A stretch of DNA of 64,000 nucleotides, taken from contig CAVUKB010000005.1 in the NCBI GenBank assembly GCA_963741955.1, forward strand, positions 640,001 to 704,000, in the 5' to 3' direction. The notes under the pieces were generated by a model. The model made no database searches and was not told where the DNA came from. It saw only the letters and a program-made list of their open reading frames with translations. Source of the stretch: an uncultured Acidobacteriota bacterium. Lineage in GTDB: Bacteria; Acidobacteriota; Thermoanaerobaculia; Gp7-AA8. The position numbers were made by a program, and so were the translations under genes. Below are positions 1 to 64,000 of the stretch, piece by piece (position 1 is the stretch's first letter; every line of letters starts with the position of its first letter).

Positions 1-228
1 GGGACGACCGGCGGGGTCGTCGCGGTGATCACGTTGTACGGGATCTTCGAAGCGGCGCGTTACATCGTGGCTCCCGCGAGCGTCCTCGCGTGGCAGTTTC
101 TTTTCTCCGCGTTTCTCCCCTGGCAGAAGATCGTGATGCTCCTCTGCGGCGGCATCCTCGCCGGGCTGGTCGGAACCTGGCTCTCGCTGCGCGAGGTCTC
201 CGAAGAAGCGGTCGTGGAACAGCCGTGA
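1..228 (+). CDS. 3' end of a probable FtsX-like cell-division permease (truncated by window start)
   Basis: Open frame from base 1 (GTTGGVVAVITLYG...GILAGLVGTWLSLR) with two hydrophobic helices, resembling FtsX C-termini; stop overlaps the next GTG. Confidence 0.55.
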   Translation, partial: GTTGGVVAVITLYGIFEAARYIVAPASVLAWQFLFSAFLPWQKIVMLLCGGILAGLVGTWLSLREVSEEAVVEQP

Positions 229-980
229 GACGGGGCACGACGTCACGGCGTCTCTTCGCCCGGAGGACCGCGCTGGTCACCGGCGGGGCGAGACGTCTGG
301 GGCTCGCCATCGCGCGCGAACTTGCACGCGAAGGAGCCGCGGTCGTCTTCACGTTCAACAGCACCCCGCGCGCCGAGGTGCGCAAAGTCTCGGCCGAACT
401 GCTGGAGGCAGGAGCAGCGGAGGTGAGAGCACACCGCTGCAATCTCGCCGACCCCGAAGAGCTCCGGAAACTCGTCGGAAAGCTCCGCCGCGAGCCGATC
501 GACTACCTCGTCAACTCGGCGGCGAACTTTCTCCGCGAGGATTTTTTCGACGCGACACTCGAGAGCTGGAGCGAAACGATGTCGGTCAACCTCCGGGCGC
601 CTTTCTTTCTCTCTCAAGCGGTGGCGGAAGGAATGAAGAAGAACGGCTTCGGGCGGATCGTGAACATCGCCGATGTCGCCGGGGTGATTCCGTGGAAGAG
701 CCATCTCGCCTACAGCATCAGCAAGGCGGGACTGATCGCAATGACCCGCGGTCTCGCGAAGGCTCTCGCCCCTGAGATCCTGGTCAACGCGGTCTCCCCC
801 GGCCCGGTTCTCCTCCCGGAGAGCTTCGGCGCGACCGAGAGCCGTAATGCGGTCGAGCCGACCCTCCTCAAACGCGCCGGCGCTCCCGAGGAAGTCGCGG
901 CCGCGGTGACGTTCCTCCTCCAGTCGGACTACATCACCGGGATCACCCTCCCGGTCGACGGGGGACGGCTGTTGCGGTGA
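225..980 (+). CDS. SDR family oxidoreductase (pteridine reductase/FolM-like)
   Basis: ALVTGGARRLG NADP-binding motif, LVNSAA, catalytic YSISK, VDGG C-terminus; GTG at 225 overlaps the upstream TGA. Confidence 0.85.
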   Translation: MRRGTTSRRLFARRTALVTGGARRLGLAIARELAREGAAVVFTFNSTPRAEVRKVSAELLEAGAAEVRAHRCNLADPEELRKLVGKLRREPIDYLVNSAANFLREDFFDATLESWSETMSVNLRAPFFLSQAVAEGMKKNGFGRIVNIADVAGVIPWKSHLAYSISKAGLIAMTRGLAKALAPEILVNAVSPGPVLLPESFGATESRNAVEPTLLKRAGAPEEVAAAVTFLLQSDYITGITLPVDGGRLLR

Positions 981-1190
981 TCCTCGATCCTCGATCCCCG
1001 ATCCCCGATCCTCGATCCTCGATCCTCGATCCCCGATCCTCGATCCTCGATCCTCGATCCTCGATCCCCGATCCTCGATCCTCGATCCTCGATCCTCGAT
1101 CCCCGATCCTCGATCCTCGATCCTCGATCCTCGATCCCCGATCCTCGATCCCCGATCCTCGATGCCGTTCAGAGACTCGATCCTCGATCG
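978..1190. repeat. Heptamer tandem repeat (GATCCTC/GATCCCC)n, about 26 contiguous units plus a short tail
   Basis: Directly visible. Confidence 0.95.
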
Positions 1191-1214
1191 CAGATGCCTT
1201 ATCATCTCGCCGCT

Positions 1215-2510
<1,296 letters not shown>

Positions 2511-2604
2511 AGCGACGAGCGACGAGCGACGAGAAGAGTCTCACGAATTCTCGTATTGCAGCGTCAGACCTGTCGGACCTGTCCGACACGTCCGACATTG
2601 ATCC

Positions 2605-3345
2605 TCACTCGCCGTGTCCGTTCCGCTCGTCCCTCGTGATCCGGCCGTCGTGGATCTCGATCACTCTTCCGGCGCGCTTCGCGAGTGCGGGATCGTGAGT
2701 GATGATCACCAGCGTCCTCCCCTGTTTCGAGAGGTCGCCGAAGATGGACATGATGTCGGTTCCGGAGCTCGAGTCGAGGTTCCCTGTAGGCTCGTCAGCG
2801 AGGAGCATGTCGGGATCCATTGCGAGAGCGCGTGCGATCGCGACACGCTGCATCTGGCCGCCCGAGAGCTCGGTCGGTTTGTGGTCGAGACGGTCGCCGA
2901 GTCCTACGCGCTCGAGGAGCTCGGAGGCCTTCCGCCGGCGCTCGCGCGCAGAGACGCCCCCGAACAGAAGCGGCATCTCGACGTTCTCCAGAGCGGTGAT
3001 GTGAGGGAGGAGGTTGAAGTTCTGGAAGACGAAGCCGACCCGCCGGTTGCGCACGTCGGCCAGTTCGTCCTTTCCCATCCCCGCCACGTTCTCCCCCGCC
3101 AGTTCGTACGTTCCGGATGTCGCGGTGTCGAGGCATCCAAGGAGATTCATCAGAGTCGACTTTCCGGAGCCGGAAGGACCGACGATGGCGACGAAGTCGC
3201 CCTGTTCGATGACGACGTCGATTCCCTTCAGCGCCTCGACCTTCACTTTGCCGGTGTCGTACACCTTCCGGACGTCTTCCATCCGGATGATGCCGCTGCC
3301 ATTCTGACTCGGAACTTCGGGCTTGCGCGCCAGTGTCAGATTCAT
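2605..3345 (-). CDS. ABC transporter ATP-binding protein (LolD/MacB-type)
   Basis: GPSGSGKST Walker [27 protein letters not shown]. Confidence 0.95.
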
Positions 3346-3358
3346 CGTTCGAATCTCC

Positions 3359-4615
<1,257 letters not shown>

Positions 4616-4633
4616 CGTCTTCTCCTCTCTCCA

Positions 4634-5863
4634 CTACAGCTTCATCGCCACCACGGGATCGAGCCGCGAGGCGTCACGCGCCGGGAAGTAACCGGCGATC
4701 AGACCGACCACACCGAGAGCCACCGCCGTGAGTGCAGCGACGATCGGGGACACTTCGGGATTTCCGACGTACTCGGTGAGGCCGAGCTTCGGGAAGACGG
4801 CACAGACCGAGAGCGAGATCACGAACCCGATCGCTCCTCCGATCACCGTCACTATCAGCGTCTCCAGGAGAAACTGGGAGAGAATCCAGCGCTGTTTCGC
4901 GCCGAGTGCCATCTTGATTCCGATCTCGCGTGTCCGCTCTTCGACCACGACGTTCATGATGTTCGACACGCCGATCCCGCCGACGATCAGGGTCAGCAGA
5001 CCGATGATGCCGAGGAATGCGTTGAAGCTGAGCATGAAGATGTCGAAGAATTTGAACTGTTCGGTCGTGTCCCAGAACGAAAGCGCTTCCTTGTCCTTCG
5101 CGTCGAAACGGAGCTTCTTTCCGAGTTGCGCGCGGACCGCATCACTCACTGCATCGCTCGCCGACGCGTCGGCCGGCTGGAAGATGAAATTGTCGACGTA
5201 CTCCTGACCGGTCAGAGCGCGGAACGTCGTCGAAGGGATGAACGCCTTCTCGTTGTCCCGCCCACCGTAGCTCGAGTCCTGGCTCTTCGACTTCAGAACA
5301 CCAACCACGAGGAACGGCGACCCGCCGAGCATCACGTGCTGCCCGATCGCCGGCTCCTTCCCGAAAATGTTCCGTGAGAGCTTGTCTCCGATGAAGATCA
5401 CCCGCCGCTGCTGGTCCATGTCGATCGGATTGATGAAGCGGCCTCCGGAGTCGGGGATGAGATTTCTCATCGTTCCGAAGACCGGGCTGACTCCGGAGAC
5501 GTCGACGGACATCGTCTGCGTCCCGTAATCGAGCTTCAGACTATCCGCGTACTCCGACGAGACGCCTTTCAACCCCCGAACGGTCTGGAGTGACTGGATG
5601 TCGTCTTCCGCCAGGCGGATCCGTCGTCCCTTGCCGAGGCCTTCGTACGGAATCGAAGTGAGACCCGGCCATCCGATCACGATCCGGTCGCCGAGTCCGG
5701 CGGTGTTCCGGACCAGCTGCTTGTGCAGTCCGGTCCCGAACGCCAGCATCAGACTGATCGCGACCGTCCCCCACACGATCCCGAACACGGTCAGGAACGT
5801 GCGGAGCTTCTGACTCCGGATGTCGCGAAACAGCTGTCGGGTTACGTCTCGAAGTCCGAGCAT
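4634..5863 (-). CDS. ABC transporter permease (MacB/FtsX-like)
   Basis: GGIGVSNIM, ERTREIGIKMALGA, GYFPARDASRLDP. Confidence 0.93.
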   Translation of the reverse strand: MLGLRDVTRQLFRDIRSQKLRTFLTVFGIVWGTVAISLMLAFGTGLHKQLVRNTAGLGDRIVIGWPGLTSIPYEGLGKGRRIRLAEDDIQSLQTVRGLKGVSSEYADSLKLDYGTQTMSVDVSGVSPVFGTMRNLIPDSGGRFINPIDMDQQRRVIFIGDKLSRNIFGKEPAIGQHVMLGGSPFLVVGVLKSKSQDSSYGGRDNEKAFIPSTTFRALTGQEYVDNFIFQPADASASDAVSDAVRAQLGKKLRFDAKDKEALSFWDTTEQFKFFDIFMLSFNAFLGIIGLLTLIVGGIGVSNIMNVVVEERTREIGIKMALGAKQRWILSQFLLETLIVTVIGGAIGFVISLSVCAVFPKLGLTEYVGNPEVSPIVAALTAVALGVVGLIAGYFPARDASRLDPVVAMKL

Positions 5864-5918
5864 GTGCTCTTCCTGTCTCCTCGTTCGGAATGGAAGTGGT
5901 CGGGGGTCAGACCTTCAC

Positions 5919-7019
5919 TCAGGAGATCTCTTTCGGCGGACGCTCGACGATCTGCATTCCCTTCTTCAATCCGGACGTGATCTCGATGTTCAGTCCATCC
6001 GAGATGCCGGTCTTCACTTCGACCTTCTTCGGCTCGCCCTTCGGATCGTTCGCCGGAACTTCCACGAACGCCTTCTTTCCGCCGTCTTCGAACGTGACCA
6101 GCCGCTCCGGAACCACCACGATGTCGCTCTTCTCGCGGATCACGACGTCGGCATTCGCGGAATAGCCGGCGCGCAGGTGGACCTTCTGGCCCCGATCGAG
6201 CTCGATCTCCACGTCGAACAGAGTCGCGCCGTCCTTCTGTTGCGCCTGCGGCGCGATCCGCTGCACGACACCGGTCACCACGTCCGTCGGGAGCGCGCCG
6301 ACCTTGATCCGCGCGGGCATTCCGACCGAGAGTTTTCCTACGTCGATCTCGTCGACCGTCCCTTTGAAGATCAGATCACTCATGTCGGCGATGGTGGCCA
6401 GCTCGGTTCCCGGCTGATAGGAGGTCAGAGGGACCACCGGATCTCCCGGGTCGACGGTACGGGTGAGGATCGTTCCGGCGGCGGGCGCCCGGATGATCGA
6501 CTCGGTACCTCCCTGGCTCAGGCGGCCCTTGCGCGTGAGATCACGATCCTGCACCGCCTTGGTCAGTGAGATCCGCGCCAGCTGGAACGCCTCGCGCTTG
6601 GTGTCGAGCTCCGATTTCGGGAGAACGCCCGAGGAGGAGAGCTCCGTTGCGCGGTCGAATTCGAGCTTCGCCCGGTTGAACGAAGCCTGCGCCGATTCGA
6701 CGCGGCGATCGACTTCCGTCACTTCGAGAGGCGTCGGATCGGGGGCGATCTCGAAGAGAGGATCGCCGGCCTTCACCGAGTCGCCGACCTCGACCATGAC
6801 CGTCTTCACGATGCCGGAGATCTTCGATTTCACCGCGAACTTCTGCCGCGGCTGGACCTGCCCTACCGCAACCGCCTTCTCCGTGATCGAGCCGACGGTC
6901 ACGTCCACGAGCTTCAAGCCGTTGTCTTTTCCCTTCGATCCCCGGGCCCAGGCATACAGCCCGGCGGTCGCTCCGGTGAGGATGACGAGAATGATCAGGA
7001 CTTTGGAAAGCTTCCTCAT
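5919..7019 (-). CDS. Efflux periplasmic adaptor subunit (MacA-like)
   Basis: N-terminal TM helix, VKSKISGIV..V..GD.VKAGDPLFEI lipoyl-like motif, VDEIDVGKL; ATG at 7019 with AGGAGA RBS. Confidence 0.9.
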   Translation of the reverse strand: MRKLSKVLIILVILTGATAGLYAWARGSKGKDNGLKLVDVTVGSITEKAVAVGQVQPRQKFAVKSKISGIVKTVMVEVGDSVKAGDPLFEIAPDPTPLEVTEVDRRVESAQASFNRAKLEFDRATELSSSGVLPKSELDTKREAFQLARISLTKAVQDRDLTRKGRLSQGGTESIIRAPAAGTILTRTVDPGDPVVPLTSYQPGTELATIADMSDLIFKGTVDEIDVGKLSVGMPARIKVGALPTDVVTGVVQRIAPQAQQKDGATLFDVEIELDRGQKVHLRAGYSANADVVIREKSDIVVVPERLVTFEDGGKKAFVEVPANDPKGEPKKVEVKTGISDGLNIEITSGLKKGMQIVERPPKEIS

Positions 7020-7198
7020 TCGGATATCTCCTGTTCTGCGATCCTGCGAGTTCGCTGCTCTGACCGTGGATACGCAAAACTCCCGAAAAGGTTTGCCAAT
7101 CTCCACGAACTGATCTCTGCTAATCTACGGCCGGCTGCGAGTTTCCGGTCGCCCGATCCGCCCGGCACCGCGAGAGCTCGTATCCTCCGGATGGCCTC

Positions 7199-7996
7199 AT
7201 GTGTCTGATCACCATTTCCTGGAAGACGCATCGCCCCTGGCGCCTGGTCGTCGCCGCAAACCGGGACGAGTTGCGGGAACGTCCGACTGCCCCAGCGGAT
7301 TTCTGGCGGGAGAATTCCTCCATTCTCGCGGGACGTGATCTCTCCGCCGGCGGGAGCTGGATGGGGATCTCGACGAACGGAAGCTTCGCCGCGATCACCA
7401 ACTTCCGCGAGATGGCAGAACCGAAACCGGACGCTCCGTCCCGCGGAGGGCTGGTGCGCGCGTTCCTCGAGAGCGGTGGACCGGCCGATGCGTTTCTCGC
7501 CGGCGTGGTGCACGAGAAGTCGCGCTACGCCGGGTTCAATCTCTTCGTCTGCGACGGCGAGAAGCTCTGCTACTTCTCGAACCGTTCCGAGAGCATCGAA
7601 ACGCTTCCTCCCGGGATCTACGGATTGAGCAACCATCTGCTCGACACGCCCTGGCCGAAGGTCCGCCGCGCAAAAGCCGGATTGCGTGCGATTCTCGATG
7701 AGGGAGAAGAGGAGAAACTCTTTCCAGATCTCTTCGATCTTCTCGCCGACCACACCCGAGCCGACGATGCGGAACTGCCGGACACCGGCGTCGGCCTCGA
7801 GCGCGAACGGGATCTCTCCCCCATCTTCATCCGCGGATCGTTCTACGGAACGCGCTCGTCGACCGTCGTCGGGATCAGGGAGAACGGAGAGATGCACATC
7901 GCCGAGCACACTTTCCATCCCGACGGGAGCATCGACACGGAGAGGGAGTACCTGTTGAAAGCATCGAGGATCGTGGATCGTGGATCGTGGATCTGA
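7199..7996 (+). CDS. NRDE/TANGO2 family protein
   Basis: MCLI...AANRDE, GRDL..GG.W.G, LSNHLLDTPWPK, YGTRSSTVV; last residues are encoded by a repeat tract. Confidence 0.92.
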   Translation: MCLITISWKTHRPWRLVVAANRDELRERPTAPADFWRENSSILAGRDLSAGGSWMGISTNGSFAAITNFREMAEPKPDAPSRGGLVRAFLESGGPADAFLAGVVHEKSRYAGFNLFVCDGEKLCYFSNRSESIETLPPGIYGLSNHLLDTPWPKVRRAKAGLRAILDEGEEEKLFPDLFDLLADHTRADDAELPDTGVGLERERDLSPIFIRGSFYGTRSSTVVGIRENGEMHIAEHTFHPDGSIDTEREYLLKASRIVDRGSWI

Positions 7997-8190
7997 AAGA
8001 CATCGAGGATCGTGGATCGTGGATCGTGGATCTGAAAGACATCGAGGATCGTGGATCGTGGATCGTGGATCTGAAAGACATCGAGGATCGTGGATCGTGG
8101 ATCTGAAAGGCATCGTGGATCGTGGATCGTGGATCGTGGATCTGAAAGGCATCGTGGATCGTGGATCGTGGATCGTGGATCTGAAAGGCA
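7962..8190. repeat. Heptamer tract (GATCGTG)n punctuated by GATCTGAAAG(A/G)CATC
   Basis: Directly visible; inverted partner at 8420-8620. Confidence 0.95.
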
Positions 8191-8296
8191 TCCAGGGTCC
8201 GCGATCCTCGATGCTTTTCAGATATCAGAAGCTCGGTGCCGAGCCCCGAGCCTCGAGCGTCGCGCACCGAGCCCCGAGAAAATGGGATCGTTCAAT

Positions 8297-8384
8297 CGCC
8301 CCTACGGGGCTCTCCGATGGTGGTTTTCCGCGATCAATCCCAGGACTGCGTCCTGGGCTATTGTCAGACGCCCCTACGGGGCTC
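8297..8384. repeat. REP-like element: two CGCCCCTACGGGGCTC hairpins around CCCAGGACTGCGTCCTGGG
   Basis: Hairpins at 8297-8312, 8339-8357 and 8369-8384. Confidence 0.7.
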
Positions 8385-8419
8385 CCCGAGCCTCGATCCC
8401 CGAGCCTCGAGCCTCGTCG

Positions 8420-8620
8420 GTTTCAGATCCTCGATCCTAGATCCTCGATCCTGGATGCCTTTCAGATCCTCGATCCTAGATCCTCGATCCTGGATGCCTT
8501 TCAGATCCTGGATGCCTTTCAGATCCTCGATCCTCGATCCTAGATCCTCGATGCCTTTCAGATCCTCGATCCTCGATCCTCGATCCTCGATGCCTTTCAG
8601 ATCCTCGATCCTCGATGCTT
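8420..8620. repeat. Heptamer tract (GATCCTC)n punctuated by GATGCCTTTCAGATC
   Basis: Reverse-complement counterpart of 7962-8190. Confidence 0.93.
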
Positions 8621-10027
8621 TTAATATGCATTTTCGTGACGGAAGCCGTGCCGGAGCGTCATCACCAGGATCTTCACATCGAGCAGCAGCGACCAGTTCT
8701 CGATGTAATAGAGATCGTGCTCGATCCGCATCCGCACCGACGTGTTCCCCCGCCAGCCGTGGACCTGGGCCCATCCGGTGATTCCCGCGCGCACCTTGTG
8801 CCGGAGCATGTAATGCGGGAACTCGCGCCGGAACTGCGTCACGAACTCCGGCCGCTCGGGACGGGGGCCGACCAGACTCATGTCTCCCCTCACTACGTTC
8901 CACAGCTGCGGCAACTCGTCGAGTGACCACCGCCGGGTCACCCGGCCCACCTTCGTGCAGCGCGGGTCGTCCTTCTCCGCCCACACCGCGCCGCTGATCT
9001 CTTCCGCGTCGACGCGCATCGAGCGGAACTTGATGATCTCGAACGGGACGCCGTCGAGTCCCATCCGCGTCTGGCGGAAGAAGATCGGTCCGCGGTCTTC
9101 GATCCAGACCGCCATCGCGATCACCGCAATCAGCGGTGAGGCGACGATCAGGGCCACTGACGCCATCACCACGTCGAAGATCCGCTTCACGATCCGTCGC
9201 GATCCGTCGAGAGGCGCCTCGGAGAGGTTGATGGTCGGGAGCCCGTCGAGATCCTCGACCCGCGAGCGCAGCACCATGTACTGGAGGAGATCCGGGACCA
9301 CGTGCACCGAGACGTACTCTCGCGAGAGCTCGTCGAGCAGCGCGACCGTCGCAGCCGCCGACTTATGCGGAAGCGCGACATAGACGTGGTCGACGCGATG
9401 TTCCTCGATCACCCCCGGCGCATCGGCGAGCCCTCCGAGTCGCGGAAGCCCGTCGAGTTTCGACTCGGGGTCGTCGGAGACGAATCCGACGATCTGCAGC
9501 CCGAGCTCGCGGTGCGAAGCGATCCGATCGAAGACCGCGAGCGCGAGCTCGCCGCTCCCGGCGATCAGCACGCGGTCCAGACCATGACCGGCCCGGAAGC
9601 GCTTCTCGACCAGCAGCCGCACCATGGTCCGGCCGGTCATCAGCAGAACGACGGCACAGACGCTGAAGATCCCGAGCGTCGCACGCGAGTACGGCACGTC
9701 CGGGTTGCCCGGCCGGATCCAGAGAAGGACGCCCGACAGGAGCAGCGTGCCGAGTCCCGTTCCGACCGCGACTTCGAGAAGCTCCTCGGCGGGGCGCCGG
9801 GTCGGCCGCATCCGATAGAGACCTTCCAGCGCGAAGACGAGGGGAAACAGAATCGTGACCAGAGGCAGAAGATGCGTGTAGACGGTCATCTCCTGCGGAC
9901 CGCGGGTCACCGGGATGACCTCGACCGTGAAGCGGAGGACGTACGCGGCGAGCATCGCGAGATTCACCGCGATGACGTCGATGGCGAGATACGCCGTCGC
10001 CAGCGCCTTGTGCTTTCGCTCGATCAT
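8621..10027 (-). CDS. wcaJ: Undecaprenyl-phosphate glucose phosphotransferase (WcaJ-like)
   Basis: KRIFD, KFRSM, SLDELPQLWNV.RGDMSLVGPRPERP, GITGWAQVHG.RG, DLYYIENWS. Confidence 0.9.
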   Translation of the reverse strand: MIERKHKALATAYLAIDVIAVNLAMLAAYVLRFTVEVIPVTRGPQEMTVYTHLLPLVTILFPLVFALEGLYRMRPTRRPAEELLEVAVGTGLGTLLLSGVLLWIRPGNPDVPYSRATLGIFSVCAVVLLMTGRTMVRLLVEKRFRAGHGLDRVLIAGSGELALAVFDRIASHRELGLQIVGFVSDDPESKLDGLPRLGGLADAPGVIEEHRVDHVYVALPHKSAAATVALLDELSREYVSVHVVPDLLQYMVLRSRVEDLDGLPTINLSEAPLDGSRRIVKRIFDVVMASVALIVASPLIAVIAMAVWIEDRGPIFFRQTRMGLDGVPFEIIKFRSMRVDAEEISGAVWAEKDDPRCTKVGRVTRRWSLDELPQLWNVVRGDMSLVGPRPERPEFVTQFRREFPHYMLRHKVRAGITGWAQVHGWRGNTSVRMRIEHDLYYIENWSLLLDVKILVMTLRHGFRHENAY

Positions 10028-11133
10028 CTCTTCAGGAGCCCCTCACGCTCGAGCAGTTCGACGAATTCCCTCCGGAAACGGTTCCGGCTGAATTCGGCGG
10101 CCCTCCGTCTCAGCCGCTCGCGATCCCATACCGTCCGGTCCAGCCGGTCGAGCGCGCCGGCGAGCGACGCGACGTCCGGCCGATCGAAGAATACTCCCGT
10201 CTCGCCGTCGATCACGGATTCGGTGACGCCTCCCTCGCCGAATGCGACCACCGGCGTGCCGCAGGCCATCGCTTCGAGCGGAGTGATCCCGAAATCCTCG
10301 ACTCCGGGAAGGATCAGAGAGCGCGCGCGGGTGAGGTGGTCGATGAGCGTCTCTCGCGGCACGGCGCCGAGGAATCGGACCGTGTCGCTCCCCTTCCGCC
10401 GGAGGTCCGGAAGCATCGGCCCCTCGCCGATCACGACGAGACCGCGGCCCAGAGTGGACGCCGTCTCGACTGCGAGCTCGATTTTCTTGTACGGCACGAG
10501 GGCCGAGACGACGAGGTCGAACTCATCGCGGGGACGGTCGATCGGAGAATCGAAAAACTCATCGTCGACGAACGGGTGAATCACGTCCGCGTCGCGATGG
10601 TAGATGCGCGCGATGCGATCACGGACGAACCCCGAATTCGCCACGAAGAGATCGGGGCGCGACGCGGTCCGGACGTCCCACGGCCGCAGCACCTTCGCCA
10701 CCACGTATGCAGCGGCCCGGAGCAGCGGTCTCCGCCGCGGGAAGTAATCGTCGAAGCGGTCCCAGATGTAGCGCATCGGCGTGTGGCAGTAGCAGACGTG
10801 AGGGATGCCGTTCCCCTTCACACTCTTCGCCACACAGTGACTCGACGAGACGATCAGGTCGAATCCGCCGAGGTCCCAGCCGCGGATTCCGAGAGGAAAG
10901 AGCGGAAGGAGACGGCGGTAGTCGCCGGACGACGCGATGCGCTGGAGGAACGAAGTGTGGATCGGGTGCGCTTCGATCGCAGGAGAGACCCGTCCCTCAA
11001 AATGAAAAAGGGTGAAGACCTCCGAACGTGGAAAGATCTCGAGAATCTCCTGCAGGACGTTCTCCCCTCCTCGCATTCCGGTCAGCCAGTCGTGGACGAC
11101 CGCGACGCGGAGCTCCGCCGGATCGCGACTCAC
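10024..11133 (-). CDS. Glycosyltransferase family 4
   Basis: VAVVHDWLTGMRGGE, YCHTPMRY, EDFGITPLEAMACG; GTG start overlaps the upstream stop. Confidence 0.92.
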   Translation of the reverse strand: MSRDPAELRVAVVHDWLTGMRGGENVLQEILEIFPRSEVFTLFHFEGRVSPAIEAHPIHTSFLQRIASSGDYRRLLPLFPLGIRGWDLGGFDLIVSSSHCVAKSVKGNGIPHVCYCHTPMRYIWDRFDDYFPRRRPLLRAAAYVVAKVLRPWDVRTASRPDLFVANSGFVRDRIARIYHRDADVIHPFVDDEFFDSPIDRPRDEFDLVVSALVPYKKIELAVETASTLGRGLVVIGEGPMLPDLRRKGSDTVRFLGAVPRETLIDHLTRARSLILPGVEDFGITPLEAMACGTPVVAFGEGGVTESVIDGETGVFFDRPDVASLAGALDRLDRTVWDRERLRRRAAEFSRNRFRREFVELLEREGLLKR

Positions 11134-11339
11134 TTCGCGCCGGTCCCGCCGGACCGTTCGGGCTGCGGCAGATCGCATGGAGTGGAAGAGAGGGGAAAGT
11201 GGCCGGCCTTCTCCGCGCATCCGTTGCAGAGAAAGTCGTTCGCGAAATACTCCTCCCCGGGCACCTCCTGCAGGCAGGAGATACAGTGGTGGCGCCCCGT
11301 CCGTTCGGGCAGCTGCCTCGAGATCTCGCGTTCCGTCAT
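11130..11339 (-). CDS. Small hypothetical protein with CxxC-x15-CxxC (putative zinc ribbon)
   Basis: CISC...CNGC; its TGA overlaps the GT4 GTG (GTGA coupling). Confidence 0.6.
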   Translation of the reverse strand: MTEREISRQLPERTGRHHCISCLQEVPGEEYFANDFLCNGCAEKAGHFPLSSTPCDLPQPERSGGTGAK

Positions 11340-11443
11340 CCGGCGTCTTTTCTAACACGACCCGACAGAAGTACGGAAGCGGGGCCGGATCCGTTGGGGG
11401 CCGGGTGTCGGGGGCCAGGATCGGGGTCGGAGGGAGCGGAGAC

Positions 11444-11530
11444 AGACCGAAAGACCGAAAGACCGGGAGACCGGGAGACCGGGAGACCGGGAGACCGGGA
11501 GACCGGGAGACCGGGAGACCGGAGACCGGA
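11444..11530. repeat. Octamer tandem repeat (AGACCGGG/AGACCGAA)n
   Basis: Directly visible. Confidence 0.9.
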
Positions 11531-11661
11531 GAATAATATTCTGCAAATCGTTGAAAACGATGAATATTATTCTGAAATCATTCCACTTTTGCGAACAATA
11601 TTCGCACCAGGCTCAGAGATCTGCGGTGAACCCCCTGACCCCCAGCTGCCCCTTCCCCACG

Positions 11662-12906
11662 CTACTTCGGCGCGTCCGCCAGCGTCTTCGCGGACGGCTT
11701 CAGCCCGGCGGTCGTGTTGTAGACCATCTGCACCTTTCCGAGACTGATCTGGTCGTTGTTCTTCAGCTCGACCCGGGTGATCCGTTCGCCGTTCACGTAC
11801 GACCCGTTGCGGCTGTTCGTATCCTCGAGCACGTATCCCCCGTCGGAGCGGACCAGGCGCGCGTGCATGCTGGAGACGCTGCTGTCCTTGATCCGGATCT
11901 CCGCCGCCGGATCGCGTCCGAGCTTGTATTCCTGATCGATCAGCGGAAACGTGGTCCGGTTCTCGTCGTGGAGGATCAGGCACGCGGGGGCAAGCGGCAG
12001 ACCTCCGATGATCGTCTCCGCCGAGGAAGACTCCATCGGCATCGGCGGGGGTGGCGCGTGAAGCTGGGGCGACTGCCCCTTCACCGTCTCGTCACCCGCG
12101 GGCTGCGCCGCGGCGGCCGGCTCCTCCGGAACGGACTTCTCAGGCGCGGGCTCCGGCTGCGGAGCTTCCGCCTCGATCGGAGCATCAGTGACCGTCGAGA
12201 CGCTCACCTCTTCGAGGAGTGCGTTCTTTCGCAGCGAATCGAGCGTGTGGTACAGCTCGATCGGGTCGCGCTCCAGAATCCGGACCAGCCGCGAGAGCGA
12301 CGTCTTGCCGTCGATCTTGAACAATACCCGGAACTCATCCGCGGTGAGGGTGATCTTCTCGCTCTCCGGATCGCCGACGACCCGGAAAACCACCTCCGGA
12401 TCGGGGAAGAGCTTCTGGCACTTCTCCCACTCCGCGATCCGTTTCGATCCCTCCGCGATCAGCCCGTCCACTTTCAGAGCGACGGGCTGCGTCCCTTCGG
12501 GGAGCTCGATCTCCCCGCTGAATTCGAAGAGCCCTCGCTCCCACATCAACGCGTCGTAGACGACCTCGGATGCGAGGACCTCCCCGAATTCCTTCAGCGC
12601 CTCCGCGGAAAATGTCTTCGCTTTCAGAAGATCGTCCGCCCACCCTTCGGCGTTGCGGTTCATCGCCGCTTCGAGCTTCTGACGGCTTTCGCGATCGATC
12701 TTCTTCCGGCGGGTCAGCACCGTCGGGAGCTGCATCGTCTCCTGCCCCGACCGGGCCCGGACCACGGCGCCCGAGTCGAGACAGATCTCGGATTCATTCA
12801 TCTCGTGCATCAGTCGGAGGGTTCCGGTCCGCGATCCTCCGGAGAGGAACAGGAGGATCTCCTTTAGACGGAACGCCCCCAGGTCGCCCTGAAGTTGAGT
12901 TGTCAT
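11662..12906 (-). CDS. DUF4388 + FHA domain protein
   Basis: LQGDLGAFRLKEILLFL...RTGTLRL (DUF4388/PATAN-like); Pro/Ala/Glu linker; C-terminal FHA motifs LGR, SVSSMHARL, SRNGSYVNG. Confidence 0.85.
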   Translation of the reverse strand: MTTQLQGDLGAFRLKEILLFLSGGSRTGTLRLMHEMNESEICLDSGAVVRARSGQETMQLPTVLTRRKKIDRESRQKLEAAMNRNAEGWADDLLKAKTFSAEALKEFGEVLASEVVYDALMWERGLFEFSGEIELPEGTQPVALKVDGLIAEGSKRIAEWEKCQKLFPDPEVVFRVVGDPESEKITLTADEFRVLFKIDGKTSLSRLVRILERDPIELYHTLDSLRKNALLEEVSVSTVTDAPIEAEAPQPEPAPEKSVPEEPAAAAQPAGDETVKGQSPQLHAPPPPMPMESSSAETIIGGLPLAPACLILHDENRTTFPLIDQEYKLGRDPAAEIRIKDSSVSSMHARLVRSDGGYVLEDTNSRNGSYVNGERITRVELKNNDQISLGKVQMVYNTTAGLKPSAKTLADAPK

Positions 12907-13162
12907 GATCTGCTGATGTTAGCGGATTTTCGAGCGGTGGGTCACGGGAAACCGAATAGACGGGGGAAGAAGTTTGCCGGCCCCGGCAGCGATCTCGTTG
13001 GAAGGCGAGGTGACGCAGGCAAAGCGCCGGGACCGGCTGGAGCTTTCTTGCTCCCTGCACAGAAGTGATCCTGCCCGCCCGGAAAATACAGGACGAGCCC
13101 GGTGTTTGCGCGCCCGATCGGCGCCCGTGATAGTAGCGAGCGGCGAGAGATCTTGAATGTAT

Positions 13163-13222
13163 ACCCGGATCATTCCCGGGACTTCTCCTGCGGGGCGACG
13201 AGATCTCGTGAATAATCCGGGT
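13163..13222. repeat. Small inverted-repeat (MITE-like) element ACCCGGATCATTC...GAATAATCCGGGT
   Basis: 13-bp inverted repeat with 1 mismatch; similar solo GTGAATCATCCGGG near 22578. Confidence 0.45.
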
Positions 13223-13262
13223 TAAACTTCAGCCCGCACTACTCAGAGGAGGTCTCTTCGAC

Positions 13263-15236
13263 ATGCCGCGACTCAGCCGTTCTTCAGCAGCCTGGTTCGT
13301 CACGCTCGCAACCGCCGCCCTTCTTTCGATCCCCGCGCTCGCACAGAGCAGGAAATCCGTCACCGGGACGAAAGCGCCGGCAACCTACTCCGCTCTTCCG
13401 AGCGAGACTCCTGCGAAGCTCGAACCGGTGACGGACTTCCTCGACTACGTCCGCCGCGAAGCGATGATTCCGATGCGCGACGGAGTGAAGCTCCACACCG
13501 TCATCCTCGTGCCGAAGGGTGCGAAGAACGCTCCGATCCTCCTCACCCGCACTCCGTACGACGCAGACGGGCTCACCAGCCACGCGAGCAGCGCGCATCT
13601 CGCATCGATCCTCCAGGGCTACGACAACGCCACCGACGTGATCGTCGAAGACGGCTACATCCGCGTGGTCCAGGACGTGCGCGGAAAGTACGGCTCCGAG
13701 GGGGATTACGTGATGAACCGGCCGCTGCACGGGCCGCAGAACCCCACCCCGGTCGACAACTCGACCGACACCTGGGACACCATCGACTGGCTGGTGAAGA
13801 ACGTCCCGGAGACGAACGGCAAGGTCGGAATTCTCGGCATCTCCTACGACGGCTTTCTTCCGCTGATGGCGCTGGTCAATCCTCATCCGGCTTTGAAGGT
13901 CGCCGTTCCGATGAACCCGATGGTCGATGGATGGATGGGCGACGACTGGTTCCACAACGGCGCCTTCCGTCAGATCAACCTCCCGTACATCTACCAGCAG
14001 GAGGCGTCGCGCAAAGGCGACGCGAAGTGGTACTCGACGCACTTCGACGAATACGAGACGTACCTGCAGGCCGGATCGGCCGGAGCACTCGGGCACAGCC
14101 GCGGCGTCGAGCAGGTCGGCTTCTGGCGGAAGATCCTCGCCCACCCTTCCTACGACGCGTTCTGGCGCGATCAGGCGGTCGACAAGGTGCTCGCGAAGGA
14201 GCCGCTCAAAGTCCCGACCATGCTCGTCGCGGGACTGTGGGATCAGGAGGACATCTACGGTGCGCTCGCCGTGTACAAGGCGATCGAGCCGAAGGACACC
14301 CGTAACGACATGGTGTACCTGACCCTCGGACCGTGGTACCACGGCCAGGAGATCCACGAGGGAAGCTCCCTCGGCGCGGTGCAGTTCGAAAGCGATACCG
14401 CTCTCTACTTCCGGCAGCACATCCTCCGTCCGTTCCTCGCCCACTATCTGATGGATTCCGCGCCGGCGATGAAGGTCGCACCGGTCAATGCATTCGAGAC
14501 CGGCACGAACCATTGGGAACAACTGCAGACATGGCCCTCCGGCTGCGAGAGCGGCTGCCGCATCGTGCCGGCGCCCCTCTATCTGGAGTCCGGACTGAAG
14601 GTCGGATTCACTCCCCCCACGGCGCAGAGCGGGCAGTTCGACCAGTACGTCTCGGATCCGTCGAAACCCATCCCGTACGTGCAGCGTCCGATCCACAACA
14701 GCGGCGAACAGTGGAGGACCTGGCTGGTCAGCGACCAGCGGCAGGCTTCGGGACGCACGGACGTTCTCGCCTTCGTCTCCGATCCGCTCACTGCGCCGGT
14801 GACCATCGCCGGAGAGCCGGTGGCGAACCTCGTCGCCTCGACCAGCGGCACCGACTCGGATTGGGTGGTGAAGCTCATCGACGTCTATCCCGACGAAGTC
14901 GCGTCGCAGCCCGAGATGGGCGGGTACCAGCTGATGGTCTCGGCCGACATCTTCCGCGGCCGCTACCGCGAGAGTCTCGAAACGCCGAAACCGATCGCGT
15001 CGAACGAGCCGCTGTTGTATCGCTTTGCGCTTCCGGCCGCGAACCACGTCTTTCTTCCGGGGCACCGGATCATGGTCCAGGTGCAGTCGAGCTGGTTCCC
15101 TCTCTACGACCGGAACCCGCAGACGTTCGTCCCGAGCATCTTCGAAGCGAAGCCGTCCGATTATCAGAAGGCGACGCAAAAGGTCTGGCACTCGCCGGAG
15201 CATGCGAGCTTCATCGAGCTTCCTCTGGTGAAGTAA
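13263..15236 (+). CDS. CocE/NonD family hydrolase (alpha-amino acid ester hydrolase / glutaryl-7-ACA acylase-like)
   Basis: Signal peptide, IPMRDGVKL, RTPY, QDVRG, GISYDG nucleophile motif, WDQED, GPWYH. Confidence 0.93.
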   Translation: MPRLSRSSAAWFVTLATAALLSIPALAQSRKSVTGTKAPATYSALPSETPAKLEPVTDFLDYVRREAMIPMRDGVKLHTVILVPKGAKNAPILLTRTPYDADGLTSHASSAHLASILQGYDNATDVIVEDGYIRVVQDVRGKYGSEGDYVMNRPLHGPQNPTPVDNSTDTWDTIDWLVKNVPETNGKVGILGISYDGFLPLMALVNPHPALKVAVPMNPMVDGWMGDDWFHNGAFRQINLPYIYQQEASRKGDAKWYSTHFDEYETYLQAGSAGALGHSRGVEQVGFWRKILAHPSYDAFWRDQAVDKVLAKEPLKVPTMLVAGLWDQEDIYGALAVYKAIEPKDTRNDMVYLTLGPWYHGQEIHEGSSLGAVQFESDTALYFRQHILRPFLAHYLMDSAPAMKVAPVNAFETGTNHWEQLQTWPSGCESGCRIVPAPLYLESGLKVGFTPPTAQSGQFDQYVSDPSKPIPYVQRPIHNSGEQWRTWLVSDQRQASGRTDVLAFVSDPLTAPVTIAGEPVANLVASTSGTDSDWVVKLIDVYPDEVASQPEMGGYQLMVSADIFRGRYRESLETPKPIASNEPLLYRFALPAANHVFLPGHRIMVQVQSSWFPLYDRNPQTFVPSIFEAKPSDYQKATQKVWHSPEHASFIELPLVK

Positions 15237-15353
15237 GGGAGGGAGGATCACGGGTCGGGGTCCGCTGCGGACTGGGAGGGGGATCATCGCTCTCCTTGAT
15301 CGTCCGCAGAAACGGAATAGAGACGCGATGAGGAAACCTTCTGGCTATCCAGG

Positions 15354-16640
15354 GTGGCAGATCTCGGATGGCAGTACCTCACGGCCGCAGACAAGCGCCT
15401 GATTCTGCGGGGCATCCGCGACGGACGAGCCTACGGCGGTCCGTTCCACGCGGAGATCCATCCCGCCGACCGGTGCAATCTCGACTGCTTCTTCTGTTCG
15501 ACGGCGACGTTGCGCGGAACCGACGAGATCTCTCCCCCGTCGTTTTCACGCCTTCTCACGGAGCTCAAGGATGGAGGGACGCGGTCTCTCCGCCTCTCCG
15601 GCGGTGGCGAGCCGCTCTTTCACCGGAACATCAACGCCGTCTTTTCGCAGATCATCGAATCGGGACTCCCGATCGAAAATCTCACCACGAACGCCGTTCT
15701 CCTTCGGGATCGGGTTCTCGACGCCGTGATGGAGTGCTGCGACCTGGTGACGGTGAGTCTGAATACCGCCGACCCTTCCGGCTACGCTTCGATGATGCGC
15801 TCGACCGAACGGAACTTCGATCGCGTGGTGGCGAACGTTCGCGAACTGAAGCGCCGCTCCCGTTCGAGACGTACCGCGCCACGGGTGAACCTCCAGTTTC
15901 TCGTCTGGAAGGGCAACTACGAGACGATTCCGAAGATGTACGAGCTCGCGAGAGAGCTCGAGGTCGACACGATTCAGTTCAATGGACTGGCGTTCCTCCG
16001 TCCCGAGGAACGGATGACACCGGAAGAGACGGAGAGGATGCTGGGGCTGTACGAAGATCTCGTTCGCCGCGACGAGTGGCGGCGGATCACCGGAATCTCG
16101 AGCTTCGAACAGGACCTCACTCCGTGGTTCGAGAGTATGTCCGGGCGTCTCGCGCGTGAGCGCGCAGAGGGCGGACTCGGCGCACGGGTCCGGCGGTATC
16201 TCACCCGCTCCGACTTTCCGCTGCGGGAGAGAGTCCGTCACTCGGTACGGATGCGCGCGATGCGACGCCGCGACCGGCAACTGGCCGATACCTCGCTCTA
16301 CTGCCTGGTGGCGTGGCATTCACTGGTGATTCGGACGACCGGCACGGTCGCTCCCTGCTGCATCCTCCAGGGGACCAGCATGGACGAGTGGACGAAGTCG
16401 AGCATCCACGATGTCTGGCACGGGCCACAGTACCAGCGCCTGCGGCAGGAGCTCTCCCGGATCATGCGCGAAGGCGAATCGTGGGAAGCCCGTCCTGCCG
16501 GTGAAGAGCTGGTCTCCGAAGGATGCCTTCCGGCCGCCTGTCCGATGAGCACTTTCTACTTCCAGTCCGACGTCCGCTTCGCTCGTGCGTTTTCGCACCT
16601 GGTGGAAGAGAGCCGGAACACGGCGTCGCCTCACTCTTGA
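15354..16640 (+). CDS. Radical SAM protein with SPASM/twitch domain
   Basis: CNLDCFFC (CxxxCxxC), SGGGEPL, TTNA, CLVAW...G.V.PCC and a C-terminal Cys pair. Confidence 0.88.
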   Translation: MADLGWQYLTAADKRLILRGIRDGRAYGGPFHAEIHPADRCNLDCFFCSTATLRGTDEISPPSFSRLLTELKDGGTRSLRLSGGGEPLFHRNINAVFSQIIESGLPIENLTTNAVLLRDRVLDAVMECCDLVTVSLNTADPSGYASMMRSTERNFDRVVANVRELKRRSRSRRTAPRVNLQFLVWKGNYETIPKMYELARELEVDTIQFNGLAFLRPEERMTPEETERMLGLYEDLVRRDEWRRITGISSFEQDLTPWFESMSGRLARERAEGGLGARVRRYLTRSDFPLRERVRHSVRMRAMRRRDRQLADTSLYCLVAWHSLVIRTTGTVAPCCILQGTSMDEWTKSSIHDVWHGPQYQRLRQELSRIMREGESWEARPAGEELVSEGCLPAACPMSTFYFQSDVRFARAFSHLVEESRNTASPHS

Positions 16641-16646
16641 CTCGCG

Positions 16647-17122
16647 CGGGGTGCGACGAATTGATCGCGTTCCTCTCTTTCACCGGCTAATCTCCATTGC
16701 CCCTTCGGGGCAGGAGGACGACTTGAATTCGCTCTCGCCATTCGTTTGGTCAAAGGTGGCCGTCGCCCGCCCGTGGCGCCTGAATTCTGAACTCAGAATT
16801 CTGCATTCTGCATTCTGCATTCGTCGGGCTCGGCCGCATCACGTCACTCCTCAAAGCGAAACTCCGGCACCCCTTCGGGGTGCGACGAATCATCGCGCTC
16901 CTCTCTTTCCGGTGGCGGCCGCTTCGCGGCAGCCACCGGCTAATCTCCATTGCCCCTTCGGGGCAGGGGGACGATTTGAATTCGCTCTCGCCATTCGAAT
17001 GCAAGAATGCAAAATTTTGAGTCGAGAAACGACACCTGCCCTTCTCTCATTCTCAATTCTGCATTCTGCATTCTGCATTCTGCATTCGTCGGGCTCGGCC
17101 GCATCACGTCACTCCTCAAAGC
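16647..17122. repeat. Imperfect tandem duplication (about 210-250 bp) containing GCCCCTTCGGGGC hairpins and (GCATTCT)n tracts
   Basis: Copies begin near 16647 and 16876 and end at CACTCCTCAAAGC (16858, 17122). Confidence 0.8.
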
Positions 17123-17161
17123 TTGTGCGCAATGCCCCCGACCCCCGACCCCTGACCCCCG

Positions 17162-18505
17162 TTACCTCGTCACCTTCCCGCTCTTCACGACATCGCTGTA
17201 GAACCGCGCGCTCTTCTTCGGCGTGCGCTTCTGCGTCGCGAAGTCGACGTGGACGATTCCGAAGCGCTTGCTGAAACCGAGACTCCATTCGAGGTTGTCG
17301 AGGAGAGACCAGACGAAGTAGCCCCGCACGTCGACTCCCGCCTCGATCGCGCGCGCCACGGCGAAGAGGTGCTCGCGCAGGTAGTACACGCGAATCGGAT
17401 CGTCGATGACTCCGTCGATTGCGGAGGGAGGATCGAAGAGCGACGCGCCGTTCTCGGTGATGTAGACCGGTGTCGCTCCGTAGCGATCGCGGAACCAGAC
17501 CAGGATGTCGGTCAGCCCCCGGGGATAGAACTCCCATCCGGTCTCGGAGTAGATCGCGGCCGGATTTCGTACCCGGCTCGCGCGCTCGACGATCTTCGAC
17601 GGATCGTTCTTCGTCAATCCACGGGTGTAGTAGTTGATCCCCACGAAATCGAGGGGTTGGCGGATCGTGTCGAAGTCGGCAGCGGGAAACGAGGGCCACG
17701 CCTCTCCGAACATCTCGCTCATCTCGTCGGGGTAGCGTCCGAGAAACGCGGGATCGAGGTACTGCCGGTTCATGTACGCGTCGGCACGGCGGGTCGCAGT
17801 GCGGTCCTCCTCCGAGTCGGAGGCGGGATACTTCGGCTCGAGGTTGACCACCAGACCGACCTCGTGTTTTCCGACCGCGCGGTACGCCGCAACCGCCTTC
17901 CCATGAGCGCGCATCAGGTTGTGCGATGCGATCGGCGCTTCGAACAGATTCGCGTGGCCGGGAGCGAGCGCTCCGTGGAGATAGCCCCCGTCGCTGACGA
18001 CCCACGGCTCGTTCAGCGTCGCCCAGAGGTCGATCCGGTCGTCGAGCGCGCGGTACGCCGTCGTCGCGTAGTCCGCGAACCACTCCGCGACGTCGCGATT
18101 GAGCCACCCTCCCTTGTCGTCGAGGGCTGCCGGAAGGTCCCAGTGATAAAGCGTCGCCATGGGGCGGATTCCGTTTTCACGGAGTGCATCGACGAGCCGG
18201 CGGTAGAAGTCGAGACCCTTCTGGTTCACCGCTCCCTTCCCCTCGGGGAGGATGCGGCTCCACGAGATGCTGAAGCGGTATGCGCCGAGGCCGAGCTCGT
18301 GCATGAGAGCCACGTCTTCCGCATAACGGCGATAGTGATCGCACGCCACGTCTCCCGTGTCGCCGTTCGCAGTCCGGCCGGGGGTGTGGGTGAACCTCTG
18401 CCATATGCTCGGGCCCGCTCCGTCGGCCAGCGGCGATCCTTCGATCTGGTACGCGCTCGTCGCGGCTCCCCAGAGGAATCCGGAAGGAAAACTCGCCTCA
18501 CTCAT
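17162..18505 (-). CDS. Beta-glucosidase, GH1
   Basis: FLWGAATSAYQIEG, YRFSISWSR, TLNEP, YITENG, WSLLDNLEW..GFSKRFG. Confidence 0.96.
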   Translation of the reverse strand: MSEASFPSGFLWGAATSAYQIEGSPLADGAGPSIWQRFTHTPGRTANGDTGDVACDHYRRYAEDVALMHELGLGAYRFSISWSRILPEGKGAVNQKGLDFYRRLVDALRENGIRPMATLYHWDLPAALDDKGGWLNRDVAEWFADYATTAYRALDDRIDLWATLNEPWVVSDGGYLHGALAPGHANLFEAPIASHNLMRAHGKAVAAYRAVGKHEVGLVVNLEPKYPASDSEEDRTATRRADAYMNRQYLDPAFLGRYPDEMSEMFGEAWPSFPAADFDTIRQPLDFVGINYYTRGLTKNDPSKIVERASRVRNPAAIYSETGWEFYPRGLTDILVWFRDRYGATPVYITENGASLFDPPSAIDGVIDDPIRVYYLREHLFAVARAIEAGVDVRGYFVWSLLDNLEWSLGFSKRFGIVHVDFATQKRTPKKSARFYSDVVKSGKVTR

Positions 18506-18529
18506 CGATTCCTCCTCGCTCGACGTGGT

Positions 18530-18558
18530 TTGACATCGCGATCGTAGTGCAGTAGTTT
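18530..18558 (+). promoter_or_regulatory. Sigma70-type promoter TTGACA-N17-TAGTTT for the lacI-glucan operon
   Basis: -35 at 18530-18535, -10 at 18553-18558, exact 17-bp spacer. Confidence 0.75.
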
Positions 18559-18565
18559 ACCCCAA

Positions 18566-18583
18566 AATGTAACCGGTTACATT
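18566..18583. promoter_or_regulatory. LacI-family operator, perfect palindrome AATGTAACCGGTTACATT
   Basis: 18-bp perfect palindrome with central CG, between the promoter and the lacI ATG. Confidence 0.85.
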
Positions 18584-18586
18584 GCG

Positions 18587-19672
18587 ATGACCGAAGAGCG
18601 TTCGAACACTCGCAGAAACCGCCGCCACGAACGGCATCCGACGATCCGCGACGTCGCGGCTCGCGCCAATGTCTCCGTGGCTACGGTCTCCCGCGTCTTC
18701 AGCGGAAAAGACATCGTACGCGAAGAGACCTCCATCCGGGTGCGCGAGATCGCCCGCACGCTCGGGTACGTTCCGAACGTCGCTGCGCGCGCGCTCAGCG
18801 TCCGCCGCTCGCACACCATCGGCATTCTTCTGCCCGACATTCACGGTGAATTCTTCTCCGAGCTGCTGCGTGGCATCGACATCGCCGCGCGCGGGGCGGG
18901 GTATCACATCCTCGTCTCCGGCTGGCACAGCGATCTCGAGGAGATGATCGCGATGACCAACGCGTTCCGCGGGCGCGTCGACGGCATTCTGGTCATGGCT
19001 CCCGACATCTCGGTGGCTCAGTTCCGGGAACGGGTTGCACCCCGCATTCCCGTAGTGCTCCTCAACACCGCTGCACACGCCGAGCTCGATTCGATCGTCG
19101 TCGACAACTCGGGCGGAGCGCGCGCAGTGATGCGACACCTCCGGGAGCTCGGTCACGAACGGATCGCATTCGTCAACGGTCCGTCCCGGAACCTCGACGC
19201 CCGGGAGCGCCGGCGCGGATACCGGCACGGGCTCCAGACCGCCGCGCCCCCCCTCGCGCCTCTCGAGATTCCCGGCGACTTCACTGAAGAATCCGGATAC
19301 GCCTCAGTGGAGACGATCCTGGAGATGGAGCCCCGTCCCACCGCAGTCTTCGCTGCGAACGACTCGATGGCGATCGGAATCCTCGCCGGACTCGCCGAGC
19401 ACGGTGTCTCCGTCCCCGACGAGATATCGGTGGTCGGGTTCGACGACATTCTCATCTCGCGTTACGTCAACCCTCCCCTCACGACGGTGCGCATCGACGT
19501 CGGCCATCTCGGCCGGCGCGCGTTCGCCCTTCTGCAGGAGGCATTCGACGAGAACGGCCAGACGCCGCTCCGGAGGGAGCGGGTCAGCACCTCTCTCGTG
19601 GTGAGGCAATCAACCAGTCCGCGCCGGCCAGGACACGCTCGACCGGCGCAGAGAAGAACGCGTGATCGATAG
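18587..19672 (+). CDS. LacI family transcriptional regulator
   Basis: TIRDVAARANVSVATVSRV HTH, AVFAANDSMAIG, VPDEISVVGFDD, PPLTTV. Confidence 0.96.
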   Translation: MTEERSNTRRNRRHERHPTIRDVAARANVSVATVSRVFSGKDIVREETSIRVREIARTLGYVPNVAARALSVRRSHTIGILLPDIHGEFFSELLRGIDIAARGAGYHILVSGWHSDLEEMIAMTNAFRGRVDGILVMAPDISVAQFRERVAPRIPVVLLNTAAHAELDSIVVDNSGGARAVMRHLRELGHERIAFVNGPSRNLDARERRRGYRHGLQTAAPPLAPLEIPGDFTEESGYASVETILEMEPRPTAVFAANDSMAIGILAGLAEHGVSVPDEISVVGFDDILISRYVNPPLTTVRIDVGHLGRRAFALLQEAFDENGQTPLRRERVSTSLVVRQSTSPRRPGHARPAQRRTRDR

Positions 19673-19687
19673 GTAAGGAGAGTACTC

Positions 19688-22516
19688 ATGAGACGAGGAT
19701 TGAAGGTATTCCTTTTCGCAATGCTCGTGGGAGCGATCGCATTGTCCGCGTTCGGTCAGGCGACGACGGCGACGATCCACGGGAAGGTCACCAACGACCA
19801 GGGCCAGGCCCTCGCCAACGCCGAAGTCGACGCGGTCGGAACTCAGACCGGCATCGTGGTCACGGCGAAGAGCGGGAACGACGGGCGGTTCAAGCTCAAC
19901 GGAATCAAACCGGGACCGATCAACCTGGTGGTCTCCGCACCCGGGTTCGAGCCGAAGTCCCAGACCCTGACCGTACTCCTCGGCCAGGACCTGGAGGCCA
20001 ACTTCGTCCTCAGCGCAGGCGGCGTCTACACCGAGGCCATCACCGTGGTCGGCAATCAGGCGGTGGAGATGAGGACTGCGGAGGCTGCGACCAACGTCAG
20101 CCCTCAGCAGCTCGAAAGTCTGCCGCAGGATGATCGCAACTTTCTGCGATTCGCAGAGCTGGCCCCCGGCATCCGGATGTCGAACAACCCCGAACGGAAG
20201 GTCATCGCAGGCGATGCACAGGACCCCGAACAGACGAATATCTTCATCGACGGGGTGAGCTTCAAGAACGACGTATTGCAGGGTGGTGCGGTCGGACAGG
20301 ATGCATCCCGCGGCAACCCCTTCCCGCAGAGTGCAGTGCAGGAGTTCCGGGTCATCACCCAGAACTACAGCGCGCAATACCAGAAGGCCTCGAGCGCGAT
20401 CATCACCGCGGTCACCAAGTCCGGCGGCAACGACATCGACGGCGAGGCGTTCGTCTTCTACCAGCCCGAAGCGTGGGTCAGTACCCTGGAGAAGAATTTC
20501 CAGTACGCCAGTCTCACATCGAACCCCGACTACCGACGGTATCAGCCGGGCTTTTCCATCGGCGGCCCGATCATTCGCGATCAGCTCCACTATTTCCTTT
20601 CCTATGAAGCCGACGACGAGCATGCGACCCGTCAGGTGGCCATCGGCAACCCCGGCCAGTACGGATCGCAATTCGGCCAGTATGCCGGCGTCTTCGACAG
20701 TCCCTTCAAGTCGAACCTCGGATTCGGAAAAGTGACCTGGCAGCCGGTGCCGAACCAGATCGTCGACTTCAGCGCCAATTACCGGCGCGAACATGAAGTC
20801 CGCGACTTCGGCGGCCAGACGTCGTATCAGTCCGCCACCGATCTGCGCAACTGGGTCTATGGCGGCACCGTCCGGCATCAGTGGAACAATGCGGAGTCTC
20901 TCAACCAGGCAAGCCTCAGCTATCAGAAGTACGGCTGGAACCCGACCCCTCTCAATCCGGACATGGTCGGCCTCAATTACGAGGGAGTGATCCGGCTGGG
21001 CGGCAACAGCACGACACAGAAATTCGATCAGCGACGGATCGAGCTTCGCGACGACTACACCTTCCCGACCATCACTGCCGCGGGCGATCACAGCATCCAG
21101 GCGGGTTTCACTACCGACTTCATGCATTACCGGGTCGACAAGAGCCTCTTCGGCAACCCGCAGTACAACTTCCGGGTCGATCCGAACAACGGCCTGACCT
21201 TCGAGCAGCCGTACGAAGCTCAGTTCGGATTCGGCAATCCGGTCCTCTCCACCAGCAACAACGAGTACGGCATCTACGGCCAGGATTCCTGGACCGTCAA
21301 CGACCGTCTCAACCTGAACCTCGGCGTCCGCTGGGACTACGAGACGCAGATGCTCGACCAGAACTACGTCACGCCCGCGAACATCGTCGCGGGTCTGACC
21401 GGGAAGATCGATTCGAACTACTTCTCGAACGGGAGTCAGCGTTCCGGATACAAGGGAGAGATTCAACCGCGACTCGCGTTCACGTACGACCTCACCGGAA
21501 AGGGACAATCGATCATCTTCGGCGGCGCGGGCCGCTACTACGATCGTCTCTTCCTCAACGCCACTCTCGATGAGCGGTACAGGCTGCAGTACCCGGTATA
21601 CCGGATCGAATTCTCCCCGAACGGCGAACCGCGCGACGGCGGTGCGACCATCATGTGGGATCCTGCTTACTTCACCCGCGCGGGACTCAATCAGCTGATC
21701 GCGTCAGGGCAGGCCAACCCGGAGATCTACCTCCTCAACAACGACACCAAGCCTCCCTACTCGAATCAGTGGAACCTCGGATTCCGGCAGTCGTTAGGCT
21801 CGTGGGTCGGCTCGATCAGTTACAACGCCGTCCGCGGCTACCGCGGATTCACCTGGCTCTCGGCGACCGGAATCTGCTGCTCCGCGCTCGTCCCGGGCTA
21901 CGGCAACGTGATCATCTCCGACCCGAACGGAAAACGTCACTGGTACGACGGGGTCTTTCTCACCCTCGACCGGCCTTACACCTCCTCGGATCGCTGGGGC
22001 GCGCACGTCGCGTGGACGCATGCGAAGGCGACCCAGAACGGCAACGACCTCTTCAGTCTCGATTACCCGAGCGCTGCCGCCTATCCGCGGCACGAAGTTC
22101 CCGGCTCTCAACGTGACAACATCGTCCTGAGCGGCATCGTCGGGCTTCCGTGGGATGTCCGCGTCAGCACCGTCGCTCAGTTCGGAACCGGCGGGGCGTA
22201 CAACGTGCTCGACTTCTCTCAGGGTTTCAGTCTGGAGAACCGGCTCGCGACGCACCCCTTCAAGAACTCGATCCGTCCTCCGAAGACGTGGGGATTCGCG
22301 GAAAGGAATGTCGACTTCAGCCTGGAGAAGGCGTTCCCGGTCGGAGGCGGCGCGTCCATCGGCCTCGTCGCACAGATCTTCAACGCGTTCAACTGGGCCA
22401 ACTACGGCTGTCTCGACAACTTCATTCCGCCCGAAGGAAACCCGAATCTCGGAAACCCGAACTGCGTCATCAATCTCGGCCGGCGCGAGCAGGTAGGACT
22501 CCGTGTGAAGTTCTGA
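19688..22516 (+). CDS. TonB-dependent receptor (Oar-like, N-terminal carboxypeptidase-regulatory-like domain)
   Basis: Signal peptide, AVQEFRVIT, TKSG.N, YGQDSW.VNDRL.LNLGVRWDY, C-terminal Phe. Confidence 0.9.
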   Translation: MRRGLKVFLFAMLVGAIALSAFGQATTATIHGKVTNDQGQALANAEVDAVGTQTGIVVTAKSGNDGRFKLNGIKPGPINLVVSAPGFEPKSQTLTVLLGQDLEANFVLSAGGVYTEAITVVGNQAVEMRTAEAATNVSPQQLESLPQDDRNFLRFAELAPGIRMSNNPERKVIAGDAQDPEQTNIFIDGVSFKNDVLQGGAVGQDASRGNPFPQSAVQEFRVITQNYSAQYQKASSAIITAVTKSGGNDIDGEAFVFYQPEAWVSTLEKNFQYASLTSNPDYRRYQPGFSIGGPIIRDQLHYFLSYEADDEHATRQVAIGNPGQYGSQFGQYAGVFDSPFKSNLGFGKVTWQPVPNQIVDFSANYRREHEVRDFGGQTSYQSATDLRNWVYGGTVRHQWNNAESLNQASLSYQKYGWNPTPLNPDMVGLNYEGVIRLGGNSTTQKFDQRRIELRDDYTFPTITAAGDHSIQAGFTTDFMHYRVDKSLFGNPQYNFRVDPNNGLTFEQPYEAQFGFGNPVLSTSNNEYGIYGQDSWTVNDRLNLNLGVRWDYETQMLDQNYVTPANIVAGLTGKIDSNYFSNGSQRSGYKGEIQPRLAFTYDLTGKGQSIIFGGAGRYYDRLFLNATLDERYRLQYPVYRIEFSPNGEPRDGGATIMWDPAYFTRAGLNQLIASGQANPEIYLLNNDTKPPYSNQWNLGFRQSLGSWVGSISYNAVRGYRGFTWLSATGICCSALVPGYGNVIISDPNGKRHWYDGVFLTLDRPYTSSDRWGAHVAWTHAKATQNGNDLFSLDYPSAAAYPRHEVPGSQRDNIVLSGIVGLPWDVRVSTVAQFGTGGAYNVLDFSQGFSLENRLATHPFKNSIRPPKTWGFAERNVDFSLEKAFPVGGGASIGLVAQIFNAFNWANYGCLDNFIPPEGNPNLGNPNCVINLGRREQVGLRVKF

Positions 22517-22528
22517 ATCGAGGCCAAC

Positions 22529-22553
22529 GGGGCGGGTTCGCCGGACCCGCCCC
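22529..22553 (+). terminator. GC-rich intercistronic hairpin (mRNA stabiliser or weak terminator)
   Basis: GGGGCGGGTTC-GCC-GGACCCGCCCC with no U-tract. Confidence 0.45.
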
Positions 22554-22627
22554 ACCCGGTTGGCGCGCGCTGATCTGGTGAATCATCCGGGACCCGTTTC
22601 TGCATTCGTCGTATCCTCATCCCGAGA

Positions 22628-24085
22628 ATGAAAATGCGCAGACTCGCGGTACTCCTCACTCTCCTGACTCTCGGGTCAGCGTGTGTCGCTCCCCAGGTAC
22701 CTGCGGCCTCTCCTTCGCAGCAGGTCACCGCAACCGGATCCCACCGCCACACCGTAAAGTTTCCCGTCACCGATCCGCTCCTCGAAGACATCGAGCAGCG
22801 GACGTTTCACTTCTTCTGGGATCTCGCCGATCCGAATACGTATCTGATCCCGGACCGCGCGCCGGCGCACTCGTTCTCCAGCATCGCCGCAGTCGGCTTC
22901 GGGCTGACCGCATATGGTATCGGCGCCGAGCGCGGATACGTCACCCGCCAGGAGGCAGCGGAAAGAACTCTCGCCACACTTCGGTCGCTTCTCTCGATGA
23001 AACAGGGGCCGGAAGCGCGTGGCGTCTCCGGCTATCACGGCTTCTACTACCACTTCCTCGACATGGAGACGGCCGAGCGCTTTCAGACCGTCGAGCTCTC
23101 GACCGTCGACACGTCGCTCCTCATGGCCGGAGTCCTTTTCGCCCAGTCGTACTTCGACCGGGATGATCCGACCGAAGCCGCGATCCGGGACCTGTCCGAA
23201 CAGCTCTACGAGCGGGTCGACTGGACGTGGGAGCAGCCGCGGGCCCCCGCCATCAGCATGGGGTGGACTCCCGAAGAGGGCTTCCATACCTACGACTGGC
23301 ACGGCTACAACGAAGCGATGATCGTGATCATCCTGGCGCTCGGATCGCCCACTCATCCGGTGACGCCGGACGCCTGGGACGCATACACGAGCACGTACCG
23401 CTGGGGCGACTTCTACGGACAACACTATCTACTCTTCGCGCCGCTCTTCGGCTACCAGTACTCGCACGTCTGGATCGACTTCCGCGGAATCGAGGACGCG
23501 CCGATGCGCGCGCACGGAATCGATTACTTCGAAAACTCGCGTCGCGCCACGCTCGCGCAACAGGCCTATGCGATCGACAATCCCGGCGAATGGCGCGACT
23601 ACCGCGAGAATGTCTGGGGACTCACCGCGTGTGACGGTCCGATGGATGCGACAGTGACCATCGATGGCCGTCCGCGAACGTTTCATGCGTACGCGGCTCG
23701 AGGGGCGACCGGGGGCGACATCGGGGATGACGGAACGATCGCCCCGACCGCGGCCATCTCTTCGATCGTCTTCACCCCCGCGATCTCCACTGCCGCCGCG
23801 CACGCGATGCACGACCGGTACGGCAGCGATCTCTATTCGACATACGGCTTTCTCGACGCCTTCAACCCGACCTTGCGCAGCGCGCCCCATCTCTCCAACG
23901 GCCGCATCGATCCCGAGCTCGGATGGTTCGACACCGACTACCTCGGCATCGACCAGGGACCGATCATCGCGATGATCGAGAACCATCGCTCGGGCCTGGT
24001 GTGGAAGACGATGAAGAAGAATCCGCACATCGTGCGCGGACTGCAGCGTGCGGGCTTCACCGGCGGATGGCTCGAGGCGAAGTGA
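22628..24085 (+). CDS. Glucoamylase-family / GH144-like endo-beta-1,2-glucanase, probably exported (possible lipoprotein)
   Basis: SSIAAVGFGL, GFYYHFLD, ELSTVDT, GYNEAM, WGLTACDGP, DGTIAPTA, YGFLDAFN, GIDQGPI. Confidence 0.8.
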   Translation: MKMRRLAVLLTLLTLGSACVAPQVPAASPSQQVTATGSHRHTVKFPVTDPLLEDIEQRTFHFFWDLADPNTYLIPDRAPAHSFSSIAAVGFGLTAYGIGAERGYVTRQEAAERTLATLRSLLSMKQGPEARGVSGYHGFYYHFLDMETAERFQTVELSTVDTSLLMAGVLFAQSYFDRDDPTEAAIRDLSEQLYERVDWTWEQPRAPAISMGWTPEEGFHTYDWHGYNEAMIVIILALGSPTHPVTPDAWDAYTSTYRWGDFYGQHYLLFAPLFGYQYSHVWIDFRGIEDAPMRAHGIDYFENSRRATLAQQAYAIDNPGEWRDYRENVWGLTACDGPMDATVTIDGRPRTFHAYAARGATGGDIGDDGTIAPTAAISSIVFTPAISTAAAHAMHDRYGSDLYSTYGFLDAFNPTLRSAPHLSNGRIDPELGWFDTDYLGIDQGPIIAMIENHRSGLVWKTMKKNPHIVRGLQRAGFTGGWLEAK

Positions 24086-25653
24086 TGCGCCGCGCGCCGT
24101 TCCAAATCGCGCGCCGCTCGCCGAGGAGTGCGGACTCGCAGACCGCCTCGAAGATCGTGTTCGACGCGCGGAAGACCGCGCTCGCGGCCACGCGCGGAGC
24201 GTCGGTGGTGCGATCGTCCCGATCGCACGAACGCTCCGCTTCTGCCAACGGCATCCTCTCGATCCGCGCCGAACGCGATTCGCGCGGCGGATTGAAAATC
24301 CGCACTCCATTCCACTTCGCGCGCAGCGCAACGCGCGTGAAAATCCGCATTCCACGGCGCGGCACACGTCTCCTCCGCAGCATTCTCTCCTTTCTCCTCG
24401 CCCCGCTGGCGCTCGCCGCGCTCCTCTCCTGCTCCGCACCCGCGGCGGAAACGCGGGAGACGGTCGAGTTCTGGGGGCTCGGCCGCGAAGGGGAAGTCGT
24501 CGCACAGATGATCCCGGAGTTCGAGAAACGCAATCCCGGCATCCACGTCATCGTGCAGCAGATTCCGTGGACCGCGGCACACGAGAAGTTTCTCACCGCA
24601 TGGGTGGGCGAGTCGGCCCCCGACGTCGCACAGATGGGGAACACCTGGATTCCGGAGATGGTCGCCCTCCACGCGGTCGACGATCTGACCGCATTTGCGG
24701 CCGGCTCGAAGAGCATCGACGAACGTGATTACTTCCCCGGCATCTGGGCCACGAATGTCGTCGACGGAACGTTGTACGGCGTGCCGTGGTACGTCGACAC
24801 GCGGGTCCTCTTCTACCGCAGCGACATACTCGCCAGCGTCGGCTACACCAGGCCTCCGCAGACGTGGGACGAGTGGGTCGATGCGATGACCCGGATCACG
24901 AAGGAGAAGAAGGCGAAGTTCGGAATTCTCCTCCCGACCAATGAGTGGGAGCCTCTGGTCTGTCTCGCCCTCACCGACCACTCCACCCTCCTGAACGGAG
25001 GAGGAACCGCGGGGGCGTTCGAGCAGCCTCCGTTCCGGGACGCGTTCACGTTCTACATCAGCCTCTTCCGGCGCGGCCTCGCACCGAAAGTGAACAACCT
25101 GCAGGTTGCGAATCTCTATCAGCAGTTCGCCCGGGGTGACTTCGCGATGTACATCACCGGGCCATGGAACGTCGGCGAGTTCCGCCGCCGTCTTCCTCCT
25201 TCGATGAACGGGAAGTGGGCGACCGCTCCTCTTCCGGCACGCAACGCGGCGTCGCAGACGGGCATCTCGATGGCAGGCGGCTCGAGTCTGGTTCTCTTCC
25301 GCTCGTCGCATCACACCGCGGCGGCCAGGAAGCTGATCGAGTTCCTCTCCGAGCCCGCGCAGCAGATCCGGTTTTACGAGCTGACCGGAGATCTTCCCGC
25401 CCGGCGGAGCGCCTGGCGCTCGCCTTCTCTCGCCGGCGATCCGCATTTCCCTGCGTTCCGGATTCAGCTCGAGCGCGTCGAGCCGCTGCCGAAGGTCCCG
25501 GAGTGGGAGCAGATCGCGACGCAGATCTACCAGCATGGAGAGGCGACCGTCCGCGGAGCGACGACGATCGATCAGTCGCTCGCGGACCTCGACCGGAAGA
25601 GCGGAGAGATTCTCGCGAAGCGCCGCTGGGTACTCGCGCACGAGGGACGATGA
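24085..25653 (+). CDS. Sugar ABC transporter substrate-binding lipoprotein (start uncertain: ATG 24085 or GTG 24337)
   Basis: LLSC lipobox, VQQIPWTAAHEK, PDVAQMGNTW, GVPWYVDTR; TGATG coupling at 24085; N-terminal region contains REP palindromes. Confidence 0.88.
   Translation: MRRAPFQIARRSPRSADSQTASKIVFDARKTALAATRGASVVRSSRSHERSASANGILSIRAERDSRGGLKIRTPFHFARSATRVKIRIPRRGTRLLRSILSFLLAPLALAALLSCSAPAAETRETVEFWGLGREGEVVAQMIPEFEKRNPGIHVIVQQIPWTAAHEKFLTAWVGESAPDVAQMGNTWIPEMVALHAVDDLTAFAAGSKSIDERDYFPGIWATNVVDGTLYGVPWYVDTRVLFYRSDILASVGYTRPPQTWDEWVDAMTRITKEKKAKFGILLPTNEWEPLVCLALTDHSTLLNGGGTAGAFEQPPFRDAFTFYISLFRRGLAPKVNNLQVANLYQQFARGDFAMYITGPWNVGEFRRRLPPSMNGKWATAPLPARNAASQTGISMAGGSSLVLFRSSHHTAAARKLIEFLSEPAQQIRFYELTGDLPARRSAWRSPSLAGDPHFPAFRIQLERVEPLPKVPEWEQIATQIYQHGEATVRGATTIDQSLADLDRKSGEILAKRRWVLAHEGR
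24125..24353. repeat. Nested REP-like palindromes
   Basis: GGAGTGCGGA.. (24125) and ..AATCCGCACTCC (24308) inverted pair enclosing GTGGTGCGATCGTCCCGATCGCA (24205-24227); partial extra copy to 24353. Confidence 0.75.
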
Positions 25654-26522
25654 GAAGCGAAGCCCGAGCCGCTGCACTCTTTCTCTCGCCGGCACTCGCC
25701 GTCCTGGTGATCTTCTTCTTCCTTCCGGTGATCGCCGGCTTCGCCCTCAGCCTCACCGATTTCGATCTCTACGCGCTCGGCAACATCCACAACGTCCGCT
25801 TCGTCGCGCTGGCGAACTATCGCGCCCTGCTGACCGAACCGATCTTCTGGACCGCGTTCTTCAACACTCTCTACTTCTCGCTCATCGGCGGACCGCTCAC
25901 CGTCGCGGTCTCGCTCACCGCCGCGCTGCTGGTGAACGCGAAAACCGCGAGGTTCAAGCCGCTCTTCCGCACCGTTTTCTTCGCGCCGGTGGTGACCACG
26001 CTCGTCGCGGTGGCAGTGGTCTTCCGGTATCTCTACCATCCGCAGTTCGGCATGATCGACCGCGCGCTGGTCTCGATCGGGCTTCCGGCGGTCGACTGGC
26101 TCGGCGACCCGCGATGGGCGATGCCCGCGGTGATCCTCCTCGCGGTCTGGAAGAACTTCGGCTACAACATGATCATCTTCGTGGCGGGACTGCAGACCAT
26201 CCCCGAGGATCTGTACGAGGCGGCGAGGATCGACGGGGCGGGCGCGTGGAAACAGTTCCGGCACGTCACCCTCCCTATGCTCGGGCCGACGTTCCTCTTC
26301 GTCGGGATCGTCACCGCGATCGGCTATCTCCAGCTCTTCGCCGAGCCGTACGTGATGACGCACGGAGGTCCGCTGAACCGGACCCTCTCCGCGGTGATGT
26401 TCATGTACGAGCAGGGGTTCCGCTGGTGGAGGATGGGATATGCCGCGGCAATCGCGTTTCTCCTCTTCCTGGTGATCGCGGCGGCGACGGCGCTGCAGAT
26501 GCGCTTTCAGGAGAAGCGATGA
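25650..26522 (+). CDS. Carbohydrate ABC transporter permease
   Basis: WKNFGYNMIIF.AGLQ.IP..LYEAARIDGA (EAA motif); ATGA coupling. Confidence 0.95.
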   Translation: MRSEARAAALFLSPALAVLVIFFFLPVIAGFALSLTDFDLYALGNIHNVRFVALANYRALLTEPIFWTAFFNTLYFSLIGGPLTVAVSLTAALLVNAKTARFKPLFRTVFFAPVVTTLVAVAVVFRYLYHPQFGMIDRALVSIGLPAVDWLGDPRWAMPAVILLAVWKNFGYNMIIFVAGLQTIPEDLYEAARIDGAGAWKQFRHVTLPMLGPTFLFVGIVTAIGYLQLFAEPYVMTHGGPLNRTLSAVMFMYEQGFRWWRMGYAAAIAFLLFLVIAAATALQMRFQEKR

Positions 26523-27340
26523 CCAGGCCGGCTCGATCGATCCTTCTGCACGCGGCCCTCGTCGTGACGGGAGCGGTCACCCTCTTTCCCCTCTTCTGGA
26601 TGATCGCCGCATCATTCATGTCGAGCGGCGAGGCGACGATGTTCCCCCCGCACGTGCTCCCGCATGCCCCGACGCTCGTGCAATACCACGCGCTCTTCGA
26701 GCGGCTCAACGTCGGCCGGGCATTCCTCAGCAGCACCATCATCTCCGTCACCGTCACACTCGTCTCGCTCCTCTTCAACTCCATGGCGGGCTACGCATTC
26801 GCGAAGCTCCGCTTCCACGGACGGGAGCGGATGTTCGGACTCCTTCTCGCCGCGCTGGTGATTCCGGCGCAGGTCGGGATGCTTCCGCTGTTTCTGCTCA
26901 TGAAGTCACTTCATCTCGTGAATACCTACTGGGGCGTGATCATCCCGTCGCTCGCCAGCGTCTTCGGGATCTTCCTCATCCGGCAGTTCATGCTCTCGAT
27001 CCCGCAGGAGCTCCTCGAAGCGGCACGCATCGACGGAGCGGGCGAGCTCCGGATCTACTGGTCGCTGATCATGCCGCTCGCGCGCCCGATCCTCGCCACC
27101 CTCGCGATCTTCACTTTCATGACCACATGGAACGACTTCATGTGGCCGTTGATCGTGCTCACCGATCAGTCTCACTACACCCTCCCCGTCTCGATTGCGA
27201 GCCTCGTCGGCGAGCACGCACAGGACGTCGAGCTGATGATGGCCGGATCGGTCGTGACGGTACTCCCGGTGCTCATCCTCTTCCTCGTGCTCCAGCGCTA
27301 CTACATCGCAGGGCTGATGGTGGGAAGCGTGAAGGGATGA
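26519..27340 (+). CDS. Carbohydrate ABC transporter permease
   Basis: MAGYAFAK, IPQELLEAARIDGA, WNDFMWPL, GSVKG. Confidence 0.95.
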   Translation: MTRPARSILLHAALVVTGAVTLFPLFWMIAASFMSSGEATMFPPHVLPHAPTLVQYHALFERLNVGRAFLSSTIISVTVTLVSLLFNSMAGYAFAKLRFHGRERMFGLLLAALVIPAQVGMLPLFLLMKSLHLVNTYWGVIIPSLASVFGIFLIRQFMLSIPQELLEAARIDGAGELRIYWSLIMPLARPILATLAIFTFMTTWNDFMWPLIVLTDQSHYTLPVSIASLVGEHAQDVELMMAGSVVTVLPVLILFLVLQRYYIAGLMVGSVKG

Positions 27341-30336
27341 GGCACGCGACCTCACTCTTTCTCCTTCTTTTCGCCGCCTCTCTTCAGGGCGCAGTGGTCG
27401 ACGCTTTCGACTCGGTCGCCGCCTGGTCGGCTCACCCTTCCGACGGCGTGGAGCTCCACATCAGCCGTGACCCGGCAGGACATCACGGCTCTGCGATGCG
27501 GCTCGACTTCGACTTCCACAATCACGCCGGCTACGCCATCGCGCGGAGGAAGCTCGACATCGATCTTCCGCCGAACTTCGAGTTTCGCTGGTGGGTGCGC
27601 GCCGAGGCTCCGGTGAACGATCTCGAGTTCAAGCTGATCGACGCGAGCGGAGACAACGTGTGGTGGCTCGACCGGCGCAATTTCACGTATCCGAAAGAGT
27701 GGACGGAGCTCGTGACGCGCAAACGGCAGATCTCCTTCGCGTGGGGACCGCTCGGCGGAGGCGAGCCTCACCACATCGCGTCGATCGAGATCGTGGTGAC
27801 TGCCGGAACCGGAGGGAAAGGGACGGTCTGGATCGACGACCTGACTCTCGACGAGCTCCCTCCCGCGAAGAGCGGTCCCGTCACCCGCGGTCCCTGGCAG
27901 GCGCCCGCCGGACCGCAGCAATGGATCGTCGACCTCGGCGAGACGCGCGAGATCGGCGCGATGCAGATCGCGTGGGATCCGGCGCGGCTGGGACGTGATT
28001 TCTCCGTCGCGATCTCGCGCGACGGGACGAACTACGAGACGGTCCGCGAGGTCGCCGACAACCGGCACACCGACGAGCTGCTCGCCCTTCCCGACCGCGA
28101 CGCGCGGTTCGTCCGTCTCTCGTTCAGAAGGAGCGCAGGCGGAAAAGGATACGCGATCCGATCACTGACACTGCAGCCGCCGGGATGGGCGGAGACGCCG
28201 AATGATCTCTTCTCCCGCGTCGCTGCCTCTGCGCCGCGCGGCTCCTATCCCCGCTACCTCGCCGGCGAGCAGCCGTACTGGACGGTCGTCGGCGCGGACG
28301 GAGCAGACCACGAGGCGCTGGCCGGAGAGGACGGCAACGTCGAGCCATTCAAGAGTGGCTTCTCGATCGAGCCGTTCCTCTTCGACGGACGGCTGATCAC
28401 GTGGAGCGACGTTTCGATCGAGCACTCGCTCGAGGAGGGCGATCTCCCGATTCCGTCGGCGGGGTGGAAGAGCGACCGCGGGATCGAGCTCGTCGTCACG
28501 TCCGGCGTCACCAGCACCTCGATGCTCCTTCTCCGCTATCGGGTCCGAAGCACAGCCGCTCGAGACCTGACCCTCTTCCTGACCGTGAGGCCGTTCCAGG
28601 TGAATCCGTCGACGCAGTTCCTCAACATCACCGGAGGGGTCTCGCCGATCCGCACGATCGGCTTCGACGGACGCGTGGTGACGGTCGAGCCGCCAGATCG
28701 AACGTCTCCCCCGCGATGGCGGATCGAACCGATGACGAAGCCATCCGCGTTCGGCGCAGCGACGTACGACCAGGGGGGCGTGATCGCGTTTCTTCGGGAC
28801 GGACGGGTTCCGCCGACGGCGACCATCACGGATCCTCAGAACTTCGCGTCCGGCGCGCTCGCATATCCGCTTCGTCTTCGCGCTCGTGAGTGGCAGGAGG
28901 TCGATCTCGCCGTTCCCCTCTCCCGGAACGCGCTCCCCGTCTCGAATTTCGATCAGGCATTCGCGACGATCGCCGCCAGCTGGCGGGAGAAACTTCATCG
29001 CGTCGCGATCGAGATTCCGGGGGCTCCCGCGATCGCCGACACGATCCGGAGCAATCTCGCATGGACTCTCATCGACCGCGACGGCGCGGCGATCGAACCG
29101 GGATCGCGATCCTACGACCGCGCCTGGATCCGTGACGGCGCACTGATCTCCGCCGAACTGTTGCGGCTCGGGCACGACGTCGAGGCGAAGGAGTTCGCGG
29201 AATGGTTCGCGCCGTACCAATTCCCGAACGGCAAGGTCCCGTGCTGCGTCGATGTCCGCGGAGCCGACCCGGTTCCGGAGAACGACAGTCACGGAGAGCT
29301 GATCTTCCTGGTCGCGGAGATCTGGCGCTACACCGGAGATGCGGAGTTCGTCCGCCGCCTCTGGCCACACGTCGATGCAGCAGCGAGCTACATCCAGACT
29401 CTCCGCGCCGCGAACCACGGTGAGTTCGAAGGACTGGTCACCGAATCGATCAGTCACGAAGGGTATTCGGCGAAACCGGTGCATTCGTACTGGGACGATT
29501 CCTTCGCGCTGAAGGGACTCCACGACGCTGCGCAGCTCGCCGGCGTCCTCGGGTTCGACCAGAGGAAGCGCGAGCTCGAAGGCGATGCCGCATCGCTGCA
29601 GCGCGATCTCCTCGCGTCGATGCTCCGCACCATCGATCAGCATCACCTCGACTATCTCCCCGCCTCCGCGGAGCTCGGCGATCTCGACCCCTCGGCGACC
29701 GCGATCGCGATCTCTCCGCTCGGCATTCTCGACTGGCTGCCGGAGCCGCATCTCCGCCGCACGTTCGATCACTACTTCGCCTCACTCGAAAAACCTCGCG
29801 ACCTCTACACACCGTACGAGATGCGCATCATCGGTGCGCTGATCCGGATGGGAGAGAAGAAACGCGCGCTCTCACTCGTCGACCGGTTTCTCGCCGACCG
29901 CCGCCCCGCAGGGTGGAACGAGTGGGCCGAGGTCGTGGTGCGCGATCCGCGGAAGCCGCAGTTCCTCGGAGACATGCCGCACGCCTGGATCGCTTCGGAT
30001 TTCATTCGGTCCATCCTCGACGCATTTGCGTACGACCGTGACGACGGGACGCTCGTCGTCGGCGCCGGCGTGCCGCGTTCGTGGATCGGTCGAGGGACGC
30101 TCCACGTCGGACCGCTTCCGACCTGGCACGGCCCGATCGACATCCGGATGACGGCCCCGGCAGGCGATCGCATCGTGGTGGAGCTCTCCGGAACCGCGTC
30201 ACCGAAGGCGATCGTCGTCCATTCTCCCGACGAGCGGCCGCTCCGCCGCTCGGTAGTGGATGGTACCGAAGTCCCTCACCCGAACGACACCGTCACCATC
30301 ACTCAGCTCCCTGCAGCGATCACATTCGAGTACTGA
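27337..30336 (+). CDS. Secreted discoidin (F5/8 type C) domain protein with C-terminal (alpha/alpha)6 glycoside-hydrolase-like domain
   Basis: Signal peptide, WIVDLGE..EI...I.W discoidin motif, PGSRSYDRAWIRDG, PENDSHGE, ESISHEGY, GDMPHAW. Confidence 0.75.
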   Translation: MRHATSLFLLLFAASLQGAVVDAFDSVAAWSAHPSDGVELHISRDPAGHHGSAMRLDFDFHNHAGYAIARRKLDIDLPPNFEFRWWVRAEAPVNDLEFKLIDASGDNVWWLDRRNFTYPKEWTELVTRKRQISFAWGPLGGGEPHHIASIEIVVTAGTGGKGTVWIDDLTLDELPPAKSGPVTRGPWQAPAGPQQWIVDLGETREIGAMQIAWDPARLGRDFSVAISRDGTNYETVREVADNRHTDELLALPDRDARFVRLSFRRSAGGKGYAIRSLTLQPPGWAETPNDLFSRVAASAPRGSYPRYLAGEQPYWTVVGADGADHEALAGEDGNVEPFKSGFSIEPFLFDGRLITWSDVSIEHSLEEGDLPIPSAGWKSDRGIELVVTSGVTSTSMLLLRYRVRSTAARDLTLFLTVRPFQVNPSTQFLNITGGVSPIRTIGFDGRVVTVEPPDRTSPPRWRIEPMTKPSAFGAATYDQGGVIAFLRDGRVPPTATITDPQNFASGALAYPLRLRAREWQEVDLAVPLSRNALPVSNFDQAFATIAASWREKLHRVAIEIPGAPAIADTIRSNLAWTLIDRDGAAIEPGSRSYDRAWIRDGALISAELLRLGHDVEAKEFAEWFAPYQFPNGKVPCCVDVRGADPVPENDSHGELIFLVAEIWRYTGDAEFVRRLWPHVDAAASYIQTLRAANHGEFEGLVTESISHEGYSAKPVHSYWDDSFALKGLHDAAQLAGVLGFDQRKRELEGDAASLQRDLLASMLRTIDQHHLDYLPASAELGDLDPSATAIAISPLGILDWLPEPHLRRTFDHYFASLEKPRDLYTPYEMRIIGALIRMGEKKRALSLVDRFLADRRPAGWNEWAEVVVRDPRKPQFLGDMPHAWIASDFIRSILDAFAYDRDDGTLVVGAGVPRSWIGRGTLHVGPLPTWHGPIDIRMTAPAGDRIVVELSGTASPKAIVVHSPDERPLRRSVVDGTEVPHPNDTVTITQLPAAITFEY

Positions 30337-30364
30337 GGCCGCGTCGGACCGACGGCATCCCGGA

Positions 30365-31464
30365 GGAGCGCCGGCATCCCCAGGAGCGCCGGCATCCCTG
30401 CCGGCTCGTGACGAGCGCCCCGTGCTCGTCACCTTCTTCGCACGATCCTCCGACGCAAGAATCCCAGCACTCCCGAGATCCTCGCGGTCAGGCGCAGAGG
30501 CCTGACCGCAGCCGGCTTGAGGCCGGCATCCCCAGGAGCGCCGGCATCCCTGCCGGCTCGTGACGAGCATCCCGTGCTCGTCACTTCATTTCGCGCACGA
30601 TCCTCCGACGCAAGAATCCCAGCACTCCCGAGATCCTCGCGGTCAGGCGCAGAGGCCTGACCGCAGCCGGCTTGAAGCCGGCATCCCCAGGAGCGCCGGC
30701 ATCCCTGCCGGCTCGTGACGAGCATCCCGTGCTCGTCACTTCATTTCGCGCACGATCCTCCGACGCAAGACTCCTCAGCACTCCCGAGATCCTCGCGGTC
30801 AGGCGCAGAGGCCTGACCGCAGCCGGCTTGAAGCCGGCGCCCCCAGGAGCGCCGGCATCCCTGCCGGCTCGTGACGAGCATCCCGTGCTCGTCACTTCAT
30901 TTCGCGCACGATCCTCCGACGCAAGAATCCCAGCACTCCCGAGATCCTCGCGGTCAGGCGCAGAGGCCTGACCGCAGCCGGCTTGAAGCCGGCATCCCCA
31001 GGAGCGCCGGCATCCCTGCCGGCTCGTGACGAGCATCCCGTGCTCGTCACTTCATTTCGCGCACGATCCTCCGACGCAAGAATCCCAGCACTCCCGAGAT
31101 CCTCGCGGTCAGGCGCAGAGGCCTGACCGCAGCCGGCTTGAAGCCGGCGCCCCCAGGAGCGCCGGCATCCCTGCCGGCTCGTGACGAGCATCCCGTGCTC
31201 GTCACTTCATTTCGCACACGATCCTCCGACGCAAGAATCCCAGCACTCCCGAGATCCCTCGCGGTCAGGCGCAGAGGCCTGACCGCAGCCGGCTTGAGGC
31301 CGGCATCCCCAGGAGCGCCGGCATCCCTGCCGGCTCGTGACGAGCATCCCGTGCTCGTCACTTCATTTCGCGCACGATCCTCCGACGCAAGAATCCCAGC
31401 ACTCCCGAGATCCTCGCGGTCAGGCGCAGAGGCCTGACCGCAGCCGGCTTGAAGCCGGCGCCCC
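30365..31464. repeat. Tandem array of 7 REPIN/BIME-like units (152-156 bp)
   Basis: Units start at 30383, 30535, 30690, 30846, 31001, 31156, 31312; each carries GGAGCGCCGGCATCCCTGCCGGC plus three further hairpins. Confidence 0.95.
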
Positions 31465-31503
31465 TCCGCTTCATTCCGACCTATGCGATCATAGGCGCCG
31501 GCC

Positions 31504-32898
31504 ATGGCATCACTGCAATTCACGATCGACGAGCTGGGTCGCCTCAGCGAGTCGGAGGCGTGGCGACGCGACTCCGATCACGGCATGCGCCGGACGCTGC
31601 GATGGATGCTGCGCGCTTTCCTCGGGATCTCATTCCTCGAAGTGATCGCAACGTCCCAGCACGGAGCGAGCTATCCAGCCGGCGTCGTCATCGCCGTGGT
31701 GAATCTCCTGGTGGTCCTGCCACTCGTCCTGTCGTTCCGGGTCTGGGACGATCCGAACGGCTTCAGCTCCCACCTCCCCGGAATCACTCCGCTGTCCCGT
31801 TTCGTTCAGCGCCAGATCCGAGCGGTCGCTCTCGTCTACATCGTCCTCCAGCTCTGGATCGTGCTTTCCCTCACTCCCGGGCTCGAGTCGTGGTCGCCGT
31901 GGCTGACCCTCTTCCCCTTTTTCCCGGTGCTGTTCCGTTTCACCCCGGCGGAGCGATTCGCCGTGCACACGATCTTCATCCTGACCGGCGTTGCGGCGTG
32001 GCTCTTCTCCCCCGCGGCCGGGGTGAAGGGATTCGATTTCGGACTGGTGATCGCCGTCGCCTCCACCAACCTCATCGCGCTCGGGATCGGCCTGCTGAGA
32101 AGCTCGCGCAGACGCAAGTCGTTCGTACGCGAATTCACCCGGATCCGCGACGAGGCGGCCGACCGGATCCGGATGCGGCAGGAGCTCGAGTATGCGCGGC
32201 AGATCCAGCTCAGCATGTTGCCGCGCGAGATTCCCCGTATCGACTGGATCGATCTCGCGAGCGTCTCCCTCCCCGCGACTGAAGTCGGGGGCGACTACTA
32301 CGACTTCTATTTCCCCTCTCCCGACGGGATCGTTCTCACCTGCGCCGACGTGGCAGGACACGGACTCGGAAGCGGTCTGGTTCTCTCCGGCGTCCGAAGC
32401 GGCCTCGCTCTCCTCTCCGATCAACTCGACCATCCGGAGGTCGTGATGGAACGGATGCACGGGATGATCCGCCGGACGACGGCGAAGCGGATGCTCGTGA
32501 CCATGGCGCTTCTCGCGATCGACCGGCGGTCGCGCGTCGCCCGCTACGCCACCGCGGGGCATCCCCCCCTCCTCCTCCGTCGCTCCTCGGGATCTGTCGA
32601 GGAGATCCTTCACGGATCGCTCCCGCTCGGCGCCGGGCTCGGCGACGGCTTCCCGGTTCACGAGATCGCGTGGAACCCGGGGGACCTCTTCCTGCTGCAC
32701 ACGGATGGCCTCTATGAGACGCGCAATCCCGAAGGTCAGTCCTACGGTCTGGAGCGACTGATGGACGTGATGGCTGCACTCCCCACTGCCGGGTCAGCCG
32801 CGGAGGCCCGAGACAGCATCCTCCGCGACGTCACCACGTTCCGCGAGAGCGGCCAGCAGGAAGACGACCTCACGATCGTCGTCGCAAAGATGGCGTGA
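31504..32898 (+). CDS. Membrane-bound PP2C/SpoIIE family phosphatase (RsbU-like)
   Basis: Several N-terminal TM helices, ARQIQ..MLP, EVGGDYYD, ADVAGHG, AGHPP, TDGL.E, EDDLT. Confidence 0.92.
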   Translation: MASLQFTIDELGRLSESEAWRRDSDHGMRRTLRWMLRAFLGISFLEVIATSQHGASYPAGVVIAVVNLLVVLPLVLSFRVWDDPNGFSSHLPGITPLSRFVQRQIRAVALVYIVLQLWIVLSLTPGLESWSPWLTLFPFFPVLFRFTPAERFAVHTIFILTGVAAWLFSPAAGVKGFDFGLVIAVASTNLIALGIGLLRSSRRRKSFVREFTRIRDEAADRIRMRQELEYARQIQLSMLPREIPRIDWIDLASVSLPATEVGGDYYDFYFPSPDGIVLTCADVAGHGLGSGLVLSGVRSGLALLSDQLDHPEVVMERMHGMIRRTTAKRMLVTMALLAIDRRSRVARYATAGHPPLLLRRSSGSVEEILHGSLPLGAGLGDGFPVHEIAWNPGDLFLLHTDGLYETRNPEGQSYGLERLMDVMAALPTAGSAAEARDSILRDVTTFRESGQQEDDLTIVVAKMA

Positions 32899-32942
32899 GG
32901 CGTGGGGCGAGCGGCGGCGTATGAACCGCCGTCATCTCCACA

Positions 32943-33190
32943 GGAGCGCCGGCATCCCTGCCGGCTCGTGACGAGCATCCCGTGCTCGTCACTTCCTTTC
33001 GCGCACGATTCCTCGACGCGAGAATCCACAGCACTCCCGAGGATCCCTCGCGGTCAGGCACGGAGGCCTGACCGCAGCCGGCTTGAAGCCGGCGCCCCTC
33101 GGGCAGCCCGCATCTCCACAGGAGCGCCGGCATCCCTGCCGGCTCGTGACGAGCATCCCGTGCTCGTCACCTCCTTTCGCGCACGATTCT
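32943..33190. repeat. About 1.4 copies of the same REPIN unit (178-bp period)
   Basis: GGAGCGCCGGCATCCCTGCCGGC at 32943 and 33121. Confidence 0.92.
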
Positions 33191-33206
33191 TTGTTGTCAG
33201 TCTTCT

Positions 33207-34220
33207 CTACACCACCCGACCCACCGCCGGCACGATGATCCGCAGTTCGTCCATCAGCTGCGCGAACTGATCCGGGTAGAGCGACTGGGGACCGTCGCAG
33301 AGCGCATGCTCCGGTTCGTGGTGGACTTCGATCAGCAGACCGTCCGCCCCCGCCGCGACGCTCGCGCGGGCGAGCGGCATCACCTTGTCCCGGCGCCCCG
33401 TGGCGTGGGAGGGGTCGGCGATGATCGGGAGATGGGAGAGCTTCTGCACCACCGGGATCGCCGAGATGTCGAGCGTGTTCCGCGTATACGTCTCGAACGT
33501 CCGGATGCCCCGCTCGCAGAAGATCACCTCGTAGTTGCCGCCGTTCATGATGTACTCACTCGCCAGCAGCCACTCCTGAATGGTCGCCGACATTCCGCGC
33601 TTGAGGAGTACCGGCTTGCGGATCTCGCCGAGCGCCGCCAGGAGGTTGAAGTTCTGCATGTTGCGCGCACCGACCTGAAAGATGTCGACGTACGGCATCA
33701 TCGCTTCGATCTGCCGGATCTCCATCACCTCGGAGACGGTGGCCATCCCGAACTCGTCACCGGCGGCGCGGAGGATCTTCAGCCCGTCCACCCCCATCCC
33801 CTGGAACGAATAGGGAGAGGTGCGCGGCTTGTAGGCCCCGCCGCGAAGGATCTTCGCGCCGGAGCGCGCCACCCGTGACGCCGTCTCGAAGACCTGCCTC
33901 TCGTTCTCGATGGTGCACGGCCCGGCCATGATCACCACTTCCGGCCCGCCGATCTTCACCCCGCGAACGTCGATGATCGTCTTCTCGCGCTTGAACGTTC
34001 GGCTCGCGAGTTTGTACGGTTCACTCACCCGGACTACTTCCTGGACTCCGTGGTACAACTCGAACTCCCTCTGGTCGAGCGTCTCGACCTTTCCGACGAC
34101 GCCGAGCACCGTCTGTTCGGATCCGGTGGAACGATGTACGTCGAAACCCCGCTCGGTGAGGTCTCCGACGACTTTTTCGATCTCTGCTTCCGTTGCGCTC
34201 TTTTCCATAACAATGACCAT
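33207..34220 (-). CDS. aroF: 3-deoxy-7-phosphoheptulonate (DAHP) synthase, type I-beta
   Basis: N-terminal regulatory domain, MAGPC, RGGAYKPRTSPYSFQG, GARNMQNF, LLKRG, DPSHATG. Confidence 0.95.
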   Translation of the reverse strand: MVIVMEKSATEAEIEKVVGDLTERGFDVHRSTGSEQTVLGVVGKVETLDQREFELYHGVQEVVRVSEPYKLASRTFKREKTIIDVRGVKIGGPEVVIMAGPCTIENERQVFETASRVARSGAKILRGGAYKPRTSPYSFQGMGVDGLKILRAAGDEFGMATVSEVMEIRQIEAMMPYVDIFQVGARNMQNFNLLAALGEIRKPVLLKRGMSATIQEWLLASEYIMNGGNYEVIFCERGIRTFETYTRNTLDISAIPVVQKLSHLPIIADPSHATGRRDKVMPLARASVAAGADGLLIEVHHEPEHALCDGPQSLYPDQFAQLMDELRIIVPAVGRVV

Positions 34221-34221
34221 G

Positions 34222-34530
34222 TCACTCGTCCACTTCCCTTTCGACCCGTCTCGATTCGTCGATGATCCGCTCGAAGAGTCTCCGCATGGTGATCGGCTCG
34301 AGCGGACCCTCCGACCACTTCTCGACATTTGCGAGAACTTCCTTCTCTCGTTCGGGAACGTAGATCGGCTCCTCGATTGCGCGCTTGATCTGACCGATCT
34401 CCACTGCGTACTTCGCTCGCTGATTCAGCAGCTTCACCAGCACTTCGTCCACTTTGTCGATGGCCGTACGTAGTCTGCGCAACTCGTTGTGAGCGGCGTC
34501 CGGCTCGAGATTCCGCGCGTTCCGGTTCAT
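34222..34530 (-). CDS. Chorismate mutase (AroQ type)
   Basis: LRRLRTAIDKVDEVLVKLLNQRA...IG.IK...IYVPERE...IIDESR. Confidence 0.9.
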   Translation of the reverse strand: MNRNARNLEPDAAHNELRRLRTAIDKVDEVLVKLLNQRAKYAVEIGQIKRAIEEPIYVPEREKEVLANVEKWSEGPLEPITMRRLFERIIDESRRVEREVDE

Positions 34531-35317
34531 GGCGCCTCCCCGTTCAGAATCTCCCGAACCGCACGTCCCGCTCGCTCCGCGGCGCCGGCCACTTCTCCCT
34601 GGTCGATCGCGCGCACGATGGCGCTTCCGACCACCACCGCATCGCACAGGGGTGCGAGCGTCCGATACTGTTCGTGTGTCGAGACTCCGAAGCCCACCGC
34701 GAGCGGTTTCTTCAACGCGAGCCTCACCTCCCGGAGCCGCTGGACCAGACCCGGATCGAGCTCGCGCCGCGCCCCCGTCACGCCGTTCGTCGAAACGTAG
34801 TAGACGAAGCCGTCACTCATCTTCCCCACCAGAGCCATCCGTCTGTCCGTCGACGTGGGAGCGAGGAGGAACACCGAACCGATCCCGCACCCGTCGAGGT
34901 GCCGTTTCAGATCTCCTGCCGATTCCGGGGGAAGATCGGTCACCAGCACCGAATCGATGCCGGCGCCGGCTGCGTCGGCGGCGAACCGCTGGTACCCGTA
35001 GCGGTGGATCGGGTTGAGGTACGAAAAGAGGACGAGCGGAATCTCACTCCCGCTCCGAACGCGGCGCGCGACCCCGAGCACGTCCGCCATCGTCGTTCCA
35101 CGCTCCAGAGATCGTTGCGATGCGGCCTGAATCACCGGACCGTCCGCGATCGGGTCGGAGAAAGGAACCCCGAGCTCGATGCAGGACGCACCGCTCCGTT
35201 CCAGTTCGCGGACGATTCCGACCGTCGTCTCCGGATCGGGGTCGCCGCAGGTCACGTACGCCACCAGACCGCATTTCCCGTTTCTCTTCAGCTCGCGAAA
35301 CTGCTTCGTCACCCGGT

Positions 35318-35321
<4 letters not shown>
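34527..35321 (-). CDS. trpA: Tryptophan synthase alpha subunit
   Basis: [40 protein letters not shown]. Confidence 0.97.
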
Positions 35322-36513
<1,192 letters not shown>

Positions 36514-36517
<4 letters not shown>

Positions 36518-37188
36518 CGACTCTCCTTCGCCGCCGCGACGAAGCGACGGATCTTCTCTCGATCCTTGATCCCTGCTGCCGACTCCACTCCGGTCGAGAC
36601 GTCCACTCCGTCCGGCCGGGCGATCCGGATCGCTTCGCCGACATTGTCGGGGGTCAGCCCTCCAGCGACGAAGAACGGCCGGTCCGAGATCCCACGCACC
36701 AGCTCCCAATCGAACGTCACTCCGGTCCCTCCCCAAGTGGTGCGGCCGTCTCGGTCGCATCTCCTGTCGTCTCGAGAACCCTCGGATGCGACCGGGACGG
36801 TCGCACCACTTGCCGTGTCATACAGCAACCACTCCCCAACCATGCCATCCACTACCGGCACCCTCTCCCCCACCCGCACGGCGCGGATCACCGGCCGCTG
36901 GATCAACCGTGCGACGTCGTCGCTCTCCTCACCGTGCAACTGCACGAGGTCGAGGCCGACTCCGTCCGCCACTCTGTTGATCTCTTCCGCCGCCGTGTTC
37001 CGGAAGACTCCGACCACATGGACGGCCGCGCCGGTCAGAGCCGCGACGACCTCCGATGCGCACCTCTCCGTCACCATCCGTTTCGACCCGGTCGCAAACA
37101 CCATCCCGACCATGTCTGCACCCGCTTCGACCGCCGCGAGCGCGTCTTCGAGGCGGGTGATTCCGCAGATCTTCACCAGCGTATCCAT
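36514..37188 (-). CDS. trpF: Phosphoribosylanthranilate isomerase carrying an in-frame palindromic insertion
   Basis: [41 protein letters not shown]. Confidence 0.95.
36734..36812. repeat. REP doublet (28-bp inverted arms) inside trpF
   Basis: CAAGTGGTGCGGCCGTCTCGGTCGCATC (36734-36761) pairs with GATGCGACCGGGACGGTCGCACCACTTG (36785-36812), two G-T wobbles. Confidence 0.88.
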
Positions 37189-37994
37189 CACTCCTCCCCC
37201 GCGCCTCGATTCACGAGCCCGCGCACCGCAGCGACCCGATCGTCGTTCCGGAGAAGAGATTCTCCGACCAGAAACGCGTCGAACCCTGCATTCAGAAGAC
37301 GATCGACGTCGGCCCGAGTCCGGATCCCGCTCTCGGAGACGCGCACGACGTCCTCGGGAATCCCGCGCACCAGCCTTTCCGATGTTTCCAGATCGACGGA
37401 AAAGTCGCGAAGGTCGCGATTGTTGACTCCGATGATCTTCGCGCCGCATTCGAGTGCGACGTCGAGCTCCGTCTCGTCGTGCACCTCCACCAGCGCATCA
37501 CATCCATAGCCGGCGATGCGGGCGAGGAGCTCTCTCAGTCGAAGCGGAGTGAGAATCGCGACGATCAGCAGAAGGGCATCCGCTCCGGCCGCCACACCGA
37601 GGTCGATCTGCTGCGGTTCGACGATGAAGTCCTTCATCACCACCGGCCTTCCCGAAGCCTCCGCTGCCACGGCGATCCACGTTCTCGAGCCGCGAAAGAA
37701 CTTCGGCTCGGTGACGATGGAGATTGCCGCAGCGCCGCCTTCGCGATAACCCGTGGCGATCGCGGCGACGTCGGGATCGTGGACGATCGTTCCGGCGGAG
37801 GGAGAGGCCGCCTTGATCTCGGCGATGAGACGTGCCGCGGAGGCCTCGCGTCCGCGGGACAGCGCGTTGTGGAAGCGAAACGAGTCTCTCTCTCCCACCA
37901 CGAGCTCCGCTTCGCGGCTCAGACGCGCGAGATCGGGCGCCGGATCGAGCCCGGCCCGCGTCTCGGTGACGATTCGCGAAAGGACCGTGTTCAC
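37188..37994 (-). CDS. trpC: Indole-3-glycerol phosphate synthase
   Basis: IAEIKAASPSAG, ISIVTEPKFF.G, KDFI, LVEVH, GVNNRDL, SESGI, LVGESL. Confidence 0.96.
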   Translation of the reverse strand: MNTVLSRIVTETRAGLDPAPDLARLSREAELVVGERDSFRFHNALSRGREASAARLIAEIKAASPSAGTIVHDPDVAAIATGYREGGAAAISIVTEPKFFRGSRTWIAVAAEASGRPVVMKDFIVEPQQIDLGVAAGADALLLIVAILTPLRLRELLARIAGYGCDALVEVHDETELDVALECGAKIIGVNNRDLRDFSVDLETSERLVRGIPEDVVRVSESGIRTRADVDRLLNAGFDAFLVGESLLRNDDRVAAVRGLVNRGAGEE

Positions 37995-39019
37995 TGCGCG
38001 GCCTCCTCGAGCTCACTCGACGCGACGACGAGCGCGTCGAGACGGGATGCCGCACGACCGGAATCGATCGACTCGGCAGCGGCACGCACTCCTTCGCGAA
38101 TGCCGGAGACGAGACCGGCCACGTAAAGCGCCGCGCCTGCGTTCGCGAGAACGATCTCGCGTGCCGCCCCTTGCGCGCCGTCCAGGACTTCCCTCGCGAT
38201 GCGGGCGTTGGTCGTCGCGTCGCCGCCGCGAAGCTGCTCGATCGGATGGGGGATCACTCCCATCTCCTGTGGAGTCAGCTCGTATTCGATGATCGCCCCC
38301 CCCCGCAACTCCGCCACTCGCGTGCGGCCGGAGATGGAGATCTCGTCGAGTCCTTCCTCGCTGTGGACGACCATCGCGTGCTCCGCCCCGAGCGTACGCA
38401 GTACGGAAGCGAGGATCGGAACCAGCTCCGGAGCAAAGACACCGATCACCTGGCGGCGCGCCCGTGCGGGGTTGGTCAGCGGCCCCAGTACGTTGAAGAT
38501 CGTCCGCACGCCGAGTTCACGCCGGACCGGCGCCATCGCCGCCATCGCGGGATGGAGCTTCGGGGCGAACAGAAACGAGATCCCGGTCCGCTCGAGAACG
38601 GACGTCATCTGTTCGGCATCGAGGTTGATGTTCACTCCGAGAGCGGTGAGTACGTCCGCACTTCCGCAGGACGACGAGACCGCGCGATTTCCGTGCTTCG
38701 CGACGCGCGCTCCCGCCCCCGCCGCGACGAATGCGGCAACCGTGGAGATGTTGAACGTTCCCGCGCCGTCTCCGCCGGTCCCGCACGTGTCGATCAACCC
38801 ATCCGCCTCGACCCGGAGCGAGATCACTCTCTCGCGCATTGCGGTCGCCGCTCCCGCAATCTCGTCCGGCGTCTCTCCCTTCATCTTCAACGCCACGAGG
38901 AGTGCGCTCTTCTGGACATCCGAGACTTCTCCGTCCATCACTTCCGAGAAGACGCCCTGCATCTCGTCGAGCGAGAGGTGGCTCCCCGACATCACCTTGC
39001 GTATCGATCCTCCGATCAT
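37991..39019 (-). CDS. trpD: Anthranilate phosphoribosyltransferase
   Basis: DTCGTGGDG..TFNIST, KHGNRAVSSSCGSAD, RTIFNVLGPLTNP. Confidence 0.97.
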   Translation of the reverse strand: MIGGSIRKVMSGSHLSLDEMQGVFSEVMDGEVSDVQKSALLVALKMKGETPDEIAGAATAMRERVISLRVEADGLIDTCGTGGDGAGTFNISTVAAFVAAGAGARVAKHGNRAVSSSCGSADVLTALGVNINLDAEQMTSVLERTGISFLFAPKLHPAMAAMAPVRRELGVRTIFNVLGPLTNPARARRQVIGVFAPELVPILASVLRTLGAEHAMVVHSEEGLDEISISGRTRVAELRGGAIIEYELTPQEMGVIPHPIEQLRGGDATTNARIAREVLDGAQGAAREIVLANAGAALYVAGLVSGIREGVRAAAESIDSGRAASRLDALVVASSELEEAAQ

Positions 39020-39591
39020 GAGAGACCTCCGATGCGGCAGAAATTCGCGATGAGACGGTCCCCCTCCGTCGTGCCGTAGGACTCGGGGTGAAACTGGATT
39101 CCGAAGATCGGACGTGTACGGTGCGACACCGCCATCACGCATCCGTCGTCGGTGGCTGCGTCGACCTCCAGGCCGGCCGGAAGGGTCGCAGCATCGGCGA
39201 CGAGGGAGTGGTAGCGCGTGGCCCGGAAGGGATTGGTGCAGCCGTCGAACAGCCGCCGCCCCTGATGACGGATCGAATCCACTTTCCCGTGCACCGGCTC
39301 CGGCGCGCGAACGATCTCCGCGCCGAACGCTTCCGCGATCGCCTGATGCCCGAGGCAGACGCCGAGGAGCGGCGTGCCGTCGAGATGGCGGACGAGATCG
39401 ACGATCTTCCCCGCATGCGACGGCGTTCCCGGCCCGGGAGAGATCACGATCGCGTCGGGATTCGATGCGAGGAGCGCGTCGATCTCGAACTCGTCGTTTC
39501 TCACCACCTCGACGCGACGCCCGGAGACGACTTCGATCTGCTGCACCAGGTTCCAGGTGAACGAGTCGTAGTTGTCGATCATGGCGATCAT
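39016..39591 (-). CDS. trpG: Anthranilate synthase component II
   Basis: IDNYDSFT, ISPGPG, GVCLGHQ, RYHSL, QFHPES. Confidence 0.95.
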   Translation of the reverse strand: MIAMIDNYDSFTWNLVQQIEVVSGRRVEVVRNDEFEIDALLASNPDAIVISPGPGTPSHAGKIVDLVRHLDGTPLLGVCLGHQAIAEAFGAEIVRAPEPVHGKVDSIRHQGRRLFDGCTNPFRATRYHSLVADAATLPAGLEVDAATDDGCVMAVSHRTRPIFGIQFHPESYGTTEGDRLIANFCRIGGLS

Positions 39592-41105
39592 CGCGCCACC
39601 TCCTGGAGTGCTTTCTCGCCGCTCCGGCGTCTCTCGGCGACCGCGGCTGCGACGCCGATCGCGCGACGCAGCGCGGCCGACTTGTTCACCGTCTCGACGT
39701 GCTCCCGCTCCGGATCGGAGTCGTAGACGATTCCCGCGCCTGCCTGCACGTACGCCTTCCCTCCGCTCATCACCACGGTGCGGATCGCAATGCAGGAGTC
39801 GAGATTTCCGGAGAAGCCGATGTAGCCGACCGCGCCGGCGTACGGTCCGCGACGCACCGGTTCGAGGCCGTCGATCAGCTCCATCGCGCGGATCTTCGGC
39901 GCACCGCTGACCGTTCCGGCAGGGAACGCGGCGAGGAAGCAGTCGATCGGCGTCCGGTCGTTCCGGAGTCTCCCCCGAACGACGCTCACCAGATGCATCA
40001 CGTGGCTGTAACGCTCGATCGCGCGGAACTGCGTCACTTCGACCGAACCGCTCTCGCAGACCCGCCCGAGATCGTTCCGTCCGAGATCCACCAGCATCAG
40101 GTGCTCGGCATTTTCCTTGGCGTCGGCGAGGAGCTCGGCCGCGAGCCGCGCGTCCTCTTCCTCCGTCGCTCCGCGCGGCCGCGTGCCGGCGATCGGACGC
40201 GTCTCGGCGAGCCGACCGTCGACGCGCACCAGCATCTCCGGCGACGAGCCGACCAGCGAGAGCTCACCGGTGCGGAAGAGGAACATGTACGGAGACGGGT
40301 TGATCCCCCGCAATGCGCGATAGAGGGTCAGGTCTTCCGATTGAGGAAGATCGCACTCCCATCGCTGCGAGAGAACGATCTGGAAGACCTCGCCCGCGGC
40401 GATGGCTTCCTTTGCACGCACTACCGCCTCCTGGAACTCTCCCGCCGCATGCGTGGAGCGGACCGCGACCGGCTCGCCGACGTCGCCGGAGACGAAGAGG
40501 TCCACCCGCGCGTCGTGCAGCCTTTCCACGATCGCGTCGAGCCGCGCATTCGCCCGCTCCAGGAGCACCGCACCCGGCTCCGGCGCGTCACTGAAGATGT
40601 TCGCGACGACGTAGAGCTGCTGCCGTACTTGATCGAATGCGAGCACCTGATCGAAAAAGAGAAGCGTCGCGTCGGGAAGCCCGAGGTCGTCCGTGCGCGT
40701 GTCGGGGATGCGCTCGCTCCATCCGGCGATCCCGTAGCCGAAGAACCCCACCGCACCGCCGAAGAAAGGCGGGAGCGCCTCTTCGTTCCAGACCCGCAGC
40801 GGCACGAGCTCTTCGCGAAGCGTCGCGACCGGACTCTTCGTGTCGGGTCCGAACGAGAGCGTCTTCCGCGGCGCGACGCCGATGAACGAATACCGCCCCA
40901 TGCTCTCGCCCCGCTCCACGCTCTCCAGAAGGAACGCTTCAGGCGCGAGCGACGAGAGCGCGGCGAACGCCGCCACAGGGGTGATGGTGTCCGCCCCGAG
41001 CAGCCGCACCACCGGGATGACGTCGTACTCCCGCCGCAGCGCATCGACCCGTTCCGGGGTCAGTGCTCCGTTTTTCGGGTACACCTCTCCTCTGCTCGTT
41101 TTCAT
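39588..41105 (-). CDS. trpE: Anthranilate synthase component I
   Basis: FLLESVE, NPSPYM, GSSPE, PIAGTRPRG, EHLMLVDLGRND, PAGTVSGAPK, QAGAGIV. Confidence 0.96.
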   Translation of the reverse strand: MKTSRGEVYPKNGALTPERVDALRREYDVIPVVRLLGADTITPVAAFAALSSLAPEAFLLESVERGESMGRYSFIGVAPRKTLSFGPDTKSPVATLREELVPLRVWNEEALPPFFGGAVGFFGYGIAGWSERIPDTRTDDLGLPDATLLFFDQVLAFDQVRQQLYVVANIFSDAPEPGAVLLERANARLDAIVERLHDARVDLFVSGDVGEPVAVRSTHAAGEFQEAVVRAKEAIAAGEVFQIVLSQRWECDLPQSEDLTLYRALRGINPSPYMFLFRTGELSLVGSSPEMLVRVDGRLAETRPIAGTRPRGATEEEDARLAAELLADAKENAEHLMLVDLGRNDLGRVCESGSVEVTQFRAIERYSHVMHLVSVVRGRLRNDRTPIDCFLAAFPAGTVSGAPKIRAMELIDGLEPVRRGPYAGAVGYIGFSGNLDSCIAIRTVVMSGGKAYVQAGAGIVYDSDPEREHVETVNKSAALRRAIGVAAAVAERRRSGEKALQEVAR

Positions 41106-41173
41106 CGATTCATCCCCAGACTTCCCCGGCCGCTAAATTCGAGGTCCGATATTCGAGATCCGAAATCTCTCCG

Positions 41174-42451
41174 TCATTCCTCCAGAAACTGCTCCACCGT
41201 CAATTCCCGTTGTTCCCCCGTCTTCAGATCCTTCACCGTGACCGTCCCCTTCGCCACTTCATCCGCTCCGACGATCACTGCAGACGTGGCCCCCGAATTC
41301 GCCGCCGCTCTCAACGCTTTCCCCACTGCCGGCTCGCCATACGGAGAGACCACCGACTTTCCTCCGCGCCGAAGCCGAGCGACGATCGAGAGCGTCGCGG
41401 CGCGATTCCCTCCCCCGCCGGTGATGGCGAAGACGTCGACCCGCTTCGATTGCGTCGCGGCGAGGCCACGATCCTTCAGCAGTTCGCCGAGCACCACGTC
41501 GCCGAAGCCGAACCCGAGGGCCGGGACGTCGATGGCGGCGAGCGAGGAGAAGAGGCGATCGTAACGGCCGCCGCCGCAGATCGCACGGAGCTCGCCCTTC
41601 CGGTCGAAGATCTCGAAGACGATTCCGGTGTAGTACGCGAGACCGCGGACGATCTTCATGTCGAACTGGATCCAGTCGCCGAAGCCGAGTGCTCCGAGTG
41701 CTTCCTCGTACTGCCGAAGATCTTCGAGCACCTGCTCGAACTCCGGATGTCCGGCGTAGCGCGAGGTGATCTCTTCGAGCGAAAGGCTGGTCAGACCGAG
41801 CGCGTTTTCCGCGGCTTCCGGCGACAATCCGATCTCACGAAGTCTCTGGACGCAGACCTCGCGCGGATCGCGCTCGACCTTGTCGATCACGTTGTACGCC
41901 GTCGGGAGGTTCTCTTCCGACACGCCGAGGTCCGTGAGAGCGGCGTGGAGGAGCCGACGGTCGGAGTAGCGCGCCACGACGTCGTCCGCGGTGAGCCCGA
42001 GGGTCCGGAGGACGTCGAGCGCTGCGGCGACGAGATCGGCGTCGGCGAGGACCGACTCCTCCCCGATGATGTCCATGTTCAGCTGGAAATGCTCGCGGAG
42101 ACGGCCGCGCTGCTGTTTCTCGTAGCGGAAGAGCTGCGGCATGGAGAACCAGCGGACCGGACGCGGCAGCCCCTTGATGCGCGCGCCGAGCATCCGTACC
42201 AGCGTCGGCGTCATCTCGGGACGGAGCGCGACCTCGCGCCCTCCCTTGTCGGTGAAGTTGAAGAGCTGGTTGACGATCTCCGGGCCGGACTTCTCGATGT
42301 AGAGCTCGAGCGCTTCGAGCGGCGGGCCGTCGTACTCCTCGAACCCGTATCGCCGCGCGACGTCCTTCCATGCTCCGAAGATCTGATTCCGCCGGGCCAT
42401 CTCTTCCGGATAGAAATCGCGGAATCCCGGCAGTGCTGCATGCTTCGCCAT
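41174..42451 (-). CDS. hisS: Histidine--tRNA ligase
   Basis: LPGFRDFYP, ALRPEMTP, FRYEKQQRGRLREHFQ, VRGLAYYTG, GGGRYD, C-terminal anticodon domain; ATG overlaps aroDE TAA. Confidence 0.95.
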   Translation of the reverse strand: MAKHAALPGFRDFYPEEMARRNQIFGAWKDVARRYGFEEYDGPPLEALELYIEKSGPEIVNQLFNFTDKGGREVALRPEMTPTLVRMLGARIKGLPRPVRWFSMPQLFRYEKQQRGRLREHFQLNMDIIGEESVLADADLVAAALDVLRTLGLTADDVVARYSDRRLLHAALTDLGVSEENLPTAYNVIDKVERDPREVCVQRLREIGLSPEAAENALGLTSLSLEEITSRYAGHPEFEQVLEDLRQYEEALGALGFGDWIQFDMKIVRGLAYYTGIVFEIFDRKGELRAICGGGRYDRLFSSLAAIDVPALGFGFGDVVLGELLKDRGLAATQSKRVDVFAITGGGGNRAATLSIVARLRRGGKSVVSPYGEPAVGKALRAAANSGATSAVIVGADEVAKGTVTVKDLKTGEQRELTVEQFLEE

Positions 42452-43962
42452 TACGACTCCTTCTTCACGGTCGCGACCGCGTCGCGCCGCAGAACTGAAG
42501 TGAACAGATCGAACTGTCGGAGAGCCTGGGCTCTCAGGAAATCCATCCCGTCGAACGTCTTCGCTCCCGCGGCGTGCGCGGCGTCGAGCGCCGGCCGCGG
42601 CGTGGTGCCGTATGCGACGTCGACGTAAAGGACGCCGCGTCTCAGAAGGGAACGTGGGATCTCGACGCCGGCGGACGCCGGAAGCGTGTTGATCACCACG
42701 TCCGCATCCGCTGCCCGCAGCACGTCGAGCGAGGCGGAGCGGATTCCGAACTCCGACGCGAGCGATGCGGCTCGCGACGCAGTCCGGTTGTACAGAGTCG
42801 CCTCGAGGCCGTGTCGCCGGATCGCGACGAGCGCCGCGCGTGCGGTGCCGCCGGCTCCGATCACCGTCACCCGCGTGCCGTGCACCATCGCGAGTGCAGT
42901 GTTGAACCCGTCGACGTCGGTGTTCATCGCGACGACGGAGATCGTGCCCTCCTCGTTGCGTTTCCGCAGGAGCGTGTTCACGGCGCGGCACGCGAGAGCG
43001 TTCTCGCCGATCGTCGCGCGCGCGCCGAGGGAGCGCGCGAACTCGAACGCCCGCTCCTTGTAGGGTGCGGTGATGCTCACCCCGTCGGGCGTGTACGGCG
43101 CGCCGGAGAGCATGGCCCGTTCGATCTCGCCGAAGTCTTCCACTTCCGCGACGGTGTACGCCGCCGCCAGCTTCCTCTGCTGGAGCCGCGGGTTGTGGAT
43201 CGACGGCGAGAGGCTGTGCGCCGCAGGAAGTCCGGTCACCGCGAAGATCGCGTCGGGGCGCGGAAGCGCGGCGAGCTCGGGACCGAAGATCGCAGCCGCG
43301 CGCTCGAGCGTCAGTTGGCCCGGCGCGGCGAGGGATGCGTCGTCCGCGGCGAGATACGTCAGCTCCGATCCGTAGAACGGCGCGAGAATCCGACTGTAGA
43401 GGCCTTTCGATCCCATCCCGAAGATGGTGGTTCCGCGCGGCGCGTCGTCGATCGCTTCGAGGAGGCGGATGTTGTCGTCCAGTGTGCGAGGAGTCGCGAC
43501 GAGCTTGATCCGTTCCGCGCCGGTGCGGCGCATCTCGGCGAGGAGCGTGTCGAGATCGGGAACGCCATCGAAGTCGTGAAACGAGAGAATGAGCCGCGGA
43601 GCGAGAGTCAATAGGCGATCACGATCCGCGTGGGAGCCGAATTCGAGATCGGCGAGATCGAAGCCCGCCTCGAGCGCCCGCTCGAGCTCCCCGATCTCAC
43701 TCCCTCCCATCCCCGCGGGTGATCTCCTCGTCGCGATGAGAAGGCGCGAGGTCGCGTTGCGAAGGGCGGCGAAATCGGGGAGGGCGCCGTTCGCGAACCG
43801 GTCGAGACGGATCTCGAATCCGTCCGCGCGGGCTTCGAGCTCGCCGATCCGTGCAATCGCCAGATCGACGGTCGGCTCGACGATCGAGACGATGCGGCGC
43901 GGCCGGACGTCGACCGGCGACGTCGCGGAAGGTCTCGAGCTCTGCGGATTGATCTCGTTCAA
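42451..43962 (-). CDS. Bifunctional type I 3-dehydroquinate dehydratase / shikimate dehydrogenase (AroD-AroE fusion; start uncertain)
   Basis: EIRLD, ILSFHDF, IKLV, MG..G..SR, APGQ (AroD); HSLSP.IHN, SITAPYKE, AVNT, NTDVDG, IGAGGTARA (AroE). Confidence 0.9.
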   Translation of the reverse strand: MNEINPQSSRPSATSPVDVRPRRIVSIVEPTVDLAIARIGELEARADGFEIRLDRFANGALPDFAALRNATSRLLIATRRSPAGMGGSEIGELERALEAGFDLADLEFGSHADRDRLLTLAPRLILSFHDFDGVPDLDTLLAEMRRTGAERIKLVATPRTLDDNIRLLEAIDDAPRGTTIFGMGSKGLYSRILAPFYGSELTYLAADDASLAAPGQLTLERAAAIFGPELAALPRPDAIFAVTGLPAAHSLSPSIHNPRLQQRKLAAAYTVAEVEDFGEIERAMLSGAPYTPDGVSITAPYKERAFEFARSLGARATIGENALACRAVNTLLRKRNEEGTISVVAMNTDVDGFNTALAMVHGTRVTVIGAGGTARAALVAIRRHGLEATLYNRTASRAASLASEFGIRSASLDVLRAADADVVINTLPASAGVEIPRSLLRRGVLYVDVAYGTTPRPALDAAHAAGAKTFDGMDFLRAQALRQFDLFTSVLRRDAVATVKKES

Positions 43963-43998
43963 ATGAAAAACCTCTTCAGGGTTTCCCGAGAAGAGGTC
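43961..43998 (-). terminator. Intrinsic terminator (attenuator) in the operon leader
   Basis: Minus strand GACCTCTTCTCGGG-AAA-CCCTGAAGAGGTT followed by TTTCATTT. Confidence 0.85.
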
Positions 43999-44068
43999 TG
44001 AACGTCGGCTGAATTTCTGTCCGTCGCGCCTCTACCCGGGTGACCAGGGGGCGCGGATACAGCGTCCC

Positions 44069-44125
44069 CTAGTGGGTCAGGTGCCACCACCAATAACCAA
44101 AAAAGGAGACGCGGGTGCAAGTCAT
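44069..44125 (-). CDS. trpL: Attenuator leader peptide MTCTRVSFFGYWWWHLTH
   Basis: Three tandem TGG codons upstream of alternative antiterminator/terminator hairpins, ahead of a trp operon. Confidence 0.85.
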   Translation of the reverse strand: MTCTRVSFFGYWWWHLTH

Positions 44126-44135
44126 GAGCTGCGAA

Positions 44136-44164
44136 AGATTAGCTACGCCCGCGACGGATGTCAA
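44136..44164 (-). promoter_or_regulatory. Sigma70 promoter TTGACA-N17-TAATCT for the leader and operon
   Basis: -35 at 44164-44159, -10 at 44141-44136, 17-bp spacer. Confidence 0.8.
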
Positions 44165-44435
44165 GCACCGCGTCGCGGACTCCGTCAGCCAACGCCGCAA
44201 TGGACCTACACGGCGCCGCCCCGCCACCAATCGACCGGAGATCTCTCCATTGCGCCATTGCCAACTCAGCACAACCCACGTCCCCGGCAGAAGCGGAGCG
44301 GGATCGCAAGACCCACCGACGCTCCGCGCACATCCACAACTCCCTCTTCATCGCGTACAACACCATCCACGCGGCAAATCCCGCCGAGCGGGATCCGCAC
44401 TCCTCGGCCGCAGCCGGGCCGCTATACTCGAACGG

Positions 44436-44915
44436 ATGAGCGACGCGACTTCCACCTCGATCACGGCTCGCCTCCGTACATGGCTCGACGCCGAAGGGGT
44501 GAGCTACCGCTTTGTCGAACATGAACCGACGCGGACGTCGGAAGAGTCCGCGGCTGCACGCGGCGAGCGGCTGGAGATCGGTGCGAAGGCGCTCCTGCTG
44601 AAGGCAGACGAGACGTTCGTTCTGATGGTCCTCAGCGCCGCGCGCAAGCTCGACTCCCACGCCGTCCGGAAGCACTTCGGTGCGAGCCGGCTCCGATTCG
44701 CGACTCGCGAAGAGCTCCTCGAGCGGACCGGCCTCCCCTCGGGTGCCGTTCCCCCATTCGGCCCTCCGATTTTCGATCTCCCCCTCTACATCGACCGCTC
44801 CGTCACCTCGAACGAGAAAGCGGCCTTCAACGCCGGAAGCCTCACCTGCTCGATCATCATGCCGACCGCCGACTATCTCCGCCTCGCCCGTGGGACGTTC
44901 GTCGACGTCACCTGA
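44436..44915 (+). CDS. YbaK/EbsC (ProXp-type) aminoacyl-tRNA editing domain protein
   Basis: EHEPTRTSEESA..RG.....GAKALLLK, RFAT.EEL...TG...GAVPPFG, FNAG. Confidence 0.88.
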   Translation: MSDATSTSITARLRTWLDAEGVSYRFVEHEPTRTSEESAAARGERLEIGAKALLLKADETFVLMVLSAARKLDSHAVRKHFGASRLRFATREELLERTGLPSGAVPPFGPPIFDLPLYIDRSVTSNEKAAFNAGSLTCSIIMPTADYLRLARGTFVDVT

Positions 44916-45140
44916 GGACTCGAGGTTCGAAGGTTCAAACCGCTCTCGATGGCGACAGGAGTGGCGACTCCCATCCTCTCACTTCACAGAAGAAAATGCG
45001 GCCAATGCGTAGATTCGCAGAATAATATTCTGTGGCGCCGCACTTTACGCGCATTTTGTTGCGTGTACCGAACGAGGCCATGAATCCTTCGGGACCGTCT
45101 CCGTCAGATTTCACCCGATGACCAGGAGATTCATCCGTAG

Positions 45141-45336
45141 TCGATCCTCGATCCCCGATCCTCAATCCTCAATCCTCAATCCTCAATCCTCGATCCTCGA
45201 TCCTCGATCCTCGATCCCCGATCCTCAATCCTCAATCCTCAATCCTCGATCCTCGATCCTCGATCCCCGATCCTCAATCCCCGTTCCTCGATCCTCGATC
45301 CTCAATCCTCGATCCTCGATCCCCGGTCCTCGATCC
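45141..45336. repeat. Heptamer tandem repeat (GATCCTC/AATCCTC/GATCCCC)n, about 28 units
   Basis: Directly visible; overlaps the 3' end of the SSS gene. Confidence 0.95.
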
Positions 45337-46779
45337 TCTGCGGCGCGCTCTCGACTCGACCACGACCGCCGCGCCGTATGCCAGGGCTGCGGCGATCGCT
45401 GCAACGAGGATGTATCCGAGGCCCGATGTCCGCACCGACGCCGGTTCGATCACGCCGAGCCACCCTCGCGATTCGGCGAAATACGCGGCGAATGTCGCGA
45501 CGAAGCCGGTGATCGAAGACCAGCGGACGCCCGCGGCCGACACCTCGGGGGCAAATACCGCGGCGACGGGAAACGCGACGGCGGTGGTGAGAATCCCGCC
45601 GGAGAGATAGAAGATCGACCAGAGTGACTCGGTGTTCAGGGCGAACACGCACGCTGCAGCCATGACCCCGATCGTCACCCATCGCGACGTCCGGCTCGAC
45701 GCTGCGTTCTTCTGCACCTCGAGAAGGTCGTATGCGATCGCCAGTCCCATCACGTTCGCGCAGGTGTCGATGGTGCTCATCGCGGCAGCGACCAGCCCCG
45801 CCGCCACGAGCATCTCCAGCCAGGCCGGCGCGTAGCGCGTGACCAGGGCTGCGAAGATCGCGTCTCCCTCCTGCCCGATCGACGCGGGGATCGAGCCGTT
45901 GTGCAGCGGGAAGAGAACCAGCGCGGCGATGCCGATGAAGAGGGGGAGGATTCCGACGAACGCGATCGAGTTGAGCCCTGCGATGAGCACTCCCCGTCGC
46001 GCGTCGCGATCGCTCCGCGCCGCCTGGACCCGGAGCCAGAGATCGGTCTCGAAAAGCCATCCCGGCAGATATGCGACGAACGTGAGAATGATGATCGCGA
46101 CGCCCGGGGAAAAGAGAGAGGTCCAGCCGGTTCCCGACTTCGCGGCGTGCACCGATGCCGGAGGAATCAGCGGAGCGCCCGCGGCGTGAAGCCCACGCAC
46201 TGCGAGGATGCCCATCGCCACGATGTAGAGAACGACGATGACGTACTGCATCCGATCCGTATCGACCACCGCGCGGAATCCGCCGAGCGACGAATAGATC
46301 GCCACGACGAGGCTGATGCCGACGACGGTGGTCGGGATCGCGAGACCGAGCGGCGATGCGAGGAGCCGCGCAGCAACGTAGATCTCCGCGCCACCCCACA
46401 CCAGAAAGACCACCGCCAGCGAGATCGCGACGCTGACGCGGGCTCCCCGGCCGAACCTCGCGCCGACCATCTCCGGCTGACTGAAAGAGGGAAGCGCGTG
46501 GTAACGCCGTGCGAGAAGGTAGATGCCACCGAGACTGAGCACCCACGGAATCGTGATCAGCCAGACTGCACCGAGTCCGTACCAGTAGAACAGCTGTACG
46601 GCGTAGACGCACGACCACGACACGGACATGAATCCAGCGGACATCGAGAGGCCGACCGATCCGCCGCCGAGGCTGCGCCCCGCGGTCCAGAACTCTCCCG
46701 GATCCTCGGCGCGCCGGCTGGCGCGCCATCCGAGCGCAATCGCGGCGAGCGAGTAGAGTAGGACAGCGAGCCGGACCAA
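45274..46779 (-). CDS. Sodium:solute symporter family protein (start uncertain)
   Basis: EFWTAGRSL, YSSLGGFRAVVDTD, W.RVQAARS, AAAMSTID, many TM helices; C-terminus is repeat-encoded. Confidence 0.85.
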   Translation of the reverse strand: MVRLAVLLYSLAAIALGWRASRRAEDPGEFWTAGRSLGGGSVGLSMSAGFMSVSWSCVYAVQLFYWYGLGAVWLITIPWVLSLGGIYLLARRYHALPSFSQPEMVGARFGRGARVSVAISLAVVFLVWGGAEIYVAARLLASPLGLAIPTTVVGISLVVAIYSSLGGFRAVVDTDRMQYVIVVLYIVAMGILAVRGLHAAGAPLIPPASVHAAKSGTGWTSLFSPGVAIIILTFVAYLPGWLFETDLWLRVQAARSDRDARRGVLIAGLNSIAFVGILPLFIGIAALVLFPLHNGSIPASIGQEGDAIFAALVTRYAPAWLEMLVAAGLVAAAMSTIDTCANVMGLAIAYDLLEVQKNAASSRTSRWVTIGVMAAACVFALNTESLWSIFYLSGGILTTAVAFPVAAVFAPEVSAAGVRWSSITGFVATFAAYFAESRGWLGVIEPASVRTSGLGYILVAAIAAALAYGAAVVVESRARRRGSRTGDRGSRIEDRGSRNGD

Positions 46780-46976
46780 GATGAGGTGTTTTAGCGCAAC
46801 ATCGGGGGTCGTGTCGACACCATTCCTCGCGGCGCTCATCCTCGTCGTGTCGTGAGATGACCACGAAGCCAGCGGGGGCTTCGCGTTCGGGGAGCGAATC
46901 AAATCACGTCCTGCTGGCGTGATCGTTTCCATGTCGTCGGGCTCGTTGTCCGTGGCGCTCACGAATTCCCGAAGGC

Positions 46977-47173
46977 GGACGTCTTCGGACGACGATCAGT
47001 CCGCGGAACGAACACCACATCTGCAGCCCAGGGCGGCAGCCCTGGGACTGGAGATCCCGCGAAACAATGTGCGCAGTCCGCGTAGCGGACGTCACGGGTC
47101 GAGCCAGGATTCGAACAGGTCGCCCCAGGGCGCACGCGCTGGGCTACTCTTGTGCCGTCCACTTCGCGGACTC
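46977..47173. repeat. REP-like composite (CCCAGGGCGGCAGCCCTGGG; GTCC(A/G)CTTCGCGGAC)
   Basis: 71-bp near-identical block also at 51922-51992; related hairpin at 49126-49145. Confidence 0.8.
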
Positions 47174-47302
47174 GTCACACATCATTCGGCGCCACGCCAC
47201 GCACGCGCGAAGGCGATCATCGCGACCGCGAACGCGCCCCTGCCCGAGTCCGGCTGCGCCGCTGGAAGAACGCACCAGGAACCCTGTGTTATCGTCACAG
47301 CC

Positions 47303-47512
47303 ATGAAGGTCTACACGGCGGTCGTCGAGCGCTGTCCCGATACCGGTCTGTACGTCGGCTTCGTCCCCGGCTTTCCGGGTGCGCACAGCCAGGCAGAATC
47401 GCCGGAGGAACTGAACGCGAATCTTCGAGAAGTCATCGAGATGCTGCTCGAGGATGGCGAGCCTCACGTGCAGTCGGAATTCATCGGTACGCAGCTCGTT
47501 CGAGTGGGCTGA
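47303..47512 (+). CDS. hicB: HicB family antitoxin
   Basis: YTAVVE.CPDTGLYVGFVPGFPGAHSQAES.EEL..NLREVIEMLLE. Confidence 0.9.
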   Translation: MKVYTAVVERCPDTGLYVGFVPGFPGAHSQAESPEELNANLREVIEMLLEDGEPHVQSEFIGTQLVRVG

Positions 47513-47515
47513 GAA

Positions 47516-47626
47516 GCGCCGAAACTACCAGTCCTGAAACCTCGCGAGGTCGTCGCCGTTCTTGGGAAACTCGGCTTCGCCGAAGTCCGACAGCGCGGCT
47601 CACACAAGCAGTTTCGACACGGGGAT
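47516..47626 (+). pseudogene. hicA: HicA toxin remnant (no start codon; similarity lost after FRH)
   Basis: Reads APKLPVLKPREVVAVLGKLGFAEVRQRGSHKQFRHGD with the GSH motif; first codon is GCG; no VP.H..D..G.L segment follows. Confidence 0.75.
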
Positions 47627-47681
47627 CGATCCGTTGTGAACAGGGAAGAGGACCAGCGCGACGAGACCGCGCGGCCGGGCT

Positions 47682-49022
47682 TCATCGCTCTGTACGAGCT
47701 ACTCCGTTCGTCTTTCGGAACGACTGCTGGTCCGTGAGTCGCAACACCTCGGAGATCGCCAGGATCACCGCGCCGACTCCGTAGTTCACGTCCGCATTGA
47801 CGGATGTCACCACGTCACACGCCGGCCCGATTCCCGGAGGTTGGATCCCGCTGACCGAGCCGTCCGGAGCGATCCGGCCGAGGAGAACGCCGAAGGCCCG
47901 CATGACGACCGGCGCGTACGTCTCGCGGTCGAGCCAACCTTCGTTGATTCCGCGCGCGAGGAAGAACGTCAGTAAGCCGGTCGCCGAGGTCTCCGCGGAC
48001 GGACAGAAAGCAGGATCCGAAAGGCTCGCCCCCCATCCGCCGTCGGGCGTGCGCCGTGCCACGAGCGAAGACGCCATCCCTTTGAGAAGACCGCGGATCG
48101 CGGGGGCATCGACCACTTCGACGTACTGACTCCCTCCATACGGCGAGTCGAGCGCCTCGGCGGATCGCAGCAGCCCAACCGCGACCCACGCGTTCCCCCG
48201 GCCCCAGAATCGATCCGCTCCGCGATCCTCCGGCGCGTGGAAGAAGAGACCGGATTGATCATCGAAGAGAAGAAGGCCGTTGCGGGACGGATTCGTCGGA
48301 ACCGCCACGACCCGCGGATCGGAACTGGAGGGGCGATGGTCGTAGACGTAGGCCTCGATCCATTCGTAGGCGAGATCGCGCGCCAGCGGATCCGCGGGAA
48401 GACCCTCGCGCGACGACCCCGCCATCGCCAGCCAGGGAATGACCATGTACACGTCGTCCTCCCAGTAGCGCGTCCCGTATCCACCGGCGATCCACCAGGG
48501 GTCGCGCGGAGAGGTCTCGTCCGGGCGATCCCGGATCGCATGACGCGCGAACTCGGTCGGACCGGCGAGAAGCGCGACGAGCTGCGAACGACGCGCATCG
48601 CCGGCGGGGAGCACGCGCACCAGATCCATTGCGACCTGCGAGAACGCCGTGCCGTCGCCCCAGCTCACTGACTCGACGTCATCGTCGCTCTCGAGAATCA
48701 CTGCGGCCGCGCGTTCGATCAGAGCGTCTCCGCTCCCCGGCTGTTCGCGGTTCAGTTCCTCTCCGAGGAGCACGAGCCCGTCGAGGAACGGTGCGTTCTC
48801 CCAATGGAGGCGCGGCTGGAACTGATCGATCCGCGCACTCTCCGCGACACGCACTGCGAGGTCGCGTATTGAGGCGCGCTGAGCGAGCGGATGCTCGACG
48901 GTCCGGTGCCGCGCGGCGAAGAGTGGGAGTGGCGATGCAACCACGAAGACGAGGGCACAGATGCCATGAGATCGGGCTCGGAAGAGGGCGGAGCACATCC
49001 TTTGCGCAGTTCGAGTCTTCAC
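47682..49022 (-). CDS. Secreted glycoside hydrolase family 88/105-like protein (start uncertain)
   Basis: WEDDVYM, SGLFFH, FWGRGNAW, ETSATG, YGVGA. Confidence 0.78.
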   Translation of the reverse strand: MKTRTAQRMCSALFRARSHGICALVFVVASPLPLFAARHRTVEHPLAQRASIRDLAVRVAESARIDQFQPRLHWENAPFLDGLVLLGEELNREQPGSGDALIERAAAVILESDDDVESVSWGDGTAFSQVAMDLVRVLPAGDARRSQLVALLAGPTEFARHAIRDRPDETSPRDPWWIAGGYGTRYWEDDVYMVIPWLAMAGSSREGLPADPLARDLAYEWIEAYVYDHRPSSSDPRVVAVPTNPSRNGLLLFDDQSGLFFHAPEDRGADRFWGRGNAWVAVGLLRSAEALDSPYGGSQYVEVVDAPAIRGLLKGMASSLVARRTPDGGWGASLSDPAFCPSAETSATGLLTFFLARGINEGWLDRETYAPVVMRAFGVLLGRIAPDGSVSGIQPPGIGPACDVVTSVNADVNYGVGAVILAISEVLRLTDQQSFRKTNGVARTER

Positions 49023-49240
49023 AGATCCACCTTTCCGTCGCCGTTTCGACCGCCCTACGCGTCAAGGGCCCACGGCCCGGGCCATTTAAGCCCGTTTCCC
49101 ACGGCTGACCCCTGGGCTATCTATATGCCGTCCGCTTCGCGGACTGGAGGTCGGACGACGCGCGATCACATTCCGGGCATCCCCGCGACATCGTGCGACT
49201 CATCTTAAGTCCCATCGAACCAAAGCGGACGTGAATGCCG

Positions 49241-51700
49241 TCACCAGAAGTTCGTCGGGTCTCCCGTCTTGTCGTCGACGATCGACACATACGCCCACGA
49301 CCCTCCCGGACCGGCTTCGGTCTTCTGTGGGAGCACGGTGAGGCCGTACACGCCGTCAGGGAGGTCGCCGACGAATGACTGGATGGGCGACTGGAGCGTC
49401 TCGTGCGGCTGGACGGTGACTGTGACCGACGCGACTTGCGTGCCTTCGGCGTCGTAGAGCGTGAGCTGCTCGGGGACAGCGTACGAGAGGCCGTTGTAGA
49501 GCCCGAGGTTCACGCGCGCGTTTTCACCGATGACGATTCCGGCGAAGTGCTGCACCGGATATCCCTTGATCGGGTAGAACGGAAGAATGTCGCCGTACGT
49601 CCCGCCGTCCGCACGCGTGGTGTACGTGCGGGCGTAGCCGGCGGTCCAGGCGCCGACGCGGACCTCGAGCGCGCCACGGACGTCCTGGCCGGCGCAGTTC
49701 GGGAACTGGCCGACGACGTCGGAATAGATGTCGAGCAAGAGCGGCTGCGACCCTTCCCTGGGAATGATCTCTCTCATCAGACCGCTCGAATCCGTCGTGC
49801 CGGCCTGGCACGGCCCGCCGGACGCGGGGTAGAACCACGCGAGGGGACTTCCCGTTTCGCGAGTGGGGTCGTCAGGAGGATCCGGCTCGAGGAACGTGCC
49901 GTAGAGGTCCGTCCTCCAGCGGGTGCCGTTGGCGCCCTTCGTCTCACCCACCGCGGGGATGGCCATGGTCGTCACCCTGTCGGGCTGGATCTCGAAAAGC
50001 GTGTAGGGAACGAAGCTCGCGTCGCCGGTCCGGTTGTCGACGACCGAGATCCATACCGGGATCGAGTGGTCGCCGAACACGAGGAGCTGGTAGAGCGGAG
50101 GTGCCCCCGAATCGGGCGTGAACATCTGCTCCGCATTGAAGTTGATCACGGAGTGCGGGGGAACGACGACCTCGTTCAACGGGCACTCGAATGGACAGTG
50201 GAATGACTCGAACCCCAGATGGACCGGATCGTCCCCGTCGTTGACAGCGCCGATGTTGTGCCGGAACCGACCGGGGTCGCGCTCGTCGATGACGAACTTC
50301 GGCTCCGTCACCATCGGTCCGGGAAAGCCGACGTCGGATGGACTCGAGAGATGGTTCGCGTACCCGTTCTCCGAGGGGACGGCGGGGATCGACTGACCGT
50401 AACTCCCGCCGTCGGCAGCCGGAGTCCACGTTCTCGACTGCACTGCGAGCTGCGCACTCCATTCGTACGGAGCGTCGATCACGAGCGCATCCGTCGTGGT
50501 GCCATCGCCGCCCTGGTCGGCGGAACCGCCGCCGAGGGAGCCGAGGACGTCGTCGATGGCGACCGATGCATGAGGTGCGAGCGTGACGTCGCGCGACCGG
50601 CCTGGAGCGGCGACGCGACGCATAGTGAACGTCACGTTCTCGTCTGCCGGGTTGTAGATCCAGAGGTCGCTCCGCCAGCTCGTTCTGTTGGCGCCGCGCG
50701 CTTTGCCGATCGCGGGGACGATCTGCAGATAGCGCGCGGGCGGCTCGGCGGGAATGCGTGTCATCGACGACGGGAGCTGTTCGGGCTGCGGAGTGAGATC
50801 GAACGCCGGTGAGCCGTCGAGAGGAATGACGCGGAGCTTCGCTCGCTGCGCGGGAGGAAGGCTCGGATTCTCGCTTGCGCTGAGAAGTGCGTCCATCAGG
50901 GGATCGTAGACGAGGCTCTCGGTGTGGAACGGCTCCGTCTCTCCCGACCGCCAGGTCTCGTCCTTCACGACCTCCATGCTTCCGAGACCGCCTCCGACGA
51001 GCGGCACTCTGGTGAGACGCTCCGACCAGAGTCCTTCCTGGAGCACGGTCGTATATCGGAACCAGAACGCGTGTCGTTTCGTGTCGAGGGCGATGTGCTT
51101 CATCGGCTCCTCGAGGCGGGCGAAGAGAGTCAGCGATTCGTCGGAAGGATCGAGTGAGCGGCGCTCCAGAAGGTCGAAGCGGGTCTTGCCGCTCGTCGGC
51201 TGGTCGTATCCCGGAGGCTGCATCGACGGGCAGATGGCGACGACGTCCCCCATCGGCGAGCAGAGCGGGAATCCGTACACACCCGAAGAGATGCCGAGCG
51301 AGTGCGCCATCTCGTGAGTGACGATCGAGCCCTGGAAGAACCAGCCGCCCCACTGACCAAGGCCCTGGTACCTCCGGAGGAGCCGCATCGTGGCGAGATC
51401 GTACTCGAGGTAGGCCCCTCCCTCGACGACGATCCGGTCATAGTACGCGCCGAGTGCGGCGTCGCGTCCCGTCTCGTTCAGACCGAAGAGGAGGGGCGTG
51501 AGGAACTCGTACGTCCCCTTCTCCACGTCGTAGCGCCAGATCCCTTCGCCATATTGCGGATATCGCCACTCCGCGCCCAGAGGCGGCCCGACAGTCAGGC
51601 GCGTCACATAGAGATCGTGCGCGAGGGCTTCGTGGGTGGACTGCGCAACGAGAGGAGCGACAGTAAGGAGTGAGAGAAGGAGTGTCAGTATGGTCTTCAT
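49241..51700 (-). CDS. Large secreted hypothetical protein with two related C-terminal modules
   Basis: Signal peptide; VPAIGKARGANRTSWRSDL and IPAVGETKGANGTRWRTDL; modules end SVVDNRTGD and SIVDDKTGD. Confidence 0.85.
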   Translation of the reverse strand: MKTILTLLLSLLTVAPLVAQSTHEALAHDLYVTRLTVGPPLGAEWRYPQYGEGIWRYDVEKGTYEFLTPLLFGLNETGRDAALGAYYDRIVVEGGAYLEYDLATMRLLRRYQGLGQWGGWFFQGSIVTHEMAHSLGISSGVYGFPLCSPMGDVVAICPSMQPPGYDQPTSGKTRFDLLERRSLDPSDESLTLFARLEEPMKHIALDTKRHAFWFRYTTVLQEGLWSERLTRVPLVGGGLGSMEVVKDETWRSGETEPFHTESLVYDPLMDALLSASENPSLPPAQRAKLRVIPLDGSPAFDLTPQPEQLPSSMTRIPAEPPARYLQIVPAIGKARGANRTSWRSDLWIYNPADENVTFTMRRVAAPGRSRDVTLAPHASVAIDDVLGSLGGGSADQGGDGTTTDALVIDAPYEWSAQLAVQSRTWTPAADGGSYGQSIPAVPSENGYANHLSSPSDVGFPGPMVTEPKFVIDERDPGRFRHNIGAVNDGDDPVHLGFESFHCPFECPLNEVVVPPHSVINFNAEQMFTPDSGAPPLYQLLVFGDHSIPVWISVVDNRTGDASFVPYTLFEIQPDRVTTMAIPAVGETKGANGTRWRTDLYGTFLEPDPPDDPTRETGSPLAWFYPASGGPCQAGTTDSSGLMREIIPREGSQPLLLDIYSDVVGQFPNCAGQDVRGALEVRVGAWTAGYARTYTTRADGGTYGDILPFYPIKGYPVQHFAGIVIGENARVNLGLYNGLSYAVPEQLTLYDAEGTQVASVTVTVQPHETLQSPIQSFVGDLPDGVYGLTVLPQKTEAGPGGSWAYVSIVDDKTGDPTNFW

Positions 51701-51921
51701 GCCAGCGATCTCCGAACGAGAGGCGGAGCGCGCCCCGTTCTGTGCGTACAGCGCTTCGTTCTCTGGCGGTGGAGACCGGATCGTCGGGCTCGATCCGGGA
51801 CGGCTTCACCTCCGCACGATCCGACGGTGTAGATACGTAGCGTCGCACATAAACGTCGATGTGACAAGCGAGTGCGAACGGACCAGTGTGACGCGCAACG
51901 ACTTCAGGTACGCCCAGAGGT

Positions 51922-52110
51922 GGACGTCGTCGGACGTCGATCAGTCCGCGGAGCGGACGAAACATCTGTAGCCCAGGGCGGCAGCCCTGGGAATCGAAGC
52001 AGGGCTATGGGTGTGCCGTCCGCTTCGCGGACTCCTCGAGACCAAGTTCGTTCGGCGGCACCACATAGCGCTCACGCCTTGAGCGACTCTTGTGACGTCG
52101 GCTCTGCAGA
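51922..52110. repeat. REP-like composite, direct-repeat partner of 46977-47173
   Basis: Shared GGACGTC..CGATCAGTCCGCGG..CATCTG.AGCCCAGGGCGGCAGCCCTGGGA. Confidence 0.8.
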
Positions 52111-52127
52111 CTGCGCCGCGCACCATG

Positions 52128-53357
52128 TCAGCGGTTCATCTTCGCGCCACGCATCTCCCCGCCCGCTTCGTCCGTCCAGTGGCGCTGGTCGGGGCGTTTC
52201 CGCGCTTTCTCGAACTCGTCACGAAGCCTGCCGAGGAGCTCTTCGCGACGCGCGTAGAGCTTCTTCGGTTTGCGCTTCTTCGCGCGGTCGAACGCGTAGG
52301 AGACGAGAAGAGGGAGGGCGATGGTGGAGTCGCCGTAGCAGACGACCGCGTCGGGAAGCGTGTCGGGGCGCACTTTGCCCCAGGAGACCGCCTCGCCCGG
52401 TGTGGCGCCGGAAAGACCCCCGGTGTCGGGGCGGGCATCGGTGAACTGGAGGAAGTAGTCGTGTCCTTCCTCGTCGATCATCAGCACTTCCTGAATCTGC
52501 GGTTCGGTCTGGAGCATGAAGTTCTTCGGGCTCCCGCCGCCGACGATGAGAACGCCCGACTTCCCCCCCTCGCGCTTCGCGTTGAGGACGATCGCGGCGG
52601 TCTCGTTCACGTCACGCGAGACGTCGAAGGAGAGCGTCGAACCGGCGAGCTGGAGGCCGGCGACGTTCATCCCGATCGACGAATCGCCCGGCGAGGAGGT
52701 GTAGATCGGAACCTTGTGCTGGTACGCGGCGGAGAGGACCGAGACCGTTCCGATGCCGAGCTTCTTCTCCGTCTCGTGGACGTATTTGCCGATGCGGTAG
52801 TGGAACTCCGCCGTCGACATCGGTCCGCTGAACTCAGGCTGGGAGAGGACGGTGCGGAAGTATCGGTCGGTGTCGAGCAGCACGTGGTAGTCGAACAGAA
52901 TGTCGTAGATCCTCACCACACCTTCGGCACGGAGCTTCGTGTCGTCGAGGAATGGCGAGCCGTAGTGGAGCTTCAGGCCGATCCCGAAGTGCGTGTCGTG
53001 GTAGAGATTCGCCCCGGTGGAGACGATCCAGTCGACGAAGCCGTTCTGAATCATGGGGATGATCACCGATTTTCCCAGTCCGGTCGGGGTCAGGGCTCCA
53101 GTGAGCGACATCCCGATGGTGCAATCTGCGGTGAGCATCTTCTCGGTGAAGAGTCGGCAGCCTTCGCGAAGCCTCCCGGCGTTGTAGGAGGTGAAGACCC
53201 GGTCGATCAGATCGGAGACTTTTTCTCCCTTTCCGATGGGGCCGGGATCGATTCGGGCTCCCTTCAGGTAAGCCGACTGCGACTCCGGGTGCTTCTCGTG
53301 TGTCTCGCTCTTCTTCGAGGACGTCTTCCGCTTCGGGTTCGGTGTGCGCGTGCCCAT
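52128..53357 (-). CDS. Deoxyhypusine synthase-like protein (possible SpeY-type homospermidine synthase)
   Basis: [50 protein letters not shown]. Confidence 0.88.
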
Positions 53358-53444
53358 TCCGGTCGGTTCTCCCTTTCGCTCACCGGATCCTCCGGCCGCT
53401 CGACTCACGAGACGGCCGGCTGCGATCCGGAAAATCGAAGGGGA

Positions 53445-54170
53445 TTATAAGCTCCCGACCTTCTGATCGAGCTCGATTCCCGCGAGAATCTCCACCCGCT
53501 CGTGCGCGGACGCCGCCTTTTCGGTCGCGCCGACGCGCATCCAGGCGCCTTCGAGATTCGCCAGAACGCGCATCAGCGTCTCGCGCGCGCTCCAGGCCCG
53601 GAGGAATTCCTTCTGCAGCCTCCGCTTCCCGTCGGTGATGGCGTAGAGGAGCTTGTCGATGTCCGACATGCTCAGAGTGACGCCGATCTGGAACGGATCG
53701 ATGTAAACCGTGCTCAGGTCGATCTGGACCTGGACGATGTAGTGACCCGGAAGTCCGATCCCCGAGACCTTCAGCCCCATCCGCTGCGCCACGTGCATGA
53801 ACGCGATGGAGAGGGTGATCGGGATTCCGGTCTTCCTCTCGATGACCTCGTTCAACATCGAGTTGCGGACGTCGTAGTAGTCGGTGATGTTGCCACGAAA
53901 TCCTTCCGTGTCGAAGAACTCGGTCTGCAGATATCCGAGCTTGAAGCTCGCCGGATCGTTCTTTCCTCCCCGCGCCAGCGCCCGCTCGGCGATGCCGTCG
54001 AGACTCCTGAGCGCCGCGTCGACGTCGAGGTGGGGATACTCTTCGAGCGCGACGAGTAGAGCGCCACGCGCGAGATCGCCGTTTCCGAAATTCGAATCGG
54101 AGAGCTCGACGAAGCGTCTTCGCGCCTCCGTGGGGTGAACGTAAACTCTGTCATTCATAGAACTTTTCAC
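53445..54170 (-). CDS. SirB1 / transglutaminase-like core family protein
   Basis: GFRGN..DYYD.RNS.LNEVIERKTGIPITLS, GIGLPGH, IDPF, RVLANL. Confidence 0.88.
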   Translation of the reverse strand: MKSSMNDRVYVHPTEARRRFVELSDSNFGNGDLARGALLVALEEYPHLDVDAALRSLDGIAERALARGGKNDPASFKLGYLQTEFFDTEGFRGNITDYYDVRNSMLNEVIERKTGIPITLSIAFMHVAQRMGLKVSGIGLPGHYIVQVQIDLSTVYIDPFQIGVTLSMSDIDKLLYAITDGKRRLQKEFLRAWSARETLMRVLANLEGAWMRVGATEKAASAHERVEILAGIELDQKVGSL

Positions 54171-54202
54171 CTTCCAACCTACCGTCTCTGCATAATACGT
54201 GC

Positions 54203-54958
54203 GTGAAACCCGAGAAGACGGAAGCCATCGTGCTCCACACCTGGCCTGCGCGGGAACGCGACAAACTCGTGGTGTTCCTCACGCCCGGGTATGGAAAACG
54301 CAAAGGTTGGGCCTACGGAGCAAGATCGCTCAAGAGCCGCTTCGGTGCGGCTCTCGAGCCGCTCTCGAAGGTGGAGGTATCTTTTCTCGAGAAGGAATCG
54401 GAAGAGATCGTCAGGATCGAATCGGTCTCGCTGATCCGTTCCCTCTTCCCCGCCCAGCAGGATCTCGCCTCCAGCGTCGCGGCGACGTACCTCGCGGAAA
54501 TGATCGACGTCTTCGCTCAGCCCGACGACCCCTCGGAGCTCCTCTACCGCCTCCTCGACCGCGTCGGCGACGCTCTCCTCGCGCGCGTTCCCGTTCTCCC
54601 GCTGCTCGCCTATGCCGAGATCTGGGTCCTCAAGGTCACCGGAATCGTTCCTTCGACACGCGTCTGCATCGCGTGTGATCTTCCGCTCGAACGCCCGCTC
54701 CGCTACGACGACGAGCGCGGAGGATTCGTCTGTCCACGATGTGCGTCGCGGTCGCTCCCCCCCATTCCGAACGAGATCGCCGACGTCCTCGACGACCTCC
54801 TCCGATCACCGCTCGAGGAGTTCGCCCGCCGGGGCCACCCCGATTCGGCGATCAGCGAGATCCGTTCCTTCGCGCGCGCGCTTCGCCGTGCATTCCTCGG
54901 CCACGAGCTCAAGTCGCACGACATCGTCGAGTCGGTGCTGATCATGACGCGGAGATAG
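54203..54958 (+). CDS. recO: DNA repair protein RecO
   Basis: EAIVL....ERDKLV.FLT...GK, GAR..KSRFGAALEP, CxxC...CxxC zinc finger, ELKS. Confidence 0.92.
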   Translation: MKPEKTEAIVLHTWPARERDKLVVFLTPGYGKRKGWAYGARSLKSRFGAALEPLSKVEVSFLEKESEEIVRIESVSLIRSLFPAQQDLASSVAATYLAEMIDVFAQPDDPSELLYRLLDRVGDALLARVPVLPLLAYAEIWVLKVTGIVPSTRVCIACDLPLERPLRYDDERGGFVCPRCASRSLPPIPNEIADVLDDLLRSPLEEFARRGHPDSAISEIRSFARALRRAFLGHELKSHDIVESVLIMTRR

Positions 54959-54973
54959 GAGGGGGCGGGCCGA

Positions 54974-55894
54974 GGAGCGCCGGCATCCCTGCCGGCTCGT
55001 GACGAGCGCCCCGCGCTCGTCACCTCTCCTCGTGCCACGATCCGTACACCTGCACGAGGCGAGAATCGTTCTTTCCCCCGAGTTCCTCGCGGTCAGGCAC
55101 AGAGGCCTGACCGCAGCCGGCTTGAAGCCGGCGCCCCTTGAAACCCTGCCGAGGAGCGCCGGCATCCCTGCCGGCTCGTGACGAGCGCCCCGCGCTCGTC
55201 ACCTCTCCTCGTGCCACGATCCGTACACCTGCACGAGGCGAGAATCGTTCTTTCTCCCGAGTTCCTCGCGGTCAGGCACAGAGGCCTGACCGCAGCCGGC
55301 TTGAAGCCGGCGCCCCTTGAAACCCTGCCGAGGAGCGCCGGCATCCCTGCCGGCTCGTGACGAGCGCCCCGCGCTCGTCACCTCTCCTCGTGCCACGATC
55401 CGTACACCTGCACGAGGCGAGAATCGTTCTTTCTCCCGAGTTCCTCGCGGTCAGGCACAGAGGCCTGACCGCAGCCGGCTTGAAGCCGGCGCCCCTTGAA
55501 ACCCTGCCGAGGAGCGCCGGCATCCCTGCCGGCTCGTGACGAGCGCCCCGCGCTCGTCACCTCTCCTCGTGCCACGATCCGTACACCTGCACGAGGCAAG
55601 AATCGTTCTTTCTCCCGAGTTCCTCGCGGTCAGGCACAGAGGCCTGACCGCAGCCGGCTTGAAGCCGGCGCCCCTTGAAACCCTGCCGAGGAGCGCCGGC
55701 ATCCCTGCCGGCTCGTGACGAGCGCCCCGCGCTCGTCACCTCTCCTCGTGCCACGATCCGTACACCTGCACGAGGCGAGAATCGTTCTTTCTCCCGAGTT
55801 CCTCGCGGTCAGGCACAGAGGCCTGACCGCAGCCGGCTTGAAGCCGGCGCCCCTTTGCAACCCTGCCGAGGAGCGCCGGCATCCCTGCCGGCTC
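54974..55894. repeat. Tandem array of five 179-bp REPIN-like units plus one extra REP
   Basis: Units start at 54974, 55153, 55332, 55511, 55690; lone REP at 55870. Confidence 0.97.
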
Positions 55895-55913
55895 GCCCCG
55901 AAACGAACGTTCA

Positions 55914-56573
55914 CTACTTCGCGGTTCCGTAGAGCATCTCGCGAATCGCGTCGTCTCGAACTTCCACCCACCGCCAGTCGCGAAGTCCCGCCCTGGACGG
56001 ATTGTTCGCAATGTATCGGACTGTCTGCTCGAGATGTTTCGGACCTCTCATGAGTACGTCGAACGAGTCGTGCTGCCAGAACGGTCCCGAACGCCCGAGA
56101 ATCCGGTTGCACTCATTCGCAGAGAACGACTTCCACGAATGCAGCACTGAACCCTGCGTCCATCCGGCAAGCAATCGAAAAAGCGCGTGCACGTGATTCG
56201 GCATGATGCACCATGCCAGAAGTATGTACCGCACGCGATCGAAGTGTTTCAGCGTGTCGGCTATCACAGCGGCCGCCCGGACGTCCTTCAGGCAACAATC
56301 ACCGTATCCCTGGTCGAGCTCCCGCTGTTTTCGCTGGAAGAGGTATCGGGCGATCTGCCACTTCGCAGGCATCGACTCTTGCCTGCCTCTCAGCACCATT
56401 TCGCGTTCAAGCTGAATCCTCTCCTGCTCGATCTGATTCAGCACCGCTGAAGGGAGTGCATCGGAGAGACTGAACGTCTCGAAGTAGACTCCGTCCTTCG
56501 TATCCCAATGCGGCAAGCCGTTACGGCGGCGCATGGTCACATCGCCATAAACGAAAGGTGTTTCTTCTCGCAC
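55914..56573 (-). mobile_element. REP-associated tyrosine transposase (RAYT/TnpA-REP, IS200/IS605 HUH superfamily); start GTG 56573 or ATG 56534
   Basis: RNGLPHW...YF.TF.L, AWCIMPNHVH (HUH), WKSFSA, FWQ..SFD, RYIANNP (catalytic Tyr). Confidence 0.9.
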
Positions 56574-56616
56574 GTGGGTCGTTGTACCTCGGTGGGCATC
56601 GCCCAGGCAATCCCTC

Positions 56617-57675
56617 GGAGCGCCGGCATCCCTGCCGGCTCGTGACGAGCGCCCCGCGCTCGTCACCTCTCCTCGTGCCACGATCCGTACACCTGCACGA
56701 GGCGAGAATCGTTCTTTCTCCCGAGTTCCTCGCGGTCAGGCACAGAGGCCTGACCGCAGCCGGCTTGAAGCCGGCGCCCCTTGAAACCCTGCCGAGGAGC
56801 GCCGGCATCCCTGCCGGCTCGTGACGAGCGCCCCGCGCTCGTCACCTCTCCTCGTGCCACGATCCGTACACCTGCACGAGGCGAGAATCGTTCTTTCTCC
56901 CGAGTTCCTCGCGGTCAGGCACAGAGGCCTGACCGCCGCCCGCTTGAAGCCGGCGCCCCTTGAAACCCTGCCGAGGAGCGCCGGCATCCCTGCCGGCTCG
57001 TGACGAGCGCCCCGCGCTCGTCACCTCTCCTCGTGCCACGATCCGTACACCTGCACGAGGCAAGAATCGTTCTTTCTCCCGAGTTCCTCGCGGTCAGGCA
57101 CAGAGGCCTGACCGCAGCCGGCTTGAAGCCGGCGCCCCTTGAAACCCTGCCGAGGAGCGCCGGCATCCCTGCCGGCTCGTGACGAGCGCCCCGCGCTCGT
57201 CACCTCTCCTCGTGCCACGATCCGTACACCTGCACGAGGCGAGAATCGTTCTTTCTCCCGAGTTCCTCGCGGTCAGGCACAGAGGCCTGACCGCAGCCGG
57301 CTTGAAGCCGGCGCCCCTTGAAACCCTGCCGAGGAGCGCCGGCATCCCTGCCGGCTCGTGACGAGCGCCCCGCGCTCGTCACCTCTCCTCGTGCCACGAT
57401 CCGTACACCTGCACGAGGCAAGAATCGTTCTTTCTCCCGAGTTCCTCGCGGTCAGGCACAGAGGCCTGACCGCAGCCGGCTTGAAGCCGGCGCCCCTTGA
57501 AACCCTGCCGAGGAGCGCCGGCATCACTGCCGGCTCGTAACGAGCGCCCCGCGCTCGTCACCTCTCCTCGTGCCACGATCCGTACACCTGCACGAGGCGA
57601 GAATCGTTCTTTCTCCCGAGTTCCTCGCGGTCAGGCACAGAGGCCTGACCGCAGCCGGCTTGAAGCCGGCGCCCC
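56617..57675. repeat. Tandem array of six 179-bp REPIN-like units
   Basis: Units start at 56617, 56796, 56975, 57154, 57333, 57512; same orientation as the 54974 array. Confidence 0.97.
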
Positions 57676-57702
57676 TTTCAGCGACGCGGCGCCCCTCGGA
57701 GA

Positions 57703-59580
57703 TCAGAAGTCGAGGTTCTCCGTGATCCGCGTACCGTCCTTCGCGAACGCTTCGCGGTACTTCCGGATCCGCTTGCGGGCCACGCCGAGGTCGTGGTTGT
57801 CGAGATTGAGGTTGAGGAGATCGATGTACCAGGGGATCTTCACCGGACTGGTGACGATCGCCTCGACGATCGCGCGTGCGATCGGGAGCGTGGTTCCCTT
57901 CGAGTCGTCATGGACGTCGCGGTTGCTCGCGGTGAGGAGCTTCGCGGTCTCTTCTTCGATCAGACGCGAGAAGAGATCTTCCGTCAGTGCATCGCCCGCG
58001 CGGACGCCGGTCTCCGGATCATTCTCGGTGAACCGCGCATCTTTGTGCAGCCACTCCCAGAGGATGCTCGCACGGATCTCACCGGTGGCCATGTCCTCCA
58101 TCAGGTAGAGAACGTCTTCGTTGCCGAAGAAGTCGGCGGGCTTGAGTGCTGCAGCCTGGAATCCGCGTCCGAACGCATTGCCGTACTGGAGCGCGACGCT
58201 GAGGAGATCCCGCGCGCCACGCACCGTGCGCGGCGCCGGCTCGAGGAGGGTCAGGTCTTCCGCGTCATCCTCGGTGTAGGTCAGAGGCGGGAACTCGCGT
58301 CCCATCTGGTTCTCCTCCCCTACCTTCTCCCATACCGGGCGGACGATGTGCACCATCTTCCAGTGCGCCACCCACTTGCCGCTCGCCCCCTCGCGCTGCT
58401 CGCGCTCCGCCCCGGCGACCGCTTTCTTCATCCCCGCCTCGACGCCTCCCTTCGACCCGACCGGGATATTCGGTTCCATCCCTCCCTGCCAGAGCGCGAA
58501 ACGGCCGTTCCGGTCGGGCGTGTTCATCGCCCGCCGCACCCGGTCTTCGTAGATCCGCATGTAGCCGTACGTCATTCCGATCGCGTCGATGTTCGGATTC
58601 ACGAATGACGGATCCCACCACATCGCGTCGGCGACACTGTTGATGTAGTCCCAGCGACCGGTGTTGAACCCGACGAAGTGTCTACCGAAAGCCGCACGGA
58701 TCTCCATCAGCTGGAACGTCGCCTCGATCTGTTCGACCAGGACGTAGACCTTGATCGTGCCCGCCGGGAGCTTCAGATGCTCCTCGAGCTTCGACAGGAT
58801 GTCATTCCAGAGCGCCGCTTCTTCCGCGGTCTGGATCTTCGGCAGGTAGAGCACGATCGAACGCCCCTGGGATCTCAGCGGGCGGTAGTTGTTCACCACG
58901 TAGAGAACGGTGTCGACGATCGAGGCGGAGAATCCCGTGCCGTCCGCCTCCCGGATGTGACGGTCGTCGAGATGGAGCCCGCGTGCCCGGAAGATCCGGG
59001 TGGTGAAATCGAGCTGTTCTCTCCAGTCCGCGATGATGTCGTGGCCGAAGAACCCCTGCGCCCACCGGTTCATCTCCCCCGCGATCTTCTCGGCGACGGC
59101 GAGGAACTTCGCGTCCTTCGCGAGCGCGAGCTTCAGGTTCCGCTGGTTGTCGAGCGACATGGTGTCCACCTGACCCAGCGCGTCCTCCCCGTCGAACATC
59201 CATCCGTCCGCACCGGAGAGGAGCGCATACGCCACGTTCCTCAACCCGTCCTCGGTGGTCGATCGCGGACGCGTCGCCGGCCCGGTTCCCTGAATCCACT
59301 GCCGCTGCAGGTCGGGAGGTATCTCGCTTCCTTCGAAGTTGCCTTCGCGCGCGTCACGAACCTTGATGCCGGTGCGGGGTATGGTCGAGTCAGGATCGAG
59401 AAACCCGATCCGCTTCTTCGATCGCGCACGTTCCTGGCGTCGCGCGATCCGCTCGTTCATGATGCGCCGCCGTTCACGATTCAGAGGCACGAGAAGCTCC
59501 ATCGCGTCGACCGCCTCAGCGGTCAGGATGTCGGGGTAGGCTTCGGTCAGACGATCTCGAATCTCGAGCTTTCGCGGCAT
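57703..59580 (-). CDS. Malate synthase
   Basis: DGED, RARGLHL, LYLPK...EEA.LWN, VLVE, GFNTGRWDYI, GGM, G.WVAH, LMEDMATGEI. Confidence 0.9.
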   Translation of the reverse strand: MPRKLEIRDRLTEAYPDILTAEAVDAMELLVPLNRERRRIMNERIARRQERARSKKRIGFLDPDSTIPRTGIKVRDAREGNFEGSEIPPDLQRQWIQGTGPATRPRSTTEDGLRNVAYALLSGADGWMFDGEDALGQVDTMSLDNQRNLKLALAKDAKFLAVAEKIAGEMNRWAQGFFGHDIIADWREQLDFTTRIFRARGLHLDDRHIREADGTGFSASIVDTVLYVVNNYRPLRSQGRSIVLYLPKIQTAEEAALWNDILSKLEEHLKLPAGTIKVYVLVEQIEATFQLMEIRAAFGRHFVGFNTGRWDYINSVADAMWWDPSFVNPNIDAIGMTYGYMRIYEDRVRRAMNTPDRNGRFALWQGGMEPNIPVGSKGGVEAGMKKAVAGAEREQREGASGKWVAHWKMVHIVRPVWEKVGEENQMGREFPPLTYTEDDAEDLTLLEPAPRTVRGARDLLSVALQYGNAFGRGFQAAALKPADFFGNEDVLYLMEDMATGEIRASILWEWLHKDARFTENDPETGVRAGDALTEDLFSRLIEEETAKLLTASNRDVHDDSKGTTLPIARAIVEAIVTSPVKIPWYIDLLNLNLDNHDLGVARKRIRKYREAFAKDGTRITENLDF

Positions 59581-59808
59581 GCAGGCACTCCTTCTCTGGA
59601 CTGGGTCGAGCTCCCGGCGCTTGCGGTGGTTCGATCGCGGTCCGAAGAGCTCGCGGAGATCCCGTTCGAAACCCGTGCCGATCTCAACGAGTGACCCTCC
59701 GGCCGGGCCGGGCGCCTTTGTTTATCACGATCCACGGTCCGCATGCACGCGAGGCGGACTCGTGCACGTTCCGGGTGGCCTCGGCGCGGCGAGCGCAGCG
59801 AGCCGAAA

Positions 59809-59913
59809 GGAGTGCGGATTTGTAATCCGCCGCGCAGATCGCGTTCGGAGCGGATCGTCACGGTGCCTGCCGCAAGAGGGAAAAAGTCCGTGCGGCCGGG
59901 ACGGTCGCACCAC
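59809..59913. repeat. REP cluster: GGAGTGCGGATTTGTAATCCGCC element plus an inverted GTGGTGCGACCGTCCCGGCCGCA
   Basis: 59809-59857 matches the reverse complement of 24260-24308; 59891-59913 matches the trpF REP. Confidence 0.78.
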
Positions 59914-59954
59914 CGGTGGTGGTACGATGCCTCCATCTTCACCAGGATGGAACC

Positions 59955-60467
59955 ATGAAACGTGCGTTCGTCGCCGTCCGCGCCGTCGTCTACGCGTCCC
60001 TTTTCGTCTCCCTCTGGGTCTGGATCGCGATCCGCCTGCGGAGCCTCGATCCTTACCTCGTCCTGCGTCTCCCGTCGTGGGTGAGACCCATCGGTGGAGT
60101 CCTGGCACTCTGCGGACTCGCCATCGGCGTCGGATGTATCTACGCCTTCATCGCCTACGGACACGGCACGCCTGCGCCGTTCGATCCGCCTCGAGAGTTC
60201 GTCGCGGTCGGACCGTACCGTCTCGTCCGCAACCCGATGTACGTCGGAGGATTCGTGCTGATCCTCGGCGCGGGACTTTTCGTCCTCTCGCCCGCGATCG
60301 TCGCGCTGGCGTTCGTTCTCCTCGCCGTCACGCACGTGATGGTGGTGCTGGTCGAAGAGCCGGATCTGCAGCGCCGGTTCGGCGAGAGCTATCAGCGGTA
60401 TCGCGCATCGGTGAGGCGGTGGCTCCCCGCACCGCCGCGAAGCACGAGCGGCTCCGCTCTCGACTGA
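59955..60467 (+). CDS. Isoprenylcysteine carboxyl methyltransferase / PEMT family membrane protein
   Basis: G.GTPAP.DPP, GPYR.VRNPMY.G, EE..L..RFG..Y..Y...V.RW. Confidence 0.9.
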   Translation: MKRAFVAVRAVVYASLFVSLWVWIAIRLRSLDPYLVLRLPSWVRPIGGVLALCGLAIGVGCIYAFIAYGHGTPAPFDPPREFVAVGPYRLVRNPMYVGGFVLILGAGLFVLSPAIVALAFVLLAVTHVMVVLVEEPDLQRRFGESYQRYRASVRRWLPAPPRSTSGSALD

Positions 60468-60475
60468 CGCGGCGG

Positions 60476-61036
60476 TCACCGCAGCGGAAGATAGCGCTCG
60501 ACCACGACCCGGCGGTGGTGCAGCTCATGCCCCGCGATGTGGAACGCGAGCCCCCGGGGAGTCGCCTGGTAGCCGTTCACCATCCCTCGCCGCAGCCACC
60601 CTTCGGGATCGAGTCCGCGGAACAGCGTGATCGACGCGTCCCTCACCGACCGGTATTCACCGATCACGTCGCCCAGGATGCGACGTTCGAAACCGGATGC
60701 TTCCATATAGGCGTTCTCGTCGAATCCGGGAAGAGGGGACGAGTCACCCCGCGCGATGCAGAGAGCGCGATAAGCAAAAATCCGCTCGTCGTCCGAGAGA
60801 TGGCCGAGGATCTGTTTGAGGGACCACTTCCCCGGAGCGTAGGTGAGATTGCTCTCTTCTTCGCTGAACCGTTCGAAGAGAGCGACAGTTTCATCGCGGA
60901 GCCTGGTGAGCACGGAGACCGCATCGTGGCCTTCGACCCGATCGATGTCCGGCTGGGCATATGCGGCGAATTCGCCGCTCGCGGGGCGGCCCGACTCCGC
61001 TCTCGAACTGTCGTCTCGCACGTTCACGAGGGCCAT
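60476..61036 (-). CDS. DinB family protein
   Basis: YAPGKWSLKQILGHL.D.ERIF.YRAL, LPGFDEN, GHELHH. Confidence 0.9.
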   Translation of the reverse strand: MALVNVRDDSSRAESGRPASGEFAAYAQPDIDRVEGHDAVSVLTRLRDETVALFERFSEEESNLTYAPGKWSLKQILGHLSDDERIFAYRALCIARGDSSPLPGFDENAYMEASGFERRILGDVIGEYRSVRDASITLFRGLDPEGWLRRGMVNGYQATPRGLAFHIAGHELHHRRVVVERYLPLR

Positions 61037-61109
61037 GAAAACGGTCCTCCCTTTTCGGGGTCCGGATGACGACATCCTGATTACCGGGAGCGCGACGTCC
61101 GCTGCTCTG

Positions 61110-61343
61110 TCAGACGGAAGCGTTCGGATCCGTCTCCAAGTTCTCCCGGTTCTCCGAATCGTCCGCGCCTTCCATCTCCGATTCAGTGTCCGCTTCAGCC
61201 GTCCCTTCGATGAAGGATGCCGTTCCATCGTCCGTCGTCTTCTCGCTCTTCCTCTGAGCGCGCCGTTCCGCTTTTCGCTCCCGGCGTTCTCGTTTCGACT
61301 GCTCGCGCTGGCGCTTCACGACGGATACCTGGGGTCTCGGCAT
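61110..61343 (-). CDS. Small hypothetical protein, basic N-half and acidic C-half
   Basis: Strong RBS GGAGGTGA before ATG; MPRPQVSVVKRQREQSKRERRERKAERR... Confidence 0.65.
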   Translation of the reverse strand: MPRPQVSVVKRQREQSKRERRERKAERRAQRKSEKTTDDGTASFIEGTAEADTESEMEGADDSENRENLETDPNASV

Positions 61344-61555
61344 CTTCACCTCCATAGGACAGAATCGGACGAGACAGGACCTGCTCCCGTCGCCGACTGT
61401 GTTGGTAATTTTGTTCAGGCGTGTCAGACGGCATGAGCTCGACGTCTGAAGTGCTGACGTTCGGTGCAACCACTCCGCAGCGATGTGAATTCCGATCGCG
61501 CGACGTCGAACGGTCGCCGGAGTGAGAATGGCCGGCGTGGAACGCAGGCGGGAGC

Positions 61556-63139
61556 TCACGAGCTCTTTTCTTCGTGATACTCCTCTTCGGTGTTGATCTC
61601 CCAGAGGTTCGACTTGTCGGTCCGACCCTCGACGATGTTGTCCACTGCGACCATCGCAGTCAGCATGGAGTGATCCTGGTTGTTGTAGCGGTGCATCCCG
61701 TTGCGACCGACCAGGAAGAGATTCTCGAACCGGTCGGTGAAGCTCCGGATCACGTCGAATCTCGGATACGTGCCGAAGTACGCGGGATACGTCTTCGGCA
61801 TCCGGAGAACCACGCTGTCGAGAACGTCGGACGGATCGACGATCCTGATGCGCGTCAGCTCCTCGACGCCGAGGGCGGCCATCTTATCGTCGTCCAGATT
61901 CCAGAGCGCGTCTCCCTGATTGCAGAAGTACTCGAGGCCGATCCAGACGCTCTCCGGATCGGCGACCATGTACGGGCTCCAGTTGTTGAAGATCTGGAGC
62001 CGTCCGAGCAGCACGTCCGGCTCCTGGATGTAGATCCAGTTGTCGCGGATCAGACTTCCGTCGGGCTCGGAGACGCGAAGGCGTTTCACCAGCAGCCCCA
62101 CCGCGACGAAGTCCCGGTACATCAGCCCTTCCGCGACCGACCGAACTTCTTCAGGGATGTCGAGATCCATCGCCGCGATCAGCTTCCGGACCGGCATGGA
62201 CGAAAAGACGTAGTCGCCGGAGAGCTCTCTCTCCTCACCCGTCTCGCGATTCCGCGCCCGGACGCCGCGGACGCGATTCGCTCCGTCGGTGAGAATGCCG
62301 ACCACCTCCCATCGGGTCAGGATCTCTCCCCCCGCTGCGGTGATCTTCCGGGCCACTTCGTCCCACATCTGCCCCGGACCGAGCTTCGGGTAAAGAAACT
62401 GTTCGATCAGCGAAGTCTCGACGTCCTTCTGCCGGACGTCCGCGCGGCGCGGGACGAGTTTCTTCAGGTAGTGAAGGATGACCTTCCGGATCGAGAGGCC
62501 CTTCACTCTCTGCGCTCCCCACTCGGCGCTGATCTGATCGCAGCTCACGCCCCACACCTTTTCGGTGTAGGACTTGAAGAACGTCTCGTAGAGCTCGCGT
62601 CCGAAACGGTTGATGAAGAACTGCTCGAGAGTCTTCTCTTCGCGGATCGGCATCAGCGTCGACCTGAGATACGACAGACCGATCCGGATCGTCCTCCACG
62701 GTCCGAGCTTCCTCAGTGTGTCGAACGAAAGTGTGATGGGATAGTCGAAGAACGTCCGGTTGAAGTAGATCCTCGAGCGGCGCGAACGGAGCAGCATCAC
62801 CCGATCCTCGGTTTCCGGATCCGGGCCCTCTTCCTCCGTGGTCAGATCGCGGGAGCCGCGGTGGTACGTGATCGTGGTCCGCCGTCCGTCGAGCCGCTGG
62901 AGAGGAAGGATGTCCATCCACCACTCCATGACCCGGTCCGACTTGGAGAAGAAGCGATGCCCCCCGATGTCGATGCGGTTGCCGTGGTGCTCGACGGTCC
63001 GGGAGATTCCCCCCATGTACGTGCTCTGCTCGAGCACCACCGGGCGGATGTCGCTTCGGCGGAGGAGCTCCAGTGCCGCGGTCAGACCAGCCGGGCCGGC
63101 TCCGATGATGATCGCGGTCTTCCGCTGCCGTTCACTCAT
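61556..63139 (-). CDS. NAD(P)/FAD-dependent oxidoreductase (UDP-galactopyranose mutase / protoporphyrinogen oxidase-like)
   Basis: [49 protein letters not shown]. Confidence 0.88.
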
Positions 63140-63286
63140 CCCCTTCCCTTCTCTCCAGCGCTCTCCACCGCAAGACAGGATAACCCGGCCGTACCCGAAT
63201 CCGGATGAGCCCGTAGCCGGCGCGTGAAGCTCGCCTTGCCCGGATGTAACCTGCGGCCTTCCTGCATTGCGCTATTCTCGATTCAA

Positions 63287-64000
63287 GTGCGTGCAGTGAC
63301 GAGAAATCCAACCGCCATCCTCTCTCTCGCGACGACTCTCGCTCTCCTTTTCATACCCTCCGTCGCCTCGGCTCACAAAGACGACTACATCGATGAGACG
63401 CTGGTGTTTCTCACGCTCCAGCGCGGGGAGCTCGAACCCGAGTACTGGTTCGACAGCGTGAGGACATCCGACGGGGACCACTTTCTCCGCCACAATCTGG
63501 CCCTCGAATATGGCGTGAGCGACCATCTGATGGTCGACGGCCGGATCACCCTCGGTGATTCGAGCGGAAACGGGTTCGATGCGGCGCGCGCCGAAGTGCG
63601 GTACCGCTTCGGAAACGAAGGGGACCGCCCGGTCGACATCGCACTCTCGGGCGAGGTGAACTCGGAGCGGACTCCGGAAGGAGATCGCGAGACGGCGCTC
63701 GAGCCGCGCCTGATCCTCTCGAAGGATTTCCTCACCGGAAGAGCCAACGCGACCCTGAACCTTTCGGAAGAAATCCCGACGACCGGAGGAGGTTCATCGT
63801 TCCGACCGGCATTCGGCCTTCGGTACGATCCTTCCGAGCTCTTTCGCATCGGCGCCGAACTGCAGTACGACCGCCAGCTCCGAGAAACATCCGTCGTGCC
63901 ACAGATCGCGATGACGCTCCCGCACGATGCGAATCTCCGGTTCGGGTACTCGAAGGCGATCCATCATGGCGGAGCCGATTTCGTGCGGATTGCGTTGGAG
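63287..64000 (+). CDS. Probable secreted / outer-membrane beta-barrel protein, truncated by window end (absent from the ORF track)
   Basis: Open frame VRAVTRNPTAILSLATTLALLFIPSVASA-HKDDYIDETLVF...LEYGVSD..EVRYRFG..LEPRLILSKDF; signal peptide and amphipathic strands. Confidence 0.7.
   Translation, partial: MRAVTRNPTAILSLATTLALLFIPSVASAHKDDYIDETLVFLTLQRGELEPEYWFDSVRTSDGDHFLRHNLALEYGVSDHLMVDGRITLGDSSGNGFDAARAEVRYRFGNEGDRPVDIALSGEVNSERTPEGDRETALEPRLILSKDFLTGRANATLNLSEEIPTTGGGSSFRPAFGLRYDPSELFRIGAELQYDRQLRETSVVPQIAMTLPHDANLRFGYSKAIHHGGADFVRIALE

What the first reader, a model, noticed from the sequence alone, without database searches (positions are those of the whole stretch)
36734..36812. REP doublet inserted in frame within trpF and translated as a protein loop
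TrpF normally has a short loop between LLD and GGTG; here it reads [36 protein letters not shown]. The extra DNA is a 79-bp hairpin with 28-bp arms, each arm a GTGG-type REP (GTGGTGCGRCCGTCYCGGTCGCA). The same REP occurs at 59891-59913 (intergenic) and 24205-24227. This parallels Rickettsia palindromic elements in coding regions, but in a biosynthetic enzyme loop near the active site. The hairpin lies about 220 nt upstream of trpB and could also shape processing or stability of the operon mRNA (inference).
Basis: partly seen in the sequence, partly recalled or inferred. Interest (0 to 1): 0.78.

Follow-up and report, generated by a model that had tools for sequence, protein, structure and literature searches.

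The report
Palindromic repeat translated inside trpF
A small mobile palindromic DNA repeat has landed in frame inside the tryptophan-pathway gene trpF of an uncultured acidobacterium and adds about 21-27 disordered residues to a catalytic loop; in-frame repeat insertions of this kind are already documented in other bacteria.

Summary
Window 36734-36812 is a 79-nt palindrome with 28-nt arms, 93% complementary. Each arm carries a 23-nt GTGG-headed REP unit. The unit has two more copies in the window, against 0 expected by chance. It lies in frame in trpF (36514-37188, minus strand) at codons 126-152. In 119 of 121 TrpFs, 2-10 residues separate the catalytic Asp from the GG[ST]G motif. This protein and one 99%-identical partial protein from another record have 28.

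The REP is a real repeat family. A genome scan found at least 118 loci, almost all in Thermoanaerobaculia/Sulfomarinibacteraceae MAGs. Of 121 copies, 94 are inverted doublets, and 164 of 169 units are intergenic.

The rest of TrpF looks intact: a full-length PRAI match, the catalytic Cys and Asp, and a confident barrel model in which only the insert is disordered. The insert sits in mobile catalytic loop 6.

The best reading is a REPIN-like doublet inserted and translated as a tolerated loop. Intragenic REP dimers encoding 20-30 residues are already published (PMC3733652), so this is a new member of a known kind. No RAYT transposase was found. Any RNA-level role is untested.

The parts
36514..37188 (-). 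trpF (phosphoribosylanthranilate isomerase), 224 codons plus stop. The ATG at 37188 overlaps the trpC stop (TGATG). The trpF stop overlaps the trpB start (ATGA).
   Evidence: ORF listing and translation. Pfam PRAI PF00697: 161.7 bits against a cutoff of 22.7, covering profile positions 1-192 of 193. T. maritima TrpF 1lbm matches at E 1.3e-34. The AF2 model has mean pLDDT 88.3, and its Foldseek top hits are TrpF structures 1nsj, 1v5x and 1lbm.
36734..36812 (.). 79-nt palindromic element (REP doublet, REPIN-like) lying in frame in trpF codons 126-152. It has no stop codon in any of its six frames.
36737..36759 (+). REP unit A: GTGG head plus an 8-nt stem and 3-nt loop (one G-T position in the stem).
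36787..36809 (-). REP unit B, inverted relative to unit A, with a perfect 8-bp stem.
36762..36784 (.). Spacer between the 28-nt arms, which forms the loop of the long hairpin. The single amino-acid difference from the second record (Asp to Ala) falls here.
24205..24227 (+). Single REP copy whose stem carries a compensated change (GAT/ATC). It lies between the glucoamylase-like gene (ends 24085) and the Pfam-supported part of the solute-binding protein gene, at the centre of a 184-bp inverted-repeat element (24125-24308).
59891..59913 (-). Single intergenic REP copy between the malate synthase gene (starts at 59580) and a PEMT-family gene (starts at 59955).
35318..36517 (-). trpB, the next gene downstream, translationally coupled to trpF.
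37188..37994 (-). trpC, the next gene upstream.

Best explanation
A REP doublet (REPIN-like element) of a repeat family specific to Thermoanaerobaculia has inserted into the trpF coding sequence. The site is mobile catalytic loop 6 (the beta6-alpha6 loop), directly after the catalytic Asp. The element is open in all six frames and the net gain is a multiple of three. The ribosome therefore reads through it and TrpF gains a loop that is 18-26 residues longer than in its relatives. The model shows this loop as disordered, projecting from an otherwise normal (beta-alpha)8 barrel. The enzyme most likely still works, because loop 6 is flexible and tolerant of sequence change.

Shown here: the palindrome, its repeat family, the in-frame position, its absence from orthologues, and the intact remainder of the gene and operon.

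Inferred: that the element arrived by transposition (mechanism unknown, RAYT-type assumed by analogy), that the protein is made with the insert, and that it is active.
For: Element and family
- The palindrome and the REP copies are far beyond chance.
- 94 of 121 distinct copies are inverted doublets. Spacer classes are 2-5 nt (56 copies) and 20-24 nt (32 copies). Their architecture aligns with the window element.
- The stems differ between subfamilies but stay complementary: GGC/GCC, GGG/CCC (31), AGG/CCT (25), and GAC/GTC and GAT/ATC in the window.
- Elsewhere the family is extragenic. 164 of 169 units in 76 loci are intergenic. In 8 of the 9 REP-spanning ORFs with Pfam hits, all domains lie downstream of the REP.

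Insertion into trpF
- 119 of 121 TrpFs have 2-10 residues (mode 7) where this protein has 28.
- The same insert occurs in a second public record that is 176/177 identical. The only change lies in the spacer.

Intact gene and operon
- PRAI matches over its full length.
- The Cys column is invariant and the Asp column nearly invariant, and both are present here.
- The AF2 model has pLDDT 88.3 and pTM 0.85. Only model residues 131-155 fall below 50.
- TrpF structures are the top fold matches.
- trpE-G-D-C-F-B-A are all intact and joined by 1-4-nt overlaps.

Site tolerance
- The insert maps to T. maritima residues about 127-131, inside loop 6 (residues 128-139) (PMC9088769, passages read).
- The same paper states that TrpF tolerates grafted loop-6 sequences without losing activity.
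Against: - No activity, transcript or peptide data exist for this gene.
- The site is next to the general-acid Asp, in a loop that gates the active site (PMC9088769). Loss or reduction of activity is therefore plausible.
- An in-frame outcome is expected by chance in about 1 of 3 insertions, because the element has no stops in any frame. An open frame alone is weak evidence of selection.
- The palindrome is 79 nt, not a multiple of 3, and no empty site was found. The insertion event cannot be reconstructed.
- The two records are 99% identical, so retention of the insert over evolutionary time is not shown.
- No RAYT/Y1 transposase was found among 46 window proteins or 200 predicted proteins flanking REPs in relatives.
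- The source genome itself was not available for a whole-genome count.
Confidence: 0.7

Rival explanations
1. The insertion has inactivated or crippled TrpF. The open frame is luck (about 1 chance in 3), and the cell obtains PRA isomerase activity or tryptophan elsewhere. On this reading trpF is a young in-frame pseudogene.
For: The insert follows the catalytic Asp directly and sits in gating loop 6. The element has no stop codon in any frame. The two records with the insert are 99% identical, so the event may be recent. The arms are still 93% complementary.
Against: There is no other lesion in trpF. PRAI matches over its full length and the catalytic residues are present. All neighbouring trp genes are intact and translationally coupled. 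TrpF is reported to tolerate loop-6 replacement (PMC9088769). The window holds no second trpF or PriA-like gene, though the rest of the genome was not seen.
Confidence: 0.17
2. The element is kept for what it does as nucleic acid. The -59 kcal/mol hairpin inside the polycistronic trp mRNA would act as a processing, stability or ribosome-pausing site that sets the ratio of trpEGDCF to trpBA expression. The added peptide would be a by-product. This can hold together with the best explanation.
For: The hairpin is very stable. It lies 217 nt upstream of trpB in a tightly coupled operon. REPs in other bacteria are reported as mostly transcribed and proposed to act as RNA (PMC3733652). REP protection of upstream mRNA in E. 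coli is recalled, not read here.
Against: The hairpin is not followed by a T-run, and no terminator-like site was found. Rfam has no match there. Translating ribosomes would melt a hairpin inside a coding sequence. On the mRNA strand the two imperfect positions are A-C mismatches, whereas they would be G-U pairs on the antisense strand (read). No expression data are available.
Confidence: 0.1
3. The palindrome is an assembly artefact, or it is skipped by the ribosome (translational bypass) so that the mature protein lacks it.
For: Palindromes can arise as assembly chimeras. GC-rich mobile inserts that ribosomes bypass are known from yeast mitochondria and phage T4 gene 60 (recalled, not read here).
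Against: The insert lies in the middle of a contig of at least 64 kb. It recurs, with one substitution, in an independently deposited record. The frame is open, so bypass is unnecessary, and the codons at the two ends of the hairpin do not match.
Confidence: 0.03

Closest known systems
Intragenic GTAG/CGTC-tagged REPs (Di Nocera et al. 2013, PMC3733652; passages read, Additional file 3 searched)
   Same: Short palindromic units with a 5' GT[A/G]G-type head. A GTGG variant is reported for Opitutus terrae GTAG-20. They are mostly intergenic and often occur as inverted dimers. A minority lie wholly inside ORFs, where dimers encode 20-30 residues.
   Different: This is a different REP sequence in a different phylum (Acidobacteriota, class Thermoanaerobaculia). 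The target is a biosynthetic enzyme's catalytic loop. The published list stresses DNA replication and repair genes and has no entry matching 'anthranilate' or 'tryptophan'.
REPIN/RAYT systems: REP doublets mobilised by REP-associated tyrosine transposases (recalled; also described in PMC3733652)
   Same: The unit of repetition is two inverted REPs separated by a short spacer. 94 of 121 copies in relatives are such doublets. The stems covary between subfamilies.
   Different: No RAYT gene was found in the window (0 of 46 proteins) or next to REPs in relatives (0 of 200 predicted proteins). Mobilisation by a RAYT is therefore an assumption here.
Rickettsia palindromic elements (RPEs; PMC10969869 and PMC3733652, passages read)
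   Same: Palindromic repeats inserted in frame in genes that are thought to stay functional, adding a surface peptide.
   Different: RPEs are about 150 bp and are reported from Rickettsia, where in-frame insertion is frequent (44 insertions into genes of R. conorii). Here the element is 79 nt, the family is overwhelmingly intergenic, and trpF is the only clear coding insertion seen.
Engineered loop-6 variants of TrpF (as cited in PMC9088769)
   Same: Loop 6 of TrpF is altered and activity is retained.
   Different: Those were laboratory grafts of loops from related barrels. This is a natural insert of selfish-DNA origin that makes the loop about four times longer.

Membership tests
REP (repetitive extragenic palindrome) | Unit of 20-40 nt with a conserved 5' GT[A/G]G-type head followed by an imperfect palindrome | tested here: met
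   The unit is 23 nt: a GTGG head plus an 8-nt stem and 3-nt loop. Four units in the window fit the core palindrome pattern against 0.18 expected. The definition comes from PMC3733652.
REP (repetitive extragenic palindrome) | Many dispersed copies, predominantly intergenic | tested here: met
   Related MAGs hold at least 118 loci and 121 distinct copies. 164 of 169 units are intergenic. For the source genome only the 64-kb window was seen. It holds 4 units, 2 of them outside trpF.
REP (repetitive extragenic palindrome) | Stem maintained by compensatory changes | tested here: met
   Five complementary stem variants occur across subfamilies. Of 158 head-anchored units outside the search seed, 74 have at least 7 of 8 Watson-Crick pairs. 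The other 84 have 6 or fewer and are probably chance matches to the 7-nt head.
REPIN (REP doublet forming a hairpin) | Two REPs in inverted orientation with a short spacer, repeated as a unit | tested here: met
   The window doublet has 28-nt arms. 94 of 121 copies in relatives are doublets, and their architectures align. In relatives the two arms have different stems, whereas in trpF both arms are of one type.
REPIN/RAYT system | A cognate RAYT (Y1 transposase, Pfam Y1_Tnp) gene flanked by the same REPs | tested here: inconclusive
   None was found among 46 window proteins or among 200 predicted proteins within 1.5 kb of REPs in relatives.
MITE | Terminal inverted repeats plus a target-site duplication | tested here: inconclusive
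   Inverted termini are present. GG lies on both sides of the palindrome, and removing one GG with the element would keep the frame. Without an empty site this cannot be told apart from chance.
Rickettsia palindromic elements | Membership of one of the described RPE sequence families | not tested
   No RPE sequence was compared. Size (79 nt against about 150 bp) and host differ. The RPEs are treated as an analogue only.
TrpF / PRAI (PF00697) | Full-length PRAI domain, catalytic Cys and Asp, (beta-alpha)8 fold | tested here: met
   PRAI scores 161.7 bits over profile positions 1-192 of 193. Cys is invariant and Asp nearly invariant in alignment A1, and both are present. The AF2 barrel and Foldseek matches to 1nsj, 1v5x and 1lbm reach E of 1e-19 or better.
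TrpF / PRAI (PF00697) | PRA isomerase activity | not testable with these tools
   This needs complementation or an enzyme assay.

The most novel reading that the evidence does not exclude
The doublet has been co-opted rather than merely tolerated. One version is that the hairpin acts inside the operon as an RNA element that decouples trpBA from trpEGDCF expression. The other is that the long flexible lid changes loop-6 gating of TrpF, affecting substrate protection, product release or partner contact. Either would make this a natural case of selfish DNA remodelling a catalytic loop.
Probability: 0.1. Interest if true: 0.6.

Novelty: new member of a known kind. Interest (0 to 1): 0.4.

Why it matters
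The finding adds a clear, well-delimited case of a REP doublet translated inside a housekeeping enzyme. It comes from a phylum (Acidobacteriota) whose repeat families are little described. The position is unusual: the mobile catalytic loop next to the general-acid residue of a model (beta-alpha)8 enzyme.

If the enzyme is active, it is a natural experiment on how much a TIM-barrel catalytic loop can be lengthened. It would also show how selfish palindromes supply raw loop material to proteins. The principle itself, in-frame REP/RPE insertions, is already established, so the finding is illustrative rather than surprising.

Tried and rejected
- Second in-frame copy. I looked for one in 76 related loci. 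Of the 5 units that fell in predicted CDSs, 2 lie in a weak 87-codon prediction with no Pfam hit (L019) and 1 sits 1 nt from a predicted start (L044). Both are probably gene-calling errors. The other 2 form a doublet inside a PAS/sigma-54 activator of a Planctomycetaceae MAG (L031). All 40 homologues examined have a linker of similar length at that place. It is therefore not a simple insertion and I do not count it as a second case.
- ORFs with coding-like composition. ORFs spanning REPs in L003, L035 and L043 had coding-like GC-position patterns but no Pfam hit. My gene model did not call them.
- R/Y covariation in the seed pattern. This was uninformative, since 115 of 121 copies carry the same G-C combination. 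The head-anchored count replaced it.
- Window against loci. BLAST at E 1e-10 found nothing, so the source genome is not among the fetched loci.
- Insert peptide in the protein collection. A 40-residue query against longer proteins gave 33 candidates, and only the known partial TrpF scored. The tool itself calls this weak evidence.
- RAYT. None was found.
- RNA and signal scans. Rfam, promoter and terminator scans found nothing at the element.
- Literature. The search for 'phosphoribosylanthranilate isomerase' with Asp126 and loop gave 0 papers.
- Not checked. An empty-site relative and further copies there were not looked for.

Full report
**1. What is in the sequence**

The window is 64% G+C. 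It carries an aromatic amino-acid gene block on the minus strand: aroD/E-like, hisS, trpE, trpG, trpD, trpC, trpF, trpB, trpA, chorismate mutase and DAHP synthase. All have full Pfam matches. The genes from trpE to chorismate mutase are joined by 1-4-nt overlaps.

trpF runs from 37188 down to 36514. Its ATG overlaps the trpC stop, and its stop overlaps the trpB ATG at 36517.

Inside trpF, the repeat finder reports an inverted repeat with arms 36734-36761 and 36785-36812. The arms are 28 nt and 93% complementary, with 23 nt between them. As RNA of the coding strand, the region folds at -59.2 kcal/mol, z = -5.5, and 0 of 200 shuffles fold as well.

Each arm contains a 23-nt unit: GTGG followed by an 8-nt stem and a 3-nt loop. 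The matches are 36737 (+), 36787 (-), 59891 (-) and 24205 (+). The core palindrome pattern finds the same four places against 0.18 expected.

The palindrome occupies codons 126-152, counted from the ATG. It has no stop codon in any of its six frames.

**2. It is an insertion**

The homologue search scored 8000 candidates, of which 7430 had E of 0.001 or better, and listed the best 120. I aligned these 120 with the window protein.

- The stretch between the catalytic Asp and the GG[ST]G motif is 2-10 residues in 119 of 121 sequences. The mode is 7, seen in 88 sequences.
- It is 28 residues only in the window protein and in P0002 (also the 36-row alignment A1).
- P0002 is a partial TrpF named 'Thermoanaerobaculia bacterium' by its source. 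It is 176/177 identical to the window protein. The one change (Asp to Ala) lies in the spacer of the palindrome.
- The next relatives are about 50% identical, so no empty site was available.
- The net gain over relatives is 18-26 residues.

The palindrome is 79 nt and therefore cannot be the whole in-frame gain. GG flanks it on both sides. Removing the element with one GG would join Thr125 directly to Gly153 in frame. This is only one possible history.

**3. The repeat family**

One scan of 185,579 species-representative genomes with a degenerate 23-nt pattern found at least 118 loci. Of the 80 loci whose titles were shown, nearly all are from Thermoanaerobaculia or Candidatus Sulfomarinibacteraceae MAGs. 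A few come from records labelled Planctomycetaceae, Paludisphaera or Deltaproteobacteria.

- The loci hold 121 distinct copies.
- 94 of these have an inverted partner within 70 nt. Spacers fall into two classes, 2-5 nt (56 copies) and 20-24 nt (32 copies).
- The usual element has short complementary termini, a left REP, a spacer, and a right REP with a different stem. Its architecture aligns with the trpF element, whose cores are 27 nt apart.
- Stems vary between subfamilies yet remain complementary. A count anchored only on the 7-nt head found 158 units outside the seed copies. Of these, 74 have at least 7 of 8 Watson-Crick pairs. The types are GGG/CCC (31), AGG/CCT (25), and GAC/GTC and GAT/ATC in the window. 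The remaining 84 have 6 or fewer pairs and are probably chance heads.

To see where copies lie, I trained a codon log-likelihood gene caller on the window. It recovers the trp operon. Most of its predictions in the loci have Pfam hits.

- Of 169 REP units in the 76 loci of 1500 nt or more that were kept (four overlapping duplicate loci were dropped), 164 are intergenic.
- Of 48 stop-to-stop ORFs that span a REP, 9 have Pfam hits. In 8 of those 9, every domain lies downstream of the REP.

The family therefore behaves as a classical extragenic repeat, and the trpF copy is an exception.

**4. State of the gene and protein**

- PRAI matches from profile position 1 to 192 of 193, at 161.7 bits.
- The catalytic Cys column is invariant and the Asp column nearly invariant in A1. 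Both residues are present here.
- AlphaFold2 with A1 gives mean pLDDT 88.3 and pTM 0.85. The only segment below 50 is model residues 131-155, which is the insert.
- The best PDB fold matches are TrpF structures 1nsj, 1v5x and 1lbm, with E from 1e-20 to 7e-19.
- A sequence search of the PDB aligns the protein to T. maritima TrpF in two pieces that break at the insert. The residues after the insert (TWGGTG) align to T. maritima 131-136.

Romero-Rivera et al. 2022 (PMC9088769, passages read) make four relevant points:
- They define T. maritima loop 6 as residues 128-139.
- They call it one of the two catalytic loops of TrpF and say it carries the catalytic Asp.
- They find it flexible in simulations.
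- They state that TrpF tolerates grafted loop-6 sequences without loss of activity.

The insert is thus in a functionally sensitive loop that is nonetheless reported to tolerate sequence replacement.

**5. How it most likely works**

I think a REPIN-like doublet transposed into trpF and is translated as a disordered extension of loop 6 on an enzyme that still works (confidence about 0.7).

- Shown: the element, its family, the in-frame position, its absence from orthologues, and the intact gene and operon.
- Inferred: the transposition mechanism, translation of the insert, and enzyme activity.

The main rival is in-frame inactivation (about 0.17). An open frame is expected in one insertion out of three, because the element has no stops in any frame. 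The two records carrying it are nearly identical, so long retention is not demonstrated.

An added or alternative role of the hairpin in operon mRNA (about 0.1) has no support beyond its stability and position. There is no terminator-like site and no Rfam match there.

An assembly artefact or ribosomal bypass is unlikely (about 0.03). The insert recurs in a second deposited record and the frame is open.

**6. Comparison with what is known**

Di Nocera et al. 2013 (PMC3733652; passages read, supplement searched) describe GTAG- and CGTC-tagged REPs, including a GTGG-headed variant.
- They report that REPs are mostly intergenic and often dimeric.
- In several species some lie entirely inside ORFs. 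More than half of those inserts are dimers or groups that encode 20-30 residues.
- Their list has no trpF, 'anthranilate' or 'tryptophan' entry.

Rickettsia palindromic elements are the classic in-frame case (PMC10969869). They are longer and reported from Rickettsia.

REPIN/RAYT biology is recalled and also described in PMC3733652. It fits the doublet organisation, but the defining transposase was not found: 0 of 46 window proteins and 0 of 200 flanking proteins. Whole genomes could not be scanned.

I therefore file the element as a REP doublet by structure and distribution, with RAYT association untested. The overall finding is a new member of a known kind.

**7. Verdict**

Interest is moderate (0.4). 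It is a tidy natural example of selfish palindromic DNA lengthening a catalytic loop of a model TIM-barrel enzyme, in a poorly studied phylum. The phenomenon itself is already in print.

Noticed in passing
window 24125-24308; also 59809-59913, 24342-24353 and 44392-44403: A 184-bp element with 44-nt terminal inverted repeats (75% complementary, head GGAGTGCGGAYT) carries the single REP 24205-24227 at its centre. The same head lies about 80 nt from the REP at 59891. Two further heads occur elsewhere. In all there are 6 head matches against 0.96 expected. This looks like a second, larger palindromic repeat family that incorporates the REP.
   Followed up: partly
L031 1495-1551 (Planctomycetaceae MAG, 2.6-Mb contig): A tight 51-nt doublet of the same REP family lies in frame in the linker between the PAS and sigma-54-interaction domains of an NtrC-type regulator. 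All 40 homologues examined have a linker of similar length there, so there is no net insertion. How the REP sequence came to occupy the linker is unexplained.
   Followed up: partly
L031, L034, L012, L035: The same 23-nt REP pattern, with doublet partners, occurs in records labelled Planctomycetaceae, Paludisphaera and Deltaproteobacteria as well as in Thermoanaerobaculia. This means either spread of the repeat across phyla or mislabelled or misbinned contigs.
   Followed up: no
35 loci, for example L010 1440-1620: A longer composite repeat surrounds the doublet: conserved sequence on both sides of it, running for about 130 nt in all. Among the member loci whose titles were shown, it comes mostly from one Sulfomarinibacteraceae MAG. 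No transposase was seen beside L010.
   Followed up: partly
window 8339-8383 (+): Acido-Lenti-1 RNA (RF01687) at 47.1 bits against a gathering score of 37. It is the only Rfam match in the window and is consistent with an acidobacterial source.
   Followed up: no
window 33207-43962 (-): An aromatic amino-acid supra-operon runs aroD/E fusion, hisS, trpEGDCFBA, chorismate mutase and DAHP synthase. Every junction from trpE to chorismate mutase is a 1-4-nt overlap.
   Followed up: partly
L003 1501-1523 and L013 1501-1523: In two MAGs the REP sits between a BMC shell gene and EutN/CcmL genes of a microcompartment operon. That places it in an intergenic gap inside an operon.
   Followed up: no

Follow-up and report, generated by a model that had tools for sequence, protein, structure and literature searches.

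In the trpL leader of Escherichia coli, a short open reading frame (ORF) with tandem Trp codons precedes a terminator that stands before the structural genes, and an antiterminator forms upon ribosome stalling. The enterobacterial his attenuator (hisL) is built of six segments whose A:B, C:D and E:F pairings alternate with B:C and D:E. Several operon-linked amino acids are sensed by one leader in enterobacterial thrL (Thr and Ile) and in ilvL and ivbL (Ile, Val and Leu). The aromatic supraoperon of Bacillus subtilis (aro-trp-hisC-tyrA-aroE) is controlled by TRAP. Among published accounts, PMC11802643 mentions the trpL mechanism and describes the aroR leader of Corynebacterium glutamicum, which lies upstream of aroF; its peptide contains Phe-Tyr-Phe, and stalled ribosomes on it control an operon for DAHP synthase (Neshat et al. 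2014, in PMC11802643). This leader responds to Phe, not Tyr (PMC11802643). Aminoacyl-tRNA synthetase genes under leaders with cognate codons appear in PMC2965389, which gives the E. coli pheST attenuator and, in bacilli, a His leader before a hisS paralogue and hisZ.

The stretch of DNA analysed here (the window, 64,000 nucleotides) comes from a Thermoanaerobaculia (Acidobacteriota) genome and carries on its minus strand an operon with the order aroDE-hisS-trpEGDCFBA-chorismate mutase-DAHP synthase. Ahead of it lies an attenuator region (44164-43966, minus strand) that holds a promoter, an 18-codon ORF, alternative helices and an intrinsic terminator (Table 1). Sequence comparison makes it probable that a leader-peptide (ribosome-mediated) transcription attenuator controls the whole operon, from aroDE to DAHP synthase (DAHPS), as an OR gate over aminoacyl-tRNA pools.

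The locus resembles E. coli trpL in that tandem Trp codons stand in a short leader ORF, a terminator precedes the first structural gene, and an antiterminator is predicted to form upon stalling. It departs from trpL in having six segments rather than four, additional Phe, Tyr and His codons and probably almost no 5' UTR, and its operon adds aroDE, hisS, chorismate mutase and DAHPS to the genes of the E. coli trp operon. With hisL it shares a switch in which three helices favour termination and two favour read-through, and a His-only paralogue in the same genome precedes hisZ-hisG; unlike hisL, the window leader has no match to the Rfam His_leader model, and its control codons are mixed, with no His run. 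Like thrL, ilvL and ivbL, it appears multivalent, with codons tied to its operon. Whereas each of those serves one branched pathway, the window leader joins the Trp, Phe/Tyr (through the common pathway) and His (through hisS or his genes) regulons, which in close relatives have an attenuator each, all three built on this scaffold. The B. subtilis supraoperon likewise combines shikimate, trp and his-related genes in one transcription unit, but it has a different gene content and relies on an RNA-binding protein rather than a leader peptide. Of the known leaders, C. glutamicum aroR comes closest to the Tyr/Phe-rich aro-type leaders reported below; unlike the window leader, it has no Trp or His codons, and it belongs to another phylum. 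The pheST and bacilli His leaders also place a synthetase gene behind cognate codons, but the window's hisS lies inside an aromatic/trp operon whose mixed leader has only a minority of His codons.

A full-text literature search, which covered few subscription journals, returned no account of Thermoanaerobaculia attenuators and none of a leader combining Trp, Phe/Tyr and His codons. The comparative surveys of Lopatovskaya, Seliverstov and Lyubetsky, one of which is cited in PMC4833913, may bear on novelty.

The gene content proposed in the first-pass annotation (aroDE, hisS, trp genes, chorismate mutase and aroF) is borne out, and Pfam confirms both the type II chorismate mutase and the DAHPS. 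The hisS ATG abuts the aroDE TAA with no gap, and the trpA stop codon overlaps the chorismate mutase start (ATGA). A sequence scan found no consensus-like promoter between the attenuator and hisS. In this genome, which is 99.1% complete, no other gene passes the hisS cut-off.

Table 1. Elements of the leader region and genes of the downstream operon, in window coordinates.
Feature	Position	Strand	Remarks
-35 hexamer TTGACA	44159..44164	-	TTGACA-like (at least 5/6 matches), 16-18 nt from -10, in 24/34 family leaders
-10 hexamer TAATCT	44136..44141	-	17-nt spacer from -35; ends 10 nt before ATG
Leader ORF MTCTRVSFFGYWWWHLTH, 18 codons + TAG	44069..44125	-	ATG at 44125, TAG 44071-44069
Control-codon block F8 F9 G10 Y11 W12 W13 W14 H15	44081..44104	-	
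Segment A GCGUCUCCU	44104..44112	-	pairs with B in untranslated RNA; A:B hairpin -26.4 kcal/mol
Segment B/B' (UGACC..UAGGGGACGC)	44062..44079	-	partner A or C; B:C -14.0 kcal/mol
Segment C CGCGCCCCCUGG	44044..44055	-	partner B or D
Segment D CCCGGGUAGAGGCGCG	44025..44040	-	with C, anti-antiterminator (C:D -17.1 kcal/mol); with E, antiterminator (D:E -22.2 kcal/mol)
Segment E GACCUCUUCUCGGG, terminator 5' arm	43985..43998	-	
Segment F CCCUGAAGAGG, terminator 3' arm, with U-tract 43970-43966	43966..43981	-	
aroDE, fused type I 3-dehydroquinase and shikimate dehydrogenase	42451..43962	-	Pfam PF01487, PF08501, PF01488; start TTG 43962
hisS, histidyl-tRNA synthetase	41174..42450	-	
trpE	39588..41105	-	
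trpG	39016..39591	-	
trpD	37991..39019	-	start approximate
trpC	37188..37994	-	
trpF	36514..37176	-	start approximate
trpB	35318..36520	-	start approximate
trpA	34527..35300	-	start approximate
Chorismate mutase type II, 102 aa	34222..34530	-	PF01817, 84.7 bits
DAHP synthase with N-terminal ferredoxin-like domain	33207..34220	-	PF00793, PF18152

The previously annotated TTGACA-N17-TAATCT promoter is present, and its pattern is conserved in the family: a TTGACA-like -35 box followed by a TAnnnT -10 box that ends 6-12 nt before the ATG occurs in 24/34 leaders, with -10 hexamers that read TACTCT, TACCCT, TAACCT or TAATCT. The motif TTGAC-N17-19-TAnnnT occurs twice in the window (0.51 expected), and one of these occurrences is the leader promoter. 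A generic scan of positions 40000-48000 flagged no promoter; it missed this one because TAATCT matches TATAAT at only 3/6 positions. Since the -10 hexamer ends so close to the ATG, the 5' UTR of the leader mRNA is probably very short or absent, and the mRNA probably lacks a Shine-Dalgarno sequence. The 18-codon ORF (44125-44069) also exists as proposed, and Trp-containing leaders of like layout are found upstream of aroDE at 31 of 86 non-duplicate loci from relatives.

The leader RNA (181 nt) folds at -71.2 kcal/mol, compared with -56.8 +/- 4.5 kcal/mol for shuffled versions (z = -3.24; 1/200 shuffles as stable). Folding predicts a six-segment switch with a terminating state composed of A:B, C:D and E:F and a read-through state composed of B:C and D:E. 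The classical trpL architecture that the first-pass annotation proposed, with 1:2 and 3:4 helices alternating with 2:3, does not describe this RNA, and it omitted helix A:B and the strongly conserved C:D. Two of its elements hold. The antiterminator arms CCCGGGUAGAGG (44040-44029) and CCUCUUCUCGGG (43996-43985) are present and can pair at 11/12 positions, and the intrinsic terminator consists of a stem (43998-43971, -16.6 kcal/mol) with a five-U tract (43970-43966) directly after it. The helix that had been called a 1:2 protector (TGACC..TAGGGG with CCCCTGGTCA) exists as B':C, but its predicted role is the opposite of the one assigned, since B:C frees D from C and so promotes read-through. Segment B begins within the last leader codons and spans the stop codon. 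The CAC that follows the Trp run pairs with GGUG in the naked-RNA fold.

An alignment of 21 leaders provided the covariation check suggested for these helices. In the terminating helices, 94.2% of 396 cells pair, and 6/19 pairs have changed on both sides, a number that 3/500 shuffles reach; only 47-68% of cells pair when the partners are slid by 1-3 columns. The E:F helix taken alone pairs in 93.2% of cells, with 5 pairs changed on both sides. In the read-through helices, 93.3% of 269 cells pair, compared with 50-71% when they are slid; for D:E alone the figure is 93.0%. The GCGCCCC core of segment C is almost invariant.

Masking a ribosome footprint on the RNA gave a mixed outcome. In 20/24 leaders, a footprint placed over the final Trp codon gives upstream pairing of 7 or more E-arm bases (helix D:E), but termination with the ribosome at the stop codon is mostly not predicted: at equilibrium in truncated RNA, D:E is still preferred in most leaders, and both outcomes are reproduced in 3/24. 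When C:D pairing is modelled at the moment that D is transcribed, D is never freed in 10/27 leaders. Because the equilibrium model is weak overall, the switch must be kinetic. The footprint models are used here only to place the window's codons, not as proof of the switch. They predict that stalls from codon 3 or 4 to codon 14 leave B free for C and that a ribosome at H15 to H18 or at the stop codon leads to C:D, so that F8, F9, Y11 and W12-W14 fall within the modelled stall window and H15 at its edge. One model version reverses the outcome at W13, and H18 most likely has no effect as a control codon.

A covariance model (R1) was built from the 21 leaders and scored against 41 genomes. The window leader, which was one of the training sequences, reaches 52.2 bits (E = 3.6e-11 within its genome), and a paralogue outside the training set scores 53.4 bits. 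The scaffold occurs in 26/41 genomes, with one to three copies per genome in two families (23/24 of the f1 genomes scored and 2/2 of f3); it was found in 0/14 genomes of other families. By downstream gene, the 43 hits comprise 17 trp-type copies (Trp-codon leaders before aroDE-trpE), 14 his-type copies before hisZGDC and 12 aro-type copies, every one of which is followed by chorismate mutase and then DAHPS. The 13 resolved his-type leaders have 5-7 His in their last 16 codons, the 10 resolved aro-type leaders have 4-7 Phe+Tyr, and Trp is absent from 22/23 of these resolved leaders. The window's genome has exactly two strong copies, the window leader and the His-only leader before hisZ-hisG. 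A Thr-rich peptide before thrS (C1:62547) was considered as a further attenuator and rejected, the terminator there following two tRNA genes. A crude genome-wide scan for leaders with terminators missed the window's own attenuator and returned mostly noise.

These comparisons bear on whether the ORF could lie by chance next to a structured 5' UTR or an ordinary terminator and play no part in sensing through a leader peptide. No Rfam leader family (Trp_leader, His_leader or others) was matched with E at or below 10 in positions 30000-50000 of the window or in five loci covering all three attenuator types, which would suit such an accident; T-box and riboswitch models gave no match in the same search. 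However, the ORF is conserved, the promoter spacing and alternative helices recur, and the scaffold begins on a TAG, TAA or TGA in 38/43 hits, at the stop codon of the short ORF, which also argues against a T-box or riboswitch. (Hits L148, L155 and L156 do not start on a stop codon, so no leader was assigned to them.) The codon runs of the paralogous copies moreover match their operons, and given these comparative data a chance ORF is close to refuted. The locus instead shows the marks of a leader-peptide attenuator: an ORF with clustered codons, an intrinsic terminator and a predicted alternative helix that depends on ribosome position, although the terminating state rests on an assumed kinetic order. 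Genes matching the Phe, Tyr, Trp and His codons are present in the operon, as expected of a multivalent leader.

Genomes with merged operons have hybrid leaders in which a Tyr/Phe cluster is followed by Gly, Trp codons and His codons, and SFFGYWWWH of the window is among them. The gene hisS follows aroDE in 9 genomes, and an aro-type copy is found in 0/9 of these, compared with 12/16 of the other genomes with hits. Phe+Tyr account for 17/99 leader residues where chorismate mutase-DAHPS is in the operon and for 18/337 in other trp-type leaders; the figure for the operon's proteins is 5.4%. His makes up 39/243 residues in merged leaders, compared with 4/193 in split leaders. Whole his operons lie between aroDE and trpE in families f3, f7 and f10, whose leaders include HHHYGWWHH and RHWHVHH. 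In one genome (G009) DAHPS is present without chorismate mutase, and the leader has no Phe/Tyr cluster. Three loci are exceptions for His: L035 has hisS in the operon and no His codon, L033 has a single His at codon 3, and G006, where hisS is probably in the operon (the locus is split over two contigs), has one His at codon 2.

The same data have to be weighed against a simpler possibility, which we consider unlikely but not negligible: only W12-W14 have a regulatory effect today, and the codons for Phe, Tyr and His either survive from earlier leaders or operon states or serve RNA structure. Trp codons are the only ones present in all 31 trp-type leaders, so the expectation that F, Y, W and H codons would all be conserved holds universally for Trp alone, while Phe/Tyr and His codons follow gene content. 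The window's His codons lie at or past the edge of the modelled stall window, the hisS-containing operons L035 and L033 lack a usable His codon, and the CAC after the Trp run, paired with GGUG in the minimum-energy fold, is possibly kept for an RNA-level reason. The window leader also has only three codons for Phe/Tyr and a single usable one for His, few in comparison with the 5-7 of specialised leaders. Independent contrasts number 1 for his/hisS and 1-3 for chorismate mutase-DAHPS, too few for independent-pairs tests to reach significance, and all split aroDE-trpE operons belong to one derived clade, so that Fisher p-values exaggerate the support for the codon-gene association. Against a role for Trp alone, the roughly threefold Phe+Tyr enrichment appears solely with chorismate mutase-DAHPS in the operon and is at background elsewhere, and it survives across deep lineages while other leader residues have turned over. 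The window's cluster shares its [FY][FY]-G layout with the specialised Tyr/Phe leaders, which govern exactly chorismate mutase-DAHPS, and no separate Tyr/Phe attenuator turned up in the 9 merged genomes.

Comparison of relatives thus leaves sensing of several amino acids well supported, and the central proposal of the first-pass annotation, a Phe/Tyr/Trp/His leader that mirrors a shikimate-hisS-trp operon, gains support from the three specialised attenuators and the hybrid leaders. Among the individual signals, sensing is near certain for Trp and likely for Phe/Tyr. His sensing is the weakest of the four, with one codon (H15) at a borderline position in the footprint model.

The F arm contains GAAGAGG 8 nt before the aroDE TTG, and this purine-rich element probably doubles as the aroDE Shine-Dalgarno sequence. 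Control might accordingly be mainly translational, with E:F hiding this site, the leader opening it and termination secondary or absent. A long ORF begins 4-12 nt past the arm in 23/43 family members by a crude rule, and 7/31 leaders have no run of at least four T after the hairpin. Yet a T-run is present in 24/31 relatives, and the window has its five-U tract right behind a stable stem. Translational control is also compatible with attenuation and would be more an added layer than a replacement for it; as the main mechanism it is very unlikely.

From the sequence elements, their conservation and the codon-gene match, all observed directly, we infer for the favoured attenuation mechanism a transcription start, an order of helix formation, a Shine-Dalgarno role for F and the physiological responses as follows. 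Transcription would start a few bases upstream of the leader AUG. A ribosome that reaches the stop codon would cover B, allowing C:D and E:F to form and RNA polymerase to terminate at the U-tract. In RNA on which no ribosome has loaded, A:B would form, also leading to termination. A stall on a hungry codon within F8-F9-G-Y11-W12-W13-W14(-H15) would leave B free to pair with C, and D, thereby released, would pair with E and block the terminator. In this read-through state the F arm, the probable aroDE ribosome-binding site, would be left open. Of the aminoacyl-tRNA pools entering the predicted OR gate, Trp would be the universal signal. The Phe/Tyr signal would serve the chorismate mutase-DAHPS module and the common pathway, and the His signal the single-copy hisS, more weakly in the window's genome.

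There is about an even chance that a broader description also applies. The scaffold would then be a modular cassette of two Thermoanaerobaculia families that takes its specificity from the leader codons alone, with codon sets that merge and separate together with the operons: three specialised switches (Trp, His and Tyr/Phe) where operons are split, and hybrid OR-gate leaders where the aro, his and trp genes form one supraoperon. SFFGYWWWH in the window would be a three- to four-input sensor that feeds back on the genome's only hisS, and the terminator arm, as a ribosome-binding site, would couple transcriptional and translational control.

Leader-peptide attenuation is a textbook mechanism that, to our knowledge, has been documented almost exclusively in Proteobacteria, Actinobacteria and a few Firmicutes. 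This locus gives a well-defined attenuator family in a class of Acidobacteriota rich in uncultured members. Across its relatives, one RNA scaffold is found with Trp codons, with His codons, with Tyr/Phe codons or with a mixture, in step with operon content; this natural series makes the co-evolution of leader codons and operon fusions directly testable. The cassette could be used as a small programmable multi-input sensor. Placing an essential, single-copy aminoacyl-tRNA synthetase gene behind an amino-acid attenuator also raises the question of how the organism secures its basal supply.

The first-pass annotation had placed a promoter, a leader ORF and an intrinsic terminator ahead of a combined shikimate-hisS-trp operon on the minus strand of the window. 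All three elements are present where it put them, and Pfam scans and junction sequences confirm its gene list and give the gene order. The 181-nt leader is more stable (-71.2 kcal/mol) than its dinucleotide shuffles (-56.8 +/- 4.5 kcal/mol; z = -3.24), with 1 of 200 shuffles as stable. Its locus is single copy in a search of its own genome, and an Rfam scan of the region gives no family match at E up to 10. The pattern TTGAC-N17-19-TAnnnT occurs twice in the 64-kb window (0.51 expected), once as the leader promoter; no instance separates the attenuator from hisS. In 24 of 34 leaders a TTGACA-like -35 is accompanied by a TAnnnT -10 whose end lies 6-12 nt upstream of the ATG, and this spacing suggests that the leader mRNAs have next to no 5' UTR.

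Coordinates of the attenuator, its operon and other elements (window positions unless a contig or locus is named)
Feature	Position	Strand	Details
-35 hexamer TTGACA	44164-44159	minus	sequence
-10 hexamer TAATCT	44141-44136	minus	17-nt spacer from -35; 10 nt, then ATG
Leader ORF, 18 codons, MTCTRVSFFGYWWWHLTH	ATG at 44125; TAG 44071-44069	minus	sequence
A:B hairpin	44112-44104 with 44070-62	minus	-26.4 kcal/mol; control codons inside
C:D hairpin	44055-44 with 44040-25	minus	-17.1 kcal/mol
E:F hairpin (terminator)	43998-43971	minus	-16.6 kcal/mol; UUUUU at 43970-43966
aroDE	43962-42451	minus	type I dehydroquinase/shikimate dehydrogenase fusion (Pfam); TTG start at 43962, 503 codons
hisS	42450-41174	minus	ATG immediately after aroDE TAA
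trpE, trpG, trpD, trpC, trpF, trpB, trpA	41105-34527	minus	in this order; Pfam, junctions
Type II chorismate mutase	34530-34222	minus	102 residues; ATG overlaps trpA stop codon
DAHP synthase	34220-33207	minus	ferredoxin-like N-terminal domain; Pfam
Divergent gene	44115-44915	plus	aminoacyl-tRNA editing domain PF04073; diverges from the leader promoter region
Weak Acido-Lenti-1 RNA match	47019-47046	minus	25.6 bits
Weak Acido-Lenti-1 RNA match	47124-47172	plus	22.7 bits
Four weak Rfam matches	30373-31414	minus	three of 21.2 bits, one of 20.4
Paralogous attenuator	C10:246240-246450 (L132:1400-1610)	plus	own genome, outside window; scaffold match C10:246339-246447, 53.4 bits
Second DAHP synthase	C5:19597-20604 (locus L182)	plus	own genome, outside window
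Resolved aro-type leaders	L146, L152, L153, L154, L157, L161, L162, L170, L171, L174, ~1400-1600 in each		relatives' loci; scaffold shared with window
Scaffold between hisS and trpE	L087:7314-7414 (contig of G022:C386)		not before aroDE

The minimum-energy fold of the leader consists of three hairpins (A:B, C:D and E:F), and two alternative helices, B:C (-14.0 kcal/mol) and D:E (-22.2 kcal/mol), are available. The D:E helix is the antiterminator of the first-pass annotation. Its 'protector' helix also exists, as B':C, but this helix would serve read-through rather than termination. The mechanism is classical attenuation. The fold gives a six-segment relay, as in the enterobacterial his attenuator, and not the four-segment trpL scheme originally proposed. 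In this relay, a ribosome at the stop codon would cover B, and the resulting C:D and E:F helices would end transcription. Stalling of the ribosome farther upstream would leave B free to pair first with C, which would release D to pair with E and block the terminator. With no ribosome, A:B, C:D and E:F would form and transcription would again stop.

A footprint model that masks all RNA through 12 nt beyond the first base of the A-site codon predicts B:C pairing with D free for stalls at codons 4-12 and 14, or at 3-14 if the segment limits are slightly altered; W13 flips in the former version. Codons 15-18 and the stop codon yield C:D. The stall window modelled in this way holds F8, F9, Y11 and the Trp codons; H15 lies at its edge and H18 outside it. 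The model is weak in general. With truncated RNAs, D:E forms in the stalled state for 20 of 24 leaders, most leaders fail to reproduce the stop-codon state, and 3 of 24 show both states as expected. For 10 of 27 leaders of the family, no stall frees D in the equilibrium model. The switch must therefore depend on the sequence in which helices form, as in classical cases. In the naked window RNA, GGUG is a further pairing partner of CAC.

Control may have a translational layer as well, through the terminator's 3' arm. The GAAGAGG of this arm lies 8 nt upstream of the aroDE TTG, a long ORF begins 4-12 nt past the arm in 23 of 43 family members by a crude rule, and in 7 of 31 leaders no T-run accompanies the hairpin. 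The arm is thus probably a ribosome-binding site, in which case the switch would act on translation too. Five copies upstream of aroDE (L039, L079, L080, L084 and L104) keep E:F, have no run of at least four T, and place the start codon immediately past the arm; control by these copies may be purely translational.

The aroDE protein is encoded in 34 of 41 related genomes, at no more than 49% identity, and at a further 80 loci whose record titles name Thermoanaerobaculia or Acidobacteriota MAGs. At 31 of 86 non-duplicate loci, aroDE is preceded by a short ORF that starts with ATG, contains WW or HWH and ends 40-260 nt before the gene; at most of the others another gene precedes aroDE. In an alignment of 21 leaders, the terminating helices are paired in 94.2% of 396 cells (47-68% if partners are slid by 1-3 columns) and the read-through helices in 93.3% of 269 (50-71% slid), a control biased toward the helices because the structures derive from the same 21 sequences. 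As to the helix covariation that the first-pass annotation proposed to seek, 6 of 19 pairs in the terminating helices changed on both sides (equaled by 3 of 500 shuffles). For the read-through helices the covariation score exceeds shuffles (1 of 500) but the count of both-sided changes does not (167 of 500).

A covariance model of the scaffold from stop codon to U-tract, trained on 21 trp-type leaders, finds two strong copies in the window's genome: the window copy (52.2 bits) and a paralogue outside the training set. The latter has its own TTGACA-N17-TACTCT promoter, precedes hisZ-hisG, and encodes HH-S-L-HHH without Trp, Phe or Tyr. At E up to 0.001 the model matches 26 of 41 genomes, including 23 of 24 in family f1 and 2 of 2 in f3, and none of 14 in other families. 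By downstream gene, the 43 matches divide into 17 trp-type copies (aroDE, with Trp codons), 14 his-type copies (hisZ-hisG-hisD-hisC; 5-7 His in the last 16 codons of 13 resolved leaders) and 12 aro-type copies. Aro-type copies head a chorismate mutase-DAHP synthase gene pair, and their 10 resolved leaders carry 4-7 Phe+Tyr in the last 16 codons, often as [FY][FY]YGY[FY]. Their mutases are 62-72% identical to that of the window (one at 42%) and their synthases 77-83% over full length in 11, with one contig-truncated match at 71%. Of the 23 resolved His and Tyr/Phe leaders, 22 have no Trp; the sole exception is the his-type HHHLAWHH before hisZGD (L165, on C45 of G006). No copy of any type matches an Rfam leader family. 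The L087 placement would let aroDE-hisS escape control; its genome is flagged as unpublished, with depositors' permission needed for publication, and this is the only item that rests on genomes so flagged.

Merged operons tend to have merged leaders. The gene hisS follows aroDE in nine genomes (G000, G001, G005, G009, G010, G013, G024, G026 and G027), and G006 is probably also merged, with its locus split over two contigs. Excluding G022, aro-type copies occur in 0 of 9 of these genomes and his-type copies in 2 of 9, versus 12 of 16 for each type in other genomes with scaffold matches. Where all three specialised copies are present, as in G002, G008 and G011, trp-type leaders run to 12-15 codons and contain WW or WWW flanked by no more than one Phe or Tyr. 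Chorismate mutase-DAHP synthase follows trpA in six genomes (G000, G001, G005, G010, G013 and G027), and the six leaders so merged have Phe+Tyr at 17 of 99 residues versus 18 of 337 in all other trp-type leaders (operon proteins, 5.4%). At least two Phe/Tyr codons occur in 5 of these 6 leaders versus 1 of 25 others. His makes up 39 of 243 residues in all merged leaders versus 4 of 193 in split ones (operon proteins, 1.6%). G009 has the synthase and no mutase, and its leader, HLHEGWW, has no Phe/Tyr cluster. In distant families the whole his operon lies between aroDE and trpE, with mixed leaders (for example f3, HHHYGWWHH; f7, GWWGFVHHH; f10, RHWHVHH). At L043 (G027), L045 (G031) and L046/L047 (G034/G038), hisZ, G, D, C, B, H and A/F lie there, and a His+Trp leader heads a 17-19 kb aro-his-trp supraoperon.

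The Fisher values for these enrichments (p = 4.7e-4 for Phe+Tyr; p = 4e-7 for His) overstate support because there are few independent contrasts. Split aroDE-trpE forms a single derived clade in the aroDE tree (69 rows, support 100) and merged types a deeper grade, which leaves one contrast for his/hisS and one to three for the mutase-synthase pair, making phylogenetically corrected significance impossible. Remaining support comes from the retention of the enrichments across long branches despite turnover of other leader residues, and from the specialised paralogues. Exceptions are L035, without His, L033, with His at codon 3 only, and G006, with His at codon 2 only.

Several other observations concern the surrounding genes. 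The window's genome is 99.1% complete, and the operon hisS (321.5 bits) is its sole match above the profile cut-off; the second-best (121 bits), without the anticodon-binding part, is hisZ-like. The second DAHP synthase is 47% identical to the operon copy, and G001, G005, G024 and G026 carry similar paralogues at 48-51% identity. The PF04073 domain spans residues 136-257 of the longest divergent ORF, whose true start is probably near 44450-44520. A sodium:solute symporter gene and a GH88 gene flank the two Acido-Lenti-1 matches (gathering score 37). The four weak Rfam matches are near-identical, with successive starts 152, 466 and 311 nt apart, which points to repeated DNA. At L037 (G024 C1), tblastn matches to trpB and trpA each fall into three pieces in different frames, probably assembly-introduced frameshifts.

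Multivalent leaders such as thrL and ilvL are known. Two papers describe a Phe-Tyr-Phe leader upstream of a DAHP synthase gene in Corynebacterium glutamicum (PMC11802643) and His leaders upstream of a hisS paralogue and hisZ in bacilli (PMC2965389). A full-text search covering few subscription journals found no description of a Trp+Phe/Tyr+His leader, of one scaffold serving three regulons, or of attenuators in Thermoanaerobaculia, though any of these may have been described before; the literature search likewise found none of a Tyr/Phe-rich attenuator of a chorismate mutase-DAHP synthase pair on this scaffold.

The SFFGYWWWH of the window looks like the Tyr/Phe motif (SFYYGYY) modified by Trp codons after the Gly and an added His. 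The last His of specialised His leaders falls 2-4 codons ahead of the stop, which means that the family uses position -4. The footprint model scores this position as effective in the window's own His paralogue, not in the window leader, where His sensing would depend on H15 alone. The window element is a real attenuator, for which sensing of Trp is near certain, sensing of Phe/Tyr is likely, and sensing of His is plausible but weak in its own genome.

Follow-up and report, generated by a model that had tools for sequence, protein, structure and literature searches.

Known systems and overview of the locus

Tandem BIMEs, variable in number and well conserved within a locus, have been described at the borders of the genes for TnpA_REP; the same account presents the REPtron concept, with a two-step model of spread followed by local amplification, proposes rolling-circle-like models of BIME amplification, and reports the assembly of additional BIME units by TnpA_REP in vitro (Ton-Hoang et al. 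2012, PMC3333891). A second description, that of REPINs, includes near-identical tandem clusters, flanks included, with one cluster beside each RAYT (Bertels & Rainey 2011, PMC3116915). For the E. coli enzyme, the GTAG tag of the REP is described as essential (PMC8266576). The flanking repeats of TIRYT and class 3 TnpA_Y1 genes are characterized as moderately abundant families that occur in dimers or clusters, and Pseudomonas is reported to carry hundreds of copies of degenerate REPs fused to unrelated stem-loops (PMC3733652, PMC6006769); the class 3 enzymes are assigned to Acidobacteria and Planctomycetes, with the signature Y----Q (PMC6006769).

The locus analyzed here lies in a window of 64,000 nucleotides (contig CAVUKB010000005.1, positions 640,001 to 704,000) from the genome of a soil Acidobacteriota bacterium. 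In our assessment, it is very probably a REPtron, that is, a domesticated single-copy RayT/TnpA_REP-type gene with its own partner repeat arranged in tandem on either side. The anatomy of the locus, the enzyme family, the dispersal of the repeat, the conservation of its hairpins, and the association between genes and arrays are all direct observations. The first-pass annotation of this DNA raised the possibility of an undescribed system; tandem BIMEs and REPINs beside RAYTs, along with rolling-circle-like models, had however been published (PMC3333891, PMC3116915), and the locus is an unusually large and tidy case of the known REP/RAYT systems rather than a new kind of element.

Organization of the array

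As assembled, the array consists of 11 near-identical units of 179 bp (54974-57677, 0-2 differences each) and fills the space that separates recO from the convergent malate-synthase-like gene (Table 1). The REP-a heads are located at 54974, 55153, 55332, 55511, 55690, and 55870 in the left part and at 56617, 56796, 56975, 57154, 57333, and 57512 in the right part, with successive spacings of 179, 179, 179, 179, 180, 747, 179, 179, 179, 179, and 179; the order is thus 5 units, a 747-bp REP-a-to-REP-a segment that contains the RAYT gene, and 6 units. The left array begins 11 nt past the recO stop codon, and the right array comprises five 179-bp units followed by a unit of 166 bp that closes with REP-b at 57677, 25 nt short of the malate-synthase-like stop codon. 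In front of the lone REP-a stands the array linker in a slightly changed form, and the RAYT stop codon lies 18 nt from the end of this REP-a; a REP-a adjoining the RAYT stop codon is also found in a related genome, G037. A simple scan of the RAYT leader detected no sigma-70-like promoter.

Table 1 Features of the locus and of the neighboring members of the repeat family, in window positions
Feature	Position	Strand
Second array of the family: 7 units of 155 bp with about 81% identity to the 179-bp unit	30370..31464	+
A full unit plus a truncated one, both downstream of the SpoIIE-domain gene	32943..33188	+
Left array, 5 tandem units (179, 179, 179, 179, 180 bp)	54969..55869	+
Lone REP-a (GGAGC + GCCGGC-ATCCCT-GCCGGC + TCG)	55870..55895	+
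RAYT-type Y1/HUH gene, 206 aa	55914..56534	-
Unique 82-nt leader, from the RAYT start codon to the next REP-a	56535..56616	-
Right array, 6 tandem units oriented like the left array	56617..57677	+

The arrangement of five plus six near-identical, same-orientation units around one RAYT gene, as first annotated, is borne out by the REP-a positions and the comparison of the units, and all sub-motifs listed for the unit are present. The unit and the gene segment are homologous through REP-a and TCG on the left (55870-55895) and again from exactly GGAGC onward on the right (56617), so that the earlier description of the gene as sitting in place of a unit interior is fair. Four units are identical to the modal unit and four differ from it by a single base (T103C in one of them and G88A in the other three, units 4, 8, and 10, hence on either side of the RAYT gene); one unit is a two-base variant, another has a linker longer by 1 nt, and the last, shortened unit shows 2 changes. 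The stretch yields a TRF score of 2669 at period 179, where the reported “15 copies, 75% matches” result from TRF running across the gene. Open reading frames of 60-83 codons within the units are mechanical repeats of each other and were rejected as genes.

The RAYT protein

Sequence comparison and a structure model identify the product as a probable RAYT-type Y1/HUH enzyme, nearer to TnpA_REP than to the IS200/IS605 transposases, in agreement with the original assignment. The protein matches the Pfam family Y1_Tnp (PF01797) with 29.1 bits (cut-off 23, residues 100-178), and the PDB contains a single sequence match to it, 4ER8 (TnpA_REP), with which the HUH and Y..NP motifs align (H114/H116 and Y174 with the HmH and Y of 4ER8). 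In the model (pLDDT 88.5), the HUH motif, H114-V-H116, is placed on a strand and the predicted catalytic tyrosine, Y174 (YIANNP), on a helix; all 29 columns that are invariant among 41 homologues, these three residues included, are retained. The Foldseek matches are 4er8, 2f4f, 2xma, and 2a6m, with IS200, ISDra2, and IS608 transposases among them; 4er8_A is at the top (E 5.5e-7, TM 0.63 by target) and the IS200-type chains rank below it (best E 7.8e-4). JGI labels homologues as “REP element-mobilizing transposase RayT”.

Some features of the protein count against the REPtron reading. Identity to 4ER8 is about 16% over the fold alignment, and two additional helices, absent from 4ER8, are inserted after strand 1 of the protein. 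Moreover, the NCBIfam equivalog NF047646 (REP_Tyr_transpos) is matched over residues 83-184 only, with 62.3 bits, below the cut-off of 80; two RAYT-like paralogues score under this cut-off too (55.4 and 59.8 bits). The enzyme belongs to a divergent clade.

A tblastn search of the 5.4-Mb genome returned a single 100% match to the gene, followed by paralogues with 39.5, 37.9, 36.0, and 28.7% identity, and no second copy of the 747-bp segment was found elsewhere in the genome. The proposal of an autonomous RAYT segment is therefore not supported, given a single-copy gene whose next paralogue is 39.5% identical.

Structure of the repeat unit

Each unit comprises, in this order, REP-a, hairpin 2, a variable core hairpin, hairpin 3, an inverted REP-b, and a 13-nt linker; the element without the linker is about 166 nt long, and the conserved part extends from REP-a through REP-b. 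Folded as single-stranded DNA, the unit reaches -58.5 kcal/mol compared to -33.6 +/- 3.4 for 200 shuffles, none of which was as good (z -7.3); for the opposite strand, z is -7.7. Hairpins 2 and 3 covary, with 4 pairs across 30 cells and 98.6% of the cells paired, and none of 500 shuffles attained as high a covariation score. The minimum-energy fold joins the 5' half of REP-a to the 3' half of REP-b. In this stem, the six inner pairs are invariant and the helix is 91.2% paired, the column pair 3/166 being unpaired in 18 of 31 copies, and no covariation signal was detected for the long-range stem beyond the invariant GCCGGC; with the inner pairs invariant and the outer ones only partly paired, local and long-range pairing of REP-a and REP-b are indistinguishable.

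REP-a itself forms a perfect, bulge-free 6-bp GC stem with the 5' tag GGAG, which is replaced by GGGG, GGAC, or GGGC at other loci; across 32 copies, G1 and G2 of the tag are invariant, position 3 is A or G, and position 4 is G or C. In relatives, the tag plus stem reads GTAG-CGCCGGC or GTAA-CGCCGGC. The occurrence of GGAG in place of the GTAG essential for the E. coli enzyme counts against the REPtron reading.

Distribution of the repeat family and flanks of related genes

The partner repeat is a long BIME/REPIN-like element that is also dispersed: a genome search recovered 45 copies at 16 loci, singletons as well as arrays, in line with the long REPIN/BIME-like unit of the first-pass annotation. 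Seven of the 16 loci contain 2 to 11 matches each and nine contain a single match; the REP-a 23-mer occurs 44 times genome-wide with up to 2 mismatches. REP-a and the inverted REP-b bound each unit, the units are in tandem, and the linkers are locus-specific (13 nt at the RAYT gene, compared to about 2 nt for the 155-bp array and about 20 nt on C4), all as in BIMEs. None of the unit interiors resembles the gene segment. The two largest arrays of the family, with 11 and 9 matches, are those at the RAYT gene and 24 kb away. The 155-bp array is located upstream of a SpoIIE-domain gene, so that this ordinary gene, too, is flanked by family units on both sides, which is an argument against the REPtron reading; so is the lack of a significant association between element orientation and local GC skew (agreement at 11 of the 16 loci).

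Another line of evidence comes from related RAYT genes. In a genome of a related genus (G037) that encodes a 46%-identical RAYT, the REP-a 20-mer and the stop codon of this RAYT are about 50 nt apart and inverted REP-a copies flank the gene on both sides; hairpins of the GCCGGC-loop-GCCGGC type were found at 7 of 12 same-family RAYT loci. Among 71 distant relatives with full flanks, 44 have words common to both flanks, often GTAG-CGCCGGC. Because an identical 20-mer lies beside a 46% homologue and GTAG-CGCCGGC hairpins flank distant relatives, the REP-a hairpin is, judging by sequence, likely to be the cognate REP of this RAYT. The shared words are in direct orientation in 28 relatives and inverted in 28, so that the earlier statement that RAYTs are usually flanked by inverted REPs, with its implication that direct flanks are odd, is not supported.

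The pattern in the relatives is one of single genes with REP flanks. The whole unit was found in the source genome only, among 61 genomes that include one genome of its genus, and REP-a-sized pieces were present in 9 of the 60 others. TRF detected no period of at least 60 beside the genes of distant relatives (79 loci; periods of 25-54 at 8 loci), and the largest period at 11 same-family RAYT loci and 3 others was 69 bp x 2.5. This lack of long arrays in the family is weak evidence because many of the family genomes are fragmented; RAYT homologues are often close to the end of a contig, at a distance of no more than a few hundred bases, so that short-read metagenome bins may understate the number of such arrays. 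RecO was found in 19 of 21 genomes, including the source genome, and a malate-synthase gene was found within about 1.5 kb downstream of recO at none of 11 relatives' loci, which yielded no empty site for comparison.

Y1 genes and tandem arrays in the genome

The association between genes and arrays extends beyond this locus. Of 14 Y1-like genes, five are flanked on each side by tandem arrays at a distance of up to 400 bp and two more on one side only, compared to both-side arrays around 0.09% of random 600-bp segments (n=20,000), and each Y1 gene type is paired with its own repeat family. In total, 183 arrays with a period of at least 60 account for 3.1% of the bases of the genome. Arrays are common in repeat families for which no adjoining Y1 gene was found, for example, two sets of arrays, 29 and 13, that share a GTGCGGATCC...GATCCGC hairpin, and arrays of 21 and 23 units are far from any Y1 gene. 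The existence of array families without an adjoining Y1 gene implies that array growth is possible without a neighboring enzyme gene, a further argument against the REPtron reading.

Origin and amplification of the array

All the catalysis and the mode of amplification we infer, the former by analogy with the enzymes of E. coli, Stenotrophomonas, and Marinomonas. The protein would bind the folded REP on single-stranded DNA, cut at a dinucleotide close to the foot of the hairpin, keep the 5' end on its tyrosine, and then join it to another 3'-OH. Action in trans would have spread the element to the 16 loci, and, in a second step, local amplification of the element together with its linker would have given rise to the 11 near-identical units and to the smaller arrays elsewhere. 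We give roughly even chances to the possibility that this second step proceeded by enzyme-catalyzed cut-and-join or by primed copying from one REP foot to the next, along the lines of the published BIME model. The main contender, to which we assign a somewhat lower but still substantial likelihood, is that the host alone built and homogenized the arrays by unequal homologous recombination or replication slippage, with the RAYT at most seeding the first copies. The period includes the locus-specific linker, as expected from unequal exchange of an initial dimer, the presence of G88A in every second unit on the right side (8 and 10) suggests two-unit steps, and the 183 arrays of the genome include the Y1-free families and the distant 21- and 23-unit arrays. 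The observations that point instead to the enzyme, namely, the position of 5 of the 14 Y1 genes between arrays against 0.09% of random segments, the location of the family's two largest arrays at the gene and 24 kb off, and the reported in vitro assembly of BIME units by TnpA_REP (PMC3333891), are all compatible with host recombination. A more elaborate version of enzymatic amplification strikes us as quite improbable: any stretch between two REP-a feet would be an exchangeable cassette, with the enzyme cutting at the same position beside every REP-a on one strand and rejoining ends of different feet, so that units, blocks of units, or the 747-nt segment would leave the array as single-stranded circles, to be re-inserted or copied by rolling circle; the RAYT would be self-mobilizing within its own array and the two extra covarying hairpins would be required. 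If true, this scheme could also explain several array families within the approximately 3% of long-period tandem DNA.

Other readings concern the nature of the segment, the hairpins, or the assembly. An autonomous IS200/IS605-like insertion sequence, with the 747-bp segment as the element and the 179-bp units as its non-autonomous miniatures, would be in keeping with the identical direct-orientation hairpins on either side of the gene, resembling IS608-type ends, and with the fold common to the IS200, IS608, and ISDra2 transposases. We nevertheless regard it as very unlikely, and rejected it, given that the gene is single-copy in 5.4 Mb, its next paralogue being only 39.5% identical, and that there is no second 747-bp segment; in addition, the unit interiors are unlike the gene segment, the relatives are single genes with REP flanks, and the lone REP-a reads as a truncated unit rather than an IS end because the array's linker precedes it. 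Retention of the hairpins as host RNA or DNA structures (3'-end protection, termination, or protein binding), a role of the kind that the literature assigns to REP/BIME (PMC8266576), is compatible with the REPtron reading and is, in our view, unlikely. Such a role would agree with the way the array fills the convergent gap, up to 11 nt and 25 nt from the stop codons, and with the covariation of hairpins 2 and 3, when the enzymes studied so far are described as requiring only the REP (PMC8266576); against it, no Rfam matches were obtained at E up to 1 (54800-57800, both strands), a promoter/terminator scan of the locus found no terminator-like sites, and a single hairpin set would suffice, leaving eleven copies over. 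That the array length is an assembly artefact, with the repeat over-expanded or mis-joined, is hardly credible. The public short contigs (three runs of one study) do stop at the array edges, none of those listed spanning it, and a 128-nt contig from the unit interior has a word depth of 19.2 compared to about 10 in the flanks. However, differences between individual units follow a fixed order, the junctions from recO to REP-a and from REP-a to RAYT are supported by short contigs, and the last unit is present in a second sample with one difference; the genome consists of 16 contigs, with the locus on one of 1.47 Mb, which suggests long reads that would span 2.7 kb. The unit contigs matched several copies, and their summed depth, of the order of 100 against 10, points the same way but is not a clean measure; from the short-contig depths listed (RAYT 7.76, flanks 10.2-10.3, unit junction 19.8), with unit contigs placed at only some of the copies, we draw neither copy number nor deletion frequency.

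To our knowledge, the amplification of REPs, BIMEs, and REPINs in cells has only been modeled, from in vitro work on three proteobacterial enzymes. Under the REPtron reading, the locus offers a clean natural substrate, with a divergent enzyme, a perfect small GGAG REP, and eleven ordered, marked units, and the same genome adds several Y1 genes, each enclosed by arrays of a repeat particular to it. The locus also indicates that REP-type systems can grow to multi-hairpin units of 150-180 bp.

Comparison with known systems

The closest counterpart is the E. coli REPtron (YafM/RayT, 4ER8), which, as described (PMC3333891; Corneloup et al. 2021, PMC8266576), shares with the present locus a single-copy Y1 HUH gene, units made of a REP and an inverted REP with linkers, tandem units conserved per locus, and dispersal of the same REPs between genes. 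The two-step model fits, and 4ER8 is the best PDB match by both fold and sequence. The differences are substantial: here, the unit is 179 bp long, with about 120 nt between the REP and the inverted REP that hold two covarying hairpins and a core instead of a short linker; the tag is GGAG rather than GTAG on a perfect, bulge-free 6-bp GC stem; identity among the eleven units is 99-100%; the host belongs to the phylum Acidobacteriota; and the protein, with its low identity to 4ER8 (about 16%), has the extra two-helix insertion. In the REPIN-RAYT system of Pseudomonas fluorescens SBW25, as here, an inverted REP pair replicates and forms singletons and tandem clusters, with a REPIN cluster beside each RAYT and one repeat family per RAYT; the largest tandem cluster described there contains four REPINs in about 700 bp, compared to 11 units over 2.7 kb, and the SBW25 REPINs are described as one long hairpin, whereas the interior of the present unit has hairpins of its own (PMC3116915).

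The TIRtrons/TIRYTs (Di Nocera et al. 2013, PMC3733652) and the class 3 TnpA_Y1 (Quentin et al. 2018, PMC6006769) are reported to include RAYT-like genes of Acidobacteria with longer, partly double-palindromic flanking repeats. The published description of class 3 (PMC6006769) sets the present enzyme apart, with its Y-x-x-x-N-P motif as in 4ER8, and so do the descriptions of the TIRYT and class 3 repeats, those found here being clearly REP-like, with GTAG-CGCCGGC in the relatives. The IS200/IS605 elements (IS608, ISDra2) have in common with this locus the Y1 HUH fold, hairpins in direct orientation on both sides, and the expected single-strand chemistry; unlike in those elements, the gene here is not multicopy and its segment is apparently immobile, the small hairpin elements being the mobile part. 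What is distinctive of the present system is the long unit with four hairpins, the GGAG tag, the size and homogeneity of the array, the divergent clade of the enzyme, and the placement of 5 of the 14 Y1 genes between arrays.

Organization of the RAYT locus

The RAYT locus is a REPtron, that is, a tnpA_REP gene with nearby REPs (Corneloup et al., PMC8266576), accompanied by BIME/REPIN-like tandem units, each consisting of REP-a, hairpin 2, a variable core, hairpin 3, an inverted REP-b and a linker. Five units of 179 bp each (180 bp for the fifth) lie to the left of the gene and six units in the same orientation to the right, the unit total being an assembly count only; the two arrays are separated by a 747-bp REP-a-to-REP-a segment, and the last right-hand unit, of 166 nt, terminates directly past REP-b at 57677. 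The first-pass annotation described this array correctly, and all the hairpins it listed are present in the unit. The array (TRF score 2669) starts 11 nt past the recO stop codon and ends 25 nt short of the stop codon of a convergent malate-synthase-like gene.

Four units match the modal sequence exactly and four differ from it by a single base; among the others, one has two differing bases, one a longer linker, and the last two changes. The G88A substitution occurs in units 4, 8 and 10, that is, on both sides of the RAYT gene. The unit folds far better than shuffled sequences on both strands (z of -7.3 and -7.7). The RAYT gene should be prone to loss by recombination, since it lies between direct repeats that are nearly identical and measure about 0.9 and 1.06 kb.

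Features of the window and of the source genome (plain coordinates are window positions; those with C are contig positions)
Feature	Location	Detail
REP-a heads (GGAGCGCCGGCAT...), left of gene	54974, 55153, 55332, 55511, 55690, 55870	
REP-a heads (GGAGCGCCGGCAT...), right of gene	56617, 56796, 56975, 57154, 57333, 57512	
RAYT ORF, between arrays	55914-56534	minus strand; 206 aa from the ATG where homologue alignments begin
RAYT-2, between arrays	C5:1213765	
RAYT-3a, between arrays	C9:39770	
IS200-type gene, between arrays	C7:941635	
IS200-type gene, between arrays	C10:469871-470206	within L140, C10:468801-471200
Unit family, RAYT locus		11 matches
Unit family	30383-33188 (C5:670383-673188)	9 matches
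Unit family	C4:323448	6 matches
Unit family, two loci		3 matches each
Unit family, two further loci		2 matches each
Unit family, nine loci		1 match each
Second array of unit family	30370-31464	7 x 155 bp, upstream of SpoIIE-domain gene
SpoIIE-domain gene	31504-32898	between two groups of unit-family copies
Further unit-family copies	32943-33188	1 full and 1 truncated unit, downstream of SpoIIE-domain gene
Four 7-bp-unit arrays (GATCCTC / ATCGTGG / TCGATCC)	979-1189, 7956-8196, 8421-8622, 45141-45338	24-33 copies per array; higher-order periods of 35-39 bp in some
8-bp tandem repeat AGACCGGG	11444-11529	10.9 copies
Large array	C1:82847-86018	21 x 151 bp
Large array	C4:696017-697991	23 x 86 bp

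The RAYT protein

The protein matches Pfam Y1_Tnp (29.1 bits, cut-off 23) and, below the cut-off of 80, NCBIfam REP_Tyr_transpos (62.3 bits). Its sole PDB sequence match is the E. coli TnpA_REP structure 4ER8 (E 0.13), with HvH aligned to HmH and YiannP to YiyiNP. The AlphaFold model (pLDDT 88.5, pTM 0.83) has two additional helices inserted after the first strand, ahead of the rest of the fold; its top Foldseek match is 4er8_A (E 5.5e-7), and the IS200, ISDra2 and IS608 transposases come next. A search of 5.8 billion clustered proteins yielded 952 relatives at E 1e-10, none of them more than 50% identical; those with names are mostly labeled "REP element-mobilizing transposase RayT" (JGI) or "transposase" (NCBI). 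Across 41 aligned sequences, the residues H114, H116, Y174, N178 and P179 never vary, nor does an N-terminal L-P-H motif. The initial identification of a RAYT with REP-type repeats is upheld.

Some homologues (P0003, P0004, P0011, P0012 and P0093; 302-351 aa) carry Pfam PF02675 ahead of the Y1_Tnp domain, reflecting a fusion or, alternatively, a run-on gene call; one such homologue is named S-adenosylmethionine/arginine decarboxylase-like by JGI.

The repeat family within the genome

The source genome comprises 5.44 Mb in 16 contigs, with 63% G+C. A profile search of it detected 45 copies of the unit at 16 loci. Representatives aligned across loci have REP-a, hairpin 2, a GCGAGA stretch, hairpin 3 and REP-b in common, with a locus-specific core between the hairpins and locus-specific sequence past REP-b. 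The dispersed element therefore extends from REP-a to REP-b (150-166 nt), and the period of an array is the element plus the array's own linker. Of the 37 full-length copies, 32 were aligned, those omitted being identical to retained rows; in this alignment 98.6% of cells are paired in the four-hairpin structure. Two-sided changes affect four pairs (30 cells), of which hairpin 2 and hairpin 3 hold two apiece, and no slid register comes near this; the changes represent few independent events because the copies are related. The REP-a and REP-b stems are invariant, and the copies are compatible both with local folding of each REP and with REPIN-type pairing of REP-a to REP-b. No Rfam family was matched by the unit or array sequence.

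Y1 genes, arrays and array growth

The RAYT gene is single-copy, with four weaker paralogous places (39.5, 37.9, 36.0 and 28.7% identity). Altogether, the genome has 14 Y1 places: the RAYT gene, three RAYT-like paralogous places and 10 other Y1_Tnp matches. At five of these places tandem arrays lie at most 400 bp away on both sides, and at two more on one side; arrays flank both sides of 0.09% of random segments (20,000 segments of 600 bp). Every Y1 gene type is paired with a repeat family of its own, and the flanks are direct at the RAYT-like genes and inverted at the two IS200-type genes. A second and independent example of a gene within an array is the IS200-type gene at C10:469871, flanked, in inverted orientation, by 7.3 and 7.6 units of a 91-92-bp hairpin repeat. 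The RAYT-like paralogues at L133 (C9:38270-41791) and L134 (C7:485120-488602) share a near-identical upstream stretch of about 300 bp rich in GCGACCGAGACGGTCGC hairpins, which resembles a duplicated REPtron.

We see about an even chance that the array at the RAYT locus grew by enzyme-catalysed addition of units. The competing account, growth by host recombination or slippage, is a serious possibility, if at somewhat less than an even chance. TRF identified 183 arrays of period at least 60 in the genome (168,550 bp, 3.1%), comprising several families of hairpin-bearing composite units, and arrays are also numerous in repeat families with no adjoining Y1 gene found. Unit-family copies also bracket non-transposase genes, as at the SpoIIE-domain gene.

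REP-a among relatives

Of the 61 genomes of the family searched, the source genome alone yielded the whole unit, and REP-a-sized pieces were present, in both orientations, in nine of the 60 others. In G033, from a related genus, such pieces bound elements of about 140 bp directly past stop codons (L123, L131), with the same REP-a and different internal hairpins in the order REP, hairpin, core, hairpin, inverted REP. In the related genome G037, a RAYT homologue (46% identical) has, about 50 nt from its stop codon, an exact REP-a 20-mer with a second GCCGGC hairpin after it; inverted REP-a copies lie on both flanks of this homologue. Hairpins of the GCCGGC-loop-GCCGGC type occur at seven of 12 same-family RAYT loci, where tandem periods are 23-25 bp, with a single case of 69 bp.

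More distant relatives were surveyed at 79 loci (Acidobacteriota, Planctomycetota, Verrucomicrobiota, Chloroflexota, cyanobacteria), 71 with 700 bp on either side. At 44 of these 71, at least five 12-mers are common to both flanks (28 direct, 28 inverted), and GTAG-CGCCGGC and GTAA-CGCCGCC recur as flank words. Periods of 60 or more were absent from all 79 loci according to TRF, which detected periods of 25-54 bp at eight. The REP-a pieces and GTAG-CGCCGGC flanks at relatives suggest that REP-a is a local form of the clade's GTAG-tagged REP, its tag now being GGAG. The long composite unit and long arrays appear special to the source genome among the genomes surveyed, many of the family being fragmented; RAYT homologues there often lie a few hundred bases from a contig end, so arrays may be missing.

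Comparison with known REPtrons

Tandem BIMEs or REPINs beside RAYTs and rolling-circle-like models have already been published (PMC3333891, PMC3116915), so the suggestion of an undescribed system does not hold. The enzymes have been classified by Quentin et al. 2018 (PMC6006769). Corneloup et al. (PMC8266576) demonstrated cleavage next to the REP, at CT or CA, directed by the tetranucleotide; strand transfer in vitro assembles additional units, and excision/integration and rolling-circle-like amplification have been modeled (Ton-Hoang et al., PMC3333891). In Pseudomonas fluorescens SBW25, each RAYT is adjoined by a REPIN cluster, and near-identical REPINs form tandem clusters, flanks included, the largest of four REPINs (Bertels & Rainey 2011, PMC3116915). 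REPs joined to unrelated stem-loops and Acidobacteria RAYT-like genes with TIR flanks have also been reported (Di Nocera et al. 2013, PMC3733652). A literature search on REPtrons, tandem REPINs and Acidobacteria REPs found no 150-180-bp four-hairpin units or arrays this large. The locus is a REPtron variant that differs in the size and internal structure of its unit, in its tag, in the clade of its enzyme, and in the size and homogeneity of its array.
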